Assembly (NCBI GenBank): GCA_963744145.1
Contig: CAVUSO010000001.1
Location: 1,934,831 to 1,998,830, forward strand
Reading direction: 5' to 3'
From: an uncultured cyanobacterium
Lineage (GTDB): Bacteria > Cyanobacteriota > Cyanobacteriia > Cyanobacteriales > CAWUOF01
DNA length: 64,000 nt
Shown here: positions 1 through 64,000 of the stretch, piece after piece
Numbering within the stretch: the stretch's first letter is position 1
How the letters are laid out: every line of letters begins with the position of its first letter
Program-made: the position numbers and the translations under genes
Notes under the pieces: model-generated
Databases searched by the model: none
Told to the model about the DNA's origin: nothing
What the model saw: only the letters and a program-made list of their open reading frames with translations

Positions 1-588
1 AATGATTTTGCTTTAAGTCCAGATAACGAAACTATAGCTTTTGGTACTTGGGATAAAAAAATTAAAATATGGGATCTAAATGCTGGAAAACTATTAAAAA
101 CCCTTAATGATAGCCCTCGTTCCCTTGTGATCAGTCCAGATGGAAAAGCCTTAATTAGCGGTGGTAATGATGGCACAATAAAGATTTGGAATCTTGCTAC
201 AGGAAATTTGCTGAATACACTCTATGATAACTATAATAATAATTGGGTTGGCGCTCTGGCCATCACTCCAGACGGAAAAACTTTAGTTAGTGGTGGTGAT
301 TTACAGAGGATTAAGTTGTGGGATTTAGCTACAGGTAAATTATTAAATACCCTCGATGATCATCGTGGTTCTATTACGGCGATCGCCATTAGTTCTGATG
401 GTAATAAAATTGTGAGCGGTAGTGGTGATGGTGATAAAGCCATCAAAGTATGGGATTTGACTACAGGAAAATTACTATACTCTCTTAAAGGTAATGAGTG
501 GCCTACTTGGTCTGTTGCTATCGCCAGAGATGGAAAAACAATCGTTAGTAGTGATAGTATTCACATTAATATATGGCGATTACCTTGA
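1..588 (+). CDS. WD40-repeat protein, 5'-truncated at window edge (C-terminal beta-propeller; probable paralog of the downstream kinase-WD40 gene)
   Basis: Frame 1 is open from nt 1. Translation (NDFALSPDNETIAFGTWDKKIKIWDLNAGKLL...) parallels residues about 530-723 of the 898..3069 protein. Multiple 'K[IV]W[DN]L.TG' WD40 repeats. Stop at 586-588. Confidence 0.8.
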   Translation, partial: NDFALSPDNETIAFGTWDKKIKIWDLNAGKLLKTLNDSPRSLVISPDGKALISGGNDGTIKIWNLATGNLLNTLYDNYNNNWVGALAITPDGKTLVSGGDLQRIKLWDLATGKLLNTLDDHRGSITAIAISSDGNKIVSGSGDGDKAIKVWDLTTGKLLYSLKGNEWPTWSVAIARDGKTIVSSDSIHINIWRLP

Positions 589-592
589 CTAA

Positions 593-614
593 GGGTGAGT
601 TCACCCAGATTTTT
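593..614 (+). terminator. putative rho-independent terminator (GGGTGAGTTCACCC hairpin followed by T-run)
   Basis: Inverted repeat gggtga/tcaccc immediately after the stop at 588, followed by agatttttg. Also resembles a fragment of the dispersed repeat family. Confidence 0.35.
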
Positions 615-897
615 GAAATTTACCTACTAATCATAAAAACCCACCCTCACCTACAGAGCAATCTTATTAATGGATCGTCGATCGCATTTCTCAGAGTGAG
701 CAATCCCCACCCTGATTGAGATACTAGAGCTAAAATATCCCACATTCCGCACCCTCAAATTAGAGTTTTTGCATCTGTATTGCATTTATTTGGTGAGGAT
801 AATTGCTAAAAACCTTACTCATAAAAGAATTAAGATGTGTGACACTTAGGGTGTGGAATCTGGGAAATATAGATAGATATATCAACCAGTAACCGAT

Positions 898-3069
898 ATG
901 GGTATCTGTATTAACCCGGACTGTCTGACTCCCAATTACCCCCATGACCCCGCTCACCGCTACTGTCAAAGTTGTGGTTCTGATTTACTGTTAGTGGGAC
1001 GTTATCGCGTGACATCTCTGTTGAGTGATAATAGTGGTTTTGGCACCATCTATGAAGCTGATGAACAGAATATCCCCAAAATTCTCAAAGTTCTCAAAAA
1101 ACAGCTCAATCATCAGCCCAAAGCGGTAGAATTATTTCAGCAGGAAGTAGAAGTTTTGCAACAGCTAGATCATCCTGGGATTCCCAAAGTGGATGGTTAT
1201 TTTCAGTATCAGACTAAGCATAATCTATCCCTACATTGTTTTGTGATGGAAAAAATTGATGGTCTCAATCTTGAACAGTGGTTAGAACTACGGCTAAATC
1301 AACCTATTGATGAAAAAACAGCGATTAAATGGCTCAAGCAAGTTACAGAAATTTTAGATAAAGTTCATCAAAAAGACTATTTTCACCGGGATATTAAACC
1401 ATCAAATATCATGGTACGCGGGAATGGGCAATTAGTTTTAATTGATTTTGGAACAGCGAGAGAAATTACAGGTACTTATCTAGCCAAAGTCAGTCGAAAA
1501 AAAGAAGAAGTTACAGGAATTATTACGCCAGGTTATACACCTTTAGAACAAGCTAATGGTCAAGCATTACCCCAATCAGATTTTTTTGCATTAGGACGTA
1601 CTTTTGTATATTTAGTAACAGGAGAATCGCCAAATTTCATGAAGATAAATCCTTATACAGGAGAATTAATTTGGCAAGATCAAACTAAACATATATCACC
1701 GCAATTGATAGATTTAATCAATTATTTAATAGCTCCATTTCCCGGACAACGTCCCAAAAATGCTCAAGAAATTTTATCTCGATTGACAGAAATTGAGCAA
1801 AAAAACAAAACTTTATATCAATCTCAAAATCTTTCATCTAAAAAAATAAATCTTTCTCAAAAACATAAAAATATTCAACATCAAGCAGTTTCCCCTACTC
1901 TAATCCAAGGGAAAAAACCTACTCATGTGTCAAGAAACTCGTTATCAATTTTTTGGATATCAAGTTATTTCTGGATAAAATTAATAGAAGTGTTATTAAG
2001 TGCTTTGATAGCAATGTTATTGGTAGGATCGATAATATTTATTAGTATACGGGGACATGAGATTGATATTGATAATCGTCTAGTACCGATTAAGCATGTT
2101 GATCCATCTCAAGTACCGGTTTATCCCTATAATCATCGTAATAAATATTTAATTAAACAGATAAATGTACCATATCAAGTCTATTCGCTAGTAATTAGTC
2201 CAGATATAAAAACTCTAGTTAGTAGCCATCCCGAAAGAGTCATCATGTGGGATATAAACACAGGAATGATATTAAATCAGATTCAGGTTACTTGGGAATC
2301 TATTACACCTAAAAAATATTCTAATTCAGATATTTCTATTGCGATCAGTCGGGATAGTAAAACGGTCGTTTGTAGCTGTGTTGATCATACAATTAAAGTT
2401 TGGAATTTGGTTACAGGTGAGTTAATTAAAAGTTTTCCAGGAGGAGATAATACTCTAATTAATGTGCTTTCTGATATTAATATTAATAAGTTTGCTTTAA
2501 GTCCGGATAACGAAACTCTAGCTCTTGGTACTTTGGGTAAAATTAAAATATGGGATCTAAATGCTGGAAAACTATTAAAAACTCTTAATGATAGCCCTAG
2601 TTCCCTTGTGATCAGTCCAGATGGAAAACTCTTAATTAGTGGTGGTAATGATGGCAAAATTGGCAAAATAAAGATTTGGAATCTTGCTACAGGAAATTTG
2701 CTGAATACACTCTATGATAACTATAATAGTTGGGTTGGCGCTCTGGCCATCACTCCAGACGGAAAAACTTTAGTTAGTAGTGGTTCAAAGGGGATTAAGT
2801 TGTGGGATTTAGCTACAGGTAAATTATTAAATACCCTGGATTATCGTGGTGGTTATATTACAGCGATCGCCATTAGTTCTGATGGCCAGAAAATTGTGAG
2901 CGGTGGTGATATTGATAAAGCCATCAAAGTATGGGATTTGACTACAGGAAAATTACTATACTCTCTTGAAGGTAATGAGTGGCATACTTTGTCTGTTGCC
3001 ATTGCTAGAGATGGAAAAACAATTGTTAGTAGTGATAGTATTCACATTAATATATGGCGATTACCTTAA
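898..3069 (+). CDS. Ser/Thr protein kinase with N-terminal zinc-ribbon, TM segment and C-terminal WD40 repeats
   Basis: CxxC...CxxC at N-terminus (CINPDC...CQSCGS). Hanks kinase motifs HRDIKPSNIM and DFG. Hydrophobic stretch (ISSYFWIKLIEVLLSALIAMLLVGSIIFISI). C-terminal WD40 repeats. Confidence 0.85.
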   Translation: MGICINPDCLTPNYPHDPAHRYCQSCGSDLLLVGRYRVTSLLSDNSGFGTIYEADEQNIPKILKVLKKQLNHQPKAVELFQQEVEVLQQLDHPGIPKVDGYFQYQTKHNLSLHCFVMEKIDGLNLEQWLELRLNQPIDEKTAIKWLKQVTEILDKVHQKDYFHRDIKPSNIMVRGNGQLVLIDFGTAREITGTYLAKVSRKKEEVTGIITPGYTPLEQANGQALPQSDFFALGRTFVYLVTGESPNFMKINPYTGELIWQDQTKHISPQLIDLINYLIAPFPGQRPKNAQEILSRLTEIEQKNKTLYQSQNLSSKKINLSQKHKNIQHQAVSPTLIQGKKPTHVSRNSLSIFWISSYFWIKLIEVLLSALIAMLLVGSIIFISIRGHEIDIDNRLVPIKHVDPSQVPVYPYNHRNKYLIKQINVPYQVYSLVISPDIKTLVSSHPERVIMWDINTGMILNQIQVTWESITPKKYSNSDISIAISRDSKTVVCSCVDHTIKVWNLVTGELIKSFPGGDNTLINVLSDININKFALSPDNETLALGTLGKIKIWDLNAGKLLKTLNDSPSSLVISPDGKLLISGGNDGKIGKIKIWNLATGNLLNTLYDNYNSWVGALAITPDGKTLVSSGSKGIKLWDLATGKLLNTLDYRGGYITAIAISSDGQKIVSGGDIDKAIKVWDLTTGKLLYSLEGNEWHTLSVAIARDGKTIVSSDSIHINIWRLP

Positions 3070-3380
3070 CCCACCAACGATTCCCAATCCAGCCAAGCAA
3101 TCATCATGATTAGAGTCAAACTTATGGATCACCAATATTCTGGGATAGGAAAGTCTTTGGGTAGCAGTAATTGATTGGAATCAAATTAGAGAAATAGAGG
3201 ATATTATTCCCAGCAATTTTAGCTTGCCTGAAAGTGATATAGCTCTACCAATATCCTGATTACTACTCTGATCCGCAACGGTAATTTATTAGATCGATAG
3301 CGATCGCTTGAAAAATGGCCTGGGAAATATCCCAATTTTTGATCACCTCCACAGTTTTCCAGGGACTACAATAAAATGCT

Positions 3381-5273
3381 CTACTTCCGCAAAATTACTA
3401 ACTCGTGGTTGCAGCTTTTTAACACCGTGATTCTGATTTTTAAAACTTCTTGCCATATTTTTATGCTGCAATATTTTTTGATCGGTTTATAATACCAGTC
3501 ATCATCTTCGACCCTGAGAACCACTGCAAAAATACCACCTGGTTTGAGAATCCGAATCAGTTCCTCAAAGCTTTCTAAAGGAACTTGATTGCGAGTAAAA
3601 ACGCCTGTTGATACTAAAGCATCAAACTGATGATCTGCAAAAGAAAGAGTTTTACCCAACTCTTCTAGATGCAAAGTATTGTATATACCCTGATCTCTTA
3701 ATATATCTAAAGATTTTTGGCTGATGTCGAGACCTTGGATATTTTTGAAGCCATAAGAATTGAGTTCTCGACCCAATAATCCTGTCCCACATCCAATATC
3801 TAAAATTAAAGCATCTTTCTTTAAATATGATGTGAGGGTGTAAGCAATATGGTTGAGTAAAACTGTCCAGCCGTTATCGTAATGTTCCCGATCGTAAAAT
3901 GATACCCAAGTATCGTATTTACCCTTCACTTCTTCGATATTTTCAAAGTAGTCTGTTAATCCATTGGGATAATCTTGATGCTCGTCTTGTCTCAAAATTT
4001 TATACAGAACATCTTTGATAATATAGCCGATTAAATTAAGGTCATCGCCATCAAAATAAGATGGCAATCTCAGATCGCAAGCCGCAGAAATAATCGCTTC
4101 AGTTTTTGCCAGACTGGGTATTTCTGTAAATGAGTATTGCCAGTTTTTGTAATAACGAGAATTATCGTCTCTGCCAAAAATCTGGATAGCCACACCCCTT
4201 TCGTTAGTTTGTTCAACAAATTGATCGACCTGTTCTGAAGTTACTCCTAACAGATTAAATTGCAAACTGTCAGGCGCAGGTTTCACTTTTGCCAAAGGAG
4301 AGGGAATATAAATATTTTTGACGGAACTGAGAATTTCTACTAATCGATCGTACTTTTGTATACCTTGAGATATCTTGGTTTCTAAAAATTCTAGTTGAGG
4401 TCTTAAGACAGCAGCAGTTAAGTTACTCATTCGCAAACTAAAATTGGGAACATGAGGCTTCAATTCTTCAAATAAATTGTCATCATCAGGACGAGCTAGA
4501 TGTTTCTTATACAACTTTTCGTAAGAACCTGATCCTAGAATACAATAGGCAGCAAATTGGGGATGATTAGTGGCAATTAAACCACCTTCACCAGAGTTGA
4601 GTAATTTATAACTTTGGGTACTAAAGCAAGCAATTTCTCCATGATGTCCTACTAAGTTGCCATCCCATTCAGCACCTAAACTATGAGCGCAATCTTCGAT
4701 TAAATAAATTCCAGCGTTATCGCAAATATTCTTGACAGCATCTATATCTGAAATATGTCCCCTCATGTGGGACAAAACCAAAAACTTGGCGTCTGGATAA
4801 TTTGCTACTTGATGTTTTAAATCTTCAATATCAATTCCATATTCAGAGTTACACTCAACATAGAGTGGAACTCCACCAGCATGAACAATACTACTAGGAA
4901 CTGCGGTAAAGGTAAAAGCATTAGTCAATACTTTGTTTCCCGACTTTACCCCAATTGCTTTCAGGGCTAAAAAGAGCGCACTTCCACAAGAATTAACTGC
5001 AATCACATACTTGTGTTTCGTGTAGAGACTAAACTCATATTCCAGATTAGCTACTTCAGTTGCTAATTGTTCATCTTCATCTTTTAACCCATAAACATTA
5101 CTATAATTGCTCAAATCATCTGAAAAATTATAGCGATAAAGTCTTCCTGTTTGCATCAATTTGATTGCTTGCTGAATACCTGCTTGAGGAATTGGATCGG
5201 GGGTTTTGAAACTTTTATTAAATTTAGTTACTGATTTTTGTTCTTTTTGTGATTCTGTAATATTGGTTTTCAT
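3381..5273 (-). CDS. bifunctional fusion: DegT/DnrJ/EryC1/StrS-family PLP-dependent aminotransferase (N-terminal) plus class I SAM-dependent methyltransferase (C-terminal)
   Basis: N-terminal region with GSALFLALKAIG, EDCAHSLGA and FSTQSYK (PLP lysine region) typical of DegT family. C-terminal LDIGCGTGLLG...ILKPGGIFAV methyltransferase motifs I and post-I. Confidence 0.7.
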   Translation of the reverse strand: MKTNITESQKEQKSVTKFNKSFKTPDPIPQAGIQQAIKLMQTGRLYRYNFSDDLSNYSNVYGLKDEDEQLATEVANLEYEFSLYTKHKYVIAVNSCGSALFLALKAIGVKSGNKVLTNAFTFTAVPSSIVHAGGVPLYVECNSEYGIDIEDLKHQVANYPDAKFLVLSHMRGHISDIDAVKNICDNAGIYLIEDCAHSLGAEWDGNLVGHHGEIACFSTQSYKLLNSGEGGLIATNHPQFAAYCILGSGSYEKLYKKHLARPDDDNLFEELKPHVPNFSLRMSNLTAAVLRPQLEFLETKISQGIQKYDRLVEILSSVKNIYIPSPLAKVKPAPDSLQFNLLGVTSEQVDQFVEQTNERGVAIQIFGRDDNSRYYKNWQYSFTEIPSLAKTEAIISAACDLRLPSYFDGDDLNLIGYIIKDVLYKILRQDEHQDYPNGLTDYFENIEEVKGKYDTWVSFYDREHYDNGWTVLLNHIAYTLTSYLKKDALILDIGCGTGLLGRELNSYGFKNIQGLDISQKSLDILRDQGIYNTLHLEELGKTLSFADHQFDALVSTGVFTRNQVPLESFEELIRILKPGGIFAVVLRVEDDDWYYKPIKKYCSIKIWQEVLKIRITVLKSCNHELVILRK

Positions 5274-5533
5274 TGTTAATCATCTCCCGATGTATAAGTT
5301 TTTAATCATTATTGAGATTGAAACGCTGTTATTGACATTGACTTTCATATAAAAACAGTATCATGTTATTTCCGTTACATGAACATTCCAAAATTCCAAC
5401 TTTTTAATATCGGAATAATAGGCCAAATAAAGTATAATTTGGGAATTATCTAGCCAAAGCTCGCCAAAGCTAACTTAAGCCTCCTAATCAAACCGGATAA
5501 TCCTAGGTCGATGTCTAGAACCATAACCCACGG

Positions 5534-6295
5534 TTATGAATCGAATTCCGATTCCATGAGGTTAGGGTTTAGAATCGACACTGGAAAATTAATTGGCTCA
5601 GTATCCGCAACTGACAGTGCTGCAACAATCGGCTCGTTGACTTGGATTTCGCCATACTTCTCCATATCCTGAGATTTGCTCTGACCGAAAACCATTGCCA
5701 CCAGTACAAGAGTTGCACCAATCAGACCTCGTACTCCCAGTTTCTCTCCCAGTAGTAAAAACGAGAAAACCGCTCCGAAAATCGGATCAAGGGTATAGAT
5801 TAGCGCCGTTTCGTAAGCGTTAACCCATCGTTGAGCCACTGCTTGGAGAACAATAGTAGCAGCAGTATCAAATAAACCAAGGTATAAGAGTAAACCAAAG
5901 TTCGTACCAATTACCTCATGTTGTCTAACCAAATCTGGAGCTGCCCAGATTAAAGATACTACCGCGATCGCCCAAATCTGGATCGCTGTGAGTGGCAAAA
6001 TGGGGTGGCGCAACGTGATGCACTCAAGCTTGAGAATGTAGATCGAGTAAAGGAAGGCGTTACCTAACATCAAGAGATCGCCGATAACTATTTCTTCACT
6101 CTCCCAACACATCACTCCTACACCCAAGATGGCAATTCCTGCGGCTCCGAAAGTTTTCAGGAACACCTGCCGACCTAGCAATTGCCCCAACAGAGGAACT
6201 AGGATGACATTGAAACTGGCAATGAATGCAGCATGATTTGCCGAGGTAGTTTCAAGGGCAAATGTTTGGAGCGTTAAGGTACTAAAGATGATCAA
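5534..6295 (-). CDS. DMT-superfamily (EamA-like) membrane transporter
   Basis: Multi-TM hydrophobic protein with EamA-like repeats (GAAGIAILGVGVM..., LLGEKLGVRGLIGATLVLVAMV). The true start may lie upstream of the annotated M. Confidence 0.55.
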   Translation of the reverse strand: MIIFSTLTLQTFALETTSANHAAFIASFNVILVPLLGQLLGRQVFLKTFGAAGIAILGVGVMCWESEEIVIGDLLMLGNAFLYSIYILKLECITLRHPILPLTAIQIWAIAVVSLIWAAPDLVRQHEVIGTNFGLLLYLGLFDTAATIVLQAVAQRWVNAYETALIYTLDPIFGAVFSFLLLGEKLGVRGLIGATLVLVAMVFGQSKSQDMEKYGEIQVNEPIVAALSVADTEPINFPVSILNPNLMESEFDS

Positions 6296-6493
6296 TCCTA
6301 AGAAGACTCCATCCCTTAGTAGGGAAAGATTAAGGAAGCGTAAATAGGGGGTGAAAGATTATTGACATTAATTTCCAAGCAAAATAAAGTATAATTTTAT
6401 TTCTGCAAAAGGAACATTCCAGATTTTCAACTTTTTTATATCTGTATAATCGACAAAATCGAGGATATTTTAAAGCCCATCGCCGCTCATCTG

Positions 6494-7480
6494 ATGTCAA
6501 TCTCTAGGATTTGTGAAAACCAACCTGACTCTGCCCCTGTTGTCGTCACGCGCCAGTTCGACGATATTGATGTTTGTGCCCAAGCCATCAAACAGTTAAA
6601 CATCACTGGCACCCAGTTAACCTCTGGTCAGTTTGCGGGGAGAGTTAGTTTTGCTGACTTGGGGAGTCTGAAGTTTACCGATGCTACCTATAATCAAGGG
6701 ATAAGAATAAAAGGGTTAAAGAATCCTCATCTGCTAGGATTTACGATCGCACTTCAAGGTGAGCAGACCCAGGTTCTAGCCCATGGTTGCCCGATTAAAA
6801 AACACGATCTATTTGGGTTCGATCCCACGAAAGAAAACGATGTGATCACAGGAAAAGATGCTCACATAGTCCTGGCTAACGTTGATTTGTTCTTTTTCCA
6901 GTCCCTAGCCGAGCAAATGGGATACCATGACTTAGGGCAAAAGTTTTTCCAGCAAAATTTACTCCATTTCGATCTCGCTTCATTTCGCCATCTCAGAGCT
7001 TATTATCAGCAAGTCTCTCAAATATTGATTCATAAACCATCATTATTCGAGTCGCAAGCACAATCTTACATCATTGAAAATTTCTTGCCGTTGCTGATGG
7101 ATACGATCGGAGCGAGTATCCGACAAAAAAGGCCGATCATAAAAACTTTACGCCGTTATCCTATAGTGAAAAAAGCCGAAGAAATTTCCCAATCCTACAT
7201 TAACAAACCCTTAACCCTTAAACAATTGTGTGACGCATTGGAAACTAGCAGTAGTGCATTATATTATGGATTTCAAGACATTTTTGGTATGAGTCCAATG
7301 GCAGTTTATATCAAGATTCAAAGACTGAATGGGGTACGTCGCGCTTTAAAAAAAGCTGACCCTAGTGCAATAATGGTGATGAAGTTGGCTCATGAGTGGG
7401 GATTTTGGAGTCCAGGGCATTTTGCTAGAGATTACCGACAAATGTTTGGTGAGTTGCCATCAGAAACACTGCGACGGTAA
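6494..7480 (+). CDS. AraC-family transcriptional regulator
   Basis: C-terminal AraC-type HTH (LKQLCDALETSSSALYYGFQDIFGMSPMAVYIKIQRL...WGFWSPGHFARDYRQMFGELPS). N-terminal cupin/ligand-binding-like region. Confidence 0.8.
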   Translation: MSISRICENQPDSAPVVVTRQFDDIDVCAQAIKQLNITGTQLTSGQFAGRVSFADLGSLKFTDATYNQGIRIKGLKNPHLLGFTIALQGEQTQVLAHGCPIKKHDLFGFDPTKENDVITGKDAHIVLANVDLFFFQSLAEQMGYHDLGQKFFQQNLLHFDLASFRHLRAYYQQVSQILIHKPSLFESQAQSYIIENFLPLLMDTIGASIRQKRPIIKTLRRYPIVKKAEEISQSYINKPLTLKQLCDALETSSSALYYGFQDIFGMSPMAVYIKIQRLNGVRRALKKADPSAIMVMKLAHEWGFWSPGHFARDYRQMFGELPSETLRR

Positions 7481-7579
7481 TTTGAAATAATCGGTAGTGT
7501 CTGTCCTAGTTATTTTTAATTTCTTGTTTAATCTGCTTCTGGAGGGCGATCGCCTGTATAATTCAGAAATATCTAGCTG

Positions 7580-10500
7580 ATGTCTGTCAAGTCTGAAACT
7601 ATGCTGTCATCTATTTTTACAACCTGTGATCCACGCGATGAAGTCCTTGGTGGTAACTTATCCGAGGATATTTTTGCAGCTAAACTGAAGCAAGTAGTAG
7701 ATGGTAACGCACCTTTAGTTTACCAAGATCCACAGATATTTTTTGCTAATACATTTCCTACCAACGGACTCAAAACACTTATTTCAGAAGTATTTGGACG
7801 TTTAACAGGTGTTGATACTGGTTCCCCTGTAATTCGGTTAGAAACAAGCTTTGGTGGTGGAAAAACCCACGATGAAATCGCCCTTTGGCATATTGCTAAA
7901 AATGGACGGTGTATTAGTGGGTTAGATCGATTTATTAATGACATCAATATTATTCCAGATCAGCCGATTCAAGTAGCAGCGATCGCTTGTCAAGACCTAG
8001 ATCCGGTCAATGGTGTTTTCCATGAAGAATCAGGGATAAAAATTCATACCCTTTGGGGAGAAATAGCTTATCAAATTGGTGGAATAGAAGGTTATAGTTT
8101 ACTGAGAGGTTCGGACGAGCAGAAAGTTAGCCCAGGTACAGTTGTATTAGAAAAACTGACTAAAAAAGAACCAACAGTAATTATCCTTGATGAAATCGCT
8201 CAGTATCTGCGTCGCGCTAAAGCAATTCCTATTGGTAATAGTGATCTATCTGAACAAGTAGTTGCATTTCTATTTGCACTGATGGATTTAACTGCTGCTT
8301 GTAATAATATAGTATTTGTCTACACCCTAGCATCAATATCCGATACATTTGGCACTGAAACCGCAGATATTAAAGAAGCATTACAAGCATCAGCTCGACA
8401 AGAAAGGGTACTTAGTCCTAGTACGGATATGGAAATTTACAACATTGTTAAGCAGCGGATTTTTAAGAGGATTGAGGATAAAGCTGCTGATCTTGCTGCT
8501 AAGGATTATTTTAGTGTTTACCAAAACAGTCGGTTAAATCTACCTGATAGCTGTAAAGATGCTAACTATACTCAGGTATTAAAGTCTAGCTATCCCTTTT
8601 CACCGGAACTCTTTACTCTATTAACTAAAAAAATTGCTTCAATTCCTAATTTTCAACGCACCAGAGGAGCTTTACGATTACTTGCAATGGTAGTAAGACA
8701 TCTTTGGTTGGATACATCGGTATGGATACCAATGATTCATCCCCATCATATTCCTATTGGTGTAGATGAAGGTGTCACCAGTGAATTTACTTCTCGGTTA
8801 GAACGTCCCTTAATGCGAAACCCGATTCAAGCAGATATTTTTAATCCTGATGGTAAACTTGCTCATGCTCAAATATATGATGAAGAGTGGTTAGTAGCAG
8901 GAAAACCACCTTTTACAACATGGGTAGCAAGGACTATTTTTCTTCATTCAATTAATCAAGGGACTGTCGCAGGAATTCGACGCGCTGAGTTAAATTTAGC
9001 GTTACTTACTCCCAAGATTGAGATTAGTTTTATTGAACCGGTACTAGAACGTTTGACGACTGTAGCATGGTATTTAGATATTGATCCGGTGACAACGATC
9101 GCTCGTTTTAAAGAAGAGCCATCAATTAATAAAATTATTGCTGAGGAAAAAGAACAGATTCACACACTAGCTGCTAAAGAAACTCTGCGATCGCGACGGG
9201 ATAGTATTTTTGCTAATCAAGTATTTACCTTAGTTACTAATCCGGAAAGTGCGGGAGATGTGGATGATCAACCTGATGATATTGCTCTGTGTATAATTGA
9301 CTTTGATCAAGAAACTGTATCAGCACCAACGGATGGAGTACCTCCTCTAGTAGAACAAATTTTTCATAATACCGGGGAGTCTGGTAAGTTCCGGATATTT
9401 CGGAATCGGCTGCTTTTCTTAGTAGCAAATAAACATGAATTACAACGAGCGATCGAGATTACTAAAGAATATTTGGCAATCCAAAATATTTTGAAGTCAC
9501 CAAACCGTCTCGAAGATTTGTCTGAGTATCAGCGGAAGCAACTGCGAGAAAGGAGTGGAGCTAAAGATTTAGATGTAAGAGTTTCTTTAACTAATACCTA
9601 TCGTCATCTTTTTTATCCAACTAGCGATGCTGTCAAAGCACCAAAGGGATTATTACACTTCACTTTACCCGCTGAAGCTACAGGATATATAAAAGGAAAT
9701 AAGAATCAGCAGGATGTTATTCTCAAAGCTTTAAAAGATTGCGAAAAAATTCGCAAGGAAGATTTAGCTCCTGTTGCTCCTGCTTACATTTTGCAAAAAG
9801 TTTGGTTAGCAGGAATTGATCACTGGACGACCAAAGCTTTGCGCGAAGAATTTGCTAAGAAGCTTTCTCTAAATATGCTCCTTGATGCAGATATTTCCAA
9901 ACTAAGGGAAACCATCCGCACTGGAATAGAGAAAGGTCAATGGGATTTGAAAGTTGGTAATAAAGTCTATATTCTCTCTGACGATGGAAAATTACCAAAT
10001 TTGCCAGATACAATTGAGTTTTCTGATCGGATGGAGTTATATCGACGTGGGATTCTAAAACCTCCTGAACCCCGTGTGATTGAGTTTAATGCTCAAGTTA
10101 TGTCTAGTAGTAATTTAGCTAAACCTGTTCGTCTACGATGGCGATCGCTAGGTGCTTTATCAATTCAAGTTTATCAGGATAATATCCCGCTAACTGGTGA
10201 ATTTTCACCAACAGATAATTATGAAGTTGAAATTACCCAAACCACAACTTTCAAAATTGTCGCTGACTATGGTAATGGTGAAACCGCAGAAAAAGAAACT
10301 CAGGCTACAATTGCTTCCTATTCGACCCCAATCAGTGCAAAGACTAAGTTTCATGATACACCATCAATTTTTGAGGTTAAACCTGAGATCATAGAAGAAA
10401 ATGGGACTGTTAATGCTGCTTTTACCGCATTTAGCGATCGCTGTTCTGATGACAAAGTTAAAGGAGTTAAGAGTTTAGAAATTGCGGTGGATCAGGTGAT

Positions 10501-10819
10501 GGATTATCGTCGAATTACCACGGCTTTTTCCTTAATAGGGAAATTTAATTTTTCGATTGACCAAAAAGCAACTATTCAAATAGACGAGCAGTTTGTCCGA
10601 TTAGATTATCAAGGGAAATTGCGCGGTTTTCAAGGATTTCTTACAGCAATTAATGCGCTGCTAAGTAATGATCAAGTTAGGGCAAATGTGAGTCTCAAGT
10701 TGATATTTACTTTTGATCCGGCGATCGCCCATGATAGTAATGAGTTGATCACACTACAGCAAGCACTTAAGCGCAATCCTGTAGAGCGTCTATCTCTAAC
10801 AGCGAGGGTAAGTTACTAA
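7580..10819 (+). CDS. large Walker-type ATPase, COG1483/DUF499-like (BrxC/PglY-like) defence-associated protein
   Basis: Walker A SFGGGKTH and Walker B VIILDEIAQY near the N-terminus. About 1080 aa. TAATG stop/start overlap with the next ORF. Genomic association with a DUF1156 MTase and SNF2 helicase. Confidence 0.6.
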   Translation: MSVKSETMLSSIFTTCDPRDEVLGGNLSEDIFAAKLKQVVDGNAPLVYQDPQIFFANTFPTNGLKTLISEVFGRLTGVDTGSPVIRLETSFGGGKTHDEIALWHIAKNGRCISGLDRFINDINIIPDQPIQVAAIACQDLDPVNGVFHEESGIKIHTLWGEIAYQIGGIEGYSLLRGSDEQKVSPGTVVLEKLTKKEPTVIILDEIAQYLRRAKAIPIGNSDLSEQVVAFLFALMDLTAACNNIVFVYTLASISDTFGTETADIKEALQASARQERVLSPSTDMEIYNIVKQRIFKRIEDKAADLAAKDYFSVYQNSRLNLPDSCKDANYTQVLKSSYPFSPELFTLLTKKIASIPNFQRTRGALRLLAMVVRHLWLDTSVWIPMIHPHHIPIGVDEGVTSEFTSRLERPLMRNPIQADIFNPDGKLAHAQIYDEEWLVAGKPPFTTWVARTIFLHSINQGTVAGIRRAELNLALLTPKIEISFIEPVLERLTTVAWYLDIDPVTTIARFKEEPSINKIIAEEKEQIHTLAAKETLRSRRDSIFANQVFTLVTNPESAGDVDDQPDDIALCIIDFDQETVSAPTDGVPPLVEQIFHNTGESGKFRIFRNRLLFLVANKHELQRAIEITKEYLAIQNILKSPNRLEDLSEYQRKQLRERSGAKDLDVRVSLTNTYRHLFYPTSDAVKAPKGLLHFTLPAEATGYIKGNKNQQDVILKALKDCEKIRKEDLAPVAPAYILQKVWLAGIDHWTTKALREEFAKKLSLNMLLDADISKLRETIRTGIEKGQWDLKVGNKVYILSDDGKLPNLPDTIEFSDRMELYRRGILKPPEPRVIEFNAQVMSSSNLAKPVRLRWRSLGALSIQVYQDNIPLTGEFSPTDNYEVEITQTTTFKIVADYGNGETAEKETQATIASYSTPISAKTKFHDTPSIFEVKPEIIEENGTVNAAFTAFSDRCSDDKVKGVKSLEIAVDQVMDYRRITTAFSLIGKFNFSIDQKATIQIDEQFVRLDYQGKLRGFQGFLTAINALLSNDQVRANVSLKLIFTFDPAIAHDSNELITLQQALKRNPVERLSLTARVSY

Positions 10820-11247
10820 TGCAAGAGTTTCAATTAAGGGTTGTCCCGACAGATAACAATAATTTTGCTTTAGAATTATATCAATGTGCTTATAAGCAAG
10901 CGGGAGCAAAAAAACGTCCTGCTGCTAAACGGATTGGTAAAATTAAGGGTAATGCTTTGGTACTGACTAGACAGATGATCTATACAGTGCTGAAAACTAA
11001 TAAATATGATCCGAAAACTTTGAAATGCGATCGCCAAACGCCCTATATCCTTGATGAACAGTCAGGAGTAAGTTTAGCTTTGCTATTTCAAACAGTGCAA
11101 CCACTCTCAAAAGAAGACCGAATTGCTAACATTGCTAATGGTGTAATGGCGATGAGTAATGAGGAGGCACATTATTGGTTTGCTAAAGTTTCTAATGGGC
11201 ATAAAAAAAATGCACTCAAAGCGATTCGGGTGCTGTTGGGTGATTAG
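10819..11247 (+). CDS. small basic protein translationally coupled to the DUF499-like ATPase (possible DUF3780-like system component)
   Basis: ATG overlaps the upstream TAA (TAATG). Lys/Arg-rich. No recognisable catalytic motif. Confidence 0.4.
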   Translation: MQEFQLRVVPTDNNNFALELYQCAYKQAGAKKRPAAKRIGKIKGNALVLTRQMIYTVLKTNKYDPKTLKCDRQTPYILDEQSGVSLALLFQTVQPLSKEDRIANIANGVMAMSNEEAHYWFAKVSNGHKKNALKAIRVLLGD

Positions 11248-11278
11248 ATAAAAATTTTATAAACAATCGGAGAAAATC

Positions 11279-11998
11279 ATGATCGCTCCCACCAATCCCC
11301 GCCGCATCACCATTCCACCGCTAGAAAATGGCGATTTACTCTCCTGTCAAGAATTTGAACGGCGCTACACAGCTATGCCCAATCTCAAAAAAGCTGAACT
11401 AATCGAAGGAATTGTTTATATGGCTTCACCTTTACGGTTTGAACCCCATGCTGAACCTCATGCTGATTTAATTGGCTGGTTTTGGACTTACAAAATTAGT
11501 ACCCCTGGTGTGCGTCTAGGTGATAACCCCACTGTCCGTCTAGATGTGGATAATCAACCCCAGCCCGATGCGGTGTTGTTGATTGATACCCAAAAGGGAG
11601 GTCAAAGTTGCTTAAGTGATGATGGCTATATCAAAGGTGCGCCAGAACTTGTGGCTGAAATTGCTGCTAGTACCGCGACGATCGATCTACGGGACAAAAA
11701 GCGAGTTTATTGTCGCCATAGAGTTAAAGAATATTTAGTTTGGCAGGTAAGCGATGACCGCTTCGATTGGTTCTGCTGGCAAAATGGAGAATACATTGCT
11801 CTTACTCCTGATGCAGAAGGAATTATCCGCAGCCAAGTTTTTCCTGGTTTATGGTTAGCAACTTCAGCACTGCTAGCGGGAGATATCCCCCAAGTTATTG
11901 CTACCTTGCAAACTGGATTAGCAAGCACTGCCCATCAACAGTTTGTCCAAAAATTAGCCACCTTTTCTAACCACAATTCTGAAACGGGTAAAAAATGA
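11279..11998 (+). CDS. Uma2-family (DUF820) PD-(D/E)xK endonuclease
   Basis: Motifs ELIEGIVYMASP, PDAVLL, PELVAEIAASTATIDLRDKKRVYCRHRVKEYLVWQV typical of cyanobacterial Uma2 proteins. ATGA overlap with the next gene. Confidence 0.7.
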   Translation: MIAPTNPRRITIPPLENGDLLSCQEFERRYTAMPNLKKAELIEGIVYMASPLRFEPHAEPHADLIGWFWTYKISTPGVRLGDNPTVRLDVDNQPQPDAVLLIDTQKGGQSCLSDDGYIKGAPELVAEIAASTATIDLRDKKRVYCRHRVKEYLVWQVSDDRFDWFCWQNGEYIALTPDAEGIIRSQVFPGLWLATSALLAGDIPQVIATLQTGLASTAHQQFVQKLATFSNHNSETGKK

Positions 11999-12582
11999 TT
12001 ACTGTACCTAATAATCAAAAACTCTCACCTGATGAATATTTTGCATGGGAATCACAGCAAGAAATCCGTTATGAATATATTGATGGTAAGGTATTTGCAA
12101 TGGTAGGAGTAACGATAGCCCATAGCACGATCGCTACTAATTTGATTGCTTTACTGCGACCACATTTACGGGGACGAAATTGTCGAGTATTGGGGTCAGA
12201 TGCGAAAGTGGGTATTTCTCCAAGTGGTGAATTTTTCTATCCAGATTTATTGGTAACTTGTGACGATCGCGATCGCAATTTTGCTAAGGCGGTATTTTAT
12301 CCAAAGCTGATTATTGAGGTATTATCCCCTAGCACAGAAGCATACAATCGCGGTGGTAAGTTTGCGCGTTATCGACAGTTAGCAAGTTTGAACGAATATG
12401 TGTTAGTTAGCTCGGAAAGTATTGGGGTTGAGGTATTTCGGCTTAATGAGCGGAGCAAGTGGGAATTAACACCCTTTGGGGTTGGGGATTTGGTGCAGTT
12501 TGCTAGTATTGAATTTGAATGCGCGATCGCTGCAATTTATGAAGACGTGGATTTTTTAGAATACAGCGGATTCGGTGGCTGA
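11995..12582 (+). CDS. Uma2-family (DUF820) PD-(D/E)xK endonuclease
   Basis: YEYIDGKVFAMVG, YPDLLV, PKLIIEVLSPSTEAYNRGGKFARYRQLASLNEYVLV are Uma2 hallmarks. Confidence 0.75.
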   Translation: MITVPNNQKLSPDEYFAWESQQEIRYEYIDGKVFAMVGVTIAHSTIATNLIALLRPHLRGRNCRVLGSDAKVGISPSGEFFYPDLLVTCDDRDRNFAKAVFYPKLIIEVLSPSTEAYNRGGKFARYRQLASLNEYVLVSSESIGVEVFRLNERSKWELTPFGVGDLVQFASIEFECAIAAIYEDVDFLEYSGFGG

Positions 12583-12892
12583 TGAAGTACAGTAAGATTT
12601 GGCATGAATGGTGGGACAGGCATCTTGCCTGTCAGAGATTGTAAGTGATCTGTGTTGGTTGGGCAGGTTTATGATAGTTATCTGTTTGGAGCAGAATTGA
12701 TTGGTGAACCTGCCCCTACAAATCCTGTTAATCTTGTAATCCTCTCATCCTGATCGATTTTTTGGTAAATCCCTGTAGGGGCGGGTTCACCGATGAACTT
12801 GCCACACACAAATAACCCTTGTGCCGAGCGCAGTCGAGGTATTAATGAACCCGCCCTGCCCCACAGATCACCTTGATGAACTTCATAAACCT
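12583..12892 (+). repeat. MITE-like dispersed repeat (GGTGAACCCGCCCCTAC core family), about 310 bp copy with nested inverted repeats
   Basis: Contains ggtgaacctgcccctacaaatcc ... ctgtaggggcgggttcacc and gatctgtgttggttgggcaggtttatgat ... aacccgccctgccccacagatcacc pairs. Direct copy at about 17895-18160, inverted partial copy at about 14014-14165. Confidence 0.7.
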
Positions 12893-12922
12893 GGAATAGG
12901 CTGTAACCATTGAAGCTGTACA

Positions 12923-13369
12923 TTATTTAGTTTCTGTAAGCAATTGTTCTAGAGTCTCAGGAAAATCACCATTAAAAACCATGCGAGAGAATACATTGTA
13001 ACAGTCATTTTTATCGCCTTCTTTGCGTGGAAATCCTAGCCAAAGAATAATCAAAACCTTACGATCATCTGCTTCAAAAGCTCGAAAAAATAAACGGTAG
13101 CGATCGCTTAGTCCCATACCCTTTAAGCGTCCGTAATGTCTGAGGGAACCTTTGAGGGCAAATTGAGGTGCAAAGGGATCAAGAACTATTTTCTCTTTGA
13201 TCCCTATCATCACTGCGGCTAGTAATTTAACGGTGGGATGTTTGACAAATTCTTCCCTAGGGAGACTGAGTTTTAGTTGGTTAACTTGTGCCTTTAGTTG
13301 TCGTCTTTGTTCCCCAAATAAGTTGTCATGGAAGTAGATTTCCCAGCCATTACGGACGATGACGCTCAT
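12923..13369 (-). CDS. yhaV: type II toxin, YhaV-family ribonuclease-like
   Basis: About 148 aa. 4 bp overlap with an upstream AbrB/SpoVT-type antitoxin. Size, arrangement and sequence character match PrlF/YhaV modules. Confidence 0.5.
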   Translation of the reverse strand: MSVIVRNGWEIYFHDNLFGEQRRQLKAQVNQLKLSLPREEFVKHPTVKLLAAVMIGIKEKIVLDPFAPQFALKGSLRHYGRLKGMGLSDRYRLFFRAFEADDRKVLIILWLGFPRKEGDKNDCYNVFSRMVFNGDFPETLEQLLTETK

Positions 13370-13695
13370 GGGTCAAGCTCAACTCCTGCAAGAAGTTCAT
13401 CATCTTCCTGGGCCATTGCTTCTGTATAGGCTTCTAACTTATCGCTATTTTTGAGAGCATCTTTGGTGATGAAGTCCAGAAATAAACTCAACATTAAATT
13501 ATCGTCTTCTTCTTCCTCATCTGCTTCAGGTGTAACTGGTTCAAGCTTTACCAACAAAGTATTATCAGGTAGCACTTTCACCCATCCAGTAGCATTGGCA
13601 AATTGGGGGTTGTCATGATAAAACGAGGCTGGCAATCTAAAGCCTAAAGAGTTGCCAATTTTGGCTGGTGAGAGGGTGTAGGTTTTGGAACTCAT
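13366..13695 (-). CDS. prlF: type II antitoxin, AbrB/SpoVT (PrlF-like) with acidic C-terminal tail
   Basis: N-terminal swapped-hairpin motif IGNSLGFRLPASF. Acidic C-terminus (EADEEEEDD). Overlaps the toxin start. Confidence 0.55.
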   Translation of the reverse strand: MSSKTYTLSPAKIGNSLGFRLPASFYHDNPQFANATGWVKVLPDNTLLVKLEPVTPEADEEEEDDNLMLSLFLDFITKDALKNSDKLEAYTEAMAQEDDELLAGVELDP

Positions 13696-14013
13696 ATATG
13701 TTAGTACAAATTGTAATAACGATAATGCTATACTAGCACGAAAGTTTAAGGTGGTTACAATCTAGGTATGGACAAGTTCAATCTATGAAAATTCGGGAGT
13801 TATGAGCGATCGCTATTTCTATGCTTGAAAGCTATAGACAAAATAAATATATTAAATTTTAACCATCTCCGTTAGTCAGATGGGGTGGATTCATCCATGT
13901 GATCTGTAAGGTTGGGCGGTGCAATTGTATGACCAAGGGAATAATTTCCAAACAATCAAGATTAAATTAGATGATCAGAATAGATGGTCGATAAATTTAT
14001 GATTACAATTAAC

Positions 14014-14165
14014 CAGGATTTGTAGGGGCGGGTTCACCAATTAATTTTGTGACAAACCGATCACCATTATAAACCCGCCCAACCAACACAGATCAATCAC
14101 AATCGACTTTAACTGATCGGACAGGCAAGATGCCTGTCCCACAATCTTACTGTACTTCATCAATA
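14014..14165 (-). repeat. MITE-like dispersed repeat, partial inverted copy
   Basis: tgtaggggcgggttcacc ... aaacccgcccaaccaacacagatc ... gacaggcaagatgcctgtcccacaatcttactgtacttcatca is the reverse complement of the 12583-12650/12700 segments. Confidence 0.65.
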
Positions 14166-14499
14166 TAGAAATCCGCTGTAAATCAATCAATTTCCTCTCT
14201 AATCTCATATTCACCTTGGGGATATCGCACCAATATCTCATCAGCTAAACATCCTGCTGTCTGTTCAAAAAAACTAGAAGGCCAGCCTAATTCTTCAGAA
14301 GTTTGAGGTGGAGTTTGATTGCTCAAATCGTTCATGATATTTTCTGGTAGATGATGAGCAAAATCAGGATAAATTATTATTTTACTAAATTTAACCTACT
14401 TTATAGGTCGGCACAGATTCCCATGATGCTATAGTATAGCAATTACCCAGGAAAGTCAAGGGGTAATTTCTTTTTACTTCACTTACTCGAAAATTAATT

Positions 14500-17436
14500 A
14501 TGACTAACCCTAGTTCCCAGCGTCCTCAAGTTTTTATTGAAAAAATTATGCCCGTGAAGTTACTCAACGAGCAGGTATATTACGAACATGGGGGTAATCC
14601 GTTTAAGGGTTTACATCGGTGGTATTCGCGCAAACCTTTGTCCTTTAGTCGAGCCAGTGTGTTAGCTTCCTTGTTACCTGGGGATGTGACGATCGAGGAG
14701 TTTAAATATCTGTTAGGTTTGTACCCAGAACAAGAAGGTTTAAAACCAGATCCTGATATTAAGCTGTATAAAACACCTCCTGGTAAATTGAGAATTAAAA
14801 AGGTGCAGGATTATTGTGAAAAATTGTGGGGAACTCGAACTCCTACAGTTTTAGATGCGTTTGCAGGTGGTGGGAGTATTCCCTTTGAAGCAGCAAGATA
14901 TGGGTTTAATGTATTAGCATCGGATTTGAATCCTGTTGCAGTTGTGACAATGAAAGCTGCGATGGAATATCCCCTAAAGTTTGGACCGGATTTGCAGCAG
15001 GATATTGATCAATGGGTGAAGTGGGTAGGTGATGAAGCCGAGAAACGGTTAGCTGAGTTTTTCCCTTCTTTACCTGGGGAAACTGTACAGAATTATCTGT
15101 GGGCGCATACAGTGGTTTGTCCGAATTGTGAATCGGTTGTACCTTTGAGTCCGAATTGGTGGTTATATAAACGTCCAGAAAAGCAGAATTTACATAAATG
15201 GTGTGCAGTAAAGCCAATTCCTAACATTGAGAATAAGCGGGTTGATTTTGAATTGGTGAAGGGGAAGAAGGGAAAAGGAACAACTATTCAAACTGATGAT
15301 GGGGAATATGATCCTGATACTACAACTACTATTGGTCGAGGTGTTGGTAGATGTCCTAATTGCGACAATGTGATCGAAGATGATGTAATTAAATCTCAAG
15401 CGCAATCAGGTATTTTAGGACATCAACTTTATGCAGTTGCTTATAAAAAAGGTAAAGGAAGTTTAGAATTTAGAATTCCCGAAGAATTAGATTTAGAAGG
15501 AATTGATAAATCTCAATGTTATTTAAAATCACAATTTTTGGAAATTCAAGCTAATGGTATTTTGCCTGATGTTGCAGTTACTCATGGACAAGAAACTGAA
15601 AGATTATTCTCAATTGGGATTGATAGCTGGTACAAATTCTTTAATCCACGCCAACTTTTAACACTTGTTACATATTTAGAAATTATCAATGAAGCAAAAG
15701 CACTAATTCAGACTAAATGTGAAGAAGAAAAAGAAACAGCGATCGCTAAATTAAAATCTAATCCAGAAGTAGAGGATATCCAGAGGGCGATCGCAAATAT
15801 TGAATCCTACTATCAGAATAAAATTGAGGCGATCGCCACTTATTTAGCTTTGGTATTTGATAGATGTGTTGACAGAAATTCTAGGCTTGGACATTGGCAT
15901 TCAGCTAGAGGCTATGCAGAGATAGCAATGGCTCAACATTCTCTAAATCTAAATTGGAATTATCCTGAAACTAGCGGTGCAGGTGAACTCTGGCAATCAT
16001 GCGCTGATGCCTTTATATCAGATTATCAAAATCTTTGTGCCTTATTCGGAACTAAACCAGATTCAACAGGTATTTTAGGAATAGAACAACACAATCTCAA
16101 ATCCATTCAAATTGATTCAGCATCTGCTGACAGTCTAACGCATATTCTTGATAACTCAGTAGATGCAATTATCACCGATCCACCTTATTACGCAACCATC
16201 CAATATGCGGAACTATCAGACTTTTTTTATGTCTGGCAAAAACGCACCCTCGGCGATATCTTCCCCGATCTCTTCTGGATGGAACTTACAGACAAAGATC
16301 GCGAAACTGTAGCCAATCCTTCACGCTTTCGCAACATGGGAGCATCCCCCGAAGAACTCGCCAACCAAGACTATGAAGCAAAAATGGCAATGGCATTTGC
16401 TGAATATCATCGTGTCTTACGAGAAGACGGAGTAATGACCGTGCAATTCAATCACAAAGAATCAGGAGCATGGGATACCCTAGCATATTCCTTAATTAAT
16501 GCAGGTTTCGAGATCACCGCATCATGGTCAGTCAGCACCGAAAACCCCCAAAACCTCCACCAAGCCCAAAAGAACTCCGTCGCTAGTACAGTATTACTCG
16601 TGTGCCGCAAACGCGACCCCAACGCTGAACAAGCCTGGTGGGATGACCTCCGCCCCGAAGTCTCCAACCTAGTCGAACAACGCGCCCCAGAATTTGAAGC
16701 CAATGATATTCAAGGGATTGACCTTTATCTCAGCGCCTTTGGTCCGGCCCTCAACGTCTTCTCCCGCTCCTGGCCAGTTCTTGATAGTACAGGTAACGAA
16801 GTCCGCCCCGAAGTTGCATTTGCTGAAGCTCGCAAAGCTGTTGCTAACTACCGCTTCCGCAAACTCGCTCAAACCGACACAATGGGTTTTGACCCCGTTA
16901 CCCAATGGTATTTTCTCGCTTGGGATGCTTTCCGCGCCCGCGAATTTCCCTTTGATGACGCTCGACAACTTGCCCTAGCAGTAGGTGGTTTCAATGTCGC
17001 AGACCTAGGAAAAAGCTACAAAATCCTCGACATCAAAAGCGGTACTTGTAAATTCCTCAGCCCCGAACAACGCTACAAAAAACACGCATTCTCGATCGCA
17101 GACAATGAATTTTCTGCCCGTTATCTCATTGACGGACTCCACGCGATCATTGCTATCTATCAACAAGAACAAACCATCGAACCAATCCGCCGTTTTATGA
17201 AAGCCACAGAACTAATCAGCAATGATAAGTTTATGCGAGCTTGGGAAATAGCATTAAAAGTTATCCCTCGCATCGGAGACGATCGCAAACGCATCCCCGA
17301 AGAAAAAGCCTTATTAAATTTATGGTTAGCAATGGATGAAATCAAAGCCAAAGTAGTTTATGTGCAGCAGGAATTGCTTTTAGGACCTGGACAATTGACT
17401 TTAGATTTAAAAAGTGTTATTGATGAAGATAAATAA
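14500..17436 (+). CDS. DUF1156 / COG1743 Zn-ribbon N6-adenine DNA methyltransferase (defence-associated)
   Basis: N-terminal GGNPFKGLHRWYSRKP (DUF1156 signature). Zn-ribbon CPNCES...CPNCDN. Motif IV DPPY (IITDPPYYATIQY). Confidence 0.8.
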   Translation: MTNPSSQRPQVFIEKIMPVKLLNEQVYYEHGGNPFKGLHRWYSRKPLSFSRASVLASLLPGDVTIEEFKYLLGLYPEQEGLKPDPDIKLYKTPPGKLRIKKVQDYCEKLWGTRTPTVLDAFAGGGSIPFEAARYGFNVLASDLNPVAVVTMKAAMEYPLKFGPDLQQDIDQWVKWVGDEAEKRLAEFFPSLPGETVQNYLWAHTVVCPNCESVVPLSPNWWLYKRPEKQNLHKWCAVKPIPNIENKRVDFELVKGKKGKGTTIQTDDGEYDPDTTTTIGRGVGRCPNCDNVIEDDVIKSQAQSGILGHQLYAVAYKKGKGSLEFRIPEELDLEGIDKSQCYLKSQFLEIQANGILPDVAVTHGQETERLFSIGIDSWYKFFNPRQLLTLVTYLEIINEAKALIQTKCEEEKETAIAKLKSNPEVEDIQRAIANIESYYQNKIEAIATYLALVFDRCVDRNSRLGHWHSARGYAEIAMAQHSLNLNWNYPETSGAGELWQSCADAFISDYQNLCALFGTKPDSTGILGIEQHNLKSIQIDSASADSLTHILDNSVDAIITDPPYYATIQYAELSDFFYVWQKRTLGDIFPDLFWMELTDKDRETVANPSRFRNMGASPEELANQDYEAKMAMAFAEYHRVLREDGVMTVQFNHKESGAWDTLAYSLINAGFEITASWSVSTENPQNLHQAQKNSVASTVLLVCRKRDPNAEQAWWDDLRPEVSNLVEQRAPEFEANDIQGIDLYLSAFGPALNVFSRSWPVLDSTGNEVRPEVAFAEARKAVANYRFRKLAQTDTMGFDPVTQWYFLAWDAFRAREFPFDDARQLALAVGGFNVADLGKSYKILDIKSGTCKFLSPEQRYKKHAFSIADNEFSARYLIDGLHAIIAIYQQEQTIEPIRRFMKATELISNDKFMRAWEIALKVIPRIGDDRKRIPEEKALLNLWLAMDEIKAKVVYVQQELLLGPGQLTLDLKSVIDEDK

Positions 17437-17450
17437 GTGAAGCTAAAATT

Positions 17451-17774
17451 ATGAAAATTAAAGGTATTAAACGCGGTATCATGATTGAATTATTTGAAGA
17501 AATCGATATTCCTGATGGGATGGAAGTGATGGTTGAAATTCAAAATAGTCATCCTCTTGCAGGACTAAGTAAAGAAGAAATTCAAAAACGGATCAATAAA
17601 GTAGCAGGAGTCTGGAAAGACGATCCAGAAATTGAGCAAATCTTTGCAGAAATAAATCAAGAACCTTTGGAAATTGAGCGATCGGCTACAACCATCTCGC
17701 AACGAATGAAGCAATTTGCCCAAGATGGTATTGATCTAGATGCTAAAGAAGGCTTAACACAATTGAGAGAATAA
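17451..17774 (+). CDS. hypothetical small protein downstream of the MTase
   Basis: ORF 14 nt after the MTase stop. A partial duplicate of its 5' end (MKIKGIK...) follows at about 17769-17885. Confidence 0.35.
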   Translation: MKIKGIKRGIMIELFEEIDIPDGMEVMVEIQNSHPLAGLSKEEIQKRINKVAGVWKDDPEIEQIFAEINQEPLEIERSATTISQRMKQFAQDGIDLDAKEGLTQLRE

Positions 17775-17894
17775 AATCATGAAAATCAAAGGTATTAAAC
17801 AGGGTGTAACAGCGGTAGATCGTGGCAACCCAAACGCGATCGCGCAATTTAGTCATAAAACTGAATTACCACAAAAATACAGCGGATGACCCGT

Positions 17895-18160
17895 TGATGA
17901 AGTACAGTAAGATTTGGCGCTAATAGCGATAAGTTAAAGTCAATTGTGATTGATCTGTGTTGGTTGGGCGGGTTTATGATGTTGATCTATTTGTGTCAGA
18001 ATTAACTGGTGAACCCGCCCCTACAAATCCTGGTTTATTGTCCTCATAAATTCATCGACAATACATTTTTATGAGCTAGTAGGGGCGGGTTCACCGCTGA
18101 ATTTGCCACACACAAATAACTTTAATAAACCCGCCCAACCTCACAGATAACCTTGATGAA
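17895..18160 (+). repeat. MITE-like dispersed repeat (same family as 12583-12892)
   Basis: tgatgaagtacagtaagatttgg ... gatctgtgttggttgggcgggtttatgat ... ggtgaacccgcccctacaaatcctgg ... gtaggggcgggttcaccg ... aacccgcccaacctcacagataacc. Confidence 0.7.
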
Positions 18161-18300
18161 AACTACCCCATCTTACATCACAGACAACACTGCTATACTT
18201 CATAAATAGGTCATACGCTAGATCTCATCCAGATTGAGAGTCTTTAAAATGTCACAAGGCACATCAAAGATAACGATGCTGGACTTTTAAGGTATTTTTT

Positions 18301-21300
18301 ATGAAAAAATTGCGCGATCGCTATTGGAAAATCGGTTATGGTAGTGATGAAGATAACCTAATCGTTGATTTTTATATCCCGGCTCTTGAATGTGCCCTCC
18401 AATACGATCGCAAAGCCGGATTTTTTAATAGTACCATACTCAGTCGCGTCGCCAGAGGATTAGGAGCATTATTAGCAAATCAAGGACGAATGCGCTTAAT
18501 TATGGGTTGTCAGTTTTCTCCTGAAGACTTACAAGCGGTTCAACAAGGTTACGCATTACGAGAAACCCTAACTCATCGACTAGATCAAGAACTTACTCCA
18601 CCTGTCAACTTTGCCCAGCTCAAACATTTTGAAATCCTCAGTTGGTTGATTCAAAATGAATATCTCGATATTCGCATTGCAATTCCCCTCAAACCTAATG
18701 GTAATCCTGAATCCTCAGAATTGGTATTAGATCCAAAGCATTTATTTCACGAAAAAGTAGGCATTATTTCCGATGTAAATGGCGATCGCCTAGCTTTTAA
18801 TGGTTCCAATAATGAATCAATCGGTGGATGGCAATCTAACCTAGAATCATTTCATGTATTTTTTTCCTGGGATGGTGGTAGCGATTTACAAAGAGTACAA
18901 CATGAATGCGATCGCTTTGAGCGTCTTTGGAATGATGAACTTCCCAATGTGCGAGTATTTGAAATTCCTACAGCAGTAAAACAAAAACTATTAAATTATA
19001 CCCCAAACCAAAAACCCGACTGGAATCCGCAAGCAGAATTTAATACCAGCCCCATCACTTATTTAGAAACAATAAATGAGTTCCAAATCTCTGAAGAAGA
19101 ACTACAAAAAGAACGAGAACAATTTACCCAACTTGCTAATATTCATCACCATCCTGGTTGTCTAGACTTCTCAGTTAAATCAATTCCCATCAAACCTTGG
19201 GCACATCAACTAAAAATCTTGCGACGGATAGCAGCAGAGTTTCCCCGTAATGCTTTAATTGCTGATGAAGTAGGTTTAGGTAAAACCATTGAAACCGGTT
19301 TAATATTGCGTTACTTGCTGCTCTCGAAAAAAGCAACGCGAGTGTTAATTTTAGTACCAGCTAGTGTACAACCTCAGTGGCAAGAAGAAATGCGGGAAAA
19401 ATTTAACTTGCACTTCTGGTCCTATGGCAAAAATGAACTGGTTGATCCGTACCAACAATCAGTCGCGATCGCCGGAAATCTTTGGAATCAGAAAAACCTG
19501 ATCCTTGCATCTAGTCATCTAGTCAGACGCAAAGAACGAATGCAAGAATTACTAAACTCTGAAGCATGGGATTTAATCGTTTTAGATGAAGCACATCACG
19601 CAAGAAGAAAAAGCCCTCAAAATCACAAAGATACTCCCAACCGTCTACTTGAACTAATGGAGCGTCTGAGAACAAATACTCAAGCTTTGCTACTCCTTTC
19701 TGCAACACCAATGCAAATTGATGCGATCGAAATGTTTGATTTAATCAAGTTACTTGGTTTAAAAGGTCATTGGGAATTTCCTGATAATTTTTGTCATTAT
19801 TTCGCCACTCTATCTGAATCACCTAATAAAGATATGCTCAACTTTTGGCAAACCATGTCTACAGATTATTTTGATCATGGTGGTCAGCCTTGTAGTAAAA
19901 TTCAGAAAGGATTAGAAACTAGCGATCGCCTGTTATTTTATCAACTTGAGGATATTTGGCGCAATGGTCAGAAAATAACTAATCCTCAGAAATATCTAGC
20001 CGATGATAATTTTATCAGTGCATCTCAAAGATTTCTGGCAACTAATACACCGATTAAAGACTTAATGTTTCGCCACACCCGCGATACATTGCGAGAATAT
20101 TTTAAACGTGGTTTATTAGCTCAAGATGTACCGATAAGAGAGGTATTTGATCATGCAATTGCTCTCGAAGCAAATCGCGAAGTTCATCTCTATATTGCTG
20201 TTAGTGATTACGTGCGACATTTTTACCGTCTCGCGCAAAAGGAAAACCGCAAAGCCCTGGGTTTTCTAATGACCCTATATCGTAAACGTCTCACCAGTTC
20301 TTTCTATGCGATCGAGAAATCATTACAACGTAGATTAGATTATTTACTTACTCAACAGGGTAGCTTATTAGGAGATGATGACTACAGCGATCTAGAAGAT
20401 GCCGATGATGCTATTATTGAAGGCTTAGAATCCTTCATGGAACCCATAGATCCAAAGGAAATTGAATATTTACAAGATTTATTGCATCAATTTGACAATA
20501 CAGGGGAAGATACCAAGCGATCAAAATTTATCAACAAATTAAGACAAGAATTCTTAGAGCGTGATAGTGCGATCATCTTTACCCAATATACCGATACAAT
20601 GGACTATTTGCGCGATATCTTAACTCAATTATATGGTTCATCAGTTGCCTGTTATTCAGGAAGGGGTGGAGAAATCAATTATGATGGTAAATGGCAAATT
20701 ATCCCCAAGGAAGAAATCAAAAGACGGTTTCGTGATGGGGAAATTAAAATCTTGCTATGTACCGAGTCAGCTAGTGAAGGGCTAAATTTACAAACTTGTG
20801 GAGTTTTATTTAATTATGATATGCCTTGGAATCCGATGCGAGTGGAGCAGCGGATCGGACGGATTGATCGGATTGGTCAAAAATTCTCTCAAGTCAGAAT
20901 CCATAATTTTTACTATGACGGAACAGTAGAAGCAAAAGTCTATCGTAAATTGCGCGATCGCATCCAAGCATTTACCACAGTAGTTGGTAATCTGCAACCC
21001 ATCCTCGCTCTTGTACCTACTTTTATTGAAAAAGCAGTAATGAGTGCCGATCCCTTAGAAGAAAATGTCTTGCTGTCGGAATTTGAGCAAACTTTGGATA
21101 TATCACCTTTACAACCTGCACTTAATGATGCTGTCGCAATGGATGTGGAAGCCGATCTTACTGAACTTCGTCAACCAATCCCATCATCTCCCTTTAATGC
21201 TGAAATAATCGAACAGGTTTTGACGCGATCGCGACTATTACAGAAAGCCGGAATTAGGTTTGAGAAGATCGCAGAAAAGCTGTGGAAATTACAATTAGAA

Positions 21301-21426
21301 GATCAATCTTATCAAGTTACCTTTTATGCCGATACTTTTGACGAACATCCATCTTTGCGATTAATGACTTTTGGTGATCCTATTTTTGAGCTCCTGTTGC
21401 ATAAACGTTTAGCGTCAGCAACCTGA
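18301..21426 (+). CDS. PLD-family nuclease domain fused to SNF2/DEAD-like helicase (defence-associated)
   Basis: HxKxxxxD motif (HEKVGIISD) at the N-terminus. Helicase motifs I (DEVGLGKTIE), II (VLDEAHHARR), III (SATPMQ) and C-terminal helicase block (LLCTESASEGLNLQ, QRIGRIDRIGQ). Confidence 0.8.
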   Translation: MKKLRDRYWKIGYGSDEDNLIVDFYIPALECALQYDRKAGFFNSTILSRVARGLGALLANQGRMRLIMGCQFSPEDLQAVQQGYALRETLTHRLDQELTPPVNFAQLKHFEILSWLIQNEYLDIRIAIPLKPNGNPESSELVLDPKHLFHEKVGIISDVNGDRLAFNGSNNESIGGWQSNLESFHVFFSWDGGSDLQRVQHECDRFERLWNDELPNVRVFEIPTAVKQKLLNYTPNQKPDWNPQAEFNTSPITYLETINEFQISEEELQKEREQFTQLANIHHHPGCLDFSVKSIPIKPWAHQLKILRRIAAEFPRNALIADEVGLGKTIETGLILRYLLLSKKATRVLILVPASVQPQWQEEMREKFNLHFWSYGKNELVDPYQQSVAIAGNLWNQKNLILASSHLVRRKERMQELLNSEAWDLIVLDEAHHARRKSPQNHKDTPNRLLELMERLRTNTQALLLLSATPMQIDAIEMFDLIKLLGLKGHWEFPDNFCHYFATLSESPNKDMLNFWQTMSTDYFDHGGQPCSKIQKGLETSDRLLFYQLEDIWRNGQKITNPQKYLADDNFISASQRFLATNTPIKDLMFRHTRDTLREYFKRGLLAQDVPIREVFDHAIALEANREVHLYIAVSDYVRHFYRLAQKENRKALGFLMTLYRKRLTSSFYAIEKSLQRRLDYLLTQQGSLLGDDDYSDLEDADDAIIEGLESFMEPIDPKEIEYLQDLLHQFDNTGEDTKRSKFINKLRQEFLERDSAIIFTQYTDTMDYLRDILTQLYGSSVACYSGRGGEINYDGKWQIIPKEEIKRRFRDGEIKILLCTESASEGLNLQTCGVLFNYDMPWNPMRVEQRIGRIDRIGQKFSQVRIHNFYYDGTVEAKVYRKLRDRIQAFTTVVGNLQPILALVPTFIEKAVMSADPLEENVLLSEFEQTLDISPLQPALNDAVAMDVEADLTELRQPIPSSPFNAEIIEQVLTRSRLLQKAGIRFEKIAEKLWKLQLEDQSYQVTFYADTFDEHPSLRLMTFGDPIFELLLHKRLASAT

Positions 21427-21512
21427 AACAGGGTGAGTAAAGCCCACCCTGATCGATCTATTCTGCTCCGACAATTGGTGCAAATCCTTGACGTTGAACA
21501 TTCTCAGTCATA
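21427..21512 (+). repeat. about 85 bp direct duplicate of the putA 3' end plus downstream hairpin (att-like remnant)
   Basis: Near-identical to 33553-33645. Minus-strand reading gives ...TENVQRQGFAPIVGAE*, identical to the PutA C-terminus. Contains hairpin cagggtgagtaaagcccaccctg. Confidence 0.7.
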
Positions 21513-21540
21513 GTTCGCGATCGTCTTAACTTGGGGGTCT

Positions 21541-22044
21541 TTGGGTTTAGATCCTAAACTGATGCAAGTGACCTATAAGCAACAGGAAATCACCTTCAGA
21601 CCCAAAGAATATGCTCTGCTCCAACTATTTCTGCAACATCCTCAGCGCATTTTTAGCCGCAATACCATTATCGATCAGCTTTGGTCGATCGACCAATCGC
21701 CAACGGAAGCAGCCGTAACAACTTTGATCAAAGACTTGCGTCGTCGGTTAAAAGCCGCAGGAATTACCGAAGAAGTGATTGAGACAGTTCATGGGTTGGG
21801 ATATCGACTTACAACAGCACCAACAGTTGAAAAGAGCAGTTCTCCGACTTCTTTGGGAAAATCTAGATTGCCTGGATGTGAATCTGAATCAAAAATCGGG
21901 GAACTACCGAAAGTTTCAGAGGATAGTTTAGTAGAGCGATTTAGAGTGTCCTTAAAGCAGAGATTAAGAGTCTTAGAGGAAATGGAAGTCGCGCTACACC
22001 ATCAACTCAGGAGATCAGTTCAAATTCTCTTGTGCTGGCAATAG
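21541..22044 (+). CDS. stand-alone OmpR/PhoB-type winged-helix DNA-binding domain protein (no receiver)
   Basis: trans_reg_C-like segment EITFRPKEYALLQLFLQHPQRIFSRNTIIDQLW...VTTLIKDLRRRL...VHGLGYRL. Start codon is a non-ATG in the track; the true start may be the MQVTYK Met. Confidence 0.55.
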   Translation: MGLDPKLMQVTYKQQEITFRPKEYALLQLFLQHPQRIFSRNTIIDQLWSIDQSPTEAAVTTLIKDLRRRLKAAGITEEVIETVHGLGYRLTTAPTVEKSSSPTSLGKSRLPGCESESKIGELPKVSEDSLVERFRVSLKQRLRVLEEMEVALHHQLRRSVQILLCWQ

Positions 22045-22385
22045 TCAGCGATGCTACATTTGCAAAAAGACTTCAGCAGGAAGCACCACGATGGGGACTG
22101 AGGCTGGAAGTCATCAGCGATCGTTCAACAGTGCAACATCGATTAACACAAACCACCCCAGAAGTAATTCTGCTGGCTCTAGATGGTGATGGGGCGGACA
22201 ATCCCTTGGCGCTATTGCAAACAATAAAGGCAGATTATCCAGCCATGCCGATTGTCATCCTGTCAGATCCTGAATCAATGCGACGAGCATTTGCCGTTGG
22301 AGCCAATGATGTGCTTGGAAAACCTGTGGTTGAAGCCGAGTTGGTGACAAGGATGATCAGCCGAATCAAGCAATTAGGCCAATAA
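22032..22385 (+). CDS. stand-alone receiver-like (CheY-like) domain, partly degenerate acid pocket
   Basis: LAIVSDA...ILLALDGDG...IVILSD...GANDVLGKP matches the receiver topology but the N-terminal DD pair is reduced to SD. GTG start. Confidence 0.45.
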   Translation: MLAIVSDATFAKRLQQEAPRWGLRLEVISDRSTVQHRLTQTTPEVILLALDGDGADNPLALLQTIKADYPAMPIVILSDPESMRRAFAVGANDVLGKPVVEAELVTRMISRIKQLGQ

Positions 22386-22392
22386 GCAGATT

Positions 22393-22773
22393 TTGCTCAT
22401 TGACCATGAGGCTTCTGTTCGAGAAGTTTTGCAGCTTTGCTTAAGCAGTGTTGATGGTTGGCAAATTATATCCGTTGCTTCTATCCAAGCCGGCTTAGAA
22501 AAGCTGTGCATTGAGCGTGTAGATGCTATTCTTCTAGATACAGAAAACTTAGAAACTGATGGAATTAGTTTTATTAAAAAACTTAAAAATGACCCATTTA
22601 CTCGATCGATTCCAGTTATCTTCATTACAGCTAAGGCAAAAAGCTTTTTGTCGCATCAACTGCAAGCATTGGGGATTGCGGGTGTGATGGCGAAACCATT
22701 TAATGCCAGGACTTTACCGATTCAATTGGCTGGAATGTTGAATTGGAGTCTGGGTTCTAAATTTGTTGATTGA
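22393..22773 (+). CDS. stand-alone response-regulator receiver domain
   Basis: ILLIDHEAS...AILLDTENLETDGISF...PVIFITAK...GVMAKPF. TTG start. Confidence 0.5.
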   Translation: MLIDHEASVREVLQLCLSSVDGWQIISVASIQAGLEKLCIERVDAILLDTENLETDGISFIKKLKNDPFTRSIPVIFITAKAKSFLSHQLQALGIAGVMAKPFNARTLPIQLAGMLNWSLGSKFVD

Positions 22774-22926
22774 GCGATTCTTTATGATTTTATTTCTTGT
22801 TTATAAGGGCAGGGTAAACGCATCTAAATTGGGATAAATTGTCCTTGATAAAAAAGCACTGATCATGATAATCATTCAACAACTATCCTGGCTAACTCTC
22901 TTCATCTGAGGTAATGCTTCCATGTC

Positions 22927-23490
22927 TCAATGCTTTAAAATCACTTTGGCAGGAATCCCTATTGCAATTGAATTTGGCGGGATATCTTTGGTTACTACCG
23001 CACCAGCAGCAACAATAGAATTATCTCCAATTGTTACACCAGCTAAAATAGTTGCCCTAGATGCAATCCAAACATTATTACCAATAACAATTGGTTTATA
23101 TTCATGCTCTCTCGGATATTCTTTAACAGGCAAAGAGAAGTTGATCAGATTTTTTAAGCTTAAATATTCTGTGGGCAATTGCTCATTTTCCACCGCAGCT
23201 ATTTCATGCACTTTTAATCGACCAGTTTCCAGAATTACATAAGAAGAAATACTCACATATTGACCGATATCAATTCCACCTCCACCACCCATAACTACAC
23301 CATAATTAATAGATGTATAATCACCAATTTTAATTTTTTCAGGAGAGTACATTCTTGGCCACGCATATACTAATACTGATTTACCTAACTCCTTAACCAG
23401 AAGAGATAAAAATATATATCTGATATAGAGCAAGATGACATCGGTACTATTAAATATCCCTAGGGCTATTTTTTTGAATATGTTACTCAT
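22927..23490 (-). CDS. hexapeptide-repeat (left-handed beta-helix) acyl/acetyltransferase
   Basis: [48 protein letters not shown] hexapeptide repeats (WcaF/MAT-like). Confidence 0.75.
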
Positions 23491-23541
23491 AATCCATTTA
23501 ATTGCTAATGTTCAAAGTTCTCAGACTTGCTTAAATCTTTT

Positions 23542-24279
23542 TCAAAGTCTCTTGGCTAAAATAGTTACATATTTGAGATTTTCACCATTAAAAAAACTCC
23601 GATGATTATAAACATGAGTATCATGCAGTTTTAAAGTGCCTTCTGAGATCGCCTGACGGTAAAAGCGGATAAATTCAGGAGGATTACTTTGATTTTCGTA
23701 GCTAGTCTGGGCAATATTAAACATTACCCATGCCCCGGCTTGAATAAGATTCAATGCCAACTTAAAAGCATCAACAGGGATGTGATCGGAACTCAGAGCA
23801 GAACAACAGACTAAACAATTTAATTGTTGCTCTTTAATCCGGTTTTTGGTTGATTCTGATAACTGAGTTAAATCTTCAACGATATAATCTTGGTAAACCC
23901 CTGGACATTCTCTATTCGCGGCTACTGCTGCTTCAGGAACAATATCTATTCCGACAATAGCAGTAATACCCAATTTGGCTAATGCTTTACCAAATAAACC
24001 ACTACCCGCACCAAGTTCTAATATTTTGAGTTTGTCAATTGGTAAGCCTGTTTCTTTTACTTTTTCCACTAACAGAGATGACATGATTTCAGGCGATCGA
24101 TATTTGAGTATTTCAATAGCAATATATTCATACAACCCTGGAATACTATATACATCGCCATAGTCGTGTAATCTTAAGCGACGCTCTTGGCCATTTTGAG
24201 TAAGGAAAAAATACTCTTCATTAATAGATAAATTTCCTACATGATCGGGCAATCTGATTTGAAAATTAGTTTGAGTCAT
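23542..24279 (-). CDS. class I SAM-dependent methyltransferase
   Basis: Motif I ILELGAGSGLFGKALAKLG. Acidic residue after beta2 (GIDIVPEA). Confidence 0.7.
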   Translation of the reverse strand: MTQTNFQIRLPDHVGNLSINEEYFFLTQNGQERRLRLHDYGDVYSIPGLYEYIAIEILKYRSPEIMSSLLVEKVKETGLPIDKLKILELGAGSGLFGKALAKLGITAIVGIDIVPEAAVAANRECPGVYQDYIVEDLTQLSESTKNRIKEQQLNCLVCCSALSSDHIPVDAFKLALNLIQAGAWVMFNIAQTSYENQSNPPEFIRFYRQAISEGTLKLHDTHVYNHRSFFNGENLKYVTILAKRL

Positions 24280-24357
24280 AATATCAATTAGCTAAATTTT
24301 TGCTAGAGCTGAAGCAGGAAAAATCAATTGTCACCCAAGTAAAGAGTCGATTAATTA

Positions 24358-25050
24358 TTATCCTGTCGGAATTGCTAACGCTTTACCGTTATCGCTAGCA
24401 CCAATCTGTAAGATAAAAGGAATAGCTCTAATTACCCAATCTTGATCAGAAATGTAATTAGCTGCTTTTTCCTTACCATAGATAGTTTCTAAGGTATCAG
24501 TGTGAATTGTTCCGGGCCAAAGGGAAACTGTAGCCATACCAGATGGTAATTCTTGAGCAAAGGCTTTAGTTAATCCTTCAATAGCCCATTTACTAGCGCA
24601 GTAAGGAGTAGCATTAGCAGTGGTATAACGTCCCCAACCAGCACTAAAGTTAATAATTATTCCCCTATTTTGCTCCACCATTGCAGGGACAAAATGGCGA
24701 ATTACGTTAGCTACGCCTTTGATATTAATATCAATAACGCGATCGAATACTTCACTTTTAATTTTCCAGAGGGGCAAAAGTTCGTGAACGATACCTGCAT
24801 TATTTATGATTAAGTCAGGAGGTTCATATTGGGAGAGTATGGTTTTACTCCAAGCTTCTACTTGAGCTTCATTGGCAACATCTACAGAGGTAAAGTGATG
24901 ATGGGGCTGGGGGAATTGCTGTTGCAGATTTGCGATCGCTTCATGGTTAGTAGCACAACCTATTATAGTATGTCCTAACTGGATCAACTGTTCAGTCATT
25001 ACTCTACCTAAACCCCGACTTACGCCAGTAATTAGAATGATTTTGGTCAT
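24358..25050 (-). CDS. short-chain dehydrogenase/reductase (SDR) family oxidoreductase
   Basis: TGxxxGxG (ILITGVSRGLGRVM), NNAG, catalytic YxxxK (YCASKWAIEGL). Confidence 0.8.
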   Translation of the reverse strand: MTKIILITGVSRGLGRVMTEQLIQLGHTIIGCATNHEAIANLQQQFPQPHHHFTSVDVANEAQVEAWSKTILSQYEPPDLIINNAGIVHELLPLWKIKSEVFDRVIDINIKGVANVIRHFVPAMVEQNRGIIINFSAGWGRYTTANATPYCASKWAIEGLTKAFAQELPSGMATVSLWPGTIHTDTLETIYGKEKAANYISDQDWVIRAIPFILQIGASDNGKALAIPTG

Positions 25051-25059
25051 AATTATAGA

Positions 25060-26022
25060 TTAACCCACAGATAACAAGCTTCTGTTCGCAACACAGTAGT
25101 TGCTATACCAATAACTCATTGGCTTTGACCAAAAATATTGGGCATAACCTTCGCTCACAGCTTCACTACTTTCTCGGTACAGAAGAGAAGGAGAGTTATC
25201 AACCACATAAAATGTATGTCCTTGCCGATCTTGGTAGATCGGATTTTCTATTTTGGTGGCATGAGTACCTTGAATTGCTCTGCCGGTATCGGCTGCTGCA
25301 TCGATAATCCAGCCCGTAGATTTCATGGAATTAAGCATTTGCAAAGTAACAATTGGTGCATCAGATTCAGCTATTTCTACCGTATTAATAAAAATATCAT
25401 AATTTTGAAACTCTTGCTTGAGTAAATCCACATTACTTCTTCTACGCAACAATGGTTCGATTCCTTTACTAGCCAAATATTTTAATACACCATAAGCTAC
25501 ATTACCAGAACCAAATACTGCTACTTGGTCTTTTTCTATAATCCCGCCTCGCAACATAATTGCCTGCATAACTGAGGCATAACCAGCCAAAATACTATTT
25601 TTGTAGGTTATGTCTCTAGGAATATTCAGCTTTTCGGATTTTCCTTGATAAACGCGAATAGAAATTCGATTTGTCACATCAAAAAGTTGGAGCTTTTTCG
25701 GTTTAGCACAATGTTCTGTAAAGTGCTTTCCTGATGCACCAAACGGATGAATCCAACCAGCTAATCCTTGGTTTTCTCTAAAGTATTGATAGTCTTGGGG
25801 TTGAGGTACTTTAATACAGTAAATTACATCTGCCCAAGCAAAGAGACTTTCTCTGGAATAACCGCCAGCTTCTCCATACGCCCAATCGGGAATACCTAAA
25901 TTTTCTCCATAACCTTGTTCAAATCTACGTTCGTCTTCTGTGCTACAATAGGGTAAATCTTTCGGTAATAAACCGACTCTTTTTTCATTAGGGAAACTTG
26001 GCTTGATATAGGCAATCTTCAT
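25060..26022 (-). CDS. AlaDH/PNT-family NAD(P)-dependent enzyme (alanine dehydrogenase / saccharopine dehydrogenase / N5-(1-carboxyethyl)ornithine synthase-like)
   Basis: N-terminal KIAYIKPSFPNEKRVGLLP resembles the AlaDH/PNT N-terminal domain. Rossmann motif VAVFGSGNVAYG. Confidence 0.5.
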   Translation of the reverse strand: MKIAYIKPSFPNEKRVGLLPKDLPYCSTEDERRFEQGYGENLGIPDWAYGEAGGYSRESLFAWADVIYCIKVPQPQDYQYFRENQGLAGWIHPFGASGKHFTEHCAKPKKLQLFDVTNRISIRVYQGKSEKLNIPRDITYKNSILAGYASVMQAIMLRGGIIEKDQVAVFGSGNVAYGVLKYLASKGIEPLLRRRSNVDLLKQEFQNYDIFINTVEIAESDAPIVTLQMLNSMKSTGWIIDAAADTGRAIQGTHATKIENPIYQDRQGHTFYVVDNSPSLLYRESSEAVSEGYAQYFWSKPMSYWYSNYCVANRSLLSVG

Positions 26023-26039
26023 TTGATTTTCCTCAACTA

Positions 26040-27149
26040 TTAAAATTCTTGGTGTTGAAAATTTCTTCTGCCGACAAAGAAGTCCCAGTCTACATAACCT
26101 GAATTGAGCTTTCTGTCTCCTGTTGAGGGGTCAAAAGCTGTTCTTCCATGAAGGATTCTAAAGTTTTGGAAGAGTAGACAGTTATGTGGCTTCAGACGAA
26201 ACTGATATTGATAATCTGGTTTTTTGAGATAGCGGAAGAAAGTATTAAAAGCTTGGTAGAAATCTTCTAATTGCTCGAAGGGTAAATGAGGTCTACAGTT
26301 TCTTTTGCTAAATCGCACTGTACTAACATTACCATCTCGATCGCATTCCAGGATGGGAGAAGTGTTACAAAAACGATATTGATGATGGCGATCGACTAAC
26401 CAAAATTGTACGGGAGTTTCTCCTAATAGTTGAAAGTAATTTGGATAATCTTGGCGAAAGTCTTGAGCCACTCGAAATCCATCTACCAGAGTAGATTCAC
26501 CCCCGATTGCTTGGTGTTCTAAACAATAGAGAAACTGGACGAGATGATGTCCTCCCCAGTAACTGAGATCGTTATGGAGGGGTAAACTACATCCATCACG
26601 AGGAGGTAAAGATTCTTTCGTTTTGGCTTGGGGTTGTAGAGCAAATATTGTCCCGTAATCAACGTTATGAATTGGCCCAATAGATGAAATAAAAGATTCT
26701 AATTCGTCAGGTGGGATGTTTTCTAAAACGACGAATCCGAGACTAAATAATTGATCAATCCAAGAATTATCATTAATCGCCTGAACATCATAGCTTTTGG
26801 GCGATGGTAATTCTAGTTGTGTCCGATCCCATAAAATATAGCTCTCAGACTTTACTTGTGGTTGAGGATCGTAAGCATTCTTTAGTAACCAATCAACAGA
26901 GAATATACTACGATAGGCAGGAGTTTCATCCCAGTCAATGATTAAGGTTTCCCCATTGAACTCCACTGATAAAGGCTGCGGTTGTTCTGGGCGATCGCTA
27001 ATATTAGGATCGGAGAGTTGTTGATAGGGTGCTGGATACCGACAACTCGGACAATTTTCCCGTAACCAGATGTAATGAAAGCGTTTATCACCAACAGTAA
27101 TAAACTTTTCTGAGGTCATAGTTGTGGTTTTTTCTTTTTGAAGTTTCAT
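26040..27149 (-). CDS. Fe(II)/2-oxoglutarate dioxygenase, gamma-butyrobetaine hydroxylase-like (TauD/BBOX family with DUF971-like N-terminal domain)
   Basis: N-terminal FHYIWLRENCPSC (BBOX/DUF971-like). HxD...H facial triad region HNDLSYWGGHH...ILHGR. Paralog of 27166..28287. Probable real start at about 27119 (MTSEKF). Confidence 0.65.
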   Translation of the reverse strand: MKLQKEKTTTMTSEKFITVGDKRFHYIWLRENCPSCRYPAPYQQLSDPNISDRPEQPQPLSVEFNGETLIIDWDETPAYRSIFSVDWLLKNAYDPQPQVKSESYILWDRTQLELPSPKSYDVQAINDNSWIDQLFSLGFVVLENIPPDELESFISSIGPIHNVDYGTIFALQPQAKTKESLPPRDGCSLPLHNDLSYWGGHHLVQFLYCLEHQAIGGESTLVDGFRVAQDFRQDYPNYFQLLGETPVQFWLVDRHHQYRFCNTSPILECDRDGNVSTVRFSKRNCRPHLPFEQLEDFYQAFNTFFRYLKKPDYQYQFRLKPHNCLLFQNFRILHGRTAFDPSTGDRKLNSGYVDWDFFVGRRNFQHQEF

Positions 27150-27165
27150 ATTACTCTAGGATTTT

Positions 27166-28287
27166 TTACCGACTAAGAATAGATAAGCGACTGAGTAATT
27201 CTGTCCGTTCGATAAACGTACTTTGCATAAAGCGTTCTCCGGTATATTCGGTACGCCCATGTAGCACCCGATGGTTATCAAAAATCAGCAGATCTCCTGA
27301 ATTGAACTTGATCTTAACTCTATATTCATTGCAGTTACACAGTTCCATAAAGGTGCGGTATGCCTCGTAATAAGGCTTTATTATCTCTGAAGGGAAGTTA
27401 AAGGGCTGAATAGCACGCGAAGAAAAGCGAATTAACTTTACTTCGCCCAAACAATTGAGTTCGATAATCGCGCCTTCTCCCATTAAATCCGCATCAGTGT
27501 GTTGGAAGCGAAATTGTACAGGTAAAGTTGAGAGCAGTTTAAATTTCTCTGGGGCTTGTTGGCGTAATACTTCTGCTATTTTAAAACCATCAATCAGACT
27601 ATTCTCTCCTCCAGTAGCACCAGTGATTAAGTAGTGAAAGAGTAAATAAGCAGGTGGAGAAGCAAAATAAGATAAATCGGTATGGGGTAAAATCCTTAAA
27701 TTAGTAAACGCATCGGTTTCAGGATTCGCTACATTTTTAACATTATTACACTTACCCCAATAGGTTTCACGCACACAACCTAGCTGAGATGCTATTTCTA
27801 AGATAGTACCTGGCTCGGTAGGAACATTTTGTAGTACAGCAATTCCCTCATCACGTACAGCTAATAACCAGTCTTTCAGTTGGGCTTCATTCTGCCAAAT
27901 ATCGCGATAGTCAGCTTTGGTTATTGAAGTTGCTTTTTCTGAACCCCATAATTTAGGTTGCCAAGATTTGGACTGTGTTTTATTAGAGTAGGAATGTTCG
28001 CGTAACCAGAGCGAATCGAATTTGCTAACATGACTTTCATTAGCCCAGACAATTTCGATTTGTTGTTCGTGATTGATGCTGACTTGATCGGGATAGGGTT
28101 CAAGCGGAAGAGTCAAAGGATCGATGGTACGCTGACAGTTGACACGGGGGGTTGCTGGGCAATTGTCTCGTAGCCAAACATAATGAAATTGACTGTGAAA
28201 TCCATCTTCCCATTCAACCTGAAGCAAGTCTTTTTCAGTTTTCAGTTTGAGGACAGATCTATCTGAATTAGTTGCTACTGTTAACAT
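27166..28287 (-). CDS. Fe(II)/2-oxoglutarate dioxygenase, gamma-butyrobetaine hydroxylase-like (paralog)
   Basis: FHYVWLRDNCP, HTDLSYFASPP, RVLHGRTEY. Same architecture as 26040..27149. Confidence 0.65.
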   Translation of the reverse strand: MLTVATNSDRSVLKLKTEKDLLQVEWEDGFHSQFHYVWLRDNCPATPRVNCQRTIDPLTLPLEPYPDQVSINHEQQIEIVWANESHVSKFDSLWLREHSYSNKTQSKSWQPKLWGSEKATSITKADYRDIWQNEAQLKDWLLAVRDEGIAVLQNVPTEPGTILEIASQLGCVRETYWGKCNNVKNVANPETDAFTNLRILPHTDLSYFASPPAYLLFHYLITGATGGENSLIDGFKIAEVLRQQAPEKFKLLSTLPVQFRFQHTDADLMGEGAIIELNCLGEVKLIRFSSRAIQPFNFPSEIIKPYYEAYRTFMELCNCNEYRVKIKFNSGDLLIFDNHRVLHGRTEYTGERFMQSTFIERTELLSRLSILSR

Positions 28288-29281
28288 CGGTTTCTCCTGA
28301 TTGTGTCATTAATGTTTTAACGATTTCTTGCCAAGCTAGATCGCAAATTCGACTACGACTATCTTGGGTATTGGTGGCAATGTGAGGAAAAATTAAGCAA
28401 TTATCAAGCTTATGCAGAGGATCATTAACAGGTAGGGGTTCTGGTTCGGTGACATCTAACAGTGCCATCGCGATTAAACCCTTTTCTAAGGCTATATATA
28501 GGTGATCTTGATTACAAATTGCTCCTCTGGCAATATTGATAAAAATTCCCGATCGCTTCATCTTCTCAAATGCTTTTGTGTCAAACATATTTTGGCTAGA
28601 GTTGTTGAGAGAACAGCAGACGATCACAGCATCTGATTCAGTAAGCAGTTGCTCAAAACTGACATATTCAAGTGAATACTGATGTTCTAATTCTGGCTTC
28701 TGATGTGGAGAAAAATAGAGGATACGAGAATTAAATCCCACCAGACGTTTAACGATCGCACTGCCAATCTTACCCATACCAACGATCCCAATTGTCAGTT
28801 GTGATAAAGCAAACCCATCTAAATTCCACAAATAATATGGCGTTACATTATTATCACTTAGTTGGAGATTTTTGTCAATACGTCTAATCCCAATTAATAA
28901 AAGAGCGATCGCGTAATCGGCAATAGCATCTGTGGTTACTCCGGGTACATTAGCAACCTGAACACCATGTTTCTGACAAGCATTGAGATCGACATTTTCG
29001 ATCCCATTACTCATCACTGAAACTATTTTAAGAGTCTCTCCCGCAGCTTGAATTAAGGTGGCATCAATTCGATCTTCATAGGTGCATAAAATAGCATCAT
29101 AGTTGTTTTGAGTAACTTTGCTCAGTAGTTCTTGATAAGTCATCTGACGTTTTTCGGTAAAACAATCAATAGCAAAGTAATCGGGAAATTTTTCTCTTGA
29201 TTGCTGAGGAATCAGAGCAGTTATTAGAATTCGATAATGCACAATATTGGTTTTGGTTTTTACCTGTTCTAAGGGTTTCAT
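28268..29281 (-). CDS. D-isomer-specific 2-hydroxyacid dehydrogenase family (glyoxylate/hydroxypyruvate reductase-like)
   Basis: NAD-binding GIVGMGKIGSAIVKRL. Catalytic region ...FINIARG...HIATNT. Confidence 0.75.
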   Translation of the reverse strand: MKPLEQVKTKTNIVHYRILITALIPQQSREKFPDYFAIDCFTEKRQMTYQELLSKVTQNNYDAILCTYEDRIDATLIQAAGETLKIVSVMSNGIENVDLNACQKHGVQVANVPGVTTDAIADYAIALLLIGIRRIDKNLQLSDNNVTPYYLWNLDGFALSQLTIGIVGMGKIGSAIVKRLVGFNSRILYFSPHQKPELEHQYSLEYVSFEQLLTESDAVIVCCSLNNSSQNMFDTKAFEKMKRSGIFINIARGAICNQDHLYIALEKGLIAMALLDVTEPEPLPVNDPLHKLDNCLIFPHIATNTQDSRSRICDLAWQEIVKTLMTQSGETDVNSSN

Positions 29282-29300
29282 TTGCTGATGTTAGCAATGT

Positions 29301-29879
29301 TTATTTAACTGGGATAAATTGATATTGAGGTTTTGGTTGAGCAAAAATTTGTTTGACTATAGGGACAAAAAAATCTAGGTCGAAAGAGTCATAATTGGGA
29401 TCGAAGCTGTTTTGATCATATTTTTCACAGAAATCTATTGTGGCTTGATAATAGGGAGAATCTCGATATTTTTCTCGGACATCGCGATCGCCTCCCAGAT
29501 AGTGGGCGCAATAATACTTTTGAAACAAGGAGTGATGTTTAACTATCCAATAAGTCTGTTCTGACACATAGGGCTTAAGAATAGCAGCAGCCATTTCTCC
29601 ATGATTGTAAGGAGCTAAGATATCGCCAATATCGTGAAGTAAAGCAGCAGCAATTGTCTCGACGTTTTCACCTTCCCGAGCAGCTCTGGTAGCTGCTTGC
29701 AGAGAATGTTCATAACGAGTTACTTGGTAGCCATCAAAGGAAGTTTTCAATGGTTCTAAAGCTTTTAAAATCCGTTCTGGAACATCTTGTGTTGCTTCAG
29801 CGGCTAAGGCATATAGAAGCACAAAGTCTTCTTTTGTTCCATGTTCCATAGCAGTAAAATTAACTTGGTTCATGCTCAT
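29301..29879 (-). CDS. HD-domain protein (PhnZ/TmpB/MIOX-like mixed-valent diiron oxygenase candidate, or phosphohydrolase)
   Basis: HD motif AALLHDIGD with upstream His (YEHSLQAATRA) and downstream HH (VKHHSLF). About 190 aa, the size of PhnZ-like proteins. Confidence 0.5.
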   Translation of the reverse strand: MSMNQVNFTAMEHGTKEDFVLLYALAAEATQDVPERILKALEPLKTSFDGYQVTRYEHSLQAATRAAREGENVETIAAALLHDIGDILAPYNHGEMAAAILKPYVSEQTYWIVKHHSLFQKYYCAHYLGGDRDVREKYRDSPYYQATIDFCEKYDQNSFDPNYDSFDLDFFVPIVKQIFAQPKPQYQFIPVK

Positions 29880-31273
29880 ACCTCCTGAAAAAAAGGTGTT
29901 AAATTATTCGCTGGAGTTTCGACAAAAGGTAACTTTTGATTCTCGAAGAAATCTTCAACCTTTCCTAACTCACGAATAACTTCAATTTTTCCTTTGCTAT
30001 AAGCTATTTCCGCCGGATAATTATGGAGAGCAAAATTAGTTACGGAGTGATTGAAACCATAAGCTCCACAATTATAAATTACTAGGCGATCGCCTATTTC
30101 TACATCTTGAGGTACTTCCACATCTTCTACCATAATGTCTAAAGGTGTAGGTAGTTTTCCGGCGAGAGTTACTGTTTCGGTATTGAATTTCTCTTTACCC
30201 AAAACATCCATAAATTTGCTGGCTTTTTTCATAGACATAGATATTCTTAACAGTTGATGAATGCCACCATCCAAAATTAAAAACTTTTTGCCTTGGGATT
30301 CTTTGATGTCAAGAATTTCTGCAACATAAGAACCAGATTCGCAGACTAAATAACGACCTAATTCAAAAAAATAGTCGTATCGATAGGGATTATTATCACT
30401 AATATTCTGCATTTGCTTGCCAAATTCTTCAAGATTAAATTCGGCATCAATAGCATTGTAAGGAACACCCATTCCCCCACCGAAATCGACTATAGATATC
30501 AGATAGCCTTGATCTCGCAGACGATTAGCAATTCTAATAGTATTCTGACAAGAAGCAACCAATAGTTGGTAATCAAGAATATTACTTTCGGTAAAAATAT
30601 GAATACCTTTGAGGTTAATATTTGGCAGAGATACAATCTCCCCGATCGCTTCTGAAACTATCTGTTCATCAATCCCAAATTTACTAGCACTTTGGCAAAT
30701 TAATTGGATCGGAGCAGTTGATTCTGTATTCAGAGTACAACTACTACTTCCTTGACTTACTTCACAACTATTACTGGTGCGATATAAGGGATTAATTCTT
30801 ACCAGGATATCTTGAATGATTCCATATTTTGCTGCCAAAGAATTTAAACGACGTGCTTCATTGATAGATTCAACAACAATTAAACGAATGCCTTGTTTCA
30901 AGGCAAATGATAATTCTCGGTTGGTTTTCCCTGGACTTGTAAATACAATCTGTTGGGGAGAAAAACCAGCTTTAATAGCTGCAACTAATTCGCCAATAGA
31001 ACTAATATCTGCTGAAGCTCCCAGCTTAGCTAAATGATGACAAATAGACAAATTACTATTTGCCTTGAGAGTGTAATGAACTCGAAAATGCTCTGGCAAA
31101 AAGGTTGTCAAACTATTAAATTGACGTTCAATTTTGTCAAAGTCATAAAAATATAGTGGAGTTTCATATTGCCCAACTAATCTTTCAATTTTTTGGTGCT
31201 GCCGAGATGTAGATTGTATAAATTCAGTCATCATATTGATTGTTGTTGTAACATTGACCAGTGAACTGAACAT
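29876..31273 (-). CDS. PLP-dependent decarboxylase, Orn/DAP/Arg decarboxylase family 2 (fold-type III, LysA-like)
   Basis: PLP-lysine motif YTLKANSNLSICHHLAKLG. C-terminal beta-barrel motifs (CESGS, GAYGF). Confidence 0.75.
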   Translation of the reverse strand: MFSSLVNVTTTINMMTEFIQSTSRQHQKIERLVGQYETPLYFYDFDKIERQFNSLTTFLPEHFRVHYTLKANSNLSICHHLAKLGASADISSIGELVAAIKAGFSPQQIVFTSPGKTNRELSFALKQGIRLIVVESINEARRLNSLAAKYGIIQDILVRINPLYRTSNSCEVSQGSSSCTLNTESTAPIQLICQSASKFGIDEQIVSEAIGEIVSLPNINLKGIHIFTESNILDYQLLVASCQNTIRIANRLRDQGYLISIVDFGGGMGVPYNAIDAEFNLEEFGKQMQNISDNNPYRYDYFFELGRYLVCESGSYVAEILDIKESQGKKFLILDGGIHQLLRISMSMKKASKFMDVLGKEKFNTETVTLAGKLPTPLDIMVEDVEVPQDVEIGDRLVIYNCGAYGFNHSVTNFALHNYPAEIAYSKGKIEVIRELGKVEDFFENQKLPFVETPANNLTPFFQEV

Positions 31274-31421
31274 TTTGGACCAGGTGGTTTCAACCGCAGG
31301 CAGCTACAAAAACGAAATTTGCCTGTGCAGGTGACAAAACCCTTGATTGGTTAGTCAAGACTGATAATAGAGGAAAAATATAAGAAATATATGAGAAGGA
31401 CAAGATTTCCAATTCTCTTAA

Positions 31422-33215
31422 TCATTCCGCTTCCTGCTGAACGGGTAGCCTGAAATAAAAGGTGCTTCCTGCTCCCAACCCACTCTCTACCCAAATCTGT
31501 CCTTGGTGCTGTTGCACAATACTCTTGCAAATGGCAAGTCCTAACCCCGTTCCTCGCTTCTTTTGGGAATCCTGCACATCCACTTGCTGAAATCGACCAA
31601 AGATGGTTTCGAGTTTATCCGCAGGAATCCCAAGTCCCTGATCCTGAATGGAGAAGAGAATATAGGGTAGTGGGGTATGGATGTTTTCCCTGACTTTCTC
31701 GCTCTCCCAATCCTTCGCTTCGACAACCTCTGCTTTTACCCACACTGTACTATTAGCCGGAGAAAACTTGATGGCATTGCTCAACAGGTTGGTTAATGTT
31801 TGCACGATCGCATCTGGTGCAGCCCATACCGAGACGGTCAGCGGTGTTCAATCCAGATGGATTTTGGCAGCATCGGCGATCGGCTGTATGGTTTCAACTC
31901 CTTGCTGGATCAGATCCGTCACCTCACAAGCTGCCATCTCCAGCGCGGTTGTGCGAGACTCTAACCGCTCCAGATCGAGGATGTGATTAACTAATCGCAC
32001 CAGTCGCTCGCTATTATTGAGGGCGATCGAAATCAGATGGTTAAACTTTTCAGAATTGTTGTGATAGAGCCCTGATTCCAGGATGCCGAGAGAACCGTGA
32101 ATAGCAGTCAGTGGGGTTCGGAGTTCATGACTAACAATGGAGATAAATTCATCTTTCATCTGCTCGATCACATGGCGATCGCTAATGTCTTGAATTTGAG
32201 CAATAAAGTAGATCGGTTCTCCCTGGTGATCTCGGACAAGTGATAAATTCAACAGAGACCAAACCACATAACCTTGTTGATGGAAATACCGCTTCTGTAC
32301 TTGGTAGGTTTGAATTTCACCTGCCAGGACTCTTTGGATTTGCTCTAAATTAATGACCAGATCATCAGGATGGGTAATTGCTTGAAAGGTTTTGGTCAAC
32401 AATTCGGCTTGACTGTAGCCCAGAATTTCTGAAAGCGATCGATTGACGCGAATCAATTGACCTTCAAGTGCTATTAATGCAATACCAATGGGAGCATCTT
32501 CAAAAGCACTGCGGAACCGTTCTTCAGTACGTTGGAGTTCCTGGGTGCGTGCCGCGATCTGGTCCTCTAGCTCTCTGGAATAATCGGTTAAAATTCGCTC
32601 GGCTTCTCGTCGTTTCGTGATGTCTTGAAAGGCATTAATAGCATAGAGAACCTGCTCTACCGGATAAAGTTGATTGGTTCCTGCTTGGTAGATTTGATCG
32701 GCTTGAGACTGTCGTAAAGGCGACAAGTTGAAAATATTTCCTCCTCCTAAAATGGTTTCACCCACTTGATTGAGGAGAATTTGATTTCCAGTGGCATCAA
32801 AGACGCTGATTCCGACTGGAACATTACTCAGGAGCTTCTCAAATCGTCGTTCGCTCTTTTGCAGCGATCAGAACGACGTTTCAATCTGATGCGCCATCCG
32901 TTGAAAAGCGTTCGTTAGACCTGCGACTTCACTGACGACCGAGTTTTCGACTGGATCATCTAACTGTCCGGTGGCGATCGCCACTGCTGCTTGCTGCAAG
33001 CGATAAATCGGTCTGGCAATCCAACCAGCACTCAACATTCCTGTCCCCGCAGCGATGAGTAGAGTCAGCCCACACAAGAGCCATGTTCGCTGGGTATTAG
33101 CCTGAATTTTTGCCATGAAATCGGATTCGGGAATGATCACCACCACCAGCCAATCCAACCCGTATTGATCTTGGTAAGGAGTTACCTGGACAAACTGCCG
33201 CTGGTGGTTACTCAT
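31422..33215 (-). pseudogene. sensor histidine kinase (TM-HAMP-PAS-HisKA-HATPase) interrupted by two in-frame TGA codons
   Basis: Three consecutive same-frame ORFs (33215-32868 HAMP, 32765-31848 PAS+HisKA with SHELRTPLTAI, 31805-31422 HATPase with NLLSNAIKF...GLGL). The first two each end in TGA. No frameshift between them. Confidence 0.65.
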
Positions 33216-33363
33216 CAGCGTCAGTTGTTGGGTTATTTGCAGGGTGCTTCTCCTGTCTCGTTGCTAAAGAAGATAGATTGGAGGGAGGGATTCAGGATGA
33301 TTTATTGCCAAAATTGCTGTTGCAGTTGCTTAAAGTCTTTAAATTGCCACTCCCACCCCTAAA

Positions 33364-33548
33364 GCAGGGCTGTTTCATGCTCGATTCTCAGATAATCGAC
33401 CTAACCCCCCAACCCTCTTCCCTGCGAGGGAAGGGGGAGTAATTCTTATGGTTAAATTGATCGGATTTAATCAGAGTCATTCTGCTCCCCTTTCCTAAAA
33501 GGAAAGGGGTTGGGGGAGAGGTGTTCTGGTAGCATGAAACAGCCCTGC
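33364..33548. repeat. about 185 bp palindromic MITE-like element with 18 bp perfect terminal inverted repeats and internal G/C-rich hairpins
   Basis: gcagggctgtttcatgct ... agcatgaaacagccctgc termini. Internal ccccaaccctcttccctgcgagggaaggggg and ctcccctttcctaaaaggaaaggggttggggg hairpins. Confidence 0.6.
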
Positions 33549-33552
33549 TAAA

Positions 33553-33645
33553 ACAGGGTGAGTAAAGCCAACCCCGATCGATCTATTCTGCTCCGACAAT
33601 TGGTGCAAATCCTTGACGTTGAACATTCTCTGTTACTGTTCGCGG
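33553..33645 (+). repeat. putA 3' end / downstream segment duplicated at 21427-21512
   Basis: About 85 bp near-identical direct repeat. This copy is part of the intact putA gene. Confidence 0.7.
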
Positions 33646-36558
33646 TTCTAAGAATTGCAACAAATAATCAGGACCGCCAGCTTTAGAACCAACTCCCGAT
33701 AACTTAAATCCACCAAAAGGTTGTCGAGATACGATCGCACCAGTAATCCCACGATTGATATATAGATTACCGACTTCAAATTCAGTTTGGGCTTGTTGAA
33801 TATGAGAAGGTGTGCGAGAATATAAACCACCAGTTAAAGCAAAGTTAGTGCTATTCGCGATCGCGATCGCTTCAGCAAAGTCTTTAGCTTTAATTACTGC
33901 TAAAACCGGTCCAAAAATTTCTTCCTGAGCAATCTTAGCGGTGGGTGACACATTGGTAAAAACTACCGGTCCAATAAAATAACCTGAATCTGGTGCAGGT
34001 ATTTCTACAGCTAACTCTGCTTCTTGACGACCGATTTCAATATATTCACGAATTTTTTGATGAGCATTAGCATCAATTACCGGACCGACTTGAGTGCTAG
34101 GTAACTCAGCAGCACCAATATTTAGCGATCGGGTAGCTTCTACTAAACGTTGCACAAAAGTATCATAGATTGATTCTAACACAATCACCCGTGAACAAGC
34201 GGAACATTTCTGACCACTATAACCAAATGCGGACTGAACTACTCCTGCAACTGCTTGATCTAAATCAGCACTTTCATCAACAATTATTCCATTCTTACCA
34301 CCCATTTCTGCAATTACTCGTTTCAGATGTTTCTGTCCTGGTTGTAAAATTGCTGCATCTGCATAGATCCGACAACCAACTTCTTGAGAACCAGTAAAAG
34401 TAATCATCTGTACATCAGGATGCTTGACCATATAAGCACCTACACTTGATCCTTTTCCCGGTACAAATTGAAATACTCCCGGAGGAATTCCTGCTGCTAC
34501 TAAAATATCAGCGATTTGAGCAGCAATCACTGAGGAAACTTCTGCTGGTTTGAGTAAGGTACAATTTCCTGCTACTAAAGAAGCTACTGTCATTCCCGTC
34601 GGAATTGCTAAGGGGAAATTCCAAGGAGAGATAATTAAAGAAATCCCACGGGGTTGATAGGTATAGCGATTAGTTTCTCCAGCAACATCATAATTATATC
34701 CTTGTTCTAACCGTTCCATTTCTGCTGCATAATAACGACAGAAATCGATCGCTTCGGAAACTTCCCCATCACATTCACGTAGAGGTTTACCAACTTCTAA
34801 CATCATCCAAGCACATAATTGTGCCCGTCTGGTTTCCATTATATCTCCAGCTTTTCGCAATATTTCCGCTCGTTTTTGGACGGGAGTTTTGCGCCAATTA
34901 TGAAATGCTTTTTTAGCAGCAGTAATTGCAGTTTCCGCTTGTTCGATGGAAATTAATCCAAGTTTACCAATCACTTCACTAGGATGAGAAGGATTAATTG
35001 AATCCACTGTTTGGGCGGTATTTTGGTATTCACCATCAATTAAAGGTAAATAGGTTTTCCCCAATTGCAGACGGATTTCTTGCAAAGCTTGGTGAGCTTT
35101 TTTCCGATTATTTACATCAGCATAATCTGTATCCGCAGCATTAGGAAATACTTGATGTTTTTCGTAAACTGCGTTAGGATCTTTAACAACTGGTGGTGCT
35201 AGTAATTCATCGATCGGACGTTCTTCCAAACTTTGACGCAAAAATGAGCTATTAGCCGTATTTTCTAATAAACGACGAATTAAATAACCCATTCCTGGCA
35301 GTAAATTACCATAAGGAGCATACACCCGCACCCGATGACCACAATCTACTAATCCTTTAGCAATTTTATCACCCATCCCGTATAAAACTTGCATTTCAAA
35401 TCGACGACGGGGGATATTTAGAGTTTCGGCGATCGCCATTGCTTTAGCTTGCGATCGGACATTATGACTAGCGATCGCTCCATAAAGATACTGATGATTT
35501 TCTAATAAAATCTGAGTGAGTTTCTCATAATTAGCATCAGTAGCAACTTTATCATTAAAAACTGGTTGATGCCAATCTTTTTGAGCAGATTTAATGGTTT
35601 CTTGATCCCAATATGCACCTTTAACTAAACGTACAGTTACCGGATTTCCGCGTTCTTTAGCCCAAACAATTAAATCTTGTAAATCTTTTTCTGTATCGCG
35701 CAAATATCCTTGGAGAGTCATTCCAATATCAGTGCGATCGCGAAATTCTGGTTCGAGCAGGATTTGTTTAAGAGTAGCTAGAGTTAAGTCTTTATAGCAA
35801 TATTGTTCCATATCGAAGTGAACTGCTGCTCCGACTGCTTGAGCATGACGTAATAGAATCCGGATGCGATCGCTAACTTTTGCTTGACTTCCCTGATCAT
35901 TGAGGGGATCGAATTGGGAATAAAAGGCAGTTAACTTGACAGATACTTGAACTTGTGGTATAGATTCTCCATCTGCTTGATCAATTACTGGTACAGATGA
36001 CCATTTTTTGGCAGCTTCGGCAAGTTGGGTCATCAAATCTAAGTAGCGATCGAGATAGGATTGTGCTTCCACCTCAGTAATGACAGCTTCCCCTAACAAA
36101 TCAATAGAGAAAGCCATTTTTTCTTTGCGGAGACGTTCAACAGTTTTAATCACAGCGGAAATATTTTCCCCAGCAATATACTTATGTGCTAAGGTTTCAA
36201 CTGCGGTAGCCACAGTCGTAGCAGCGACTTGACCAGGAATAGAATCAGCATGAGCAAAATTGAGTATACCTTTCAAAGCCGAAGGAAGTTCAACTTCTGC
36301 CGTCGTTAGATATTCTTGGAGATGACGGGCAATTTCAGCTTTACTACGCAAAGCAGGTAAACAATCAATAAAACGAAATAGTTGGACCCTTAGTCCTGGA
36401 TTACTCATGGCCCAAGCGAGTAATTTATCATCCCAGCGCATTTGTTCTTGTAATTGTCCGAACAGGGAGCGTTTTTTCTCCTGAGTAGCGGATAAAAGTT
36501 CTTGAGCGATTACTTGAGTTTTAGCTTCGTAGGTGCTATTTGATACTTGTACGACCAC
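33583..36558 (-). CDS. putA: bifunctional proline dehydrogenase / delta-1-pyrroline-5-carboxylate dehydrogenase (PutA, no DNA-binding domain)
   Basis: N-terminal proline dehydrogenase domain. C-terminal aldehyde dehydrogenase motifs EMGGKNGIIVDESADLD and FGYSGQKCSACSR. 991 aa. Confidence 0.85.
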   Translation of the reverse strand: MVVQVSNSTYEAKTQVIAQELLSATQEKKRSLFGQLQEQMRWDDKLLAWAMSNPGLRVQLFRFIDCLPALRSKAEIARHLQEYLTTAEVELPSALKGILNFAHADSIPGQVAATTVATAVETLAHKYIAGENISAVIKTVERLRKEKMAFSIDLLGEAVITEVEAQSYLDRYLDLMTQLAEAAKKWSSVPVIDQADGESIPQVQVSVKLTAFYSQFDPLNDQGSQAKVSDRIRILLRHAQAVGAAVHFDMEQYCYKDLTLATLKQILLEPEFRDRTDIGMTLQGYLRDTEKDLQDLIVWAKERGNPVTVRLVKGAYWDQETIKSAQKDWHQPVFNDKVATDANYEKLTQILLENHQYLYGAIASHNVRSQAKAMAIAETLNIPRRRFEMQVLYGMGDKIAKGLVDCGHRVRVYAPYGNLLPGMGYLIRRLLENTANSSFLRQSLEERPIDELLAPPVVKDPNAVYEKHQVFPNAADTDYADVNNRKKAHQALQEIRLQLGKTYLPLIDGEYQNTAQTVDSINPSHPSEVIGKLGLISIEQAETAITAAKKAFHNWRKTPVQKRAEILRKAGDIMETRRAQLCAWMMLEVGKPLRECDGEVSEAIDFCRYYAAEMERLEQGYNYDVAGETNRYTYQPRGISLIISPWNFPLAIPTGMTVASLVAGNCTLLKPAEVSSVIAAQIADILVAAGIPPGVFQFVPGKGSSVGAYMVKHPDVQMITFTGSQEVGCRIYADAAILQPGQKHLKRVIAEMGGKNGIIVDESADLDQAVAGVVQSAFGYSGQKCSACSRVIVLESIYDTFVQRLVEATRSLNIGAAELPSTQVGPVIDANAHQKIREYIEIGRQEAELAVEIPAPDSGYFIGPVVFTNVSPTAKIAQEEIFGPVLAVIKAKDFAEAIAIANSTNFALTGGLYSRTPSHIQQAQTEFEVGNLYINRGITGAIVSRQPFGGFKLSGVGSKAGGPDYLLQFLEPRTVTENVQRQGFAPIVGAE

Positions 36559-36687
36559 AGTTTTTAGACCCTCGATTGGGCAAGAGGTTGAATAAACCGA
36601 AGTGACCCAATCTCTATGTCACTTCGACTATACTATTTTAAGTGGAGAAAGTAGACTTAAAGGATGAATTTAGCAATTAGGAATTGA

Positions 36688-36810
36688 TGGCTCAAATATC
36701 AAAGGTCATACCGAGGGGTCTTTTCTCAATGATGCCCACAAGGATTTAAAAGCAGATTTTGTGATGGCGAATTCCCCTTTTAATAATAGTGACTGGGCAA
36801 TTATTGGATG
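36688..36810 (+). pseudogene. remnant of an N6-adenine DNA methyltransferase (HsdM-like motif IV region)
   Basis: Short ORF encodes ...[30 protein letters not shown], resembling the DFVLANPPFNxxxW motif IV block of type I/IIG MTases. Truncated on both sides. Confidence 0.35.
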
Positions 36811-36888
36811 AGGAGATTAAAAAGCAGTTGGCTAAGGTTGGTTTCAGTCTTGGTGATTAGTTGGTCAAGTAATGGTTAGGTCGGTTTT

Positions 36889-37116
36889 ATGTTGACTTTG
36901 CAAGAAATTATTAAGTCTATTGATAGTCTGTCTATAAACGATCAGCAATATTTATTTGAGTTTCTGCGTAAAAAGCAGGAACAGCCTAAAGCAAATAATT
37001 TCTGGGCGGGTTTACAAAAATTTAGACAGACAATTCAACGTGAGGGAATTGTTTTTACTGATGAAGATTTTGCGGATTTGCGCGATCGCAGTCCTGGGAG
37101 AGAAATCGATCTATGA
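36889..37116 (+). CDS. type II antitoxin (VapB-like, uncharacterised family)
   Basis: 75 aa ORF immediately upstream of a PIN-domain gene, with 4 nt overlap. Confidence 0.5.
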   Translation: MLTLQEIIKSIDSLSINDQQYLFEFLRKKQEQPKANNFWAGLQKFRQTIQREGIVFTDEDFADLRDRSPGREIDL

Positions 37117-37544
37117 GTTTGAAGTTTTTACTTGATACAAATATCCTCTCAGAACCATCACGTCCTATTCCTAATGCTAATGTTCTAGCCAAATTAGATA
37201 TTCATCAGTCAGAAATTGCTGTCGCTAGTGTGGTTGTGCATGAGCTTTTACATGGTTGCTTGCGTTTACCAGAGTCAAAAAGACGAGAAAATCTTTGGGA
37301 ATATATTAATGAATCAGTTTTAAATTTACCAATTCTAAGTTATGATCTACATACGGCGCAGTGGCACGCGAATGAAAGGGCGAGGTTATCGAAGATTGGT
37401 AAAACTCCTGCATTTGTGGATAGTCAGATTGCGAGTATTGCTTACAGTAATAATTTAATTTTAGTGACTAATAATGTGCCTGATTTTCAGTTTTTCGATA
37501 GTTTAAAGATTGAAAATTGGTTCGTTAGTGGTGAGGATGGCTAA
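37113..37544 (+). CDS. vapC: PIN-domain ribonuclease toxin VapC
   Basis: N-terminal LLDTNIL PIN signature. About 143 aa. Coupled to the upstream small ORF. Confidence 0.75.
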   Translation: MSLKFLLDTNILSEPSRPIPNANVLAKLDIHQSEIAVASVVVHELLHGCLRLPESKRRENLWEYINESVLNLPILSYDLHTAQWHANERARLSKIGKTPAFVDSQIASIAYSNNLILVTNNVPDFQFFDSLKIENWFVSGEDG

Positions 37545-37690
37545 ATTATGGTTGTTTTCAAGTCCGTTATTAGAATTTGCCAAACGCTGTCTGGCATTTT
37601 CGCAGGAAATATAAGCTTTATTTGTCTGACTTGCTTTCGGGCGATTGCTAGTATGTCTAATCAATTTTTGCAAGATCCATCAGGTAATTA

Positions 37691-37843
37691 ATGACAAATA
37701 AATCAATCCCACGCATAGAATATCTCCAAGTGCAAAACTACCGTGCCTTAAAAAAGGTAGAGCTTAAAGATATTAAGCCAATTAGCGTTTTTTTAGGTCC
37801 TATACCAAAACTAATGAGCGGTCAACTCCGGGTTAAGGAATAA
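37691..37843 (+). pseudogene. N-terminal fragment of an ABC/AAA_15-AAA_21-type ATPase (defence-type, truncated at Walker A)
   Basis: MTNKSIPRIEYLQVQNYRALKKVELKDIKPISVFLGP then IPKLMSG instead of NGSGKS. ORF ends after 50 codons. Confidence 0.45.
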
Positions 37844-37846
37844 CCT

Positions 37847-38083
37847 ATGACTACAACAAAACCAGAATTATTTGACATCATAGAACTTCTTGTTAATTTA
37901 CCAGAAGATAATCAAGCAATCGGCGATAAAGGAACCATTGTTGAATGCTACGACAGCGATAATTTTGAGATTGAATTTATCAATAAAAACGGTAAAGCGA
38001 TCGCATTATGTACCCTATTTTCTCAACAATTTATAGTTGTCTGGAAAGCCAGCACCAAAACTCAATCTTGTCGCAGCTATTGA
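37847..38083 (+). CDS. DUF4926-like small protein
   Basis: Pattern LPE...GDKGTIVE......FEIEF....G..IAL.TL resembles the DUF4926 family. Confidence 0.4.
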   Translation: MTTTKPELFDIIELLVNLPEDNQAIGDKGTIVECYDSDNFEIEFINKNGKAIALCTLFSQQFIVVWKASTKTQSCRSY

Positions 38084-38165
38084 AAAACGCTTTACCCATC
38101 TAGGCGATTTTGAACTACCCGAAATCACTAGAAAATAATTGCATGAGTATCTAATAAAAACCTCA

Positions 38166-38381
38166 TTACTGTTTGCCATAGAACATAAAATTAATCTCCT
38201 CTGACTCATCGTCAAAATCATCAGCAATCCAAACGCGCCCTTCCCAAGCACCTGGAGTACGTGGCTCAAGTTTTCCCTGATCACTAAGCTCCAATGGTTG
38301 ATCAAAATCATCTGAACCACAATTTAAACCCATGATCGCCGCTTCCGAAAAAATTTCCCTTAAATCATACCAATTCACCAT
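38166..38381 (-). CDS. hypothetical small acidic protein
   Basis: ORF starting at the internal Met (MVNWYDLREIF...). The annotated longer N-terminus lies inside a repeat copy. Acidic C-terminal half. Confidence 0.3.
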   Translation of the reverse strand: MVNWYDLREIFSEAAIMGLNCGSDDFDQPLELSDQGKLEPRTPGAWEGRVWIADDFDDESEEINFMFYGKQ

Positions 38382-38557
38382 GAAGATACATTGATGTATA
38401 TTGATCTGTGGGTGAGGGTGGGTTTTGATGATTAGTAGGTAAATGTCAAACATCTCGGTGAACCCGGGCGGGTTTTTCTAATTAATTGGTAAATTTCAAA
38501 AATCTGGGCGAACCCGCCCCTACTACAGAAATCCGCAAATTGAGGATAAAATTGGTA
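38368..38557 (+). repeat. left half of a MITE-like element split by IS insertion
   Basis: Identical to 58765-58957 (...gaggataaaattggtag). Continues at 40288 after the IS. Confidence 0.75.
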
Positions 38558-40290
38558 GATACTGTCTTGATTTGTCAAGGGGTAGCGATCGCCAAATTGC
38601 CTAATTAGGGTCAAAGAGTTTAGCAGATTTGAAAATCGCCAAAATATGGTTAGGGATTTTACCATTAAAGCACTAATCTCCTGGATTTTTACCTGACCCA
38701 CGCAGCCATCATCTCTCACTCATTAATGGGAGTAATGAGTGGTGAAGCATCGTGACTGTGGGCAGAAAGGCGAGCATTTTTGGCACTGGAAACCCGACGG
38801 ATTGACCCTAACTATAGAGCCACCGTTTGTTCACCCATACTGGGAATAGAAGTCAACCAGTTCCGTAGTTGTTTAAGCGAGATCCTCTCGATGCACAGTC
38901 GTCAGTTTCGTCTGTTCATCTTGGTTGAGGGATGAACATGTTCTGGTGGCGAGATTTCGCCCGCCAGATCCCATCTAGACGGGTAAAGGGGTAGCGCTCG
39001 CATAATTGGGGTCAAAAGGTGTTTGGGATTTTAAAATCCCAAACGCCAAATGTAGGAGTTTTCGCATCAGGGCTCCAACCACCTGCATTTTCACCTTGCC
39101 ACGCTCCAATAATCGCTCACTCATTGCCTTGAGTAATGGGTTATGACTCATCGCTACTACGGCGGGCATATAAGCGCGCTTTTCGCAGTCGAGTATTGCC
39201 TATACAAGACAAGCGAGTTTTACCATGAACTGAAGTTCCTGAACTCCGCTCGCAGGGATTTAACCCAACATAAGCAACTAATTGGCGGGCATTTTTATAA
39301 TCGGTAATCCGACCAATTTCAGCTAACAATACAGCCGCAGTTTGTTCGCCAATTCCCGGAATTGAAGTCAACAGCTCACGTTGTTTTTTCAAATGGGGAT
39401 GTTGGTCAAAATGGTCGCGAATTAATTGTTTGATCTCAGCTTGTTGTTGGGCGAGATATTCTAGATGCTTTCTCGTTATCAGCGCGACAGATTCGCTCTC
39501 GGTTTCGAGCCGATTCTGCTCCTGTTGCGCGATTTCGATGAAGGATTCTAGTCGTCTGAGTAGGGCTTGTAATTCCTTAACTTCCGGTGCTGTTGGTTTC
39601 CAAAATGACGGCTTCATCGCCACACAAAAACGCGCAATTAAGCCTGCATCTACCGCGTCGGTTTTCGTTCGCAGGAGTTCACTTTTGGCAAATCCTTTGA
39701 TCCGCGCTGGATTAACGATACTTACCTGATAACCAGCCTGGTAGAGGAATTCAGCTAATGCTTCCCCATAAATACTGGTCGCTTCTAAGCAAGCATGAAG
39801 TTCTACCACACCTTGACATTTGAGCCATTGTGCTAAACTTTCAAACCCTTCTAGATCATTAGTAAACTTTTTTGGTTTTGGCTTTTTCCCACAGTCCAGT
39901 TTCAATAAAACGACATGAAAGTCTTTTTTACTGATGTCTATTCCTAAGACTGTAGATGTCATAAGTTTCTCCTGATGTCGAGTTGATGGGTGAGAACTTG
40001 ACAGACATTAAACTAACCTTGTTAATACAGGCTATCTCGTGACCACGAGTGCCTTAGATACTGTCGAGTTTTCTGTGCGTCTGTCATCAGCGACTGGGAG
40101 CTTATCTACAAAACAGACTTATGAGGTCTGAGGGGCGGGCCAACTTCACCACTTGCTGATGTTCTTCAGCACACTTTCTCATCTCTACTGAGCTGAGGTC
40201 GAAAACTTTTCTAGTTTCTTTAGATTTCTCACTAATCCTTGATGTACCTGCATCTTGGTAGTCCAATTATCTGTATCCTTTAAAGATACA
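38558..40290 (-). mobile_element. IS110-family insertion sequence (about 1.7 kb) inserted into a MITE-like repeat copy; carries a partially duplicated 3' segment
   Basis: Transposase gene on the minus strand. Insertion point defined by comparison with the uninterrupted repeat at 58765-59070 (ggtag|gggcagg). 38560-38960 resembles the transposase 3' end (GQVKIQEISALMVKSL... versus GKVKMQVVGALMRKLL...). Confidence 0.7.
38975..39962 (-). pseudogene. IS110-family transposase, frameshifted (273 aa N-terminal ORF plus 64 aa C-terminal ORF)
   Basis: N-terminal DEDD_Tnp_IS110 (LGIDISKKDFHVVLL). Transposase_20 (IPGIGEQTAAVLLAEIG). C-terminal LLERGKVKMQVVGALMRKLLHLAFGILK in a different frame. Frameshift in the gcgcgc run near 39150. 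Confidence 0.75.
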
Positions 40291-40410
40291 AGGGGCAGGT
40301 TCACCAGTCAATTTTGCTACCAACAGATCACCATTATAAACCTGCCCTGACTTAACAGATCAACCTCAGATTAAGTGCAATTTCATAGTTAATTGGTATC
40401 AGCACCACCA
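40288..40410 (+). repeat. right half of the MITE-like element split by the IS
   Basis: gggcaggttcaccagtcaatttt...caacagatcaccattataaacctgccctg...tcaacctcagattaagtgcaatttcatagttaattggtatca matches 58958-59066. Confidence 0.75.
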
Positions 40411-40419
40411 AAGTTCAGA

Positions 40420-41214
40420 TTATAAATTTTTATCCCATTCTAACTGATGACTTAAACCATATTTAATAAATTCTTCTGGGGTCACTCGATCATTTTTACC
40501 AAACACCCCTAAACTATAAGGATTTTCTTGCATTCTTTCTCTGACTAATTCCTGTTCAAATTGTTTCACTTCGGCTCTAGGTTGATCAGGTTTAAAGAAA
40601 TCTACAACTAAAACAGTTCTGTCATAGTTGGTGTAATTATGAGGACAATGGGGGTAGCTATGATCTAAAACTAAAAATTCGCCTTCATGCCAATAAAATT
40701 TGTCATGGCATATTTTCATTGCCACATCTCCAACCGGAACAATCAATCCTAAATAACCGCGATTCATGTGGGGATTATAGTTAACATGAAGTTTAACATC
40801 TAATCCGGGATGAAATGTGCCAAAATAGACATTTCTGAGAATATGATCATTGATAGAGTTGGTTTGAGCGATCGCCTGACTTAACTGAGGAAAGTATCTT
40901 TCTCGTAATTCCAGTGCTGTTTGCTGGACATCCTGCGACTCATATTGCGGATATTGAATTTGATGGACTTGAATATATTCTTCAATAAATATTCCTTGAA
41001 ATAATACCCCAAAAGCGCTATATTTAGCGTTACCTTTAGTTTTAATCGTTTTATTTTTCGGTCCCATGACATCAATACTAAACTGTAACTCTTCCTGAGA
41101 AGCTTGATTTTTAAAGTGAGTAAATTCATCTCTAATCGCTTCCCAGTTTTCTTGGAGATTGTTTAGAAAAGTAAATTGTTTGGGGTCTAAATTGTACTCG
41201 GTAAAATTTGCCAT
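40420..41214 (-). CDS. aspartyl/asparaginyl beta-hydroxylase-family (AspH/LpxO-like) 2OG-Fe(II) oxygenase domain protein
   Basis: Conserved His-rich core (HPGLDVKLHVNYNPHMNRGYLGLIVPVGD...WHEGEFLVLDHSYPHCPHN) resembles the Asp_Arg_Hydrox domain. Confidence 0.45.
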   Translation of the reverse strand: MANFTEYNLDPKQFTFLNNLQENWEAIRDEFTHFKNQASQEELQFSIDVMGPKNKTIKTKGNAKYSAFGVLFQGIFIEEYIQVHQIQYPQYESQDVQQTALELRERYFPQLSQAIAQTNSINDHILRNVYFGTFHPGLDVKLHVNYNPHMNRGYLGLIVPVGDVAMKICHDKFYWHEGEFLVLDHSYPHCPHNYTNYDRTVLVVDFFKPDQPRAEVKQFEQELVRERMQENPYSLGVFGKNDRVTPEEFIKYGLSHQLEWDKNL

Positions 41215-41296
41215 GGTCTTTTCTCTTGAATCTGATTGAATCGCAGGTGCTATAATTTGATTTTAGAAGTTTTATTTTAATTGATCAAGAGGTGCT

Positions 41297-42790
41297 GTGT
41301 CAGAAATTACATTTTTGGATCTAATTATTAAGAACGTCCGCGTAGTTCGTCCCAATCAATCATCCATAGAATGCTGGGATCTGGGAATTAAGGATGGTAA
41401 ATTTAGCCAAATTTCGCCGCAAATCAGTCCAGATCAGGGTAAAGAAGTGTTTGATGCACAAAATCTGCTCGGTTTTCCCGGAGTCGTTGATGCTCATACA
41501 CATATTGGAATTTATCAACCTCTGGAACAAGACGCGATTACCGAAAGCAAAGCAGCAGCAATGGGAGGAGTAACTACTACTCTAACCTATATTCGCACGG
41601 GTCAGTATTATCTGAATAAAGGTGGTTCTTACCGGGATTTTTTCCCAGAAGTATTAGCTTTGTCATCGGGCAATTTTTTTGTTGATTATGGTTATCACAT
41701 CGCTCCAATTAGTTCTCAGCATATTGAAGAAATGCAGTGGTTATTTGATGAATATGGAGTTGCTTCATTCAAAATTTTTATGTTTTATGGGGGATATGGT
41801 CTCCATGGACTTTCCGATCAACAAAATCTATTTTTAATGATTAATAAAGACGATCGCTATGATTTAGCCCATTTTGAATTTATTATGAGGGGACTGTCGC
41901 AACTCCGAGAACGCTACCCCAGTCAGAAAGATATCATCAGTCTCAGTTTGCATTGTGAAACCGCTGATATTCTTAATGCTTACACTAAAATTGTGCAGCA
42001 AGACCCTAATCTCACCGGACTTAATGCTTATAGTGCAGCACGTCCTCCCCACTCAGAAGGGTTAGCAATTTGCATTGCATCTTATCTGGCTCACGAAACG
42101 AATTGTGTTAACATTAATTTGCTACATCTCAGTTCTCGTAAAGCTGTGGAAGCAGCGTTGATGATGCAAAAAACTTTTCCCCACATCAATTTTAAGCGAG
42201 AAGTTACAGTCGGTCATTTGTTGTTAGATGTAGATGTATCTACGGGTAAATGGGCAAAAGTTAATCCTCCTATTCGTCCCCGTGCTGATGTGGAATTTTT
42301 ATGGAATGCAATATTAGAAAATCAGATCGATTGGATTGTGAGCGATCATGCTTGTTGTGCTACGGAGCAAAAAGCTAGTTTAAGAGATCCGAATAATATT
42401 TGGCTGGCTAAATCTGGTTTTGGTGGTACTGAATATCTCCTTTCTGGTATGATTAGTGAAGGCAGCAAACGGGGAATGTCTTATAATCAAATAGCAAAGC
42501 TACTTGCTTGGAATCCTGCACAAAGATTTGGCTTATTCCAAAAAGGTGACATCGCGATCGGCTATGATGCTGATTTGGTGCTAGTAGATCCTGATGAAAC
42601 TTTTGTTGTTCGTGCTGCGGAATCATTTTCTCAACAGGGTTATACTCCCTTTGAGGGAATGGAGTTAACGGGACGAGTTAAAAATACGTTTTTGCGAGGG
42701 AATTTGATTTACGATCGCACCCAAGTAATAGGTTTACCTCAAGGGCGTTATTTAAAGCGATTGCTTGTAGGCGATCGCCGATTTTCATAA
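41297..42790 (+). CDS. cyclic amidohydrolase (dihydropyrimidinase/hydantoinase/allantoinase family)
   Basis: Metal-binding GFPGVVDAHTHIG. About 497 aa. C-terminal YDADLVLVDP...GRV typical of D-hydantoinase-like enzymes. Confidence 0.7.
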   Translation: MSEITFLDLIIKNVRVVRPNQSSIECWDLGIKDGKFSQISPQISPDQGKEVFDAQNLLGFPGVVDAHTHIGIYQPLEQDAITESKAAAMGGVTTTLTYIRTGQYYLNKGGSYRDFFPEVLALSSGNFFVDYGYHIAPISSQHIEEMQWLFDEYGVASFKIFMFYGGYGLHGLSDQQNLFLMINKDDRYDLAHFEFIMRGLSQLRERYPSQKDIISLSLHCETADILNAYTKIVQQDPNLTGLNAYSAARPPHSEGLAICIASYLAHETNCVNINLLHLSSRKAVEAALMMQKTFPHINFKREVTVGHLLLDVDVSTGKWAKVNPPIRPRADVEFLWNAILENQIDWIVSDHACCATEQKASLRDPNNIWLAKSGFGGTEYLLSGMISEGSKRGMSYNQIAKLLAWNPAQRFGLFQKGDIAIGYDADLVLVDPDETFVVRAAESFSQQGYTPFEGMELTGRVKNTFLRGNLIYDRTQVIGLPQGRYLKRLLVGDRRFS

Positions 42791-42912
42791 AGACGGACGA
42801 TCAATCTCTTGACCAAGATTAAAGGGGCGCGATCGCCGAGTTTCATGCTGCACACAGATCTCAGATCACCGCACCCCTAATTTGTTAAATTTTTTGTTAG
42901 TTTAACAACAAC

Positions 42913-43116
42913 TTACAGCAGTCCAGTATTAGTTCCTTGCTTACCTGTGGCAAGTTCAACCTTCACAATTTTGCCACCCATTTTCATAATCCGTTGTTGT
43001 TCACTAAACCAGTTTTCGTAAGGAACTAGCTTGGTAAAGAAAGTATTTTGTAATTCTCTTTGAGTGCGAATGCGTGTCTGACTAGGGACACAAGCGGTGA
43101 TTTTAAATGTCCGCAT
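42913..43116 (-). CDS. apcC: phycobilisome core linker protein Lc (7.8 kDa), ApcC
   Basis: MRTFKITACVPSQTRIRTQRELQNTFFTKLVPYENWFSEQQRIMKMGGKIVKVELATGK matches the CpcD-like ApcC family. Downstream of apcA-apcB on the same strand. Confidence 0.85.
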   Translation of the reverse strand: MRTFKITACVPSQTRIRTQRELQNTFFTKLVPYENWFSEQQRIMKMGGKIVKVELATGKQGTNTGLL

Positions 43117-43415
43117 GAGTTAACTTCTCCTAATTGGGTTCACAAAATTCTGAATCTGAATTGAGGTTTAGCGGATAGAAACCAAAACTATTCTGCAATT
43201 TTGCCAATAGTCGGGAGAGATCTAGAATAGAGCCACAGCCAGCACATCAATTATGCTTTCACCACTGTGCTACATCACCTGATCTGTCTTAACTATCAGC
43301 CTAAAACTTATAAAACTGAAGGCAGGGAGTCCAGAGTAAATACTAGATCGCCTAGACTCATTATTTTTGGTTAACGAGCCTTTGATGAGCTAGCACTCAC
43401 TCTTGACATCCCTAC

Positions 43416-43464
43416 CCTTCGGCTTCGCTCAAAACAAGCCCTTCGGCTTCGCTCAAGACAAGCC
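43416..43464. repeat. 2 x 24 bp tandem direct repeat in the apcB-apcC spacer
   Basis: cccttcggcttcgctcaaaacaagc / ccttcggcttcgctcaagacaagcc. Confidence 0.5.
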
Positions 43465-43505
43465 TTACCAGTTGGAAGTGAAGCAACCTGCTTCGTCGGA
43501 ATTGT

Positions 43506-43991
43506 CTAGCTCAAACCAGAGCTAATATAGTCGAGGTAGACGCCCATTTCTTTGCCAGCGTCAGCACCAACCAAACTAGCAGTGACTTCTTTGATCGCTT
43601 GAATTGTTTGAACGGTAGATCCAATGGGTACACCTAAAGAGTTATAGGTTTCTTTAAGACCATTGAGTACGCGCTCATCCAAAATGGAAGGATCGCCAGC
43701 TAACATGGCATAGGTAGCATAGCGGAGGTAGTAGTCTAAGTCGCGGATGCAAGCAGCATAGCGACGGGTGGTGTACATGTTGCCACCGGGACGGGTGACA
43801 TCAGTATAAAGCAGGGATTTGGCAACTGCTTCTTTGACGATCGTGGCAGCATTAGCACTGATAGTGTTAGCAGCACGAACACGGAGTTCCCCGGTCTTGA
43901 AATAGTTCTTCAGTTTTTCCAGAGCGTTGGCGTCGAGGTATTTACCTTGAACGTCTGAAGAATTAATTACAGCGGTAATTGCGTCTTGCAT
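43506..43991 (-). CDS. apcB: allophycocyanin beta subunit
   Basis: 161 aa. [20 protein letters not shown]...[49 protein letters not shown] is canonical ApcB. Confidence 0.95.
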
Positions 43992-44058
43992 TCTTGTGGT
44001 TCCTTACGGTCTTTTAGGTTTACGTTAGTTGGCTATCATCAGGAGGCAGAAAACTACC

Positions 44059-44544
44059 CTACTGGATGGCACCGATAACATAGTCGAAGTAAGAACCGGC
44101 TTCAGCAGCGTCATCTCCAGAAAGTAAGGAGGTAGCAGCGCTCTTAGCCGCACGGATTCCTTCAGCTACTGCTTCGATGGGAGTACCCAAGGATTTGTAC
44201 ATTTCCCGGACACCGACAACCCCAATCTCTTCGATCGGAGTAACATCGCCAGCTACGACACCGTAGGTGATCAAGCGGAGGTAATAGTCTATATCGCGCA
44301 GGCAGGTGGCGGTCATTTCTTGACCGTAGGCATTGCCACCGGGAGAAACGATGTCAGGACGTTTTTGGAATAGTTGGTCGCCAGCTTGCTTGACAATGCG
44401 TTCACGAGATTCTGTCAGCACTTGAGCGATGCGGATGCGACGTTCGCCAGAGGTGACGAAGCTTTTAATCCGATCTAATTCGCCAGGGCTGAGATAACGA
44501 GCCTCAGCATCAGCATTCACGATCGATTTCGTGACGATACTCAT
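44059..44544 (-). CDS. apcA: allophycocyanin alpha subunit
   Basis: Start at the internal Met ([26 protein letters not shown]...), canonical ApcA 161 aa. The 10-codon upstream extension in the ORF track is rejected. Confidence 0.95.
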
Positions 44545-44887
44545 TAATAGTTTCCTCCAAAGAGAGAATGTCAACCAGATGTGTGAGTTTTTGGGCTTTC
44601 TAAAATTAGCTTCACAACTTAAGTTTAAGTTTTGAAGCCATTCAGAACCCCCTAAAGCATTTTAGGGGAAGTTGCAACCCACCCGACTGCACATGGTGGT
44701 TTTCGCAAATACGGATATTTTGCAGCATGAGGTTTACACTTTGATTGTCAAGTTCACATTTTGTAACAAAAAGCCTCATTTTTCCCTTTTTTCCCGAAAA
44801 TATGTCCCACGATCGGCAAATCTAGACGCAGATCAGGGTGGAGTTGATAAGTAAATATGCTCATTCAGCCAAATTTAAAATAATTAG

Positions 44888-46519
44888 GTGTTCCAGACGC
44901 GAACTTTTTTTCGCGTTAAACTTTCAATATTAAATAAATCGGGATTACTTAAATTTTTATTAAATCCTCTTTTAACTATTGGGAGTGATAGTACAATGAT
45001 AGAGAGACTCTTGCTGCCTTTAGATCGGCACAATTTAATTAACCGCAGCAATATTCCCCAATGGCAGATGACTTTTGATCTGATCCAGGAAGCGGTTTGT
45101 TGGCTAGATGGGGAAGGGCAGATGATCCACAGCAATCGTGCCCTGTGTAGGTTATGCCATCAGCTCGAACCAGAAAATCGCGATCGCCTCGCTCATGAAC
45201 TACATCAAGCTGTTAAAAATCAACTCTTAGGTCAGGAAGATGAGCCAGAGTTAAGCTATGAGTTACCTTTGGGCGATCGCTGGTTGCAAATTACCACCAC
45301 TCAAATCAACGATGAAGCCAGTGAACAAATCATCACAGTTTGTCTGATCGTGGATCTTACCATGCCTAAACTCAGCCAATTAGCGACTGAGAAACTAGCA
45401 GCTACCAATCAAGAACTGCTCCAGCAAATAGTCCAGGGTAAACAAGCTCAAGCTGAATTACAACGTCAACAACAGGTTATGCAAGCTTTAGTCGAAAATT
45501 CTTCTGAATTCAAGCGGATTGAATTAGCTTTACGACAAAGTGAAGCCCGGTTTCGACGTTTACTTGAATCTAACATGATTGGGATGGGCTTTTGGAATAT
45601 TCAAGGTCAAATCACCGCAGCTAACGATGCTTTCTTAAAAATTATCGGCTATGCTCAAGCTGATCTGCTGGGTGGAAAATTAAATTCACGACTCATTACA
45701 CCCCCAGAATATGCTCATTTAGATCGACGCTATTATAAGCAAATTTTAAAATCCGGCTATTGCTCTCCTTATGAAAAAGAATTTATCCGCTCAGATGGTA
45801 ACCGTATTTCTGTTTTAGTTGGGGGTGCATTATTCGAGGAAACTACTGATAGCGGTGTATTTTTTGTCCTGGATTTAACCGAACGTAAACAGCTAGAATT
45901 GATGCTCAAACAAGTTAATCTAGAATTAGAAACCCGGGTGCAAGAACGGACAGTCGCACTCCAACAGGCAATTAAACAATTAGAACAGGAAATCACCGAA
46001 CGTTTATTAGTTGAAGAAGCACTTCAAGCCTCAAATGAGGAATTGGGTAGTATTAATATGGAGGTGATCGCTTCTAATCGAGAACTCCAGCATTTGAATG
46101 CTCAATTAGCAGCTAGCTATCGTGATTCTAAGGCCGAAAGTTTACATTATTGGGAGTTGTGTAACTTTATTCCCGATGCTTATTTACTTACTGGTCTAGA
46201 TGGAATAATCTTAGAAGCTAATCAGGCTGCGGGAGTTTTATTTGGCAGTCAGCCAATCACTTTAGTTGGCCAAAATATCGCTAGTTTAGTGGTGGAAAAC
46301 GATCGGGAAAAATTACAACTTTATCTGGAACAGTTTCGCCAACCTCGATGCGACTCAGGTCAGATTAATCCATCATTAAAAGAACAGCGTTCATCATTTC
46401 AACTTCAATTAGCGACAAAATCATTTCAGATTGGTAATTTTACTATTGCTTACCGGTTCAATATTTATGGAGAGATTATTGGGTGGCGCTGGTTGTTACA
46501 AACGGTGATAAAAGATTAA
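44888..46519 (+). CDS. PAS-domain / coiled-coil signalling protein without recognisable output domain
   Basis: PAS/PAC-like segments (FDLIQEAVCWLDGEGQMIHSNRA, GMGFWNIQGQITAANDAF, YLLTGLDGIILEANQAAGVLFG) and a long coiled coil. The true start may be Met at about 44996. Confidence 0.55.
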   Translation: MFQTRTFFRVKLSILNKSGLLKFLLNPLLTIGSDSTMIERLLLPLDRHNLINRSNIPQWQMTFDLIQEAVCWLDGEGQMIHSNRALCRLCHQLEPENRDRLAHELHQAVKNQLLGQEDEPELSYELPLGDRWLQITTTQINDEASEQIITVCLIVDLTMPKLSQLATEKLAATNQELLQQIVQGKQAQAELQRQQQVMQALVENSSEFKRIELALRQSEARFRRLLESNMIGMGFWNIQGQITAANDAFLKIIGYAQADLLGGKLNSRLITPPEYAHLDRRYYKQILKSGYCSPYEKEFIRSDGNRISVLVGGALFEETTDSGVFFVLDLTERKQLELMLKQVNLELETRVQERTVALQQAIKQLEQEITERLLVEEALQASNEELGSINMEVIASNRELQHLNAQLAASYRDSKAESLHYWELCNFIPDAYLLTGLDGIILEANQAAGVLFGSQPITLVGQNIASLVVENDREKLQLYLEQFRQPRCDSGQINPSLKEQRSSFQLQLATKSFQIGNFTIAYRFNIYGEIIGWRWLLQTVIKD

Positions 46520-46717
46520 CATTTATCCTACTTATCTTTGATTTTCCTGCTCATTTATTCTCCGGTCTATTTCCATCAAAACTTGGCTCGAATTAATCTC
46601 TAAAGTTTCTACTTGCTCAAAATGCTAAGTTTTATTAAGGTTGCTAAACCAGCAATTAATTGTGATAATTAAGGGATCAGAAAAGCCGGGAAATTGTAAA
46701 TGTGTAAAAATAAGAGC

Positions 46718-47381
46718 ATGGACAAAATATTAGTTGTTGATGATGAACCAGGTTTTGTGATCGTTTTGGTCCAGATATCTAGAAACCCAAGGATACCAGG
46801 TAAAATGTGCAAAATCTGGGGTGGAGGCTCTGCAAATTTTTGGACAAGAAGCACCAAGTTTAGTAATTTCCGATGTCCTGATGCCCGAAATGGACGGATT
46901 TGAGTTTTGTCGTCGTTTACGAGCCATGCGGGAAGGTCAGCTAGTCCCTTTCATATTTTTATCTGGTCAAAATGAAATAGATGCTAAAGTTGAAGGTCAT
47001 TCCATCGGAGCAGATGATTATCTAGTGAAACCTTTTCAACCCCAGGAAATCTTGGCCAAAATCAAGGCCCAATTAGAGCGATCGCACCGAATTCACGCAG
47101 AAATAGTCCGTCTGCTCCAAACCAGTAACTCACCAACTACTACACCGAGCAGTCCAACCTTAGATCCCTTACCCTTAACTCCTGCCGAAGAAAGAGTTTT
47201 TTGGGAAGTGATTGAAGGCTATACTAATAAACAAATCAGCGATCTGTTATTTATTAGTCCCCGCACAGTCCAAGCTCATCTGAGTAGTATTTTTAGTAAA
47301 CTAAATTTAACTAATCGTTCTCAATTAGTTCGTTTTGCTATGGAAAGAGGCTACAAACCAGTTTCAGGCAAACAAATATAA
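46718..47381 (+). pseudogene. NarL/FixJ-family response regulator (receiver plus LuxR HTH) with a frameshift in the receiver N-terminus
   Basis: MDKILVVDDEPGF in one frame (ORF 46700-46903), then GYQVKCAKSGVEALQIFGQEAPSLVISDVLMPEMDG...YLVKPF and LuxR HTH (ISPRTVQAHLSSIFSKL) in another frame. Shift near the tttt run at about 46770. Confidence 0.65.
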
Positions 47382-47400
47382 CGGGGGCTACAATAAAATT

Positions 47401-49338
47401 TTAATTGATTAACTGATCAAATTCAAAACTATGGACAGTTCGACCGAGAACATTAGACAAAGTTTTTAACAAATTTATGCCTGTATAAGGTTTTTGTAAA
47501 AAAGCTTGGAGATCAACATGATGTGATTGGGCGATCGCAATACTAGGAGCAACTCCACTCGCAGCAATAATTTTTACCAAGCAATTAATTTTTCGCAAGG
47601 CTCGAATGGTCGCGTTCCCATCCATAATCGGCATTTTCATATCCACAATTACCACCTGAATTTCGGTCCGATACTGCACATATAAAGCGATCGCTTCTGT
47701 CCCATCTTCAGCTGTTAAAACCCGATAGCCATATTTTTCTAAAGTTTCTTTAGTCACCTCAAGGATCGAGACTTCATCATCAACTACTAGAATTAATTCT
47801 CCCGTTCCTAAAAACATTGGTTCGATGTGAGCATGAGTTAAATTAAGCTGATTTGTCAACTGAGCTGGGAAGTAAACCTTAAAAGTTGTCCCCATCCCAG
47901 GATCACTAGATACATGAATAACTCCACCGTGACTTTTCACAATCCCCATCACAGTAGAAAGACCTAAACCAGTGCCTTGATCAACTGGTTTAGTCGTAAA
48001 AAATGGTTCAAAAATTTTATCTATTAATTCGGGAGGGATACAGCCACCCAGATCAGAAACTGAAAGTAATACATAGTGTCCTGGTTTAGCAGTAGAGCTG
48101 ATCCCAGGACAATCTTGATCGAGATAAATATTTTCAGCTTTAATAGTTAAAATCCCACCATTAGGCATAGCATCACGAGCATTAACACACAAATTTAACA
48201 AGACTTGCTGTAATTGAGTAGCATCTCCAGAAATTAGCCAAAGTTCTCTTTTGATATCAACAACTATTTCAATCGATTTGGGAAAAGTATGTTTAGCCAT
48301 CTGCACTATTTCGCGAATCAGATGGTTAATTTGAATATCGGCTTTTTGTCCTTCTAATCCTCTGGCAAAAGCCAACACCTGTTTAACAATATCTACTCCT
48401 TGTTGAGCGCTACATTCAAGGGTATTGATCAGATTTTGACTAGCCGGATCGGGTAATTTCATTTTCAATAGTTCTAACCCCATCAGAATCGGAGAAAGCA
48501 CATTATTTAAATCATGAGCGATCCCACCAGCTAGAGTGCCAATACTTTCTAATCGCTGGGTCCGCAGAAATTGAGCTTCAATCAGTTTTTTCTCAGTAAT
48601 ATCTGTATTGATGACCAAAATAGACTTGGGCTTGCCCCGATGATCCAGTAACAATTTCCACCGACTTTCTACAATAATAGCTTTTTTAGATTTAGTAATC
48701 TGATGCCATTCACCCTGCCATTCACCCTTTTCTTTGAGAGTCAATTGGATTGATTGATATTCCGGCGGGATCATGGCAAATAGTAGTGTTGCTGCTTGCC
48801 AACCAAAAGCTTCGATCGCTGTCCAGCCATACAAACGTTCGGCACTTTTATTCCAGTAGGAAATCTGATCTTTGAGGTTTAAAACTAGAATCGCATCTTG
48901 AGCAACATCAAGCAAAGCCGCTTTTTCTCGTAGTTCTTCTTCTGCTAATCTACTTTCTCTTCTCAGAGTCGCTTCCCGTAATTCTCTTTCGACCGCAGGC
49001 ACTAGTCGTGCTAAATTGCCTTTCATCAGATAATCATGGGCACCTGCTTTCATGGCTGCTACTGCCATTTCTTCGTTAATTGTACCTGAGACAATCAAAA
49101 ATGGCAGGTCAACCCCAATTTCTTTCAGCAGTTGTAAAGCTGCAATCCCACTGAAGTGGGGGAGGGAATAATCAGAAATAATTACATCCCAGGGCTGTTG
49201 TAAAAGAGCAGCTTCCATTGCATCGGCAGTTTCGACTCGTTGAGAATTCGGCTCATAGCCTCCACGTCGTAGTTCACGTAGAAGCAATAAAGCGTCATTT
49301 TCTGAATCTTCGATTATTAAAGTGCGTAACTGGATCAC
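47401..49338 (-). CDS. hybrid sensor histidine kinase (REC-PAS-HisKA-HATPase-REC)
   Basis: N-terminal receiver (LIIEDSENDA...ISDYSLPHFSG). H-box LAGGIAHDLNNVLS. HATPase G-boxes (DQGTGLGL). C-terminal receiver (LVVDDEVS...VDMKMPIMDG). Confidence 0.85.
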   Translation of the reverse strand: MIQLRTLIIEDSENDALLLLRELRRGGYEPNSQRVETADAMEAALLQQPWDVIISDYSLPHFSGIAALQLLKEIGVDLPFLIVSGTINEEMAVAAMKAGAHDYLMKGNLARLVPAVERELREATLRRESRLAEEELREKAALLDVAQDAILVLNLKDQISYWNKSAERLYGWTAIEAFGWQAATLLFAMIPPEYQSIQLTLKEKGEWQGEWHQITKSKKAIIVESRWKLLLDHRGKPKSILVINTDITEKKLIEAQFLRTQRLESIGTLAGGIAHDLNNVLSPILMGLELLKMKLPDPASQNLINTLECSAQQGVDIVKQVLAFARGLEGQKADIQINHLIREIVQMAKHTFPKSIEIVVDIKRELWLISGDATQLQQVLLNLCVNARDAMPNGGILTIKAENIYLDQDCPGISSTAKPGHYVLLSVSDLGGCIPPELIDKIFEPFFTTKPVDQGTGLGLSTVMGIVKSHGGVIHVSSDPGMGTTFKVYFPAQLTNQLNLTHAHIEPMFLGTGELILVVDDEVSILEVTKETLEKYGYRVLTAEDGTEAIALYVQYRTEIQVVIVDMKMPIMDGNATIRALRKINCLVKIIAASGVAPSIAIAQSHHVDLQAFLQKPYTGINLLKTLSNVLGRTVHSFEFDQLIN

Positions 49339-49459
49339 AATAGTTGAAAAAAAATTATTTAATGACTATAATCAATTTAAGCATGGTTTTTTTTAACAAA
49401 TGTTTAAATTAATCTAATCTTGTTGAAAGTATTACATAGTTTTGGTACGATCGTCTGCT

Positions 49460-49915
49460 TTATGTCTGATCAGAAGAATTAATCGGGGGAGACTCGTTAA
49501 AACGAAGCCAATATAAGCCTAATTTTTCAATTACCTCCGTAAATTCCAGGAAGTTGACAGGTTTGCGAATATAGCTATTACACCCAAAGTCATAACCAGC
49601 GATTAAATCGGTCTTTTCGATGGAGGTAGTCAGCATGACGACTGGGACAAGCTTGGTATTTTGGTGAGCCCGGATTTGCTTTAAAACTTCTAACCCGTTG
49701 AGTTTGGGAAGTTTTAAGTCCAGCAGAATTAATTTTGGAATAATTTGGGGATCGCGATCATGATAATTACCCCGAGCAAATAAATAATCTAATGCTTCCA
49801 CCCCATCCCGGACGACGATCACTTGATGGGCAATTTTACATCTTCTCAGCGCTCGCAGAGTTAGTGCTTCGTCATCACGATTATCTTCTACTAAAAGAAT
49901 AAGTTTATTATCCAT
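49460..49915 (-). CDS. single-domain response regulator (CheY-like receiver)
   Basis: ILLVEDNRDDEAL...LILLDLKLPKLNGLEVL...SYIRKP. Confidence 0.85.
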   Translation of the reverse strand: MDNKLILLVEDNRDDEALTLRALRRCKIAHQVIVVRDGVEALDYLFARGNYHDRDPQIIPKLILLDLKLPKLNGLEVLKQIRAHQNTKLVPVVMLTTSIEKTDLIAGYDFGCNSYIRKPVNFLEFTEVIEKLGLYWLRFNESPPINSSDQT

Positions 49916-49986
49916 TTATATCAGGATGGGTAATTATCATGAATATCTTTATTATATGCAGTACCGACCTGAAAATTTTTGCTAGC

Positions 49987-52440
49987 TTAAGTATGATTTG
50001 ACCGGGGGATGAGAGAAGATATGGTAAAATAAAATGTAGCACCTTGTTCAATCGCACCTTCGGCCCATACTTGACCCCCATGTCGATGAATAATCCGCTG
50101 CACGGTTGCTAATCCGATTCCAGTCCCTTCAAATTCTTGCATCCCATGTAAGCGTTGAAAAACACCAAATAATTTATCAACATAAGCCATATCAAATCCA
50201 GCTCCATCGTCACGCACAAAATAAGTGAGTTGAGCGGAATTATTTTTGACACAAGCACCAAATTCGATCTGAGCATGAGGATGTTTAGAGGTGTATTTCC
50301 AAGCATTTCCCAATAAGTTTTCTAAAACTACTCGCAATAGTCTTCCATCTCCAGTGGCAAAAATTTCGGGATGGATGATAAATTCTACTTGTCGATCGCT
50401 ATGATTTTGCTGTAAATAAGTAGCAATTTCGGTAGCAATTACACTTAAATCGACCTGTTCTTGTTTAATTTCACCACGACTGATGCGAGAAAATTCTAAT
50501 AAATCATCTATTAATTCTCCCATTCTTTGGGCGGCACTTCTCACCCGTTGTAAATAATCTTTGCCAAATTCATCCAGTTGATCTTCATAATCTTCTAGTA
50601 ATGCTTGACTAAATCCATCAATACTCCGTAATGGCGATCGCAAATCGTGGGAAACGGAATAGGAAAAAGATTCTAATTCCTGATTAGCTGCTTCTAATTG
50701 CTTAGTGCGTTCAATTACCCGCTGTTCTAATTCAGCATTCAAATGGCGAATTTCTAATTCTGCTTGCATTCTGCGCTCAATTTCCTGAGTTAATGTAGCA
50801 TTAGATTTAGCCAGTTCAACGGTTCTCTTTTCAACGCGGATTTCTAACTCATCATTAGCTTTTTTTAACGCTAATTCTGCTTGCTTACGTTCAGTTAGAT
50901 CCCTTGCTATACCCGCAATTCCAATAATTTCACCATCTTGATTATAAATAGGTGTTTTAATTGTTTCAATCCAGATCGTTTCTCCTGATGCTTTGACAAA
51001 AGGTTCTTCAAACCGCTTCCGAGTCTTGGTTCTAATTACTTCTAAATCATCTGCTCGATATTTTTCGGCTAATTCTAAAGGTGCAATATCAAAATCGGTT
51101 TTACCAATTAATTCTTCCAGACTGGTAGCATTAACTGATTTGACTAAGCATTCATTCACCGCAATAAATTTACTTTCAGGATCTTTTAACCAAGCCATAT
51201 CTGGGATATTATTAAAAATCGCTTTAGTTAAATGATCACTCTCTTGCAAAGCAATTTCGATTAACTTGCGCTGGGTAATATCCGTTGAAGTACCCGTGAT
51301 CCGATAAGGTTTATTATCAACATCCCAAATCGCATTACCACGAGCAAGAAACCAACGGATCTCACCATTTCTATGCACCATCCGATATTCACTTTCGTAA
51401 TTAGCTGTATGACCTTGGAGATGTTCTGCTAATTCTGTCCTCATTTTTAGAACATCATCCTTATATACTAAAGCATACCAATCATCCGGGTTATTAGCAA
51501 TGTCATAATCAGAATATCCCAGCATGGCTTTTAAGATAAAATCTAGATAAATTTCATTTGTTTCTAAGTTCCAATCCCAGACTCCCACATTACCAGCACT
51601 GACAGCTAGAGCATATCTTTCTTGACTAATTTTTAGCTGTTCTTCTACTTGTTTGCGTAAACGTAATTCACTGCTAGCATCACTAATATTAATCGCTACA
51701 CCGTGCCAAATTACATCTCCACAGTCTAATCTTTCTGGTTGAGCAATCCATTGAATCCATTCCGTCTCCCCAGATTGTTTGACAACCCTTCCTTCCCATC
51801 TCCAAGGTTCTAATCTAGTTGCACTTGCTTCTAATTCATTAACTAAACTATGACGATCATCTCGATGAACCATTTTTAGAATCGGCACCTGACTATCGGG
51901 TTGAATTTCCCCTGATTCTAACTCAAATAATTTGCTACCACCCGAACTAATAAATGGAAAAGAAAAATCCCCATTAGGTTGCATTAAAAATTGAAAAACC
52001 ATCCCCGGTAAACTATCTACAGCTTTGGCTAATCTGGTGGTATTTTTTTCAATTTCAGCAGCAGCGATCGCTGATTTTACAGTTAATGGTAAAACCTTTA
52101 GATAATTAAGCTCTGCATCTTTCTTCAGATAATCTTTTGCTCCCATTTTCATAGCTTTGACAGCTATTTCTTCACTACCTTTATTAGTTAATATTATTAC
52201 AGGAATGTCAATTTTTACCTGGAAAATATCAAAAATATTACCATCGCTCAATCGATATTCAGAAATAATTAGGTCAAAGCTATTAAGAGATGAAATTTGG
52301 TTATATTCAGCAATAGATCTAATTATTTGGTAATCATAATTTAGATTTATTTCTTTTACCTGATGCTGAAAAGCAAGTTGGTAAAATTGGTCATCTTCAA
52401 TCAGCAAAATTTTGTAAACAGCTTTCATCTGATCATCCAA
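49987..52440 (-). CDS. multi-PAS sensor histidine kinase with N-terminal receiver
   Basis: Receiver (ILLIEDDQF...[10 protein letters not shown]). Several PAS/PAC blocks. H-box [11 protein letters not shown]. HATPase ([17 protein letters not shown]). Confidence 0.85.
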
Positions 52441-52545
52441 TCCTTGATAATTTGTGCTGACAAATTATTAGGGGCATAGACTAAAAATTGGTTAATTTAT
52501 ATAAAGGCAATTATTCTGTCTAGATGCACCCTAAATATGGCGGAG

Positions 52546-53406
52546 CTATTGAGGATAAATAGCACTATATAGTGCGGCGTAATCTGCGTCAGAAAATCCC
52601 AACTCATTCGTGATTTCTAAGATTTGACGAACTCCCTCTAAACTGTTGGTATTTAAGCCATTTGAATTAGCCTCAGCTAGAAATAAGTTGGTATCTTTGA
52701 GCAAATGTTTAGTCGGAAAATTAGGATTATTATAATCTCGCTGAATCATGCGTGGCAACTTTTTGTCAAAAGTAGGAGCATAAAGGGCACTTTGGCGCAA
52801 AATTTGCATAAAAGTGTCTACTTCTAGTCCTTGTTGTTCAACAAAACTCAAGCTTAGAGCAAAAGCAGTTGTCAAGGAACTAATTAGTTGATTGAGAGCT
52901 AGTTTAACACTAGCAGCCAATCCAACCGGACCAATTAAACGTGGTTCTGGTCCAAAATTTTGCAGCAAACTAGACCATTTTTGAAATTGGACAGGGTCAG
53001 CTCCCACCATCACCATTAATTTTCCTGATGTTGCTTCGGGAATACTCCCTAACACAGGTGCTTCTAAATACTCACCTCCAAGAGCGACAATTTCAGCCAA
53101 GAGCGCTCGACTTTGGGTAGGAGAAATAGTCCCCATTTGAATAATAGTGCGATTTCTCAGCTTTAGTTTAGCATGATCTGACAATAAAGTTTCTGCGATC
53201 GCCTGAGCATCTTGTAGCATCAGAATGATACAATCAGATTGCTCAATCATCTCTACCCCAGAAGCAGCAACAATTGCCCCAGCACTTTGTAAAGATTCTA
53301 GTTTAGAGCGGGTACGATTGTAGACAATCACCGGTAATTGAGCTGACAAAAGTCTTCTCACCATTGGCTGTCCCATCAGTCCTGTACCTAAAAATCCTAT
53401 GTTCAC
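52546..53406 (-). CDS. NAD(P)-dependent oxidoreductase, 3-hydroxyisobutyrate/6-phosphogluconate dehydrogenase-like family
   Basis: N-terminal Rossmann MNIGFLGTGLMGQPMVRRLL. About 286 aa. Confidence 0.75.
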   Translation of the reverse strand: MNIGFLGTGLMGQPMVRRLLSAQLPVIVYNRTRSKLESLQSAGAIVAASGVEMIEQSDCIILMLQDAQAIAETLLSDHAKLKLRNRTIIQMGTISPTQSRALLAEIVALGGEYLEAPVLGSIPEATSGKLMVMVGADPVQFQKWSSLLQNFGPEPRLIGPVGLAASVKLALNQLISSLTTAFALSLSFVEQQGLEVDTFMQILRQSALYAPTFDKKLPRMIQRDYNNPNFPTKHLLKDTNLFLAEANSNGLNTNSLEGVRQILEITNELGFSDADYAALYSAIYPQ

Positions 53407-53464
53407 GCTTCATCCTGACCAAATAACGACAACTAGCAAATATGCTTAAATCTTGCTTTTCTAG

Positions 53465-54736
53465 ATGATAATCGATCAGGGGGGAAAAAATAATCCTGAT
53501 CTACCGGATAAATTTTTTCAAGGAGAAATAATGATGAATCTTGAACAAATTGATCAATTGCTAGCTGACTGGCAACATAAAATCAACCTAATTAGTCAAA
53601 ATCTGATCGATTTACAAGCATTTCCAACCTACCAAAGACTATCTGGTGATCCTGGTTATCCTCTGCTCCAATTAAAGGGAGTAACCCAAGCCAGAGTAAA
53701 TCCAGCATTACAGAGCATGAATGAATTATTTCAACATTTTGATTTATTGTTAAATACACTTAATCAAGCCACTGATTTAAGAAAGCAAATCCTAAGATTT
53801 TTAGGTTCAGAATCCAAAATTAGAGAAATTGAAAAGATTTTAAAATCACCATCAATTAAATTACCAGCTGTCCAAATTCCCCTAGCAATGAGACATTTAC
53901 TGAGTGCGACAGAAACGGTTAATGCGATCGCTCCGGAACAGTTACTGATGGAAATGATCAAAGCATTTCAAATTGCTAAAGATGCTGTATTAGCAGTTGA
54001 TAGTGCTTGGTCAACTTTAGAAGAAAAACTAGCCCAAGCTGAACTGGAAGTTAGCACCCTGCAAAAATTAGCCAAATCTTTGGGTGTAAATATAGAAAAT
54101 GAATTATTGATCACCAGACAAAAGATTGATTGTTTACGCGATCGCATTGATACTGATCCCCTAGGAGTTAGTGCCGATTTCGACCAAGAGATTCGAGCGA
54201 CACTTGCCCAAATAAAAACTAATCTCGAAAATTTAGTCAAACAACAAAACCAGATTAAAGATAACTTAGCGATCGCCCATAATCTGTTCAATCAGTTAAC
54301 TCAAATTCACCACCAAGCTGAAATAGCTTTTCAAGAAAGTTATGAAAAAATCCTGGAACAGTCTCATTTACAGAGTCCTCTACCGATCGCCCAAATTGAC
54401 GCATTAGGTCAATGGTTAAGTAGACTAGAAACTAAATTTTCTGAAGGTATATTAAATCCGGTTAGCGTTGGATTAGCAAACTGGATGATTAAAGCTCAGG
54501 AATATATTACTATAGAAAATAAAGCTTATACTGCCAATAATGCTCCTTTAGCAACTAGAAAAGAGTTAAGGGGAAGACTCGAAGCACTGAAAGTGAAAGC
54601 AGTAGCAAGGGGTTTAGCAGAAGATCCGACTATTGCGGAATTAGCTGAAAATGCTAAACAGCTTTTATATACAAGTCCGACACCTTTAGATCAAGCATTA
54701 GATTTGGTATCGCGATATGAAAAAAAAATTAAATAG
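53465..54736 (+). CDS. hypothetical coiled-coil protein
   Basis: Long helical/heptad-like sequence. No catalytic motifs. Probable start at MMNLEQ (about 53531). Confidence 0.4.
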   Translation: MIIDQGGKNNPDLPDKFFQGEIMMNLEQIDQLLADWQHKINLISQNLIDLQAFPTYQRLSGDPGYPLLQLKGVTQARVNPALQSMNELFQHFDLLLNTLNQATDLRKQILRFLGSESKIREIEKILKSPSIKLPAVQIPLAMRHLLSATETVNAIAPEQLLMEMIKAFQIAKDAVLAVDSAWSTLEEKLAQAELEVSTLQKLAKSLGVNIENELLITRQKIDCLRDRIDTDPLGVSADFDQEIRATLAQIKTNLENLVKQQNQIKDNLAIAHNLFNQLTQIHHQAEIAFQESYEKILEQSHLQSPLPIAQIDALGQWLSRLETKFSEGILNPVSVGLANWMIKAQEYITIENKAYTANNAPLATRKELRGRLEALKVKAVARGLAEDPTIAELAENAKQLLYTSPTPLDQALDLVSRYEKKIK

Positions 54737-54761
54737 TTAATCCTAATTTACTCGGTCAGAT

Positions 54762-54965
54762 CCATTGATGAGATTGATCTGTGGGTGGGGGTGGGTTTTT
54801 ATAATTAGTGGGTAAATTGCCAAAATCCGGGTGAACCCACCCCTACAATAATCGGCAAATTGAGGATAAAATTGATGGAAAAATATGTGATTAAATTGGT
54901 AGGGAGAGGTTCACCAATAAATTTGTTACCAACAGATAACGATCATAAACCTGTCCCGTTCTCCC
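54762..54965 (+). repeat. MITE-like dispersed repeat, divergent copy
   Basis: gatctgtgggtgggggtgggttt...ccgggtgaacccacccctacaa...gaggataaaattgatgg...gagaggttcaccaataaattt...cagataacgatcataaacctgtccc. Confidence 0.65.
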
Positions 54966-54993
54966 AAATCAAACTAATTTAAAGGAGTGTTCC

Positions 54994-57171
54994 ATGAACT
55001 CAGAAAAATGTCAAAGACCAGGATGTAACGGTATCATAGAAGATGATTACTGCAATATTTGTGGACTTGCAGCACTAAAAAAGTCAGACATAAATACCTC
55101 TTCACCAAGTAGAGCAACTAAACCAAGCGATCGGATTACGACCGGTACAGGTTCCTCACCCCTCACCAATCGTTCTTCTAAAGGTTCTCGACGTACCAGT
55201 ACCTCAGCTAGAAGTAGTCGTAAACAACTCGGTGCTGGACTGGTATCAATTCCAGAATTACCTTCAACCGAACCAGAAAAAGCGATTATGCTAGAAGCAA
55301 AAGTGCCAGAAAATAAGCGCTTTTGCTCAAATTGTGAAAACCCCCTGAAACGAGAACAGGGATTCTGTAGTAAATGTGGCAAAAAATTTTCTTTTATTGC
55401 TACACTCCATTCTGGTGATTTAATTGCTGGTCAATATGAAGTAAAAGGAGCGATCGCTTATGGAGGATTAGGTTGGATTTATCTTGGGTTTGATCGGACT
55501 TTATCTCGTTATATAGTTCTCAAAGGGTTACTCAATACTGAAGATGCTGCTAGTGCAGCAGTTGCAGTAGCAGAACGCAAATTTCTTGCTGCGGTTAAAC
55601 ACGCTAATATTGTCGGAATTTATAACTTTGTCAATCATGGAAACGAAGGTTTTATCATCATGGAATATGTTGGTGGTAAAACTTTAAAACAAATTCGGAA
55701 AGAACGCGGACCACTACCAGTTACCGAAGCGATCGCTTATATTCACCGAATTTTAGGTGCATTTGCTTATCTCCATTCCTTGGGATTAGTATATTGTGAC
55801 TTTAAACCTGATAACGTGATGCTCGAGGGAAATGATGTCAAATTAATTGATTTAGGTGGTGTGAGACGGATTGATGATTTAGAGGGTGATATTTATGGGA
55901 CAGTTGGTTATAGCGCTCCCGAAGCAGGTGAAGGACCAACTGCAAGTTCTGATTTATTCACGATCGGAAGAACATTAGCTGTTCTGATTGCTGACATTAG
56001 AGGTTTTAGTAAAGAACATCTTTATACTTTACCCAACGCGATTGAAGAACCTGTATTTGCTCAACAAGAATCCTTATATCGATGGTTAATTAAATCCACC
56101 GCTGAAAATCCAGACGATCGCTTTCAATCTGCGGATGAAATGGCTGATCAATTATTAGGAGTATTGCGAGAAATAGTTGCAAAAGAAACAAATACTCCCC
56201 GTCCGAGTGATAGTAATATCTTTGGGGGAGATCTATTATCAATGATCACTAGCAATGATTTTGAACCGATCGCTCCTAGTTATCAACAACTACCTATTCC
56301 CATGATTGACTCAACTGATCCTGGGTTTAATGTAGTAATCAACGCAAGTGCTATTGCTAATCCACACCGACAATTTGAGAGTTTTAAACAAATTGTGCAA
56401 CAATTTCCTACTTCTACTGAGGGAGTTTTACGTCTAGCTAATAGTTTAATTAATCTTGGTGCTTATGATGAAGTAGAAAAAGTTTTAGCGCAAATTGAGG
56501 AAAAAGATCCTTGGGATTGGAGAGTGCTATGGTATCGAGGACGATCATTAATGTCTCAAGGTAAAGCAAAGGAAGCAGAAGCAGCTTTTGATCAGGTTTA
56601 TTTCGATTTACCAGGAGAATTAGCACCAAAATTAGCCCTAGCTTTAGCCGCAGAGTTAGCTCATAATTATCAACTAGCAATTAAAATGTATGATGTGGTA
56701 TCACGGACTAATCCAAGTTTTACTACTGCTGCTTTCGGTTTAGCCCGTTGTTTAAGCGCAATTAGCGATCGCAATGGTGCAGTAAAAGCTTTAGAACGAA
56801 TACCACAAACATCATCTTTATGGGTAAAAGCGCGGGTAGAAATAGCCCGGACTTTAATCGATCGTCAACATCAAACACCGGGAATGGAGGAATTACAAGC
56901 AGCAGCATCAGCAATTGAAGCGATCGCTCTAGAAGGAATGGATCACCATAAACTAACCTTACAGGTTTTAGAAACAGCTTTACATTTAATTTCTTCCCAA
57001 GCATTAGCACCAAATTCCAGGATCTCAATTTTCGGACAACCTCTGCAAGAATTACATCTGAGAAAAGGGTTAGAAAAATCTTTGCGAGCGATGGCACATT
57101 TAACAACTGGAGATGATAAAATTCGGTTAGTGGATCAAGCTAATCAAGTCCGTCCAGTCACCTGGGTTTAA
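54994..57171 (+). CDS. PknG-like Ser/Thr protein kinase: double zinc-ribbon N-terminus, Ser/Thr-rich linker, kinase domain, C-terminal TPR-like domain
   Basis: CQRPGCNG...CNICG and CSNCEN...CSKCG. Kinase motifs CDFKPDNVML and DLGG. TPR-like C-terminal helices. AAAGGAG RBS upstream. Confidence 0.8.
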   Translation: MNSEKCQRPGCNGIIEDDYCNICGLAALKKSDINTSSPSRATKPSDRITTGTGSSPLTNRSSKGSRRTSTSARSSRKQLGAGLVSIPELPSTEPEKAIMLEAKVPENKRFCSNCENPLKREQGFCSKCGKKFSFIATLHSGDLIAGQYEVKGAIAYGGLGWIYLGFDRTLSRYIVLKGLLNTEDAASAAVAVAERKFLAAVKHANIVGIYNFVNHGNEGFIIMEYVGGKTLKQIRKERGPLPVTEAIAYIHRILGAFAYLHSLGLVYCDFKPDNVMLEGNDVKLIDLGGVRRIDDLEGDIYGTVGYSAPEAGEGPTASSDLFTIGRTLAVLIADIRGFSKEHLYTLPNAIEEPVFAQQESLYRWLIKSTAENPDDRFQSADEMADQLLGVLREIVAKETNTPRPSDSNIFGGDLLSMITSNDFEPIAPSYQQLPIPMIDSTDPGFNVVINASAIANPHRQFESFKQIVQQFPTSTEGVLRLANSLINLGAYDEVEKVLAQIEEKDPWDWRVLWYRGRSLMSQGKAKEAEAAFDQVYFDLPGELAPKLALALAAELAHNYQLAIKMYDVVSRTNPSFTTAAFGLARCLSAISDRNGAVKALERIPQTSSLWVKARVEIARTLIDRQHQTPGMEELQAAASAIEAIALEGMDHHKLTLQVLETALHLISSQALAPNSRISIFGQPLQELHLRKGLEKSLRAMAHLTTGDDKIRLVDQANQVRPVTWV

Positions 57172-57198
57172 TCAAACCTATAGTCAAAAATTAATTTT

Positions 57199-58146
57199 AT
57201 GCAATGTCCAAAATGTCATAATTCCGTCCAAATTACCGACCGTTTTTGTGAAGAATGCGGGACAGAACTAATGGTAACTAATTTGAGCAGTGCGATCAGC
57301 AACTGTGAAAAATGTGGTGCAGATGCGGAGCAAATTGATCAGGAAGGATACTGCTCTAATTGTGGATTTCGTCGAGAAGAAAGAGAAACAGATCGGATTG
57401 AAATAAATTGCTCTCCCTGTTTAGCTGGGATCAGCGATCGGGGACTTAGACATCATCATAATCAAGATTATATCGCTGTTCAACATATAGAGCATACGGA
57501 CATATTAGTTGTATGTGATGGAGTTTCCAGTTCCGAATCACCAGAATTAGCAGCAAAAGCTGCTGCTGTAAGTGCTTGTCACAGTTTAGTAACTGCGGTT
57601 GAAAATAATATTCCCTTACCAGCAGCAATCAAACAAGCGATCGCAGCAGCACAAGCAGCAGTATGTGCTGTTCCTTATACCACACCGACAGAAAACTCAC
57701 CATCAACTACCATTGTCGCAGCGATCGTGCAAAATAGTATGGCTGTAATTGGTTGGTTAGGAGATAGTCGTGCTTATTGGATTTCTGACCAAGATTCACA
57801 ACAATTAACCACTGACGACTCTTGGTTAAATGATATGATCGCATCCGGTCAATTGACCGAAGCAGAAGCAATCCAATCAGACAAAGCACACGCAATTACT
57901 CGTTGGTTAGGAGCAGATAATAGCGACACTGAACCATCGATTATTACTTTTCCTTTTGCTAATTCTGGATATTTGTTACTATGTAGTGATGGTCTATGGA
58001 ACTATTTACCTAAATCTGCACAAATTGCTGAACTTGTCAAGCTCAATATCAAATCAGATACCATAACAATTTCGCGCTCGTTAGTTGAATATGCGCGACA
58101 CTGTGGCGGGCATGATAATATTAGTGTGGCGATCGCAAAAGTATAA
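57199..58146 (+). CDS. PP2C-family Ser/Thr phosphatase with N-terminal double zinc ribbon
   Basis: CPKCH...CEECG and CEKCG...CSNCG. PP2C motifs (GISDRGLRHHHNQD, VCDGVSSS, LLCSDGLWN, GGHDNISVA). Confidence 0.8.
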   Translation: MQCPKCHNSVQITDRFCEECGTELMVTNLSSAISNCEKCGADAEQIDQEGYCSNCGFRREERETDRIEINCSPCLAGISDRGLRHHHNQDYIAVQHIEHTDILVVCDGVSSSESPELAAKAAAVSACHSLVTAVENNIPLPAAIKQAIAAAQAAVCAVPYTTPTENSPSTTIVAAIVQNSMAVIGWLGDSRAYWISDQDSQQLTTDDSWLNDMIASGQLTEAEAIQSDKAHAITRWLGADNSDTEPSIITFPFANSGYLLLCSDGLWNYLPKSAQIAELVKLNIKSDTITISRSLVEYARHCGGHDNISVAIAKV

Positions 58147-58149
58147 TAT

Positions 58150-58262
58150 TTGATAAATTGTTGAAGCAAACGTAAATTATCTAGCATCCGAATATAAGCT
58201 TTCACTTGGGGATATTTTTGATTAATTTTCCAGGAGAAACTAGCGATCGCTACTAAATATTT
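58150..58262 (-). repeat. diverged/truncated copy of the about 140 bp peptide-encoding repeat
   Basis: caaacgtaaattatctagcatccgaatataagctttcacttggggatatttttgattaattttccaggagaaactagcgatcgc. Confidence 0.6.
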
Positions 58263-58341
58263 TTGCTCTGATATTTACTCCTCAATAAAAAGTCCATTCT
58301 ATTATCCCAATTCAGGCGATCGCCCTTTTAATCCAACAACA

Positions 58342-58611
58342 CTAACCCCGGATCGGACAAAGACTGAGAGTGGAACAATCAACTTTAATTCTCGGACGCA
58401 GTTCAACTTGAACCAAAGTCTTTAACTCTTCATTTTGTGGTGCTACAAAAAATTCTAATTTGCCGTTAATATAGTCAGTAATTTTAATCATATTCACCAA
58501 TTCAAAACACATAATTCCTATCGTTGCATCGGCTATTTTTAATTGAATTTGAACTGATTCTTGAATAATATTTATTCCCAACTTGAGAGTAACACCTAAC
58601 GAATCTGTCAC
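58342..58611 (-). CDS. hypothetical protein (weak)
   Basis: ORF only. An upstream same-frame segment is separated by TAA. Confidence 0.2.
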   Translation of the reverse strand: MTDSLGVTLKLGINIIQESVQIQLKIADATIGIMCFELVNMIKITDYINGKLEFFVAPQNEELKTLVQVELRPRIKVDCSTLSLCPIRG

Positions 58612-58764
58612 TTCATAACACCAATAACCATCGGACGGTTGAGATTTTTTCGGTTCTTCACAAAATAATTATAGGAAAGCTAGTTCATCAAATCCACCTT
58701 GCAGATTGATTTTTGTCATTTTTTTACCTAAGATATCAGGTCATTTTCCATATATTATAGCACT

Positions 58765-59070
58765 GATACCAATTCACCATGAAGATACATTGATGTATAT
58801 TGATCTGTGGGTGAGGGTGGGTTTTGATGATTAGTAGGTAAATGTCAAACATCTCGGTGAACCCGGGCGGGTTTTTCTAATTAATTGGTAAATTTCAAAA
58901 ATCTGGGCGAACCCGCCCCTACTACAGAAATCCGCAAATTGAGGATAAAATTGGTAGGGGCAGGTTCACCAGTCAATTTTACCACCAACAGATCACCATT
59001 ATAAACCTGCCCTGGCCTAACAGATCAACCTCAGATTAAGTGCAATTTCATAGTTAATTGGTATCACCTC
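58765..59070 (+). repeat. intact about 300 bp MITE-like element (reference copy; equals 38368-38557 plus 40288-40410 joined)
   Basis: Continuous identity to both flanks of the IS110 insertion. Confidence 0.8.
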
Positions 59071-59317
59071 AATATCTACTTCACCCTCTTCTCCTGTATT
59101 GTTATTTATAAAAGTCTCAGTAAATCGTTTAACAATATTGCTTTCTTGCTGCACAGTTTGCTCAAGATGAGTTTGAATAAATTGACGAGATTCTGAATGT
59201 CAAGGGCTTATTTTTAATATATAGGTTTTAGGAATTGTAAAATTATATCATTTTTAGCAAATAGGCGGGAAGTATTGAATAATAACAAGATTATGCTGGC
59301 TGAGTTTTTATTTTAAC

Positions 59318-59470
59318 TCTGAATTTACCTACTGATTATGATTTTTGGATCGATCGCTCATCATCCTGATGTCCAAGGATCAGCAAACGTAAATAATCTA
59401 GCATCCGAATATAAGCTTTCATTTGGGGATATTTTAAATTAATTTCCCAGTAAAAACTAGCGATCGCGGG
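59318..59470 (-). repeat. about 150 bp repeat whose minus strand encodes MKAYIRMLDYLRLLILGHQDDERSIQKS; here forms the 3' end of the 142 aa ORF
   Basis: Near-identical to 60304-60444. Confidence 0.7.
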
Positions 59471-59764
59471 AATATCAAACACTCGCATTCTTTGCAATCG
59501 CTCAATTGCTTCCTGTTCATTTTCAATCCAACCTCGTACTTGAATTTGACTAGCATAACCACGGATATCTGATGTTAACAGATCAATTTCCTCTAAAACC
59601 GTAAAGTCTTCATTGGTAACTAAAGGTAAAGCCGCTATCTCTTTTCGTTCTTGCTTGGTATTCTGGTAATCGATAGTTAATTGCTCTAACAGGTGAGTAA
59701 TATAGCTTCTAGTGCTTGGAGAACTTTTAGGATTAAACGTTGCTTCAGTCATCATTAACTCCAT
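59336..59764 (-). CDS. hypothetical protein (C-terminus contributed by repeat)
   Basis: 142 aa ORF, 20 nt overlap with the upstream 114 aa ORF. The last 28 codons are identical to the stand-alone peptide ORF in the repeat copy at 60315-60401. Confidence 0.4.
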   Translation of the reverse strand: MELMMTEATFNPKSSPSTRSYITHLLEQLTIDYQNTKQERKEIAALPLVTNEDFTVLEEIDLLTSDIRGYASQIQVRGWIENEQEAIERLQRMRVFDIPAIASFYWEINLKYPQMKAYIRMLDYLRLLILGHQDDERSIQKS

Positions 59765-60089
59765 AGGTGACTATTTTTTCAATTCCAAATTGATTGGGTC
59801 TTACAATTAGATATTCATTTCCTTTTCGATAAACGGCTGAACTATCTCGACGATATCCAGTCGGTGGGACTCGGTTTGCTCTCTTCTTATTGAAGTTATG
59901 GGCTTTGCGTAGATATTTTAATGGATCAAATTCTTTTCTTAAAGCATGGTCTAAAATATTTTGAGCTACACTGATATAAGTAGAAGCATCCCACTCAGCC
60001 ATATACTGCATTATTTCGGTAACTTCTGTCTCACTGTATCCTTCATATAGCTGGGTTAAAAATGGATCGATAGACTCATTCGACATCAA
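59745..60089 (-). CDS. hypothetical basic protein
   Basis: 114 aa. Lys/Arg-rich C-terminal half (RKAHNFNKKRANRVPPTGYRRDSSAVYRKGNEYLIVRPNQFG). Coupled to the next ORF. Confidence 0.4.
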   Translation of the reverse strand: MMSNESIDPFLTQLYEGYSETEVTEIMQYMAEWDASTYISVAQNILDHALRKEFDPLKYLRKAHNFNKKRANRVPPTGYRRDSSAVYRKGNEYLIVRPNQFGIEKIVTYGVNDD

Positions 60090-60303
60090 TTTTTAACTCT
60101 AATTGAGTGAGTGGTTTGATCATAAAAAATGAGATATTTATCCAAACCTCAGCATTTTCTGATGGCTGTGACGTTATCATATAGGTTGATCGCTTTGCCT
60201 AAATTTGTTTCTCCCTCAACTGCGAATTATCCTCTATATCTATATTATGATAACCTATTTTTGGAAAAATTTATGATAGGTAATGTCCATTTTAGCTCCA
60301 AAT

Positions 60304-60444
60304 TTACCTAGGGATTATGATTTTTGGTGCGATCGCTCATCATCCTGATGTCCAAGGATCAGCAAACGTAAATAATCTAGCATCCGAATATAAGCTTTCA
60401 TTTGGGGATATTTTAAATTAATTTCCCAGTAAAAACTAGCGATG
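60304..60444 (-). repeat. about 140 bp repeat copy immediately downstream of the vWA gene; contains a free-standing 28-codon ORF (about 60315..60401)
   Basis: Near-identical to 59318-59470. The repeat edge supplies the TAG stop of the vWA gene. Confidence 0.7.
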
Positions 60445-61722
60445 ATCATCACTCAATACAGTTTTAGAAACAATCCGGGTTTTCTTGCGATCGCTTTGGG
60501 AAAGTTCTTTTCCTGACTGTAACTGAGTAGCACTACTTTGTAACACTGTCGCAGCACTTTGATCACCCATTTGTAAAGCAGTTTTTGCCGCAGTTTGCAA
60601 CATGGTTGCAGCACCTGCTCGGTCTCCTTGTTCTAATTTTATCTCTGCTAACTGAGTTTGTCGATATTTCGCTAAAGCTAATATATATTGTTGTACCTCT
60701 GCATCTTGCATTGGTTGATAATTCCGTACCACATTTGCTTCAACTGGAACAATTTGTGATAATAAACCTTCCTGATTGCTCCCAGGATCATCATAGCGAA
60801 TTTGGACTTGTGCGATCGTATTTTTTCCTTCTGATAAAGCTCCAATATAAATATTCCCCAATAATATTCTAGGATTATCCTTCATTAAATCTCCCACTCG
60901 TATTTGCCATCGATTACCTAATTTCTCCACAGGTAATTCAATCACATCTGGTCGAATTTGGGCGATCGGTTTCAGTTCAGCTAGACGAATATTATCACTT
61001 AGAGATAGAAGGAGATAAGCATTAGTTAAACCTACAGATTGTAACCGATTAAACAGACGACTAAACTCAGTTACAGCTTGTTCTGGATGCTCAATATAAC
61101 ATAAACTTCCTCCACCCGCATCAGCGATATTTTCCAGCAAATCTTGATTCCAATCTGAGCCAAAACCTAAAGTATTAATAGTAATATTTGTTAAAGCAGC
61201 AGTGCGTAGTGCTAATTCACGACAGCGTCGATTATCATCATTACCAATTTGCCAATTAAAAATCTTGAAACCGCTTTCTCCATGTCCATCCGTGAGTAAA
61301 AATGCGTGGGAAATTGCTTGATTTGTTCCCTTATTCAATTCTTCCAGTCCCTGATTTAAACCAGCATAAATAGAAGTGCTACCCTCAGCTACCAAATTTT
61401 TGACTTGCGATTTTACTTGTGCTGGTGATTGCATCAGTTGATTGGGAACAATCACTTTAGCTTCTTCATTAAAAGCGACTATGGAAATGCGATCGGTAGG
61501 TTTAAGCTGATCCAATAATTTTTCAACTGCTAATTTCACAGTTTGGAGAGGTTTTCCGGACATCGAACCACTCCGATCCAAAATTAACCCCAAATTCAGG
61601 GGAATATTTTGATCTAGTGCTTCCGAAATTGCCGCAATAGAAATACCTAATTGACGCTGACTATTCTTTTGATTAGCATCAATATTAGCATCATTTAAAA
61701 TCGCTTGTAATTTAATTTTCAT
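60436..61722 (-). CDS. von Willebrand factor type A (vWA) domain protein with C-terminal helical (TPR-like) region
   Basis: MIDAS DxSxS (ILDRSGSMSG) and T/D (LLTDGHGE). Start taken at MKIKLQAILND by homology with the paralog. The track ORF is extended upstream. Confidence 0.75.
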   Translation of the reverse strand: MKIKLQAILNDANIDANQKNSQRQLGISIAAISEALDQNIPLNLGLILDRSGSMSGKPLQTVKLAVEKLLDQLKPTDRISIVAFNEEAKVIVPNQLMQSPAQVKSQVKNLVAEGSTSIYAGLNQGLEELNKGTNQAISHAFLLTDGHGESGFKIFNWQIGNDDNRRCRELALRTAALTNITINTLGFGSDWNQDLLENIADAGGGSLCYIEHPEQAVTEFSRLFNRLQSVGLTNAYLLLSLSDNIRLAELKPIAQIRPDVIELPVEKLGNRWQIRVGDLMKDNPRILLGNIYIGALSEGKNTIAQVQIRYDDPGSNQEGLLSQIVPVEANVVRNYQPMQDAEVQQYILALAKYRQTQLAEIKLEQGDRAGAATMLQTAAKTALQMGDQSAATVLQSSATQLQSGKELSQSDRKKTRIVSKTVLSDDHR

Positions 61723-62971
61723 GACGAGGTTTATCCTGCAAAACAGTTTTCGATACAATCCGAGTTTTCTTACGTTCAGCTTCAGAAAGTTGTTGACCAG
61801 ATTGAAGACGAGTAGCACTACTTTGTAATACCGTCGCTGCACCTTGATCACCCATTTGCAAAGCAGTTTTTGCCGCAGTTTGTAACATTGTAGCTGCACC
61901 AGCGCGATCGCCTTGTTGTAATTTCATTTCTGCTAATTGAGTTTGTCTATATTTCGCTAAAGCTAAAATAAACTGTTGTACTTGAGGGTGAGGAGCAGGT
62001 TGATAAGACTTGACAACATTAGCATTAACTTGAATCACCTCAGACAATAACCCTGTCATCCCAAAAGTTGGATCATCGTAGCGAATTTGCACTGTAGCGA
62101 TCGGTTGTCTACCTTCTGGAAACTTACCAATATAAAGATTAGCTAAAATTACCTTTTCGACATCCTTCATTAAATCTCCCAACCGGATGACAAACCTACC
62201 ATCTTCTACTTGGGTGGGTAATTCAATTACATCTGGTGCTACCTGAGCGATCGGTTTTAGATCCGCAAGACGCACATTAGGAACTAGAGATAAATACAAA
62301 AAAGCATTAGTTAATCCGACCGCAGAAATCCGGTTAAATAAACGACTAAAAGCTTCTACGGCTTGTTCTGGACGTTCAATATAAGATAAATTACCACCAC
62401 CACCATCTGCAATTTTTTCCAGAATATCTTGATTCCAATTATCACCAAAACCTAAAGTATTTAAAGTAATATTATATTCAGCCGCTAAAGCAGCTAACTT
62501 TAAACAACGCTCATTATCACCATGTTCATTTTCCCCATCAGTCAACAAAAAAGCTTGAGAAGTAGCATCTTTTTTCCCCTTAGCTAACTCTTCAATTCCT
62601 AATTTTAAACCTTCATCAATAGCTGTTCCCCCGTCAGCCCGTAAACCACTAATTGCACTATTAATCTTACTCGGTTCTTCAATTAACTGATTTGGCACAA
62701 TAATCTTAGCTTTATGATCAAATGCTACTACCGACAGGCGATCGGTAGGTCTGAGTCGTTCCACAATTCGTTTAGCCGCATTTTTGACTGTATCAAGGGC
62801 GCGTCCACCCATTGACCCACTATGATCCAAAATTAAACAGAGATTGAGGGGGACATTACCATCCAGCTCACCAGCGATCGCGGAAATCGAAATGCCTAAC
62901 TGACGTTGACTCGTCGCTTGATTAGCATCAACATTGGTATCATTTAACATCGGCTGCAAATTAACTTTCAT
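61712..62971 (-). CDS. vWA domain protein (tandem paralog)
   Basis: ILDHSGSMGG, LLTDGENE. C-terminus ...AGAATMLQTAAKTALQMGDQ...KKTRIVSKTVL shared with the paralog. 11 nt overlap with the downstream paralog start. Confidence 0.8.
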   Translation of the reverse strand: MKVNLQPMLNDTNVDANQATSQRQLGISISAIAGELDGNVPLNLCLILDHSGSMGGRALDTVKNAAKRIVERLRPTDRLSVVAFDHKAKIIVPNQLIEEPSKINSAISGLRADGGTAIDEGLKLGIEELAKGKKDATSQAFLLTDGENEHGDNERCLKLAALAAEYNITLNTLGFGDNWNQDILEKIADGGGGNLSYIERPEQAVEAFSRLFNRISAVGLTNAFLYLSLVPNVRLADLKPIAQVAPDVIELPTQVEDGRFVIRLGDLMKDVEKVILANLYIGKFPEGRQPIATVQIRYDDPTFGMTGLLSEVIQVNANVVKSYQPAPHPQVQQFILALAKYRQTQLAEMKLQQGDRAGAATMLQTAAKTALQMGDQGAATVLQSSATRLQSGQQLSEAERKKTRIVSKTVLQDKPRHEN

Positions 62972-63148
62972 AAACCCAAAGTCCTAGCAACATCAAAGAT
63001 TCTATTCCAATTCTAAGGGTTAAACAGATTCACCGCACCAGCCAGCCTCACCAATGACCCATAAATGATCCCAATCCCGATCTGCTGCTCATCCCAGAAG
63101 CAAGCTACTATGTTTTAAAGATAGCGACATCATTACAGGCTACAGGCT

Positions 63149-63814
63149 ATGGACTCATCGATTCAGGCTGTTCAATCTCCCTACTATGGAGATGCTTACT
63201 ACCGAACACCTCCTCCCGATTTACCCTCCCTACTATTAAAGGAGCGAATAGTTTACCTTGGCATGCCTTTGGTGCCGGCTGTCACCGAACTAATTATCGC
63301 CCAACTTCTGTATTTGCAATACGAAGACCCCGAAAAGCCGATCAAAATCTACATCAACTCCATTGGTACTACTGGCTACGAAGGTAAACCAGTCGGCTTT
63401 GAAACAGAAGCCTTTGCCATCTGCGATACGATGAGCTACGTTAAACCTCCGATTCATACTATCTGTCTGGGATCGGCAATGGGTATGGCTGCGATGTTAC
63501 TTTCAGCCGGGACAAAAGGTTGCCGTGCTAGCTTGCCCAATGCTTCGATCGTTTTACACCAACCGATGATGTATTACCGAGGTATGGCCCAGGCTACCGA
63601 TATCCAAATTCGGGCTAAAGAAGTGCTGGCTAATAAAGCCACCATGATGAGTATTTTGTCTCGCACCACCGGTCAGTCAGCGGAAAAAATTGCTAAAGAC
63701 ATGGATCGGTTATTTTATCTAACTCCCCAAGCAGCGAAAGAGTATGGTTTGATTGACCGAGTTTTAGAAAGCAAGGAAGATTTACCTGTACCACTACCCG
63801 CTGGGGCGATCTAA
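63149..63814 (+). CDS. clpR: ClpP-like non-catalytic subunit ClpR
   Basis: ClpP fold (ERIVYLGMPL...IKIYINSIGT...ICLGSAMGMAAMLL...IVLHQP) but the catalytic Ser position is Gly (GSAMGMAA versus GQAASMGA). Immediately upstream of a clpP. Confidence 0.7.
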   Translation: MDSSIQAVQSPYYGDAYYRTPPPDLPSLLLKERIVYLGMPLVPAVTELIIAQLLYLQYEDPEKPIKIYINSIGTTGYEGKPVGFETEAFAICDTMSYVKPPIHTICLGSAMGMAAMLLSAGTKGCRASLPNASIVLHQPMMYYRGMAQATDIQIRAKEVLANKATMMSILSRTTGQSAEKIAKDMDRLFYLTPQAAKEYGLIDRVLESKEDLPVPLPAGAI

Positions 63815-63916
63815 TGGTGAGGGGTCGGCGATTAGTCCCAGGTCTAAGTCCGGGCGATCGGGACCTACTCACTTTATGGGTCATAATTCAATCAGATCAA
63901 AACGGAGTGCTGCTTT

Positions 63917-64000
63917 ATGCCTATCGGTGTCCCTAAAGTCCCCTACCGGATGCCGGGGGACTCTTATACCCAGTGGATCGACATCTACAATCGTCTTTAC
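63917..64000 (+). CDS. clpP: ATP-dependent Clp protease proteolytic subunit, 3'-truncated at window edge
   Basis: [28 protein letters not shown] is the canonical ClpP N-terminus. Likely clpP3, the partner of clpR. Confidence 0.8.

What the first reader, a model, noticed from the sequence alone, without database searches (positions are those of the whole stretch)
38558..40290. IS110-family element caught inserted into a MITE copy, with an intact reference copy 19 kb away
The sequence ...gaggataaaattggtag|gggcaggttcaccagtc... is continuous at 58950-58970. At 38557/40288 it is separated by about 1.73 kb. That insert holds an IS110-type transposase (DEDD N-terminus, transposase_20 C-terminus) that is frameshifted in a GC dinucleotide run. 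It also holds a diverged duplicate of the transposase 3' end at 38560-38960. This gives an exact insertion site for an IS110-family element, a family without inverted repeats that is often site-specific. The target is a stem of the repeat hairpin.
Basis: seen in the sequence. Interest (0 to 1): 0.55.

Follow-up and report, generated by a model that had tools for sequence, protein, structure and literature searches.

The report
Bridge-RNA insertion sequence inside a repeat
A 1.7-kb IS110-family (IS621-like) mobile element that finds its landing site with its own guide RNA sits in a hairpin of a small cyanobacterial repeat, and an empty copy of that repeat 18 kb away shows the exact junction. 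This is a clean but ordinary example of a known kind of element.

Summary
A 301-303-bp MITE-like repeat is intact at 58764-59066. In its other copy it is split by exactly 1732 bp (38559-40290, minus strand). The dinucleotide AG (CT in element orientation) is single in the empty copy and flanks the insert on both sides.

The insert is an IS110-group element related to E. coli IS621: about 43% protein identity, E 4.6e-74, with D9, E60, D102, D105 and S241 conserved. Its 328-nt left end encodes a two-loop bridge RNA. The target guide matches the repeat 8/9 plus CTAC. The donor guide matches the element's outer right end 9/9.

Across 47 relatives from Microcoleus, Tychonema and Chamaesiphon, most resolved targets are the 3' arm of a GGGGCGGGTT-N~37-AACCCGCCCCT hairpin. 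Guide and target change together in Chamaesiphon.

This copy's transposase is frameshifted. Intact 328-aa copies exist in the same 7.63-Mb genome.

The "diverged duplicate" is a decayed partial module. The right end next to the gene is dead, and the duplicate supplies the only guide-matching right end, so the 1.73-kb composite is probably the mobile unit. Partial duplications of this kind were described in a 2026 preprint.

This is a new member of a known kind, of modest interest.

The parts
38559..40290 (-). Whole insert: IS110-group (IS621-like) element, 1732 bp, no terminal inverted repeats
   Evidence: The ends compared as inverted repeats give 13/40 matches, which is chance level.
38557..38558 (.). 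Core dinucleotide AG (CT in element orientation) at the right-end junction
   Evidence: the 2-nt overlap of the two flank alignments. It is single in the intact copy at 58956-58957.
40291..40292 (.). Core dinucleotide AG (CT in element orientation) at the left-end junction
38367..38558 (+). Left part of the interrupted MITE-like repeat (right-target side of the element)
   Evidence: 192/192 identical to 58766-58957.
40291..40401 (+). Right part of the interrupted MITE-like repeat (left-target side of the element)
   Evidence: 107/111 identical to 58956-59066.
58764..59066 (+). Intact copy of the MITE-like repeat: 20-nt terminal inverted repeats (18/20), strongly self-folding
   Evidence: z = -4.6; I2.
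58954..58964 (-). Empty target site CCTGCCC-CT-AC in the intact repeat
39963..40290 (-). Non-coding left end (328 nt) upstream of the recombinase gene
40000..40163 (-). Predicted bridge RNA: a target-binding domain followed by a donor-binding domain
   Evidence: Alignment A1 of 16 relatives. Consensus fold. 92% of cells paired, 5 pairs with compensatory changes, 0/500 shuffles reach this, slid controls 25-40%. Coordinates.
40131..40139 (-). Left target guide CCCGCCCCU
   Evidence: Matches left target plus core CCTGCCCCT 8/9 here. It matches 9/9 in most of the Microcoleus-type elements where it could be read.
40104..40109 (-). Right target guide GUAG plus handshake AU
   Evidence: It is the complement of AT|CT|AC, the right-end junction. 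It is invariant in all 16 aligned sequences. Every relative's right flank starts CTAC.
40056..40064 (-). Left donor guide ACAGUAUCU
   Evidence: 9/9 to the outer right end ACAGTAT plus CT at 38557-38565. Only 4/7 plus CT to the inner right end.
40017..40028 (-). Right donor guide region GUAUUAACAAGG
   Evidence: AU..ACAAG is the discontiguous complement of CT+TGTAT (left-end start). This is the 9-on-7 pattern reported for IS621. The assignment is by inspection.
39141..39962 (-). Recombinase ORF, N-terminal 273 codons up to the frameshift-induced stop
   Evidence: D9, E60, D102, D105 and S241 align with the IS621 catalytic residues.
38975..39169 (-). Recombinase C-terminal part in the shifted frame (…MPAVVAMSHNP…ATPLPV*)
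   Evidence: The intact 328-aa paralogue P0001 reads straight through.
39174..39179 (.). GCGCGC run at or next to the net +1 frameshift
   Evidence: A single-base deletion does not restore P0001's ..KALYM.., so more than one change separates the copies.
38966..38987 (-). Degenerate inner right end (TTTACCCGTCTAGATGGGAT-CT) directly after the gene
   Evidence: 13/22 to the family consensus. The -35-like TTGACA has become TTTACC. The stop TGA has become TTA, which adds the residues LPV.
38559..38965 (-). Relic: a decayed partial module homologous to element positions about 829-1325
   Evidence: It has several stops and a deletion of about 115 nt.
38559..38578 (-). Outer, intact right end TTGACAAATCAAGACAGTAT
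   Evidence: 97% identical to the relatives' ends over 34 nt. All positions invariant among the relatives are kept.
39463..39470 (-). Internal sequence AAGCATCT that resembles the left donor
   Evidence: Homology of the relic begins immediately downstream of it. This is an inference about how the duplication arose.
40339..40347 (+). Hairpin partner arm AACCTGCCC, pairing with the target arm GGGCAGGTT at 40293-40301
   Evidence: (I9, 37 nt between the arms).
38513..38523 (+). Perfect, unoccupied target CCCGCCCCTAC in the same repeat, in opposite orientation
   Evidence: Its own partner arm lies 36 nt upstream (I7).

Best explanation
The insert is an IS110-group, IS621-like "bridge recombinase" insertion sequence on the minus strand.

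By analogy with IS621, the element excises as a circle. Joining the right and left ends creates a promoter, TTGACA-18 nt-TATCTT. Transcription of the left end gives a bridge RNA of about 165 nt with two internal loops.
- The donor loop (ACAGUAUCU and AU..ACAAG) pairs with the element's own joined ends, ACAGTAT-CT-TGTAT.
- The target loop (CCCGCCCCU and GUAG, plus handshake AU) pairs with AACC(C/T)GCCC-CT-AC. This sequence is the 3' arm of a GC-rich hairpin repeated through this cyanobacterial genome.
- The DEDD/Ser recombinase exchanges strands at the CT core, which ends up on both sides of the insert.

Here the element landed in a one-mismatch version of the target inside a 303-bp MITE-like repeat.

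This copy can no longer make full-length recombinase because of a net +1 frameshift. Its RNA and both ends are intact, so intact paralogues in the genome could still move it.

Its 3' part carries a decayed partial duplicate of the module. The right end next to the gene has died, and the duplicate's right end is the one the donor guide recognises. The 1732-bp composite is therefore most likely the mobile unit.

Shown: anatomy, homology, guide/target and guide/end complementarity, RNA covariation, and the empty site. Inferred: the circle, the promoter's use, mobilisation in trans, and that the composite is what moves.
For: Filled and empty site with a 2-bp core duplication.

Protein: Pfam DEDD_Tnp_IS110 and Transposase_20. 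Full-length match to the IS621 recombinase 8wt6, E 4.6e-74, about 43% identity, with the catalytic D, E, D, D and S aligned.

Ends: in 47 related loci every right end reads ...CCCCTTGACAGNTCAAGACAGTAT|CTAC. Nearly every resolved left junction reads AACCCGCCCCT|TGTATC.

RNA: the left-end RNA is conserved. Its structure has 92% of cells paired, 5 compensated pairs, and 0/500 shuffles reaching this; slid controls give 25-40%.

Guides: the target guide matches the target 9/9 in most elements where both could be read. It co-varies in Chamaesiphon (guide AUUGCCCCU, target ATTGCCCCT). The donor guide matches 9/9.

Target: the hairpin geometry is conserved in most relatives and in the window. The motif occurs 9 times against 0.2 expected.

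Composite unit: the inner right end is 13/22 to consensus and 4/7 to the donor guide. The outer right end keeps all invariant positions although the rest of the relic is only about 55-70% identical. The ...ATPLPV tail, which requires the mutated inner end, is shared by two intact paralogues that differ by about 7% in the same genome.
Against: No RNA, circle-junction or activity data exist for this element.

The DNA of the other genomic copies could not be retrieved. It has therefore not been seen directly that those copies carry the relic.

The target guide has one mismatch to the occupied site, while perfect sites, including one 35 nt away in the same repeat, are empty.

Rfam has no matching family.

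The single-sequence fold is only weakly better than shuffles (z = -1.85).

The structure tested was partly derived from the same sequences.
Confidence: 0.85

Rival explanations
1. There were two separate events at one site. An older IS110 element inserted in this hairpin and decayed. A younger 1.3-kb element (40290 to about 38966) later replaced its 5' part, for example by half-match insertion at the old left junction followed by deletion. On this view the relic is a local fossil, and the mobile unit elsewhere in the genome is 1.3 kb.
For: The relic is no closer to this element's own gene than to the Microcoleus relatives, which fits a different lineage. Repeated insertion into occupied IS110 loci is reported. 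Logan contig L048, a 99.3% identical copy, ends within 1 nt of the inner right end.
Against: The inner right end does not match the donor guide (4/7) and has lost the TTGACA box. Its mutated stop is nevertheless shared by two intact paralogues about 7% apart, so the inner end was already degenerate while the family was still spreading. The outer end is perfectly conserved while the rest of the relic has decayed. The rival's deletion would need an endpoint exactly at the younger element's tip. L048 starts with a sequencing adapter, so its ends reflect low coverage rather than repeat boundaries.
Confidence: 0.2
2. The frameshift is programmed (recoding) rather than a defect, and this copy is autonomous.
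For: The same 273-aa product is found in a second sequencing data set.
Against: Intact in-frame 328-aa paralogues exist in the same genome. The relatives returned by the protein search are mostly single ORFs of 320-340 aa. No slippery heptamer is evident at 39170-39185. Programmed frameshifting is not known for IS110-family recombinases (my own knowledge).
Confidence: 0.03
3. This is not an insertion. The two repeat halves are independent partial repeats that happen to flank an IS, or the arrangement is an assembly chimera.
For: Partial copies of the repeat's modules do occur elsewhere in the window.
Against: The halves are 192/192 and 107/111 identical to one continuous 301-nt copy. They abut with exactly the 2-bp overlap expected of the family's CT core. 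The junction sequences are those predicted by the element's own guides. The window comes from a 7.63-Mb contig.
Confidence: 0.02

Closest known systems
IS621 of Escherichia coli (IS110 group; bridge RNA recombinase; PDB 8wt6; Durrant et al. 2024 PMC11208160, Hiraizumi et al. 2024 PMC11208158)
   Same: Full-length recombinase homology (E 4.6e-74, about 43% identity) with the same catalytic D, E, D, D and S. The RNA is encoded in the left end, upstream of the gene. It has two loops with a 9-nt left guide that includes the core, a 4-nt right guide GUAG, and a handshake AU. The core is CT. Donor positions 6-10 (ATCTT) are the same as published for IS621. The target starts ...CT-AC and lies in a repeated extragenic hairpin. 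[quoted passage not shown]
   Different: The host is a filamentous cyanobacterium, not an enterobacterium. The left target is CC(C/T)GCCC rather than ATCAGGC. The left end is longer (328 nt), with about 127 nt before the RNA. The element carries a decayed partial duplicate, and the functional right end is separated from the gene by about 400 nt.
ISPpu10 of Pseudomonas putida ("structure-gated" bridge recombinase; bioRxiv 10.64898/2026.03.19.712850)
   Same: The target lies at the 3' base of a genomic hairpin on the left-target side. Here that geometry is conserved across most resolved relatives. In the window, the guide mismatch in the target arm is compensated in the partner arm.
   Different: A requirement for the hairpin is not tested here. 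This recombinase was not compared with ISPpu10.
Expanded IS110 loci with tandem partial-module duplications (Hu et al., bioRxiv 10.64898/2026.08.14.744561)
   Same: A partial module is duplicated downstream of the recombinase gene. The outer boundary keeps a left-donor match. The duplication junction lies at a sequence resembling the left donor.
   Different: This is a very small expansion (about 400 nt) with no cargo. The duplicate is old and decayed, and the inner end has been lost, so the right-end function has moved to the duplicate.
IS1111 group / seekRNA elements (Siddiquee et al., bioRxiv 10.1101/2024.04.26.591405)
   Same: DEDD-type transposase and RNA-guided site choice.
   Different: In IS1111 the non-coding RNA lies downstream of the gene (my own knowledge), and there are subterminal inverted repeats (abstract). 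Here the RNA lies upstream and no inverted repeats are present.

Membership tests
IS110 family, IS110 group (IS621-like bridge recombinase elements) | N-terminal RuvC-like DEDD domain with the four acidic residues | tested here: met
   PF01548, 3e-26. D9, E60, D102 and D105 align with IS621 D11, E60, D102 and D105.
IS110 family, IS110 group (IS621-like bridge recombinase elements) | C-terminal Tnp domain with the catalytic serine | tested here: met
   PF02371, 2.2e-23. S241-G242 align with IS621 S241-G242. In this copy the last 60 or so residues are out of frame. The intact paralogue P0001 has the complete domain.
IS110 family, IS110 group (IS621-like bridge recombinase elements) | No terminal inverted repeats; a 2-bp core shared by donor and target flanks the insert | tested here: met
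   The ends give 13/40 as inverted repeats. CT lies on both sides and is single in the empty site.
IS110 family, IS110 group (IS621-like bridge recombinase elements) | Long non-coding left end upstream of the gene, encoding a structured RNA with two internal loops | tested here: met
   328-nt left end. The RNA is conserved in 16 aligned relatives, with 7 helices, 92% of cells paired, 5 compensated pairs, and 0/500 shuffles reaching this. Caveat: the structure was partly derived from the same sequences.
IS110 family, IS110 group (IS621-like bridge recombinase elements) | Target-loop guides complementary to the insertion site | tested here: met
   Left guide 8/9 here, and 9/9 in most relatives where it could be read. 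Right guide GUAG against CTAC in all. Guide and target change together in Chamaesiphon.
IS110 family, IS110 group (IS621-like bridge recombinase elements) | Donor-loop guides complementary to the joined right and left ends | tested here: met
   ACAGUAUCU against ACAGTAT+CT, 9/9, using the outer right end. AU..ACAAG against CT+TGTAT.
IS110 family, IS110 group (IS621-like bridge recombinase elements) | [quoted passage not shown] | tested here: inconclusive
   Joining the ends gives TTGACA-18 nt-TATCTT (read). The TTGACA is conserved in all relatives. This is a sequence match only, and its use is not testable here.
IS110 family, IS110 group (IS621-like bridge recombinase elements) | Circular intermediate and RNA-dependent recombination | not testable with these tools
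   Needs circle-junction PCR or long reads, RNA-seq, or in vitro recombination.
MITE (the repeat that was hit) | Short, non-coding, with terminal inverted repeats and several copies | tested here: met
   About 303 bp with 20-nt terminal inverted repeats, 18/20. Folding z = -4.6. Two full copies plus partial modules in 64 kb.
MITE (the repeat that was hit) | Target-site duplication flanking each copy | tested here: not met
   The flanks of the two copies (…aaatc / gcacc… and …cactg / cctca…) show no direct repeat. I therefore call it MITE-like only.

The most novel reading that the evidence does not exclude
The 1.73-kb composite, not a 1.3-kb core, has been the transposing unit for a long time. 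A partial tandem duplication of the 3' module was made by the recombinase acting on an internal sequence resembling the left donor (AAGCATCT, 39463-39470). The two copies then divided the work: the gene-proximal copy kept the coding sequence and lost its end, and the distal copy lost the coding sequence and kept the end. This would be a natural, minimal record of how bridge-RNA elements start to grow by half-site recombination. Separately, hairpin geometry, and not only guide pairing, may gate target choice, as the compensated mismatch in the occupied hairpin hints.
Probability: 0.3. Interest if true: 0.45.

Novelty: new member of a known kind. Interest (0 to 1): 0.3.

Why it matters
It gives a clean natural filled-site/empty-site pair for a bridge-RNA element in a cyanobacterium. 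Every guide can be read off against the DNA it recognises. It also shows that a whole clade of such elements in Microcoleus, Tychonema and Chamaesiphon homes to one family of genomic hairpins.

It is useful for annotation. The element should be drawn as 38559-40290 with its RNA, not as two transposase fragments.

It is also a small natural example of right-end hand-over after a partial duplication.

It does not change what is known about how these elements work.

Tried and rejected
Rfam (E up to 1) on 38000-41000 gave no family.

Retrieving other copies from the source genome failed.
- Exact-protein look-ups of the intact paralogues P0001 and P0122, and of two small ORFs inside the insert, found nothing.
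- Two metagenome scans, one with the exact 3' gene end and one with a degenerate pattern for ...PNYAxATPLPV*, were empty.
- The one genome-collection scan returned only relatives of 54-81% protein identity (most 70-80%, about 75% at the DNA level), not the source genome.

They gave only a 2.3-kb Logan contig that stops about 30 nt inside the repeat.

Logan contig L048 was considered as evidence for a 1.3-kb unit. I rejected it because it begins with a Nextera adapter.

A flank-derived promoter (TTGACT-17 nt-TATCTT across the left junction) was considered. It is not conserved in the relatives, and the scan found no more sites than chance.

The RNAalifold pairs that sequester the target guides (31-34/44-47 and 66-70/76-80) were set aside in favour of the AGAC/GUCU inner hairpin, which leaves the guides free.

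Programmed frameshifting was rejected because intact paralogues exist.

Full report
**Observation.**
I read both sites and aligned them.
- Window 38367-38558 is 192/192 identical to 58766-58957.
- Window 40291-40401 is 107/111 identical to 58956-59066.
- The two alignments overlap by the dinucleotide AG in the intact copy.

The repeat is therefore split by exactly 1732 bp (38559-40290), with AG on both sides.

The repeat itself is about 303 bp. It has 20-nt terminal inverted repeats (18/20) and folds far better than shuffles (z = -4.6). I found no target-site duplication around it, so I call it MITE-like.

The window is cyanobacterial. The HIP1 octamer GCGATCGC occurs 69 times against 0.33 expected. 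It belongs to a 7,634,710-bp contig.

**What the insert encodes.**
On the minus strand, a 273-codon ORF (39962 down to 39141) hits DEDD_Tnp_IS110 (3e-26) and Transposase_20 (2.2e-23). The remaining 60 or so codons continue in another frame down to 38975. The break is at or beside the GCGCGC run 39174-39179.

A 328-aa in-frame version (P0001) is identical to the repaired translation except for one residue that I guessed at the repair point. P0001 and a second version that differs by about 7% (P0122) are recorded from the same 7.63-Mb contig. This copy is therefore a defective member of a family with intact members. The same 273-aa product occurs in a Logan contig from another run, 99.3% identical at the DNA level.

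P0001 matches the solved IS621 recombinase over its full length (8wt6, E 4.6e-74, about 43% identity). D9, E60, D102, D105 and S241 align with the IS621 catalytic residues D11, E60, D102, D105 and S241 given in PMC11208158.

**Ends and relatives.**
A scan of one genome per species returned 47 loci in Microcoleus, Tychonema, Kamptonema and Chamaesiphon. Protein identity runs from 54 to 81%, mostly 70-80%, and DNA identity is about 75%.
- Every resolved right end reads ...CCCCTTGACAGNTCAAGACAGTAT, followed by CTAC and then unrelated flank.
- Nearly every resolved left junction reads ...AACCCGCCCCT|TGTATCTT....
- The window element has the same termini: TGTATC... at 40290 and ...GACAGTAT at 38559. 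Its flanks are CCTGCCC-CT and CT-ACCAAT.

The ends are not inverted repeats (13/40). The duplicated AG is the family's CT core seen from the other strand.

**Bridge RNA.**
The 328-nt left end holds a conserved segment (window 40000-40163, minus strand). I aligned it across 16 non-redundant relatives.

The consensus fold, refined by hand so that the guides stay unpaired, has two domains with seven helices. On the alignment:
- 92% of cells pair.
- Five pairs show changes on both sides. For example, the outer stem of the donor domain is GACAGAC/GUCUGUC here, GACAGGC/GCCUGUC in Microcoleus, and GAUAGAC/GUCUAUC in L011.
- 0 of 500 shuffles reach the observed values. Slid controls pair only 25-40%.

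Using the definitions in PMC11208160, the guides are:
- Left target guide CCCGCCCCU (40131-40139). It equals left target plus core in most Microcoleus-type elements where it could be read, and it matches the window's CCTGCCCCT at 8/9.
- Right target guide GUAG followed by AU (40104-40109). It is invariant and complementary to the AT|CT|AC right junction.
- Left donor guide ACAGUAUCU (40056-40064). It matches the outer right end plus core 9/9.
- Right donor guide AU(UA)ACAAG. It is complementary to CT+TGTAT in the discontiguous 9-on-7 manner described for IS621.

In the Chamaesiphon copies the target is ATTGCCC-CT and the guide is AUUGCCCCU. Guide and target therefore changed together.

Rfam has no matching family. 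The single-sequence fold is unremarkable (z = -1.85). The case rests on conservation, covariation and the guide matches.

**The target is a hairpin.**
In most of the roughly 24 distinct left flanks, the insertion point is the last base of the 3' arm of GGGGCGGGTT-N(about 37)-AACCCGCCCCT. In most Chamaesiphon copies it is a tight palindrome, AGGGGCAATTCATGAATTGCCCCT.

The window has the same geometry: GGGCAGGTT...37 nt...AACCTGCCC (40293-40301 with 40339-40347, I9). The T that mismatches the guide is compensated by an A in the partner arm.

The 11-mer target with at most one mismatch occurs 9 times in the window against 0.2 expected. Six of these are perfect and unoccupied. One is at 38513-38523 in the same repeat, with its own partner arm (I7).

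A hairpin on the left-target side as a second requirement has been reported for ISPpu10. Here it is only a correlation.

**The "diverged duplicate".**
Element positions 1326-1732 (window 38965-38559) are homologous to positions about 829-1325 of the same element. The duplicate has a deletion of about 115 nt, several stops, and 68-73% identity in alignable blocks. It is no closer to its own gene than to the Microcoleus relatives.

Two details matter.

First, the sequence directly after the gene, TTTACCCGTCTAGATGGGAT-CT (38987-38966), is a degenerate right end.
- It is 13/22 to the consensus.
- TTGACA has become TTTACC.
- The family's TGA stop has become TTA, which adds LPV.
- Only 4/7 of the left-donor positions match the guide.
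- The ...ATPLPV tail is shared by P0001 and P0122, so this decay predates their divergence.

Second, the relic's terminal roughly 30 nt keep every position that is invariant among the relatives (34-nt BLAST blocks at 97%), while the rest of the relic has decayed.

The only right end that the element's own donor guide can recognise is therefore the outer one. Together with the seamless CT-AC junction at 38558/38559, this makes the 1732-bp composite the likely mobile unit.

Homology of the relic starts immediately after an internal AAGCATCT (39463-39470) that resembles the left donor AGTATCT. This fits the report that partial tandem duplications in IS110 loci have boundaries matching only the left donor. 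It remains an inference.

The alternative is an older element at the same site that was partly overwritten by a younger one. It cannot be excluded without the other genomic copies, which I could not retrieve.

**Mechanism (inferred from IS621).**
- The element excises to a circle. This joins ...TTGACAAATCAAGACAGTAT-CT-TGTATCTT..., which gives TTGACA-18 nt-TATCTT as a junction promoter.
- The bridge RNA is transcribed.
- The donor loop holds the joined ends, and the target loop holds AACC(C/T)GCCC-CT-AC at the foot of a hairpin.
- The recombinase exchanges strands at CT.

This copy would need recombinase from an intact paralogue.

**Comparison and verdict.**
Every defining feature of an IS110-group, IS621-like element that can be tested by sequence is met. 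Activity is untested. The target type (a repeated extragenic hairpin), the CT core, the CTAC right target and the ATCTT donor centre are the same as for IS621.

The host, the left target, the longer left end and the right-end hand-over to a decayed duplicate are the differences. The last of these falls within the "expanded loci" described in 2026.

The finding is a well-resolved new member of a known kind. Interest is 0.3.

Noticed in passing
window 38513-38523 (+); also 12775-12785, 14022-14032, 18014-18024, 18079-18089, 58912-58922: Six perfect 11-nt targets (CCCGCCCCTAC) are unoccupied, one of them 35 nt from the occupied one-mismatch site in the same repeat. The motif occurs 9 times in 64 kb against 0.2 expected.
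   Followed up: partly
window 40291-40401 versus 58956-59066, and 38367-38558 versus 58766-58957: The two repeat copies differ at 4 of 111 positions on one side of the insert and at 0 of 192 on the other. This asymmetry is unexplained. Possible causes are gene conversion or different ages of the halves.
   Followed up: no
L001, L002, L039 and others, left-end 5' part (between the tip and the bridge RNA): The relatives vary from 1335 to 1685 bp. Where I looked (L001, L002, L039), the 5' part of the left end holds tandem repeats of about 24 nt containing GCGATCG. This resembles the non-coding repeat accumulation reported for IS110 loci.
   Followed up: no
L019, L023, L025, L041 (bridge RNA donor loop): Four relatives carry GGCGGUAUCU instead of GACAGUAUCU in the left donor guide, although their right ends still read ACAGTAT. 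They may be defective copies or may pair in another way.
   Followed up: no
window 40283-40311 (-): The repeat flank supplies TTGACT 17 nt upstream of the left end's TATCTT. This forms a hybrid promoter-like site across the integrated left junction. It is not conserved in the relatives, and the scan is at chance level.
   Followed up: partly
window 40271-40290 (-): The left-end tip is itself a small palindrome, TGTATC-TTTAAAG-GATACA, which includes the right-donor bases. The Microcoleus relatives lack it.
   Followed up: no
L015, L016, L039: Some relatives have two copies of the element within 7 kb, in inverted orientation (L015, L016, L039).
   Followed up: no
window 37113-37544 (+): A 143-aa ORF just upstream (MSLKFLLDTNILSE...) looks like a PIN-domain toxin by eye. 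I ran no family search on it.
   Followed up: no
whole window: GCGATCGC (HIP1) occurs 69 times against 0.33 expected. This marks the window as cyanobacterial. One copy lies inside the relic at 38585-38592.
   Followed up: yes

Follow-up and report, generated by a model that had tools for sequence, protein, structure and literature searches.

A stretch of 64,000 nucleotides from an uncultured cyanobacterium (the window, meaning the whole stretch of DNA that was analysed) carries genes for a Ser/Thr kinase and a PP2C phosphatase, and convergent to them a tandem pair of vWA genes. The question raised by this locus is whether these genes, together with a coiled-coil (CC) gene upstream and small ORFs in between, form a single phospho-signalling module, as the original prediction proposed, the CC gene and small ORFs only as possible members. 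Every feature it described was recovered at the position given. The kinase and phosphatase, with their domains, were placed as follows.

54994-57171, plus strand: PknG-family Ser/Thr kinase, 725 aa, domains from Pfam
55009-55062, plus strand: N-terminal 4-Cys knuckle of the kinase
55075-55293, plus strand: Ser/Thr-rich tail of the kinase
55213-55404, plus strand: rubredoxin domain of the kinase (Pfam)
55435-56100, plus strand: kinase core (Pfam)
56284-57162, plus strand: PknG TPR domain of the kinase (Pfam)
57199-58146, plus strand: PP2C phosphatase with an N-terminal double zinc ribbon, 315 aa (Pfam)
57205-57366, plus strand: double zinc ribbon of the PP2C (Pfam DZR)
57430-58137, plus strand: catalytic domain of the PP2C (Pfam PP2C_2)

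Judged from its sequence, the ORF at 54994-57171 is a full-length PknG-family kinase. A Shine-Dalgarno motif (AAGGAG) was noted upstream of its ATG, and Pfam recovered PknG_rubred in residues 74-137 (E 1.9e-17; 63.4 bits against a 28.5-bit cut-off), Pkinase in residues 148-369 (E 1.6e-31) and PknG_TPR in residues 431-723 (E 8.4e-69). PknG of M. tuberculosis (2pzi) aligned to residues 78-723 (E 3.7e-132), spanning the rubredoxin, kinase and TPR domains, with the alignment of the TPR region extending to the C-terminus. The motifs VLK177G, E194, CD269FKPDN274 and D286LG were found to match YNDLKPEN and DLG of M. tuberculosis PknG, and the enzyme is of the non-RD type with a DLG motif. The Ser/Thr-rich linker, Hanks kinase domain and TPR-like tail that had been predicted were all recovered, and Ser and Thr make up 34% of linker residues 28-100 compared to 12.7% of the whole protein. 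Cysteines were located at positions 6, 11, 20 and 23 and at 111, 114, 125 and 128. The predicted PknG architecture held in the Pfam and 2pzi comparisons, but the first ribbon, which had been read as CxxC, is a C-x4-C...C-x2-C-G knuckle; the second is the rubredoxin domain, a defining feature of the PknG family, with two CxxCG directly N-terminal of the kinase domain. Across 20 kinase orthologues, the catalytic residues K177, E194, D269, N274 and D286, the cysteines C20, C23, C111, C114, C125 and C128, and the T50-T52-S54-S55 tract of the tail were invariant.

The PP2C gene begins 27 nt beyond the stop codon of the kinase gene, and its product carries a zinc-ribbon pair of its own, as had been expected. 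DZR was matched over residues 3-56 (29.0 bits against a gathering score of 27.3), with ribbon cysteines at 3, 6, 17, 20, 36, 39, 52 and 55; all eight were conserved in 56-57 of 57 orthologues and also in Nonomuraea. None of these features is a product of chance: in orthologues of the kinase and of the PP2C, the cysteines vary little or not at all. The catalytic domain was matched by PP2C_2 (E 3.4e-14; 53.3 bits against a 24-bit cut-off), the metal-binding motifs NQD88, D107GVS, D264GLW (SDGLW) and D306N (HDN) were present, and the protein scored 156 bits against the NCBIfam Stp1-type model, under its 230-bit equivalog cut-off.

We surveyed gene order around 80 kinase loci, limiting each count to loci with enough flanking sequence. 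From this survey a six-gene cassette was recognized, in the order CC, PknG-like kinase, zinc-ribbon (ZnR) PP2C, 4FX5-type vWA, ZnR-FHA and GlnX-family membrane sensor. Synteny was kept in related genomes for CC, kinase and PP2C, and with the ribbon cysteines conserved as well, neither of the two findings that would have counted against the original prediction was encountered. The PP2C gene lay directly next to the kinase in 49 of the 67 loci with enough downstream sequence, so that the proposed kinase-phosphatase pair is conserved, and the CC gene, put forward only as a possible member, directly adjoined the kinase upstream in 54 of 70. The full set of PP2C, vWA, FHA and GlnX was found at 38 of the 49 loci with sufficient downstream sequence, and at three more without GlnX. 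The same order was encountered in Acidobacteria (L063, L071, L075, L077 and L080) and in the actinomycete Nonomuraea gerenzanensis (L089), where all zinc-ribbon cysteines are retained, placing the cassette in three phyla: Cyanobacteria, Acidobacteria and Actinobacteria. The nearest relative of the window kinase (78% identity) belongs to a complete cassette. No description of the six-gene cassette was found in the literature searched.

The three genes beyond the PP2C were then characterized. The cassette vWA protein (425 aa) matched PDB 4fx5 over its full length (E 8.6e-105) and carries VWA_3_C according to Pfam (E 3.1e-21). We take 4fx5 to be a vWA protein of Catenulispora acidiphila, deposited as a structural-genomics entry, and to our knowledge it has no assigned function. 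The product of the fifth gene combines two N-terminal zinc ribbons with an FHA domain (Pfam) in which the GR...SxxH...NG residues are present, and seven of its cysteines were invariant in 49 of 49 orthologues. The sixth belongs to the four-helix-bundle GlnX family (NCBIfam NF058618; Pfam Sensor_actino, precomputed), with NF058618 scores of 245.5-302 bits around a cut-off of 250, above it in L041 and L013 and at 245.5 in L075. The FHA and GlnX genes link the module with the GlnX-PknG-FHA pathway of Actinobacteria, and not with some general association of vWA, PP2C and Ser/Thr kinase genes.

Upstream of the kinase, the window contains the first cassette gene and a dispersed repeat:

53531-54736, plus strand: CC protein, all-helical, first cassette gene, 401 aa from M23 (longest ORF from 53465)
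54760-54940, no strand: MITE-like dispersed repeat between the CC and kinase genes, with further copies at 571-675, 38386-38554 and 58785-58996

M23 (53531) is probably the true start of the coiled-coil ORF, based on an identical 401-aa database protein. It was also noted that the CC protein represents a conserved 400-aa family for which there is no Pfam model. The MITE-like repeat is no functional part of the module.

Downstream of the PP2C, the window departs from the cassette:

58147-59335, no strand: breakpoint region, where the cassette vWA, ZnR-FHA and GlnX genes lie in other genomes
58165-58250, no strand: degenerate copy of the 3' end of the 142-aa ORF (repeat search)
58785-58996, no strand: MITE-like repeat in the breakpoint region (repeat search)
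59336-60089, minus strand: two overlapping small ORFs of 114 aa and 142 aa, neighbours and not part of the module
60436-61722, minus strand: VWA2, a vWA gene
61712-62971, minus strand: VWA1, a vWA gene and tandem paralogue of VWA2

No homologue of the cassette vWA, FHA or GlnX genes was found in the 64-kb window, and tblastn with E up to 1 recovered no remnant of them in the breakpoint region; an independent Logan assembly supports the sequence as far as 58379. The small ORFs, once thought possible additions to the module, were found in 0 of 80 kinase loci and had no match in Pfam, NCBIfam, PADLOC or PHROG, and a further copy of the 3' end of the 142-aa ORF, 95% identical, lies at 60289-60443. 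We concluded that the cassette was cut after the PP2C and that a repeat-marked rearrangement set it beside an unrelated locus, that of the tandem vWA pair and clpR. The window holds only the first three cassette genes, with the vWA, FHA and GlnX genes being either elsewhere in the genome or lost. If they were lost, the kinase and PP2C of the window may have another mode of action or be in decay, although neither ORF is disrupted and no catalytic residue is missing.

The tandem vWA genes were found to be tightly coupled MIDAS genes, as the original prediction described them, with an 11-nt overlap (ATGAAAATTAA), confirmed coordinates and an intact D-x-S-x-S ... T ... D motif in both. The two proteins share 63% identity over their full length, and the real start of VWA2 is the ATG at 61722, not that of a longer listed ORF. 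Pfam found VWA in both, but not VWA_3_C at E below 0.01. Profile comparison by hhalign related the pair to the cassette vWA family with a probability of 99.1% (E 5.5e-19; columns 44-384 against 46-386). By BLASTP, VWA1 was 29% identical to the cassette vWA in the vWA domain only, and its match to 4fx5 (E 6.3e-9) took in the vWA domain and reached partway into the middle domain.

Were the kinase, PP2C, convergent vWA pair and small ORFs one module, the vWA proteins would be substrates or partners of the enzymes or, in a softer form of the proposal, replacements for a lost cassette vWA. The pair does lie just 2.3 kb from the PP2C stop codon, appears to share a three-domain architecture with the cassette vWA and stands where the cassette's own vWA is missing, and the probability that a vWA gene of the same superfamily would be adjacent by chance, in a genome of 7.6 Mb, is roughly estimated at about 1e-3 to 1e-2. 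However, orthologues of VWA1 or VWA2 occurred within 10 kb of the kinase in 0 of 80 kinase loci, and in Calothrix NIES-2100 they lie 3.67 Mb from the kinase cluster. The conserved neighbours of the pair are instead clpR/clpP3 and dnaJ, from which the vWA genes diverge in Calothrix NIES-2100, in Microcoleus and in the source organism, including this window. The pair also runs convergent to the kinase and PP2C, across a gap composed of repeats and unconserved ORFs. We consider a module that includes this pair very improbable, and its predicted membership did not hold up. As the module's own vWA, VWA1 and VWA2 were ruled out, the cassette vWA being co-directional and of the 4FX5 type. While the cassette vWA is a full-length homologue of 4fx5, VWA1 and VWA2 are distant paralogues of the cassette vWA, apparently of the same architecture and from a different conserved, clpR-linked locus, and we attribute their position here to rearrangement, not to shared function.

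It is likely, in our assessment, that 53531-58146 is the first half of a conserved six-gene cassette, truncated in the window, which encodes a transmembrane phospho-switch of the GlnX-PknG-FHA type that carries its own eraser. The cassette would then be a variant of the actinobacterial PknG pathway, the logic of which has been published (PMC9769921, PMC8546545). Compared to the GlnH-GlnX-PknG-OdhI/GarA system of M. tuberculosis and C. glutamicum, the window kinase shares the arrangement of rubredoxin, kinase and TPR domains, the non-RD type with DLG and a Ser/Thr-rich N-terminal tail, and the full cassette supplies a GlnX-family protein and an FHA protein as the likely reader or substrate. The differences are an additional N-terminal 4-Cys knuckle on the kinase, two zinc ribbons in place of the ETTS tail on the FHA protein, and the ZnR-PP2C, 4FX5-type vWA and CC proteins, which the cassette alone encodes in cis. 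The cassette also extends to Cyanobacteria and Acidobacteria besides Actinobacteria, while the window copy is without the GlnX, FHA and vWA genes.

By homology to the GlnH-GlnX-PknG-OdhI/GarA system, the GlnX-type sensor would read an extracytoplasmic signal and relay it to the kinase, probably through the TPR domain. The kinase would autophosphorylate threonines of the conserved N-terminal tract TTGTGSSPLT, and these phosphothreonines would recruit the FHA reader, with the kinase phosphorylating the FHA protein or its cargo. The cis-encoded PP2C might then remove the marks, yielding a push-pull switch, and the zinc ribbons of the writer, eraser and reader, together with the MIDAS vWA and the CC protein, might hold the parts in one assembly.

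One could go further and regard the cassette as a direct functional equivalent of actinobacterial PknG, with amino-acid sensing and control of 2-oxoglutarate and glutamate through an FHA inhibitor protein. Homology does extend to three components (PknG, the GlnX family and an FHA protein whose best NCBIfam match is OdhI, E 9e-6), and 2-oxoglutarate is the central carbon/nitrogen signal in cyanobacteria. However, no gene for a GlnH-type solute-binding protein was found in the clusters looked at, namely among the called genes of L086 and L087 and the ORFs of L041 and L013, and the glnX-glnH-pknG operon contains nothing that corresponds to the conserved vWA, CC and PP2C genes. The FHA protein, with its zinc ribbons and no ETTS phospho-acceptor tail, was rejected as an OdhI/GarA equivalog at 25.6 bits against a 200-bit NCBIfam cut-off, and because it falls so far below, the output is probably other than 2-oxoglutarate dehydrogenase control. 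Nonomuraea, an actinomycete with the cassette, presumably carries the canonical pknG operon too, in which case the cassette would be a paralogous system. Direct equivalence is unlikely in our view.

A defensive role was also weighed, in which the cassette would be an anti-phage or conflict system resembling TerY-P, the triad of Anantharaman et al. 2012 and Gao et al. 2020 as reviewed in PMC11090510, with defence triggered by infection. For TerY-P, PMC11090510 describes vWA, PP2C and a Hanks-type kinase encoded together, the kinase fused to a C-terminal zinc ribbon or OB fold, with a proposed phosphorylation switch. In other genomes the full cassette repeats this theme as an adjacent vWA/PP2C/Ser/Thr kinase triad with zinc ribbons, while the co-directional vWA is absent from the window and the vWA pair nearby comes from another locus. 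The cassette seems to have been exchanged between phyla (kinases of Cyanobacteria and Acidobacteria being 60-64% identical), mobile or defence-like genes stand next to some of the loci (IS605 orfB, a DNA methylase and an AAA_21 ATPase in L086), and in the window repeats and a toxin-antitoxin-like ORF pair lie alongside it. However, relative to TerY-P as PMC11090510 defines it, the cassette kinase has its zinc ribbons at the N-terminus and ends in the PknG TPR, not in a zinc ribbon or OB fold. Its vWA is of the 425-aa 4FX5 type with VWA_3_C, and FHA, GlnX and CC are added. PADLOC, the release of which may not include TerY-P models, returned only generic families for the six proteins: PD-T4-6 and mad6 for the kinase, PDC-M21C for the PP2C, and none for vWA, FHA, GlnX or CC. 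Sensing phage within the cell would be an unusual task for a GlnX-type extracytoplasmic sensor, the cassette genes include no nuclease, pore-former or other effector, and no relative was found in IMG/VR viral contigs. Conservation across cyanobacterial orders is very high (70-78% identity for the kinase, up to 95% for the cassette vWA), unlike fast-diversifying defence genes. We regard the defensive reading as improbable.

A further comparison was provided by the Deinococcus radiodurans operon DRA0331-DRA0334, comprising vWA, STPK, FHA and PP2C genes, for which the abstract reports experiments showing FHA-dependent push-pull antagonism between kinase and PP2C (bioRxiv 10.64898/2026.01.23.701218). 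From this abstract the likeness is one of class, four functional classes being held in common with the cassette. Phosphatase docking is described there through a KI-FHA domain, whereas a double zinc ribbon takes this place in the cassette, and the abstract names no PknG-type kinase, GlnX or CC component.

A more ambitious extension of the phospho-switch reading was also considered, and taken as a whole it is unlikely. The zinc ribbons on the kinase, phosphatase and FHA reader, invariant across the three phyla, would serve as a common address tag, docking writer, eraser and reader on a CC and/or vWA scaffold beneath the GlnX-type sensor. The result would be a self-contained, possibly zinc- or redox-gated switch representing an ancestral form of the PknG pathway. 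With the cassette split in this genome, the clpR-linked paralogous vWA pair may have been recruited as the vWA partner, which would connect PknG-type signalling with Clp proteolysis.

The window itself offers a narrower lesson, that of a truncated cassette copy, and the broader significance lies with the cassette. In M. tuberculosis PknG acts as a virulence factor and serves as a drug target, and in Corynebacterium the production of glutamate is under its control. In the cassette, one operon holds a sensor, kinase, dedicated phosphatase, FHA reader, vWA protein and helical partner, and it is present in genetically tractable cyanobacteria besides Acidobacteria and actinomycetes. This provides a compact system, with a large co-evolving sequence set, for working out how GlnX and PknG are coupled. 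The CC protein family is now tied to Ser/Thr signalling, and the cassette hints at an older arrangement of the pathway, in which the FHA protein and PP2C may have been encoded in cis.

We determined that the window carries a truncated example of a six-gene cassette, with just its first three genes: those for CC (a helical, coiled-coil protein), a PknG-like kinase and a zinc-ribbon PP2C. The window has a GC content of 36-45%, the HIP1 octamer GCGATCGC occurs 68 times in its 64 kb, compared to approximately 1 expected by chance, and it is of cyanobacterial origin. Promoter and terminator scans gave no excess over shuffled expectation.

Genes and features of the region (coordinates, strand, description)
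53465/53531-54736, + strand: CC, helical protein; real start probably 53531
54994-57171, + strand: kinase, 725 aa
57199-58146, + strand: PP2C, beginning 27 nt past the kinase stop
58147-59335, no strand: repeats, 1.2 kb
59336-59764 and 59745-60089, - strand: small ORFs, overlapping each other
60436-61722, - strand: VWA2
61712-62971, - strand: VWA1
63149-63814, + strand: ClpP-family gene, divergent from VWA1

It was noted that a large hybrid sensor histidine kinase with an N-terminal receiver, several PAS-like segments and HisKA/HATPase is encoded upstream of the region (49987-52440, - strand); it is not kept beside the cassette elsewhere at meaningful identity.

The original prediction had described the kinase as sharing the architecture of mycobacterial PknG, and the Pfam domains agree: PknG_rubred (residues 74-137, E 1.9e-17), Pkinase (residues 148-369) and PknG_TPR (residues 431-723, E 8.4e-69). 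Residues 78-723 align to the crystallised M. tuberculosis PknG (2pzi, E 3.7e-132), spanning the rubredoxin, kinase and TPR domains alike. The expected cysteines are also present, with Cys 111, 114, 125 and 128 belonging to the PknG-family rubredoxin domain and Cys 6, 11, 20 and 23 forming an additional N-terminal knuckle of spacing C-x4-C...C-x2-C-G. These features are real, although the spacing first given for this knuckle and the start codons needed small corrections. The tail between the two cysteine sets is 34% Ser+Thr. Among 20 orthologues (71-78% identity), six of the eight cysteines, the catalytic residues K177, E194, D269, N274 and D286, and the T50-x-T52-G-S54-S55 tract of the tail were invariant, with C6 and C11 at least 90% conserved. 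The PP2C scored 29.0 bits with the Pfam double zinc ribbon (DZR; gathering score 27.3), PP2C_2 was likewise above its gathering score, and the eight ribbon cysteines were kept in 56-57 of 57 orthologues.

A scan restricted to one genome per species gave 80 loci encoding close kinase relatives (these and other loci are numbered with L below), onto which we mapped the window proteins and the kinase-neighbour proteins from Nostoc sp. C117 (L041) and Phormidesmis (L013). A recurrent co-directional order was found: CC, PknG-like kinase, zinc-ribbon PP2C, a vWA protein (425 aa), an FHA protein (220-250 aa) and a membrane protein (approximately 465 aa). Where enough sequence was available, the CC gene, which had been proposed as a possible module member, lay directly upstream of the kinase in 54 of 70 loci, and PP2C was adjacent downstream in 49 of 67. 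All four downstream genes were present in 38/49 loci, with a further 3/49 missing only the membrane protein. The latter protein reached 302 bits with NCBIfam NF058618 (cut-off 250) and carries a precomputed Pfam assignment of Sensor_actino, by which it is classed as a GlnX-family signal-transduction protein. The FHA protein combines two N-terminal zinc ribbons with a C-terminal FHA domain that retains the GR...SxxH...NG phosphothreonine-binding residues, and seven of its cysteines were invariant in 49/49 orthologues. The cassette vWA protein contains VWA_3_C (Pfam) and is homologous over its full length to 4fx5, a structural-genomics entry (E 8.6e-105).

The six genes occurred in unchanged order in five Acidobacteria loci (Bryobacteraceae and Terriglobia MAGs), where identity to the cyanobacterial proteins was 60-64% for the kinase and 66-69% for the vWA protein. 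The actinomycete Nonomuraea gerenzanensis also carries all six in this order (L089, 4676-12343), the proteins along the cassette being 27%, 38%, 31%, 45%, 28% and 30% identical to the window or Nostoc queries. This distribution points to transfer of the whole cassette between phyla. Every zinc-ribbon cysteine was kept in the Nonomuraea kinase, PP2C and FHA protein. It had been claimed that the kinase and its antagonist both bear zinc ribbons; the ribbons on both are therefore real, and the feature reaches a third cassette protein, the FHA reader.

The cassette is complete in the nearest kinase relative (L086, 78% identity), where the vWA, FHA and GlnX-type genes span 14087-17858. At this locus, an inserted IS605 OrfB/TnpB gene (8606-9868) separates CC from the kinase, and a GNAT acetyltransferase gene (12310-12846) separates the kinase from PP2C; insertions between cassette genes are therefore tolerated. 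Separately, Chamaesiphon encodes a solitary 753-aa PknG-like paralogue, found with 60-63% identity at 11 loci. The flanks of this paralogue, up to 10 kb per side and less on short contigs, contained no CC, PP2C, vWA, FHA or GlnX genes.

The CC protein gave zero matches against Pfam, NCBIfam, PHROG and PDB sequences. Its profile recovered 1754 clusters (50% identity) from 1.84 billion representatives, nearly all with a length of approximately 400 aa and a match that covers the whole protein. By these searches CC is a distinct family lacking a Pfam or NCBIfam model, for which the cassette is the sole contextual clue. JGI pipelines name single members 'exonuclease VII small subunit' or 'cell division protei...', which we take to be an artefact of coiled-coil composition.

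Homologues of the cassette vWA, FHA and GlnX-type proteins were found nowhere within the 64 kb, and no remnants of their genes were detected downstream of PP2C (58147-60435). Weak matches to the missing genes (E 0.05 or worse) all fell inside a MITE-like repeat and were taken to be spurious. The place of these genes is occupied by the 3' end of a 142-aa ORF in degenerate form, the MITE-like repeat and the two small ORFs. Three copies of this 3' end were identified (58165-58250, 59310-59464 and 60289-60443), with 100%, 95% and ~92% identity among them; the 95% copy (60289-60443) adjoins the VWA2 stop codon and another lies shortly past that of PP2C, with repeat borders falling on HIP1 sites. 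This arrangement suggests that small two-gene cassettes were serially inserted and then decayed at a rearrangement breakpoint. The MITE-like repeat (approximately 180 nt) is dispersed at 571-675, 38386-38554, 54760-54940 and 58785-58996, with partial copies near 12700, 14040 and 40300; two copies bracket the kinase-PP2C pair, one of them lying in the CC-kinase intergenic region. An inverted-repeat pattern built by hand for the MITE gave zero matches, and no non-coding RNA or tRNA was found at the breakpoint. Short reads of the same organism, assembled independently, confirmed the sequence to at least 233 nt beyond the PP2C stop, and Stigonema ocellatum shows a comparable break after PP2C. The small ORFs at 59336-60089 had been suggested to belong to the module; they were rejected as members, being without family matches and present at 0/80 kinase loci.

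The tandem vWA genes were likewise proposed as module partners. VWA1 and VWA2 overlap by 11 nt, are 63% identical end to end and have intact MIDAS motifs. With ORFs, domains, cysteines and overlap all confirmed, the observation behind the original prediction therefore stands, small corrections aside. The partnership was rejected on synteny: none of the 80 kinase loci contained a VWA1/VWA2 orthologue, the clp gene or the upstream dehydrogenase. Orthologues with 73-78% identity occur across cyanobacterial orders, and in Calothrix NIES-2100, Microcoleus FACHB-68 and the source organism a clpR/clpP3 pair and a DnaJ-TPR gene are divergent from them, a layout that matches the window. In Calothrix NIES-2100 this locus (3.33 Mb) lies apart from the kinase cassette (7.0 Mb), so the kinase-vWA adjacency is lineage-specific. 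Compared with the cassette vWA protein, VWA1/VWA2 aligned by BLASTP over the vWA domain only (29% identity), and by profile-profile comparison over columns 44-384 with 46-386 (probability 99.1%), which identifies them as distant paralogues. The window's likeness to the recurrent vWA/PP2C/STK theme is thus largely coincidental, and co-option of the pair in this genome is very unlikely. A tightly conserved pairing of tandem or single 4FX5-like vWA genes with Clp protease genes was noted in distant cyanobacteria (window, 60436-63814; L082, 8231-12534; L084, 8443-11239).

A TerY-P-like defence role for the cassette is suggested by its combination of vWA, PP2C and STK genes with zinc ribbons, the theme of TerY-P (PMC11090510). 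Against this, the kinase ends in TPR rather than the zinc ribbon or OB fold of TerY-P, an effector gene is absent, and cassette conservation is very high. PADLOC gave no specific match for the six proteins and viral contigs yielded no relatives, and the defence assignment was rejected. A studied vWA-STPK-FHA-PP2C operon of Deinococcus backs a push-pull logic; where the cassette has zinc ribbons, this operon uses a KI-FHA domain (bioRxiv 10.64898/2026.01.23.701218). PMC8546545 mentions in passing that Calothrix has a PknG homologue with a rubredoxin domain, and the GlnX family is already modelled by NCBI. In the open-access and bioRxiv literature, we found no description of the six-gene cassette, the zinc-ribbon trio, the CC component or the three-phylum spread.

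In Actinobacteria, PknG is controlled by GlnH, which is periplasmic, and by GlnX, a membrane protein with a four-helix bundle; PknG autophosphorylates N-terminal threonines, whereupon the FHA protein OdhI/GarA is recruited and then phosphorylated by PknG (PMC9769921, PMC8546545). Homologues of GlnX, PknG and the FHA protein are common to this pathway and the cassette. By homology, the GlnX-type sensor would gate the kinase, and the conserved TTGTGSS tract would be an autophosphorylated docking site for the zinc-ribbon FHA protein. Gene content suggests that the PP2C would reset the switch, and most plausibly the zinc ribbons, vWA and CC proteins would assemble the parts. Unlike the actinobacterial pathway, the cassette lacks glnH (clusters L041, L013, L086 and L087), its FHA protein does not qualify as an OdhI equivalog (25.6 bits compared to a cut-off of 200), and it has three additional conserved genes. 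These differences argue that the output of the cassette is probably something other than 2-oxoglutarate dehydrogenase control.

Follow-up and report, generated by a model that had tools for sequence, protein, structure and literature searches.

The repeated segment beside a vWA gene in a cyanobacterial genome is the 3′ end of a predicted immunity gene with two truncated leftovers

Why does a segment of about 140 bp occur three times in a short interval of cyanobacterial DNA, once as the tail of an open reading frame and once directly behind the stop codon of another gene? The initial annotation of the 64 kb stretch analysed here (64,000 nt, termed the window) interpreted the segment as a recombining cassette that encodes a 28-residue peptide, and likened it to the C-terminal module shuffling of polymorphic toxin/immunity loci. 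We find instead that a predicted immunity gene, ORF142, ends in the repeat, which makes up its final ~130 bases, and that the other two copies are truncated leftovers of that gene end (Table 1).

Table 1. Features of the locus, in coordinates of the window.
Feature	Position	Strand	Description
vWA1 (428 aa)	60436..61722	minus	Upstream neighbour, essentially full length; Pfam VWA; 100% identical to P0241
Copy B	60289-60443	minus	Shortened duplicate of copy A, fused to the end of vWA1
Spacer between copy B and ORF114	60090..60288	minus	199 nt, specific to this genome; one weak promoter-like site at 60253-60226
ORF114	59745..60086	minus	Predicted toxin; 113 aa from ATG, the ORF listing beginning at TTG 60089
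ORF142 (142 aa; 138 aa if the start is MTEAT, 59752)	59336..59764	minus	Predicted cognate immunity protein/antitoxin; overlaps the end of ORF114
HIP1 octamer GCGATCGC	59460..59467		Within ORF142, as codons Ala-Ile-Ala; starting point of both relics
Copy A	59310-59464	minus	ORF142 codons ~100-142 with the stop codon and the 26 nt that follow; functional original
Spacer between copies A and C	58251..59309		Degraded; MITE-like dispersed repeats at 58766-59066
Copy C	58165-58250	minus	Decayed internal fragment, ORF142 codons about 99-128

The three copies that had been reported are real. A blastn search of positions 60250-60470 against the whole window returned exactly two further matches. Copy A and copy B are near-identical (95.5% over 155 nt, E 2e-68), and the diverged copy C was matched at 58165-58247 (91.6% over 83 nt, E 3e-29); its core amounts to 83-86 nt with 91.6-91.9% identity, not to the ~113 bp (58150-58262) first assigned to it. 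All remaining matches had E values of at least 0.1, and no fourth copy was found in the window; a separate repeat search recovered the same three copies, spaced 1217 and 979 nt apart. Copy A lies on the minus strand in frame with the 59336-59764 ORF and forms its end, as had been recognized. The description of every copy as ATG-MKAYIRMLDYLRLLILGHQDDERSIQKS-TAA does not hold: copy B carries His in place of Ile, and copy C has GTG, Asn for Tyr and no TAA.

The protein that ends in copy A belongs to a family with 224 homologues, and all matches that carry an organism name are cyanobacterial. The segment KAYIRMLDYLRLL is the best-conserved motif among more than 200 cyanobacterial ORF142 homologues, and alignments of 31 and 46 family members show no variation at residues K116, Y118, L122, D123, Y124 and R126. 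An AF2 model of ORF142 is an all-helical bundle of 4-5 helices (pLDDT 83.6), in which KAYIRMLDYLRLL lies in the last helix, H113-141, with a pLDDT of ~95 over residues 111-130. As the repeat is the native 3′ end of ORF142, the ‘28-residue peptide’ is the final conserved helix of this protein and not a gene of its own. The start codon proposed for the peptide is the internal ORF142 codon Met115, a position occupied by Met, Ile, Leu or Thr in homologues. Non-coding contexts elsewhere, one of two findings named initially as refuting the cassette interpretation, were not encountered, since outside this locus the segment always encodes the ORF142 C-terminus. The other, a lack of conservation of the mini-ORF between copies, was found and counts against that interpretation.

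The distribution of the segment in other genomes agrees with its identity as a gene end. An exact scan of one-genome-per-species contigs for its 24-mer core gave a single locus in one other genome, in frame within a homologous gene pair. A degenerate motif scan of metagenome contigs found seven loci with one copy each, and the same scan of viral contigs gave zero matches. None of 10 homologous loci that carry the module formed by ORF114 and ORF142 has an extra copy or relic, and no variable toxin module follows any copy here. With the segment being a native 3′ end, these observations speak against a recombining, peptide-encoding cassette.

The gene preceding ORF142, ORF114, has 246 homologues, nearly all of 113-115 aa, and the named organisms are all cyanobacterial; the mean column identity of the family is 79%, and the ~114-aa proteins share a conserved N-terminus of their own. 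A profile of the family matched 115 representatives, among them the C-termini of large toxins, and the proteins matched in this way span 465-2664 aa. Three contain RHS repeats: P0385 (residues 2303-2407 of 2409), P0413 (2581-2664 of 2664) and P0382 (650-762 of 762). Two others, P0401 (744-850 of 858) and P0460 (943-1045 of 1048), contain eCIS_core (DUF4157). The Pfam domains RHS_repeat, SpvB and eCIS_core are located N-terminal to the matches, and H48, R61, E92, K105 and Y109 are conserved in free and fused forms of the domain. By homology, ORF114 is a free-standing copy of a domain that in other bacteria forms the very C-terminus of Rhs and eCIS (DUF4157) polymorphic toxins. It occurs once in the 64 kb (tblastn), and the window holds no full-length delivery toxin carrying the domain, its largest ORF being at most 1079 aa; tblastn searches of plasmids and phages gave no match to ORF114.

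The predicted ORF114 structure consists of helices followed by a three-stranded sheet, and two structure searches rank RelE, ParE, YoeB and HigB at the top, the matches being individually non-significant (Foldseek E of at least 0.16) and the model of low confidence (pLDDT 67). ORF114 may have a RelE/ParE-like ribonuclease fold, and it is a candidate toxin in which His48, Arg61, Glu92, Lys105 and Tyr109 are conserved.

The two genes are consistently paired. By tblastn, ORF142 is directly preceded by an ORF114 gene at 8 of 8 other loci; at seven the match is complete and overlaps ORF142, and at the eighth (L006) it is partial (residues 67-115). The same order is seen at L011 and L013. The genes are co-directional, with an overlap of 8-20 nt between the ORF114 stop and the ORF142 start, and the genomic context of the module differs in every genome examined. 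An ORF142 homologue also lies directly 3′ of the fused Rhs or eCIS toxin in 4 of 5 loci examined. Scores of the downstream homologues range from 105 bits at L018 (hhalign probability 99.5%) through 61-68 bits at L021/L022 and 25 bits at L020 to 10 bits at L019. L021 is a classic orphan Rhs array, and no ORF142 homologue was found downstream at the Rhs locus L017. The presence of the ORF114 domain at toxin C-termini, with an ORF142 homologue next to it in most cases, makes the toxin/immunity pairing already suggested for the 114 and 142 aa ORFs very probable. ORF114 and ORF142 would then form a free-standing, translationally coupled module in which ORF142 is the helical-bundle protein predicted to bind and neutralize ORF114, and its conserved last helix is the obvious place to seek the binding determinant.

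Neither ORF142 nor ORF114 gave a match in Pfam, NCBIfam, PADLOC, PHROGs or a PDB sequence search (ORF89 likewise had none), which makes the family an uncharacterized candidate for toxin-immunity function. Filamentous cyanobacteria have it as a free-standing pair that is very well conserved, and elsewhere Rhs and eCIS delivery proteins carry its toxin domain as a fusion. In polymorphic toxins, Rhs/YD-repeat effectors end in a C-terminal toxin domain, with an immunity gene next in line (reviewed in PMC4436062), and eCIS effectors have a published DUF4157-N/toxin-C architecture (PMC8213781). ORF114 shares homology with the last domain of such proteins, with its ORF142 partner directly 3′, but it stands alone with its own start codon and without a trafficking, repeat or pre-toxin region. 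Its domain is absent from the Pfam toxin and immunity catalogue, and what is repeated here comes from the end of an immunity gene rather than from an orphan encoding a toxin C-terminus. Type II toxin-antitoxin systems with RelE/ParE-fold toxins, above all those such as HigBA in which the toxin gene comes first, resemble the pair in being small, overlapping, co-directional chromosomal genes with the toxin first and in varied contexts. However, there is no sequence-family match to RelE/ParE, structural scores are weak and model confidence is low; ORF114 has two extra N-terminal helices, and ORF142 lacks a recognizable DNA-binding domain (RHH, HTH, AbrB or Phd) or disordered toxin-binding tail.

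The two other copies have the features expected of remnants. At the vWA1 junction the last codons and stop read GAT GAT CAT CG/C TAG (the slash marks the junction, located by comparison with the paralogue vWA2). The TAG at 60436-60438 falls within copy B, so the repeat edge does supply the vWA1 stop, as had been observed. The vWA1 C-terminus is SKTVLSDDHR here and SKTVLQE, SKTVLQD or SKTVLQDSSS in orthologues, the closest of those compared being 67% identical; in Fortiea contorta a different sequence lies 3′ of vWA1. Copy B contains mini-ORFs of 28 codons (60315-60401) and 44 codons (60315-60449), and its tail reads ...ERSHQKS. Copies A and B differ at seven positions, two in the 129 coding nt and five in the 26-nt flank. 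The coding differences fall in the single Ile-to-His codon, and none is synonymous. Copy B is a young duplicate. The uneven spread of the differences (Fisher p = 0.0015) is unexpected under a simple recent duplication and hints at gene conversion or at constraint on copy B.

Decay has gone further in copy C, where all seven substitutions are non-synonymous, GTG replaces ATG and Asn replaces the family-invariant Y124. Similarity ends after ...LRLL, the tail and TAA are missing, and the frame continues antisense into the PP2C gene, whose stop codon is 18 nt away. Having lost ATG, Y124 and the stop codon through changes that are all non-synonymous, copy C is not conserved as a protein. We infer that copies B and C are non-functional relics of the ORF142 gene end. 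Such pieces are ordinary genome debris whose annotation as a peptide gene is unwarranted, yet one public call does exactly this: P0476, a gene-finder prediction for the 44-aa ORF of copy B, now serves as a cluster representative and masks the real 138-aa ORF142 protein in homology searches.

One and the same HIP1 octamer marks the start of both relics; its equivalents are 58243-58250 in copy C and a residual GCGAT (60439-60443) in copy B, and the vWA1/copy B junction lies within it. HIP1 is reported to promote excision in cyanobacteria (Robinson et al. 1995 and 1997, as listed in the references of PMC5861425). The likeness to HIP1-associated excision is incomplete, as HIP1 lies on one side of each junction only and a HIP1-HIP1 pair cannot be shown. 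The locus also resembles orphan cdiA-CT/cdiI and rhs-CT/rhsI arrays, where truncated cassette leftovers stand beside an intact cassette and short homologies could mediate recombination. In those arrays, however, the shared homology is upstream of the toxin part and new tips are swapped onto a large delivery protein, whereas at this locus the homology belongs to the immunity gene, downstream of the toxin part, with nothing variable after it.

We consider it probable that the repeat as a whole reflects the 3′ end of an immunity gene and two dead fragments of it, within a toxin-immunity locus whose relics arose by duplication and deletion. An older copy of the immunity gene would have decayed to the 86-nt copy C. 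Later, a 979-bp unit comprising the spacer, ORF114, ORF142 and 26 nt would have been duplicated, and the upstream duplicate then deleted from the end of vWA1 to the HIP1 octamer inside ORF142, so that some 4 nt of microhomology joined copy B to vWA1. Copies B and A, being direct repeats of 155 nt, could permit RecA-dependent loss or amplification of the module. This ordering of events, duplication then deletion as against integration into a pre-existing relic, draws on a single genome.

The bracketing of the intact module by copies B and A, direct repeats with a 979-bp period, is also what a single crossover would give. A circular module of ~979 bp might have integrated in this Campbell-type manner into an immunity-gene relic beside vWA1, from which it could be excised again, with the relics acting as landing pads. 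Copy C, which begins at the same HIP1 site, resembles a post-excision scar, and the module changes context from genome to genome. We nonetheless regard such an integration as unlikely: flanking repeats or relics are absent from all ten other loci, no recombinase is nearby, and plasmid or phage copies were not found. Moreover, the homology between A and B extends 58 nt past the cross-genome module into locus-specific sequence, which argues for local duplication. A bolder proposal, to which we give little credence, is that the HIP1-bounded 3′ fragments serve as landing pads at which the ~1-kb module loops out and re-inserts by host recombination, or, in a variant, that the 44-aa product of copy B tunes the balance between toxin and immunity protein. 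If true, landing pads would offer an addiction module a recombinase-free way to move or phase-vary in polyploid cyanobacteria. Little can be said, too, for copy B as the source of a functional 28- or 44-aa micro-protein made from the vWA operon transcript, perhaps a free immunity helix that modulates the complex. The ORF is intact, on the same strand 34 nt past the vWA1 stop codon and called by a gene finder, and it differs from copy A in a single codon, against 5 of 26 positions in the flank. The absence of synonymous differences, however, gives no sign of selection at the protein level, and the ATG is a non-conserved internal codon of the ORF142 family. Reading the sequence by eye, we saw no Shine-Dalgarno-like sequence upstream; the end helix of a bundle would probably not fold by itself; copy C illustrates how such fragments decay, and no such ORF exists at the other loci. 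These points make a micro-protein highly improbable.

Two further explanations deserve almost no weight. Small dispersed repeats abound in cyanobacterial genomes, and genuine MITE-like repeats lie 250 nt away, so a structured RNA or a non-coding mobile element, such as a MITE or another short dispersed repeat, might have been captured as the tail of an ORF. This is effectively refuted. There are just three clustered copies in 64 kb, the segment is coding in all homologues, among which no other protein motif is as well conserved, and its 24-mer core recurs in one other genome only, inside the homologous gene. The segment showed no inverted repeats in a repeat search, the minimum free energy of folded copy B RNA was no better than that of shuffled controls (z -0.19), and the sole match in an Rfam scan of 57000-61500 was a chance plant-miRNA hit below threshold. 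Short repeats are also prone to mis-joining, but that the duplication is an assembly artefact is extremely improbable. In a separate de Bruijn (Logan) assembly of run ERR11571142, contig L002 reproduces 59435-60359 at 100%, beginning within copy B, crossing the module and ending in copy A, with the B-specific differences present, and contig L010 reproduces 58147-58379 at 100%, including copy C and covering PP2C. The seven differing positions likewise mark A and B as something other than collapsed duplicates.

Two features of the ORF142 end at this locus were considered separately. The protein has G-H-Q (residues 131-133) in place of the E-Y-L shared by at least 90% of the family, and ORF142 of this locus may therefore be impaired as an immunity protein. 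A recombination breakpoint at this tail was rejected, as three single-base changes separate it from the E-Y-L codons. We also rejected the insertion of a small dispersed repeat as the origin of the 36 nt that separate the MKAY codons from the HIP1 site, as these 36 nt align without a change in length and retain Phe104, Tyr105 and Tyr112.

The module sits between a vWA gene pair and PP2C/kinase genes. The spacer between copy B and ORF114 has no similarity to other loci, and homology among modules stops 9-26 nt upstream of the ORF114 start. A promoter/terminator scan of the locus showed no enrichment and no terminator within the repeat; terminator-like sites occur only in the MITE-like repeats. 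Between copies A and C lies a broken minus-strand ORF (58342-58720) of roughly 125 codons with an in-frame TAA. The site appears to be prone to rearrangement: the module has a different context in each genome examined, the sequence 3′ of vWA1 differs in Fortiea contorta, the two relics share their HIP1 starting point, and one of the MITE-like repeats in this spacer has a perfect (100%) match 20 kb from it.

A blastn comparison of positions 60250-60470 with the whole 64-kb window returned exactly two matches besides the self-match, copy A of the repeat (59310-59464; 95.5% identity over 155 nt, E = 2e-68) and copy C (58165-58247; 91.6% over 83 nt, E = 3e-29). No further copies were found in the window, all remaining blastn matches having E values of 0.1 or more, and a repeat search likewise recovered these three members, spaced 1217 and 979 nt apart. 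The three copies described in the initial annotation are thus all real, although its details of copy C were wrong. Reading of the minus strand bears out that copy A forms the in-frame tail of the 142-aa ORF and that copy B stands free after vWA1, the second of two tandem vWA paralogue genes, whose TAG stop codon (60436-60438) is supplied by the repeat. Positions 59435-60359 and 58147-58379 are exactly reproduced in a separate assembly of run ERR11571142, and because the two sequences are identical the arrangement is unlikely to be an assembly artefact. With a G+C content of 39% and the HIP1 octamer GCGATCGC occurring 68 times in 64 kb, the DNA looks cyanobacterial.

Features of the repeat locus and related elements in the window
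Feature	Position	Strand	Remark
vWA2	62971-61712	minus	first in minus-strand order
vWA1	61722-60436	minus	after vWA2, before copy B
copy B	60289-60443	minus	free-standing after vWA1
spacer, copy B to ORF114			199 nt
ORF114	60086-59745	minus	predicted toxin gene
ORF142	59764-59336	minus	predicted immunity gene
copy A	59310-59464	minus	last 43 codons of ORF142, in frame
degraded sequence, ORF142/copy A to copy C			about 1.06 kb
MITE-like repeats	58766-59066		within the degraded sequence
interrupted ORF	58342-58720	minus	about 125 codons
copy C	58165-58250	minus	18 nt from stop codon of convergent PP2C gene
PP2C gene	57199-58146	plus	convergent
MITE-like family, other members	38367-38558, 40291-40401, 54758-54975, 599-679, 12661-12723, 14018-14096, 17950-18028		

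Judged from comparison with its homologues, the repeat is the 3′ end of the ORF142 gene together with 26 nt of flank. When one-genome-per-species contigs were scanned with a 24-nt core, a single locus was found, where the core is part of an ORF142-homologous ORF of 151 aa that has the peptide MKAYIRMLDYLRLLIL in frame and follows an ORF114 homologue of 115 aa. A protein search gave 224 ORF142 homologues of about 130-150 aa, and all organism-named matches are from filamentous or other cyanobacteria. Alignments with 31 and 46 family sequences show KAYIRMLDYLRLL to be the best-conserved stretch, with K116, Y118, L122, D123, Y124 and R126 invariant; the position before K116, read as the 'start' Met in the mini-ORF, varies between Met, Ile, Leu and Thr across the family. 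An AlphaFold2 model of ORF142 built from the alignment is an all-helical bundle (mean pLDDT 83.6, pTM 0.77) whose last helix spans residues 113-141, with a pLDDT of about 95 over 111-130. Family conservation and this model together indicate that the supposed 28-residue peptide is the terminal helix of a predicted folded protein. An RNA-like or mobile element was considered and rejected: the repeat has no relevant Rfam match, its folding energy equals that of shuffled controls (z = -0.19), and neither inverted repeats nor a terminator were found in it.

Codons 131-133 of ORF142 in the window (59365-59373) encode G-H-Q in place of the E-Y-L found in at least 90% of the family. Each of these three adjacent codons differs by one non-synonymous base change; the changes fall within the conserved terminal helix, are common to copies A and B, and may weaken the predicted immunity protein of the window. 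Because a 44-aa ORF called in copy B represents the 90% cluster that includes the real 138-aa ORF142 protein (P0475 / P0476 of the searched collection), the full-length protein is absent from the homology-search matches.

Neither ORF114 nor ORF142 matched an entry in Pfam, NCBIfam, PADLOC, PHROGs or the PDB sequences. ORF114 has 246 homologues, nearly all of 113-115 aa, with a mean column identity of 79%. In each of the eight other loci examined first, a homologue of ORF114 directly precedes a homologue of ORF142; seven of these show a full-length match with overlapping genes, and L006 a match to residues 67-115 only. The same adjacency occurs in Cylindrospermum stagnale PCC 7417 and Fischerella PCC 9605. 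A search of 1.84 billion cluster representatives with the ORF114-family profile gave 115 matches, many of which carry the whole domain at the very C-terminal end of a far longer protein (residues 2303-2407 of 2409, 2581-2664 of 2664, 1846-1929 of 1930, 943-1045 of 1048, 744-850 of 858 and 650-762 of 762). By Pfam, the N-terminal parts of these fusions contain RHS repeats with FG-GAP or SpvB, or eCIS_core (DUF4157). RHS-repeat and eCIS_core proteins are standard delivery scaffolds of polymorphic toxins, and cognate toxin-immunity pairs have as their defining signature in genomes a toxin domain with a small gene directly downstream. An architecture with N-terminal DUF4157 and a C-terminal toxin has been described for eCIS effectors (PMC8213781; for a general review of polymorphic toxin systems see PMC4436062). 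The gene directly downstream of the fused toxin is an ORF142 homologue in four of the five loci examined (L018: 105 bits, hhalign probability 99.5%, 34% identity over 122 columns; L021/L022: 61-68 bits; L020: 25 bits; L019: 10 bits), and the terminal LDY(I/L)RLL..EY helix is kept in these homologues. At the fifth, L017, what follows is an unrelated gene plus a fragment of a transposase, with no ORF142 homologue. The C-terminal fusions and the downstream homologues support the earlier suggestion of a toxin-immunity pair, with ORF114 as the predicted toxin domain and ORF142 as its cognate immunity protein.

The predicted pair would work like both the toxin-immunity pairs of polymorphic toxin systems and toxin-first type II TA modules. 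It resembles the former in homology and neighbourhood, but ORF114 is without a delivery domain, and a search for a full-length toxin gene near the pair in the 64-kb window found none. With type II TA modules it shares a gene organisation in which the toxin gene comes first, whereas sequence similarity and an antitoxin domain are lacking; the predicted fold of ORF114 shows weak resemblance to RelE/ParE toxins. TA modules are typically found in varied genomic contexts; likewise, the ORF114/ORF142 module has a different context in every genome examined, and was not found on known plasmids or phages. In CDI/Rhs orphan toxin-CT arrays, shared homology precedes a variable toxin tip, whereas the window repeat is the end of an immunity gene, encoding a terminal helix with nothing variable after it. 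The proposal of a shuffling peptide-encoding cassette is not supported, and the repeated element is an ordinary gene end plus two relics. The toxin-immunity family is previously undescribed, although the kind of system is well known; its moderate value is as a testable pair common to free-standing cyanobacterial modules and Rhs/eCIS toxins.

Two of the loci illustrate these settings. L021 (Logan SRR7415549, 1-5793) encodes a 3220-aa Rhs protein followed by a SUKH-3 immunity gene, then a 762-aa orphan Rhs fragment with an ORF114-type toxin tip and an ORF142-type immunity gene, and is a textbook orphan array built with this family. In L011 (C. stagnale PCC 7417, CP003642.1, 8001-13279), some 600 nt separate a free-standing module from an AAA ATPase gene with a 585-aa eCIS_core (DUF4157) gene after it, an arrangement hinting that free-standing modules are linked to eCIS effector loci.

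The initial annotation had read a full mini-ORF from ATG to TAA in each copy, which holds for A and B, with His in B for the Ile of A, and fails for C. In copy C, GTG replaces ATG, Asn replaces the family-invariant Tyr124, similarity stops after ...LRLL with the tail absent, and no stop codon occurs before the frame enters PP2C antisense. All seven differences from A in 83 positions are non-synonymous, and copy C is a decayed fragment. Copy B also differs from A at seven positions, one doublet in the 129 coding nt (Ile to His) and five positions in the 26 nt beyond the stop codon. Because none of these differences is synonymous, protein-level selection on copy B is not indicated. Their distribution is uneven (2/129 vs 5/26, Fisher p = 0.0015; 1 vs 3 when counted as events), which is most economically explained by gene conversion across the coding part. 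The events are concentrated at the repeat's 3′ end, and three of the four are adjacent double substitutions (AT/CA, AG/CC, CA/TG; 59316-59350 vs 60295-60329).

Module homology with other loci spans about 59368-60100. Because the A/B similarity reaches 58 nt past this between-genome-conserved part, copy B is most probably a local duplicate of this locus and not an independent arrival. Both relics start at the same HIP1 octamer, which encodes Ala-Ile-Ala in the conserved PAIA motif and is whole in copy C and reduced to GCGAT in copy B; if two breakpoints in a 429-nt gene were independent and random, they would coincide within 8 nt with a probability of about 2%. Alignment with vWA2 suggests that native vWA1 sequence extends to ...GAT GAT CAT CG, and the vWA1/copy B junction would share some 4 nt of microhomology with HIP1. 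Since vWA1 orthologues end 2-5 residues past SKTVL, the vWA1 protein is essentially intact. None of the ten other module loci contains an extra C-terminal fragment in the flanks retrieved.

The vWA1-PP2C interval is a variable spot: ClpP/vWA2/vWA1 synteny is kept in Fortiea contorta while the sequence following vWA1 differs, and the spacer between A and C holds MITE-like repeats and an ORF that a stop codon in frame interrupts. In the simplest account, an older immunity-gene copy would have been reduced to copy C, a 979-bp unit would later have been duplicated in tandem, and a deletion reaching from the end of vWA1 to HIP1 in the upstream unit would have left copy B. HIP1 reportedly promotes excision, according to work of Robinson et al. 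from 1995 and 1997, both in the reference list of PMC5861425. Insertion of a circular module by single crossover into an existing relic would give the same end product. We rate this lower than duplication and deletion, as the A/B homology includes locus-specific sequence and flanking repeats are present in none of the other genomes examined. Under either history, the 155-nt direct repeats bracketing the intact module could allow its loss or amplification.

The MITE-like repeats carry GGGCGGGTTCGCCC-type hairpins. Positions 58766-58957 are 100% identical to 38367-38558 over 192 nt, which suggests recent activity of the family, and 58956-59066 are 96% identical to 40291-40401. The interrupted ORF contains a single in-frame TAA (MTKINLQGGFDELAFL*LFCEEPKK...) and has no Pfam match; its 89-aa downstream part is a singleton in the protein collection, and it is probably the pseudogene of a small gene. 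At 54994-58146, genes for a PknG-like Ser/Thr kinase (rubredoxin, kinase and TPR domains; strong PADLOC PD-T4-6 matches) and the zinc-ribbon PP2C phosphatase converge on the vWA paralogues (60436-62971), which overlap by 11 nt and beyond which lie ClpP genes.
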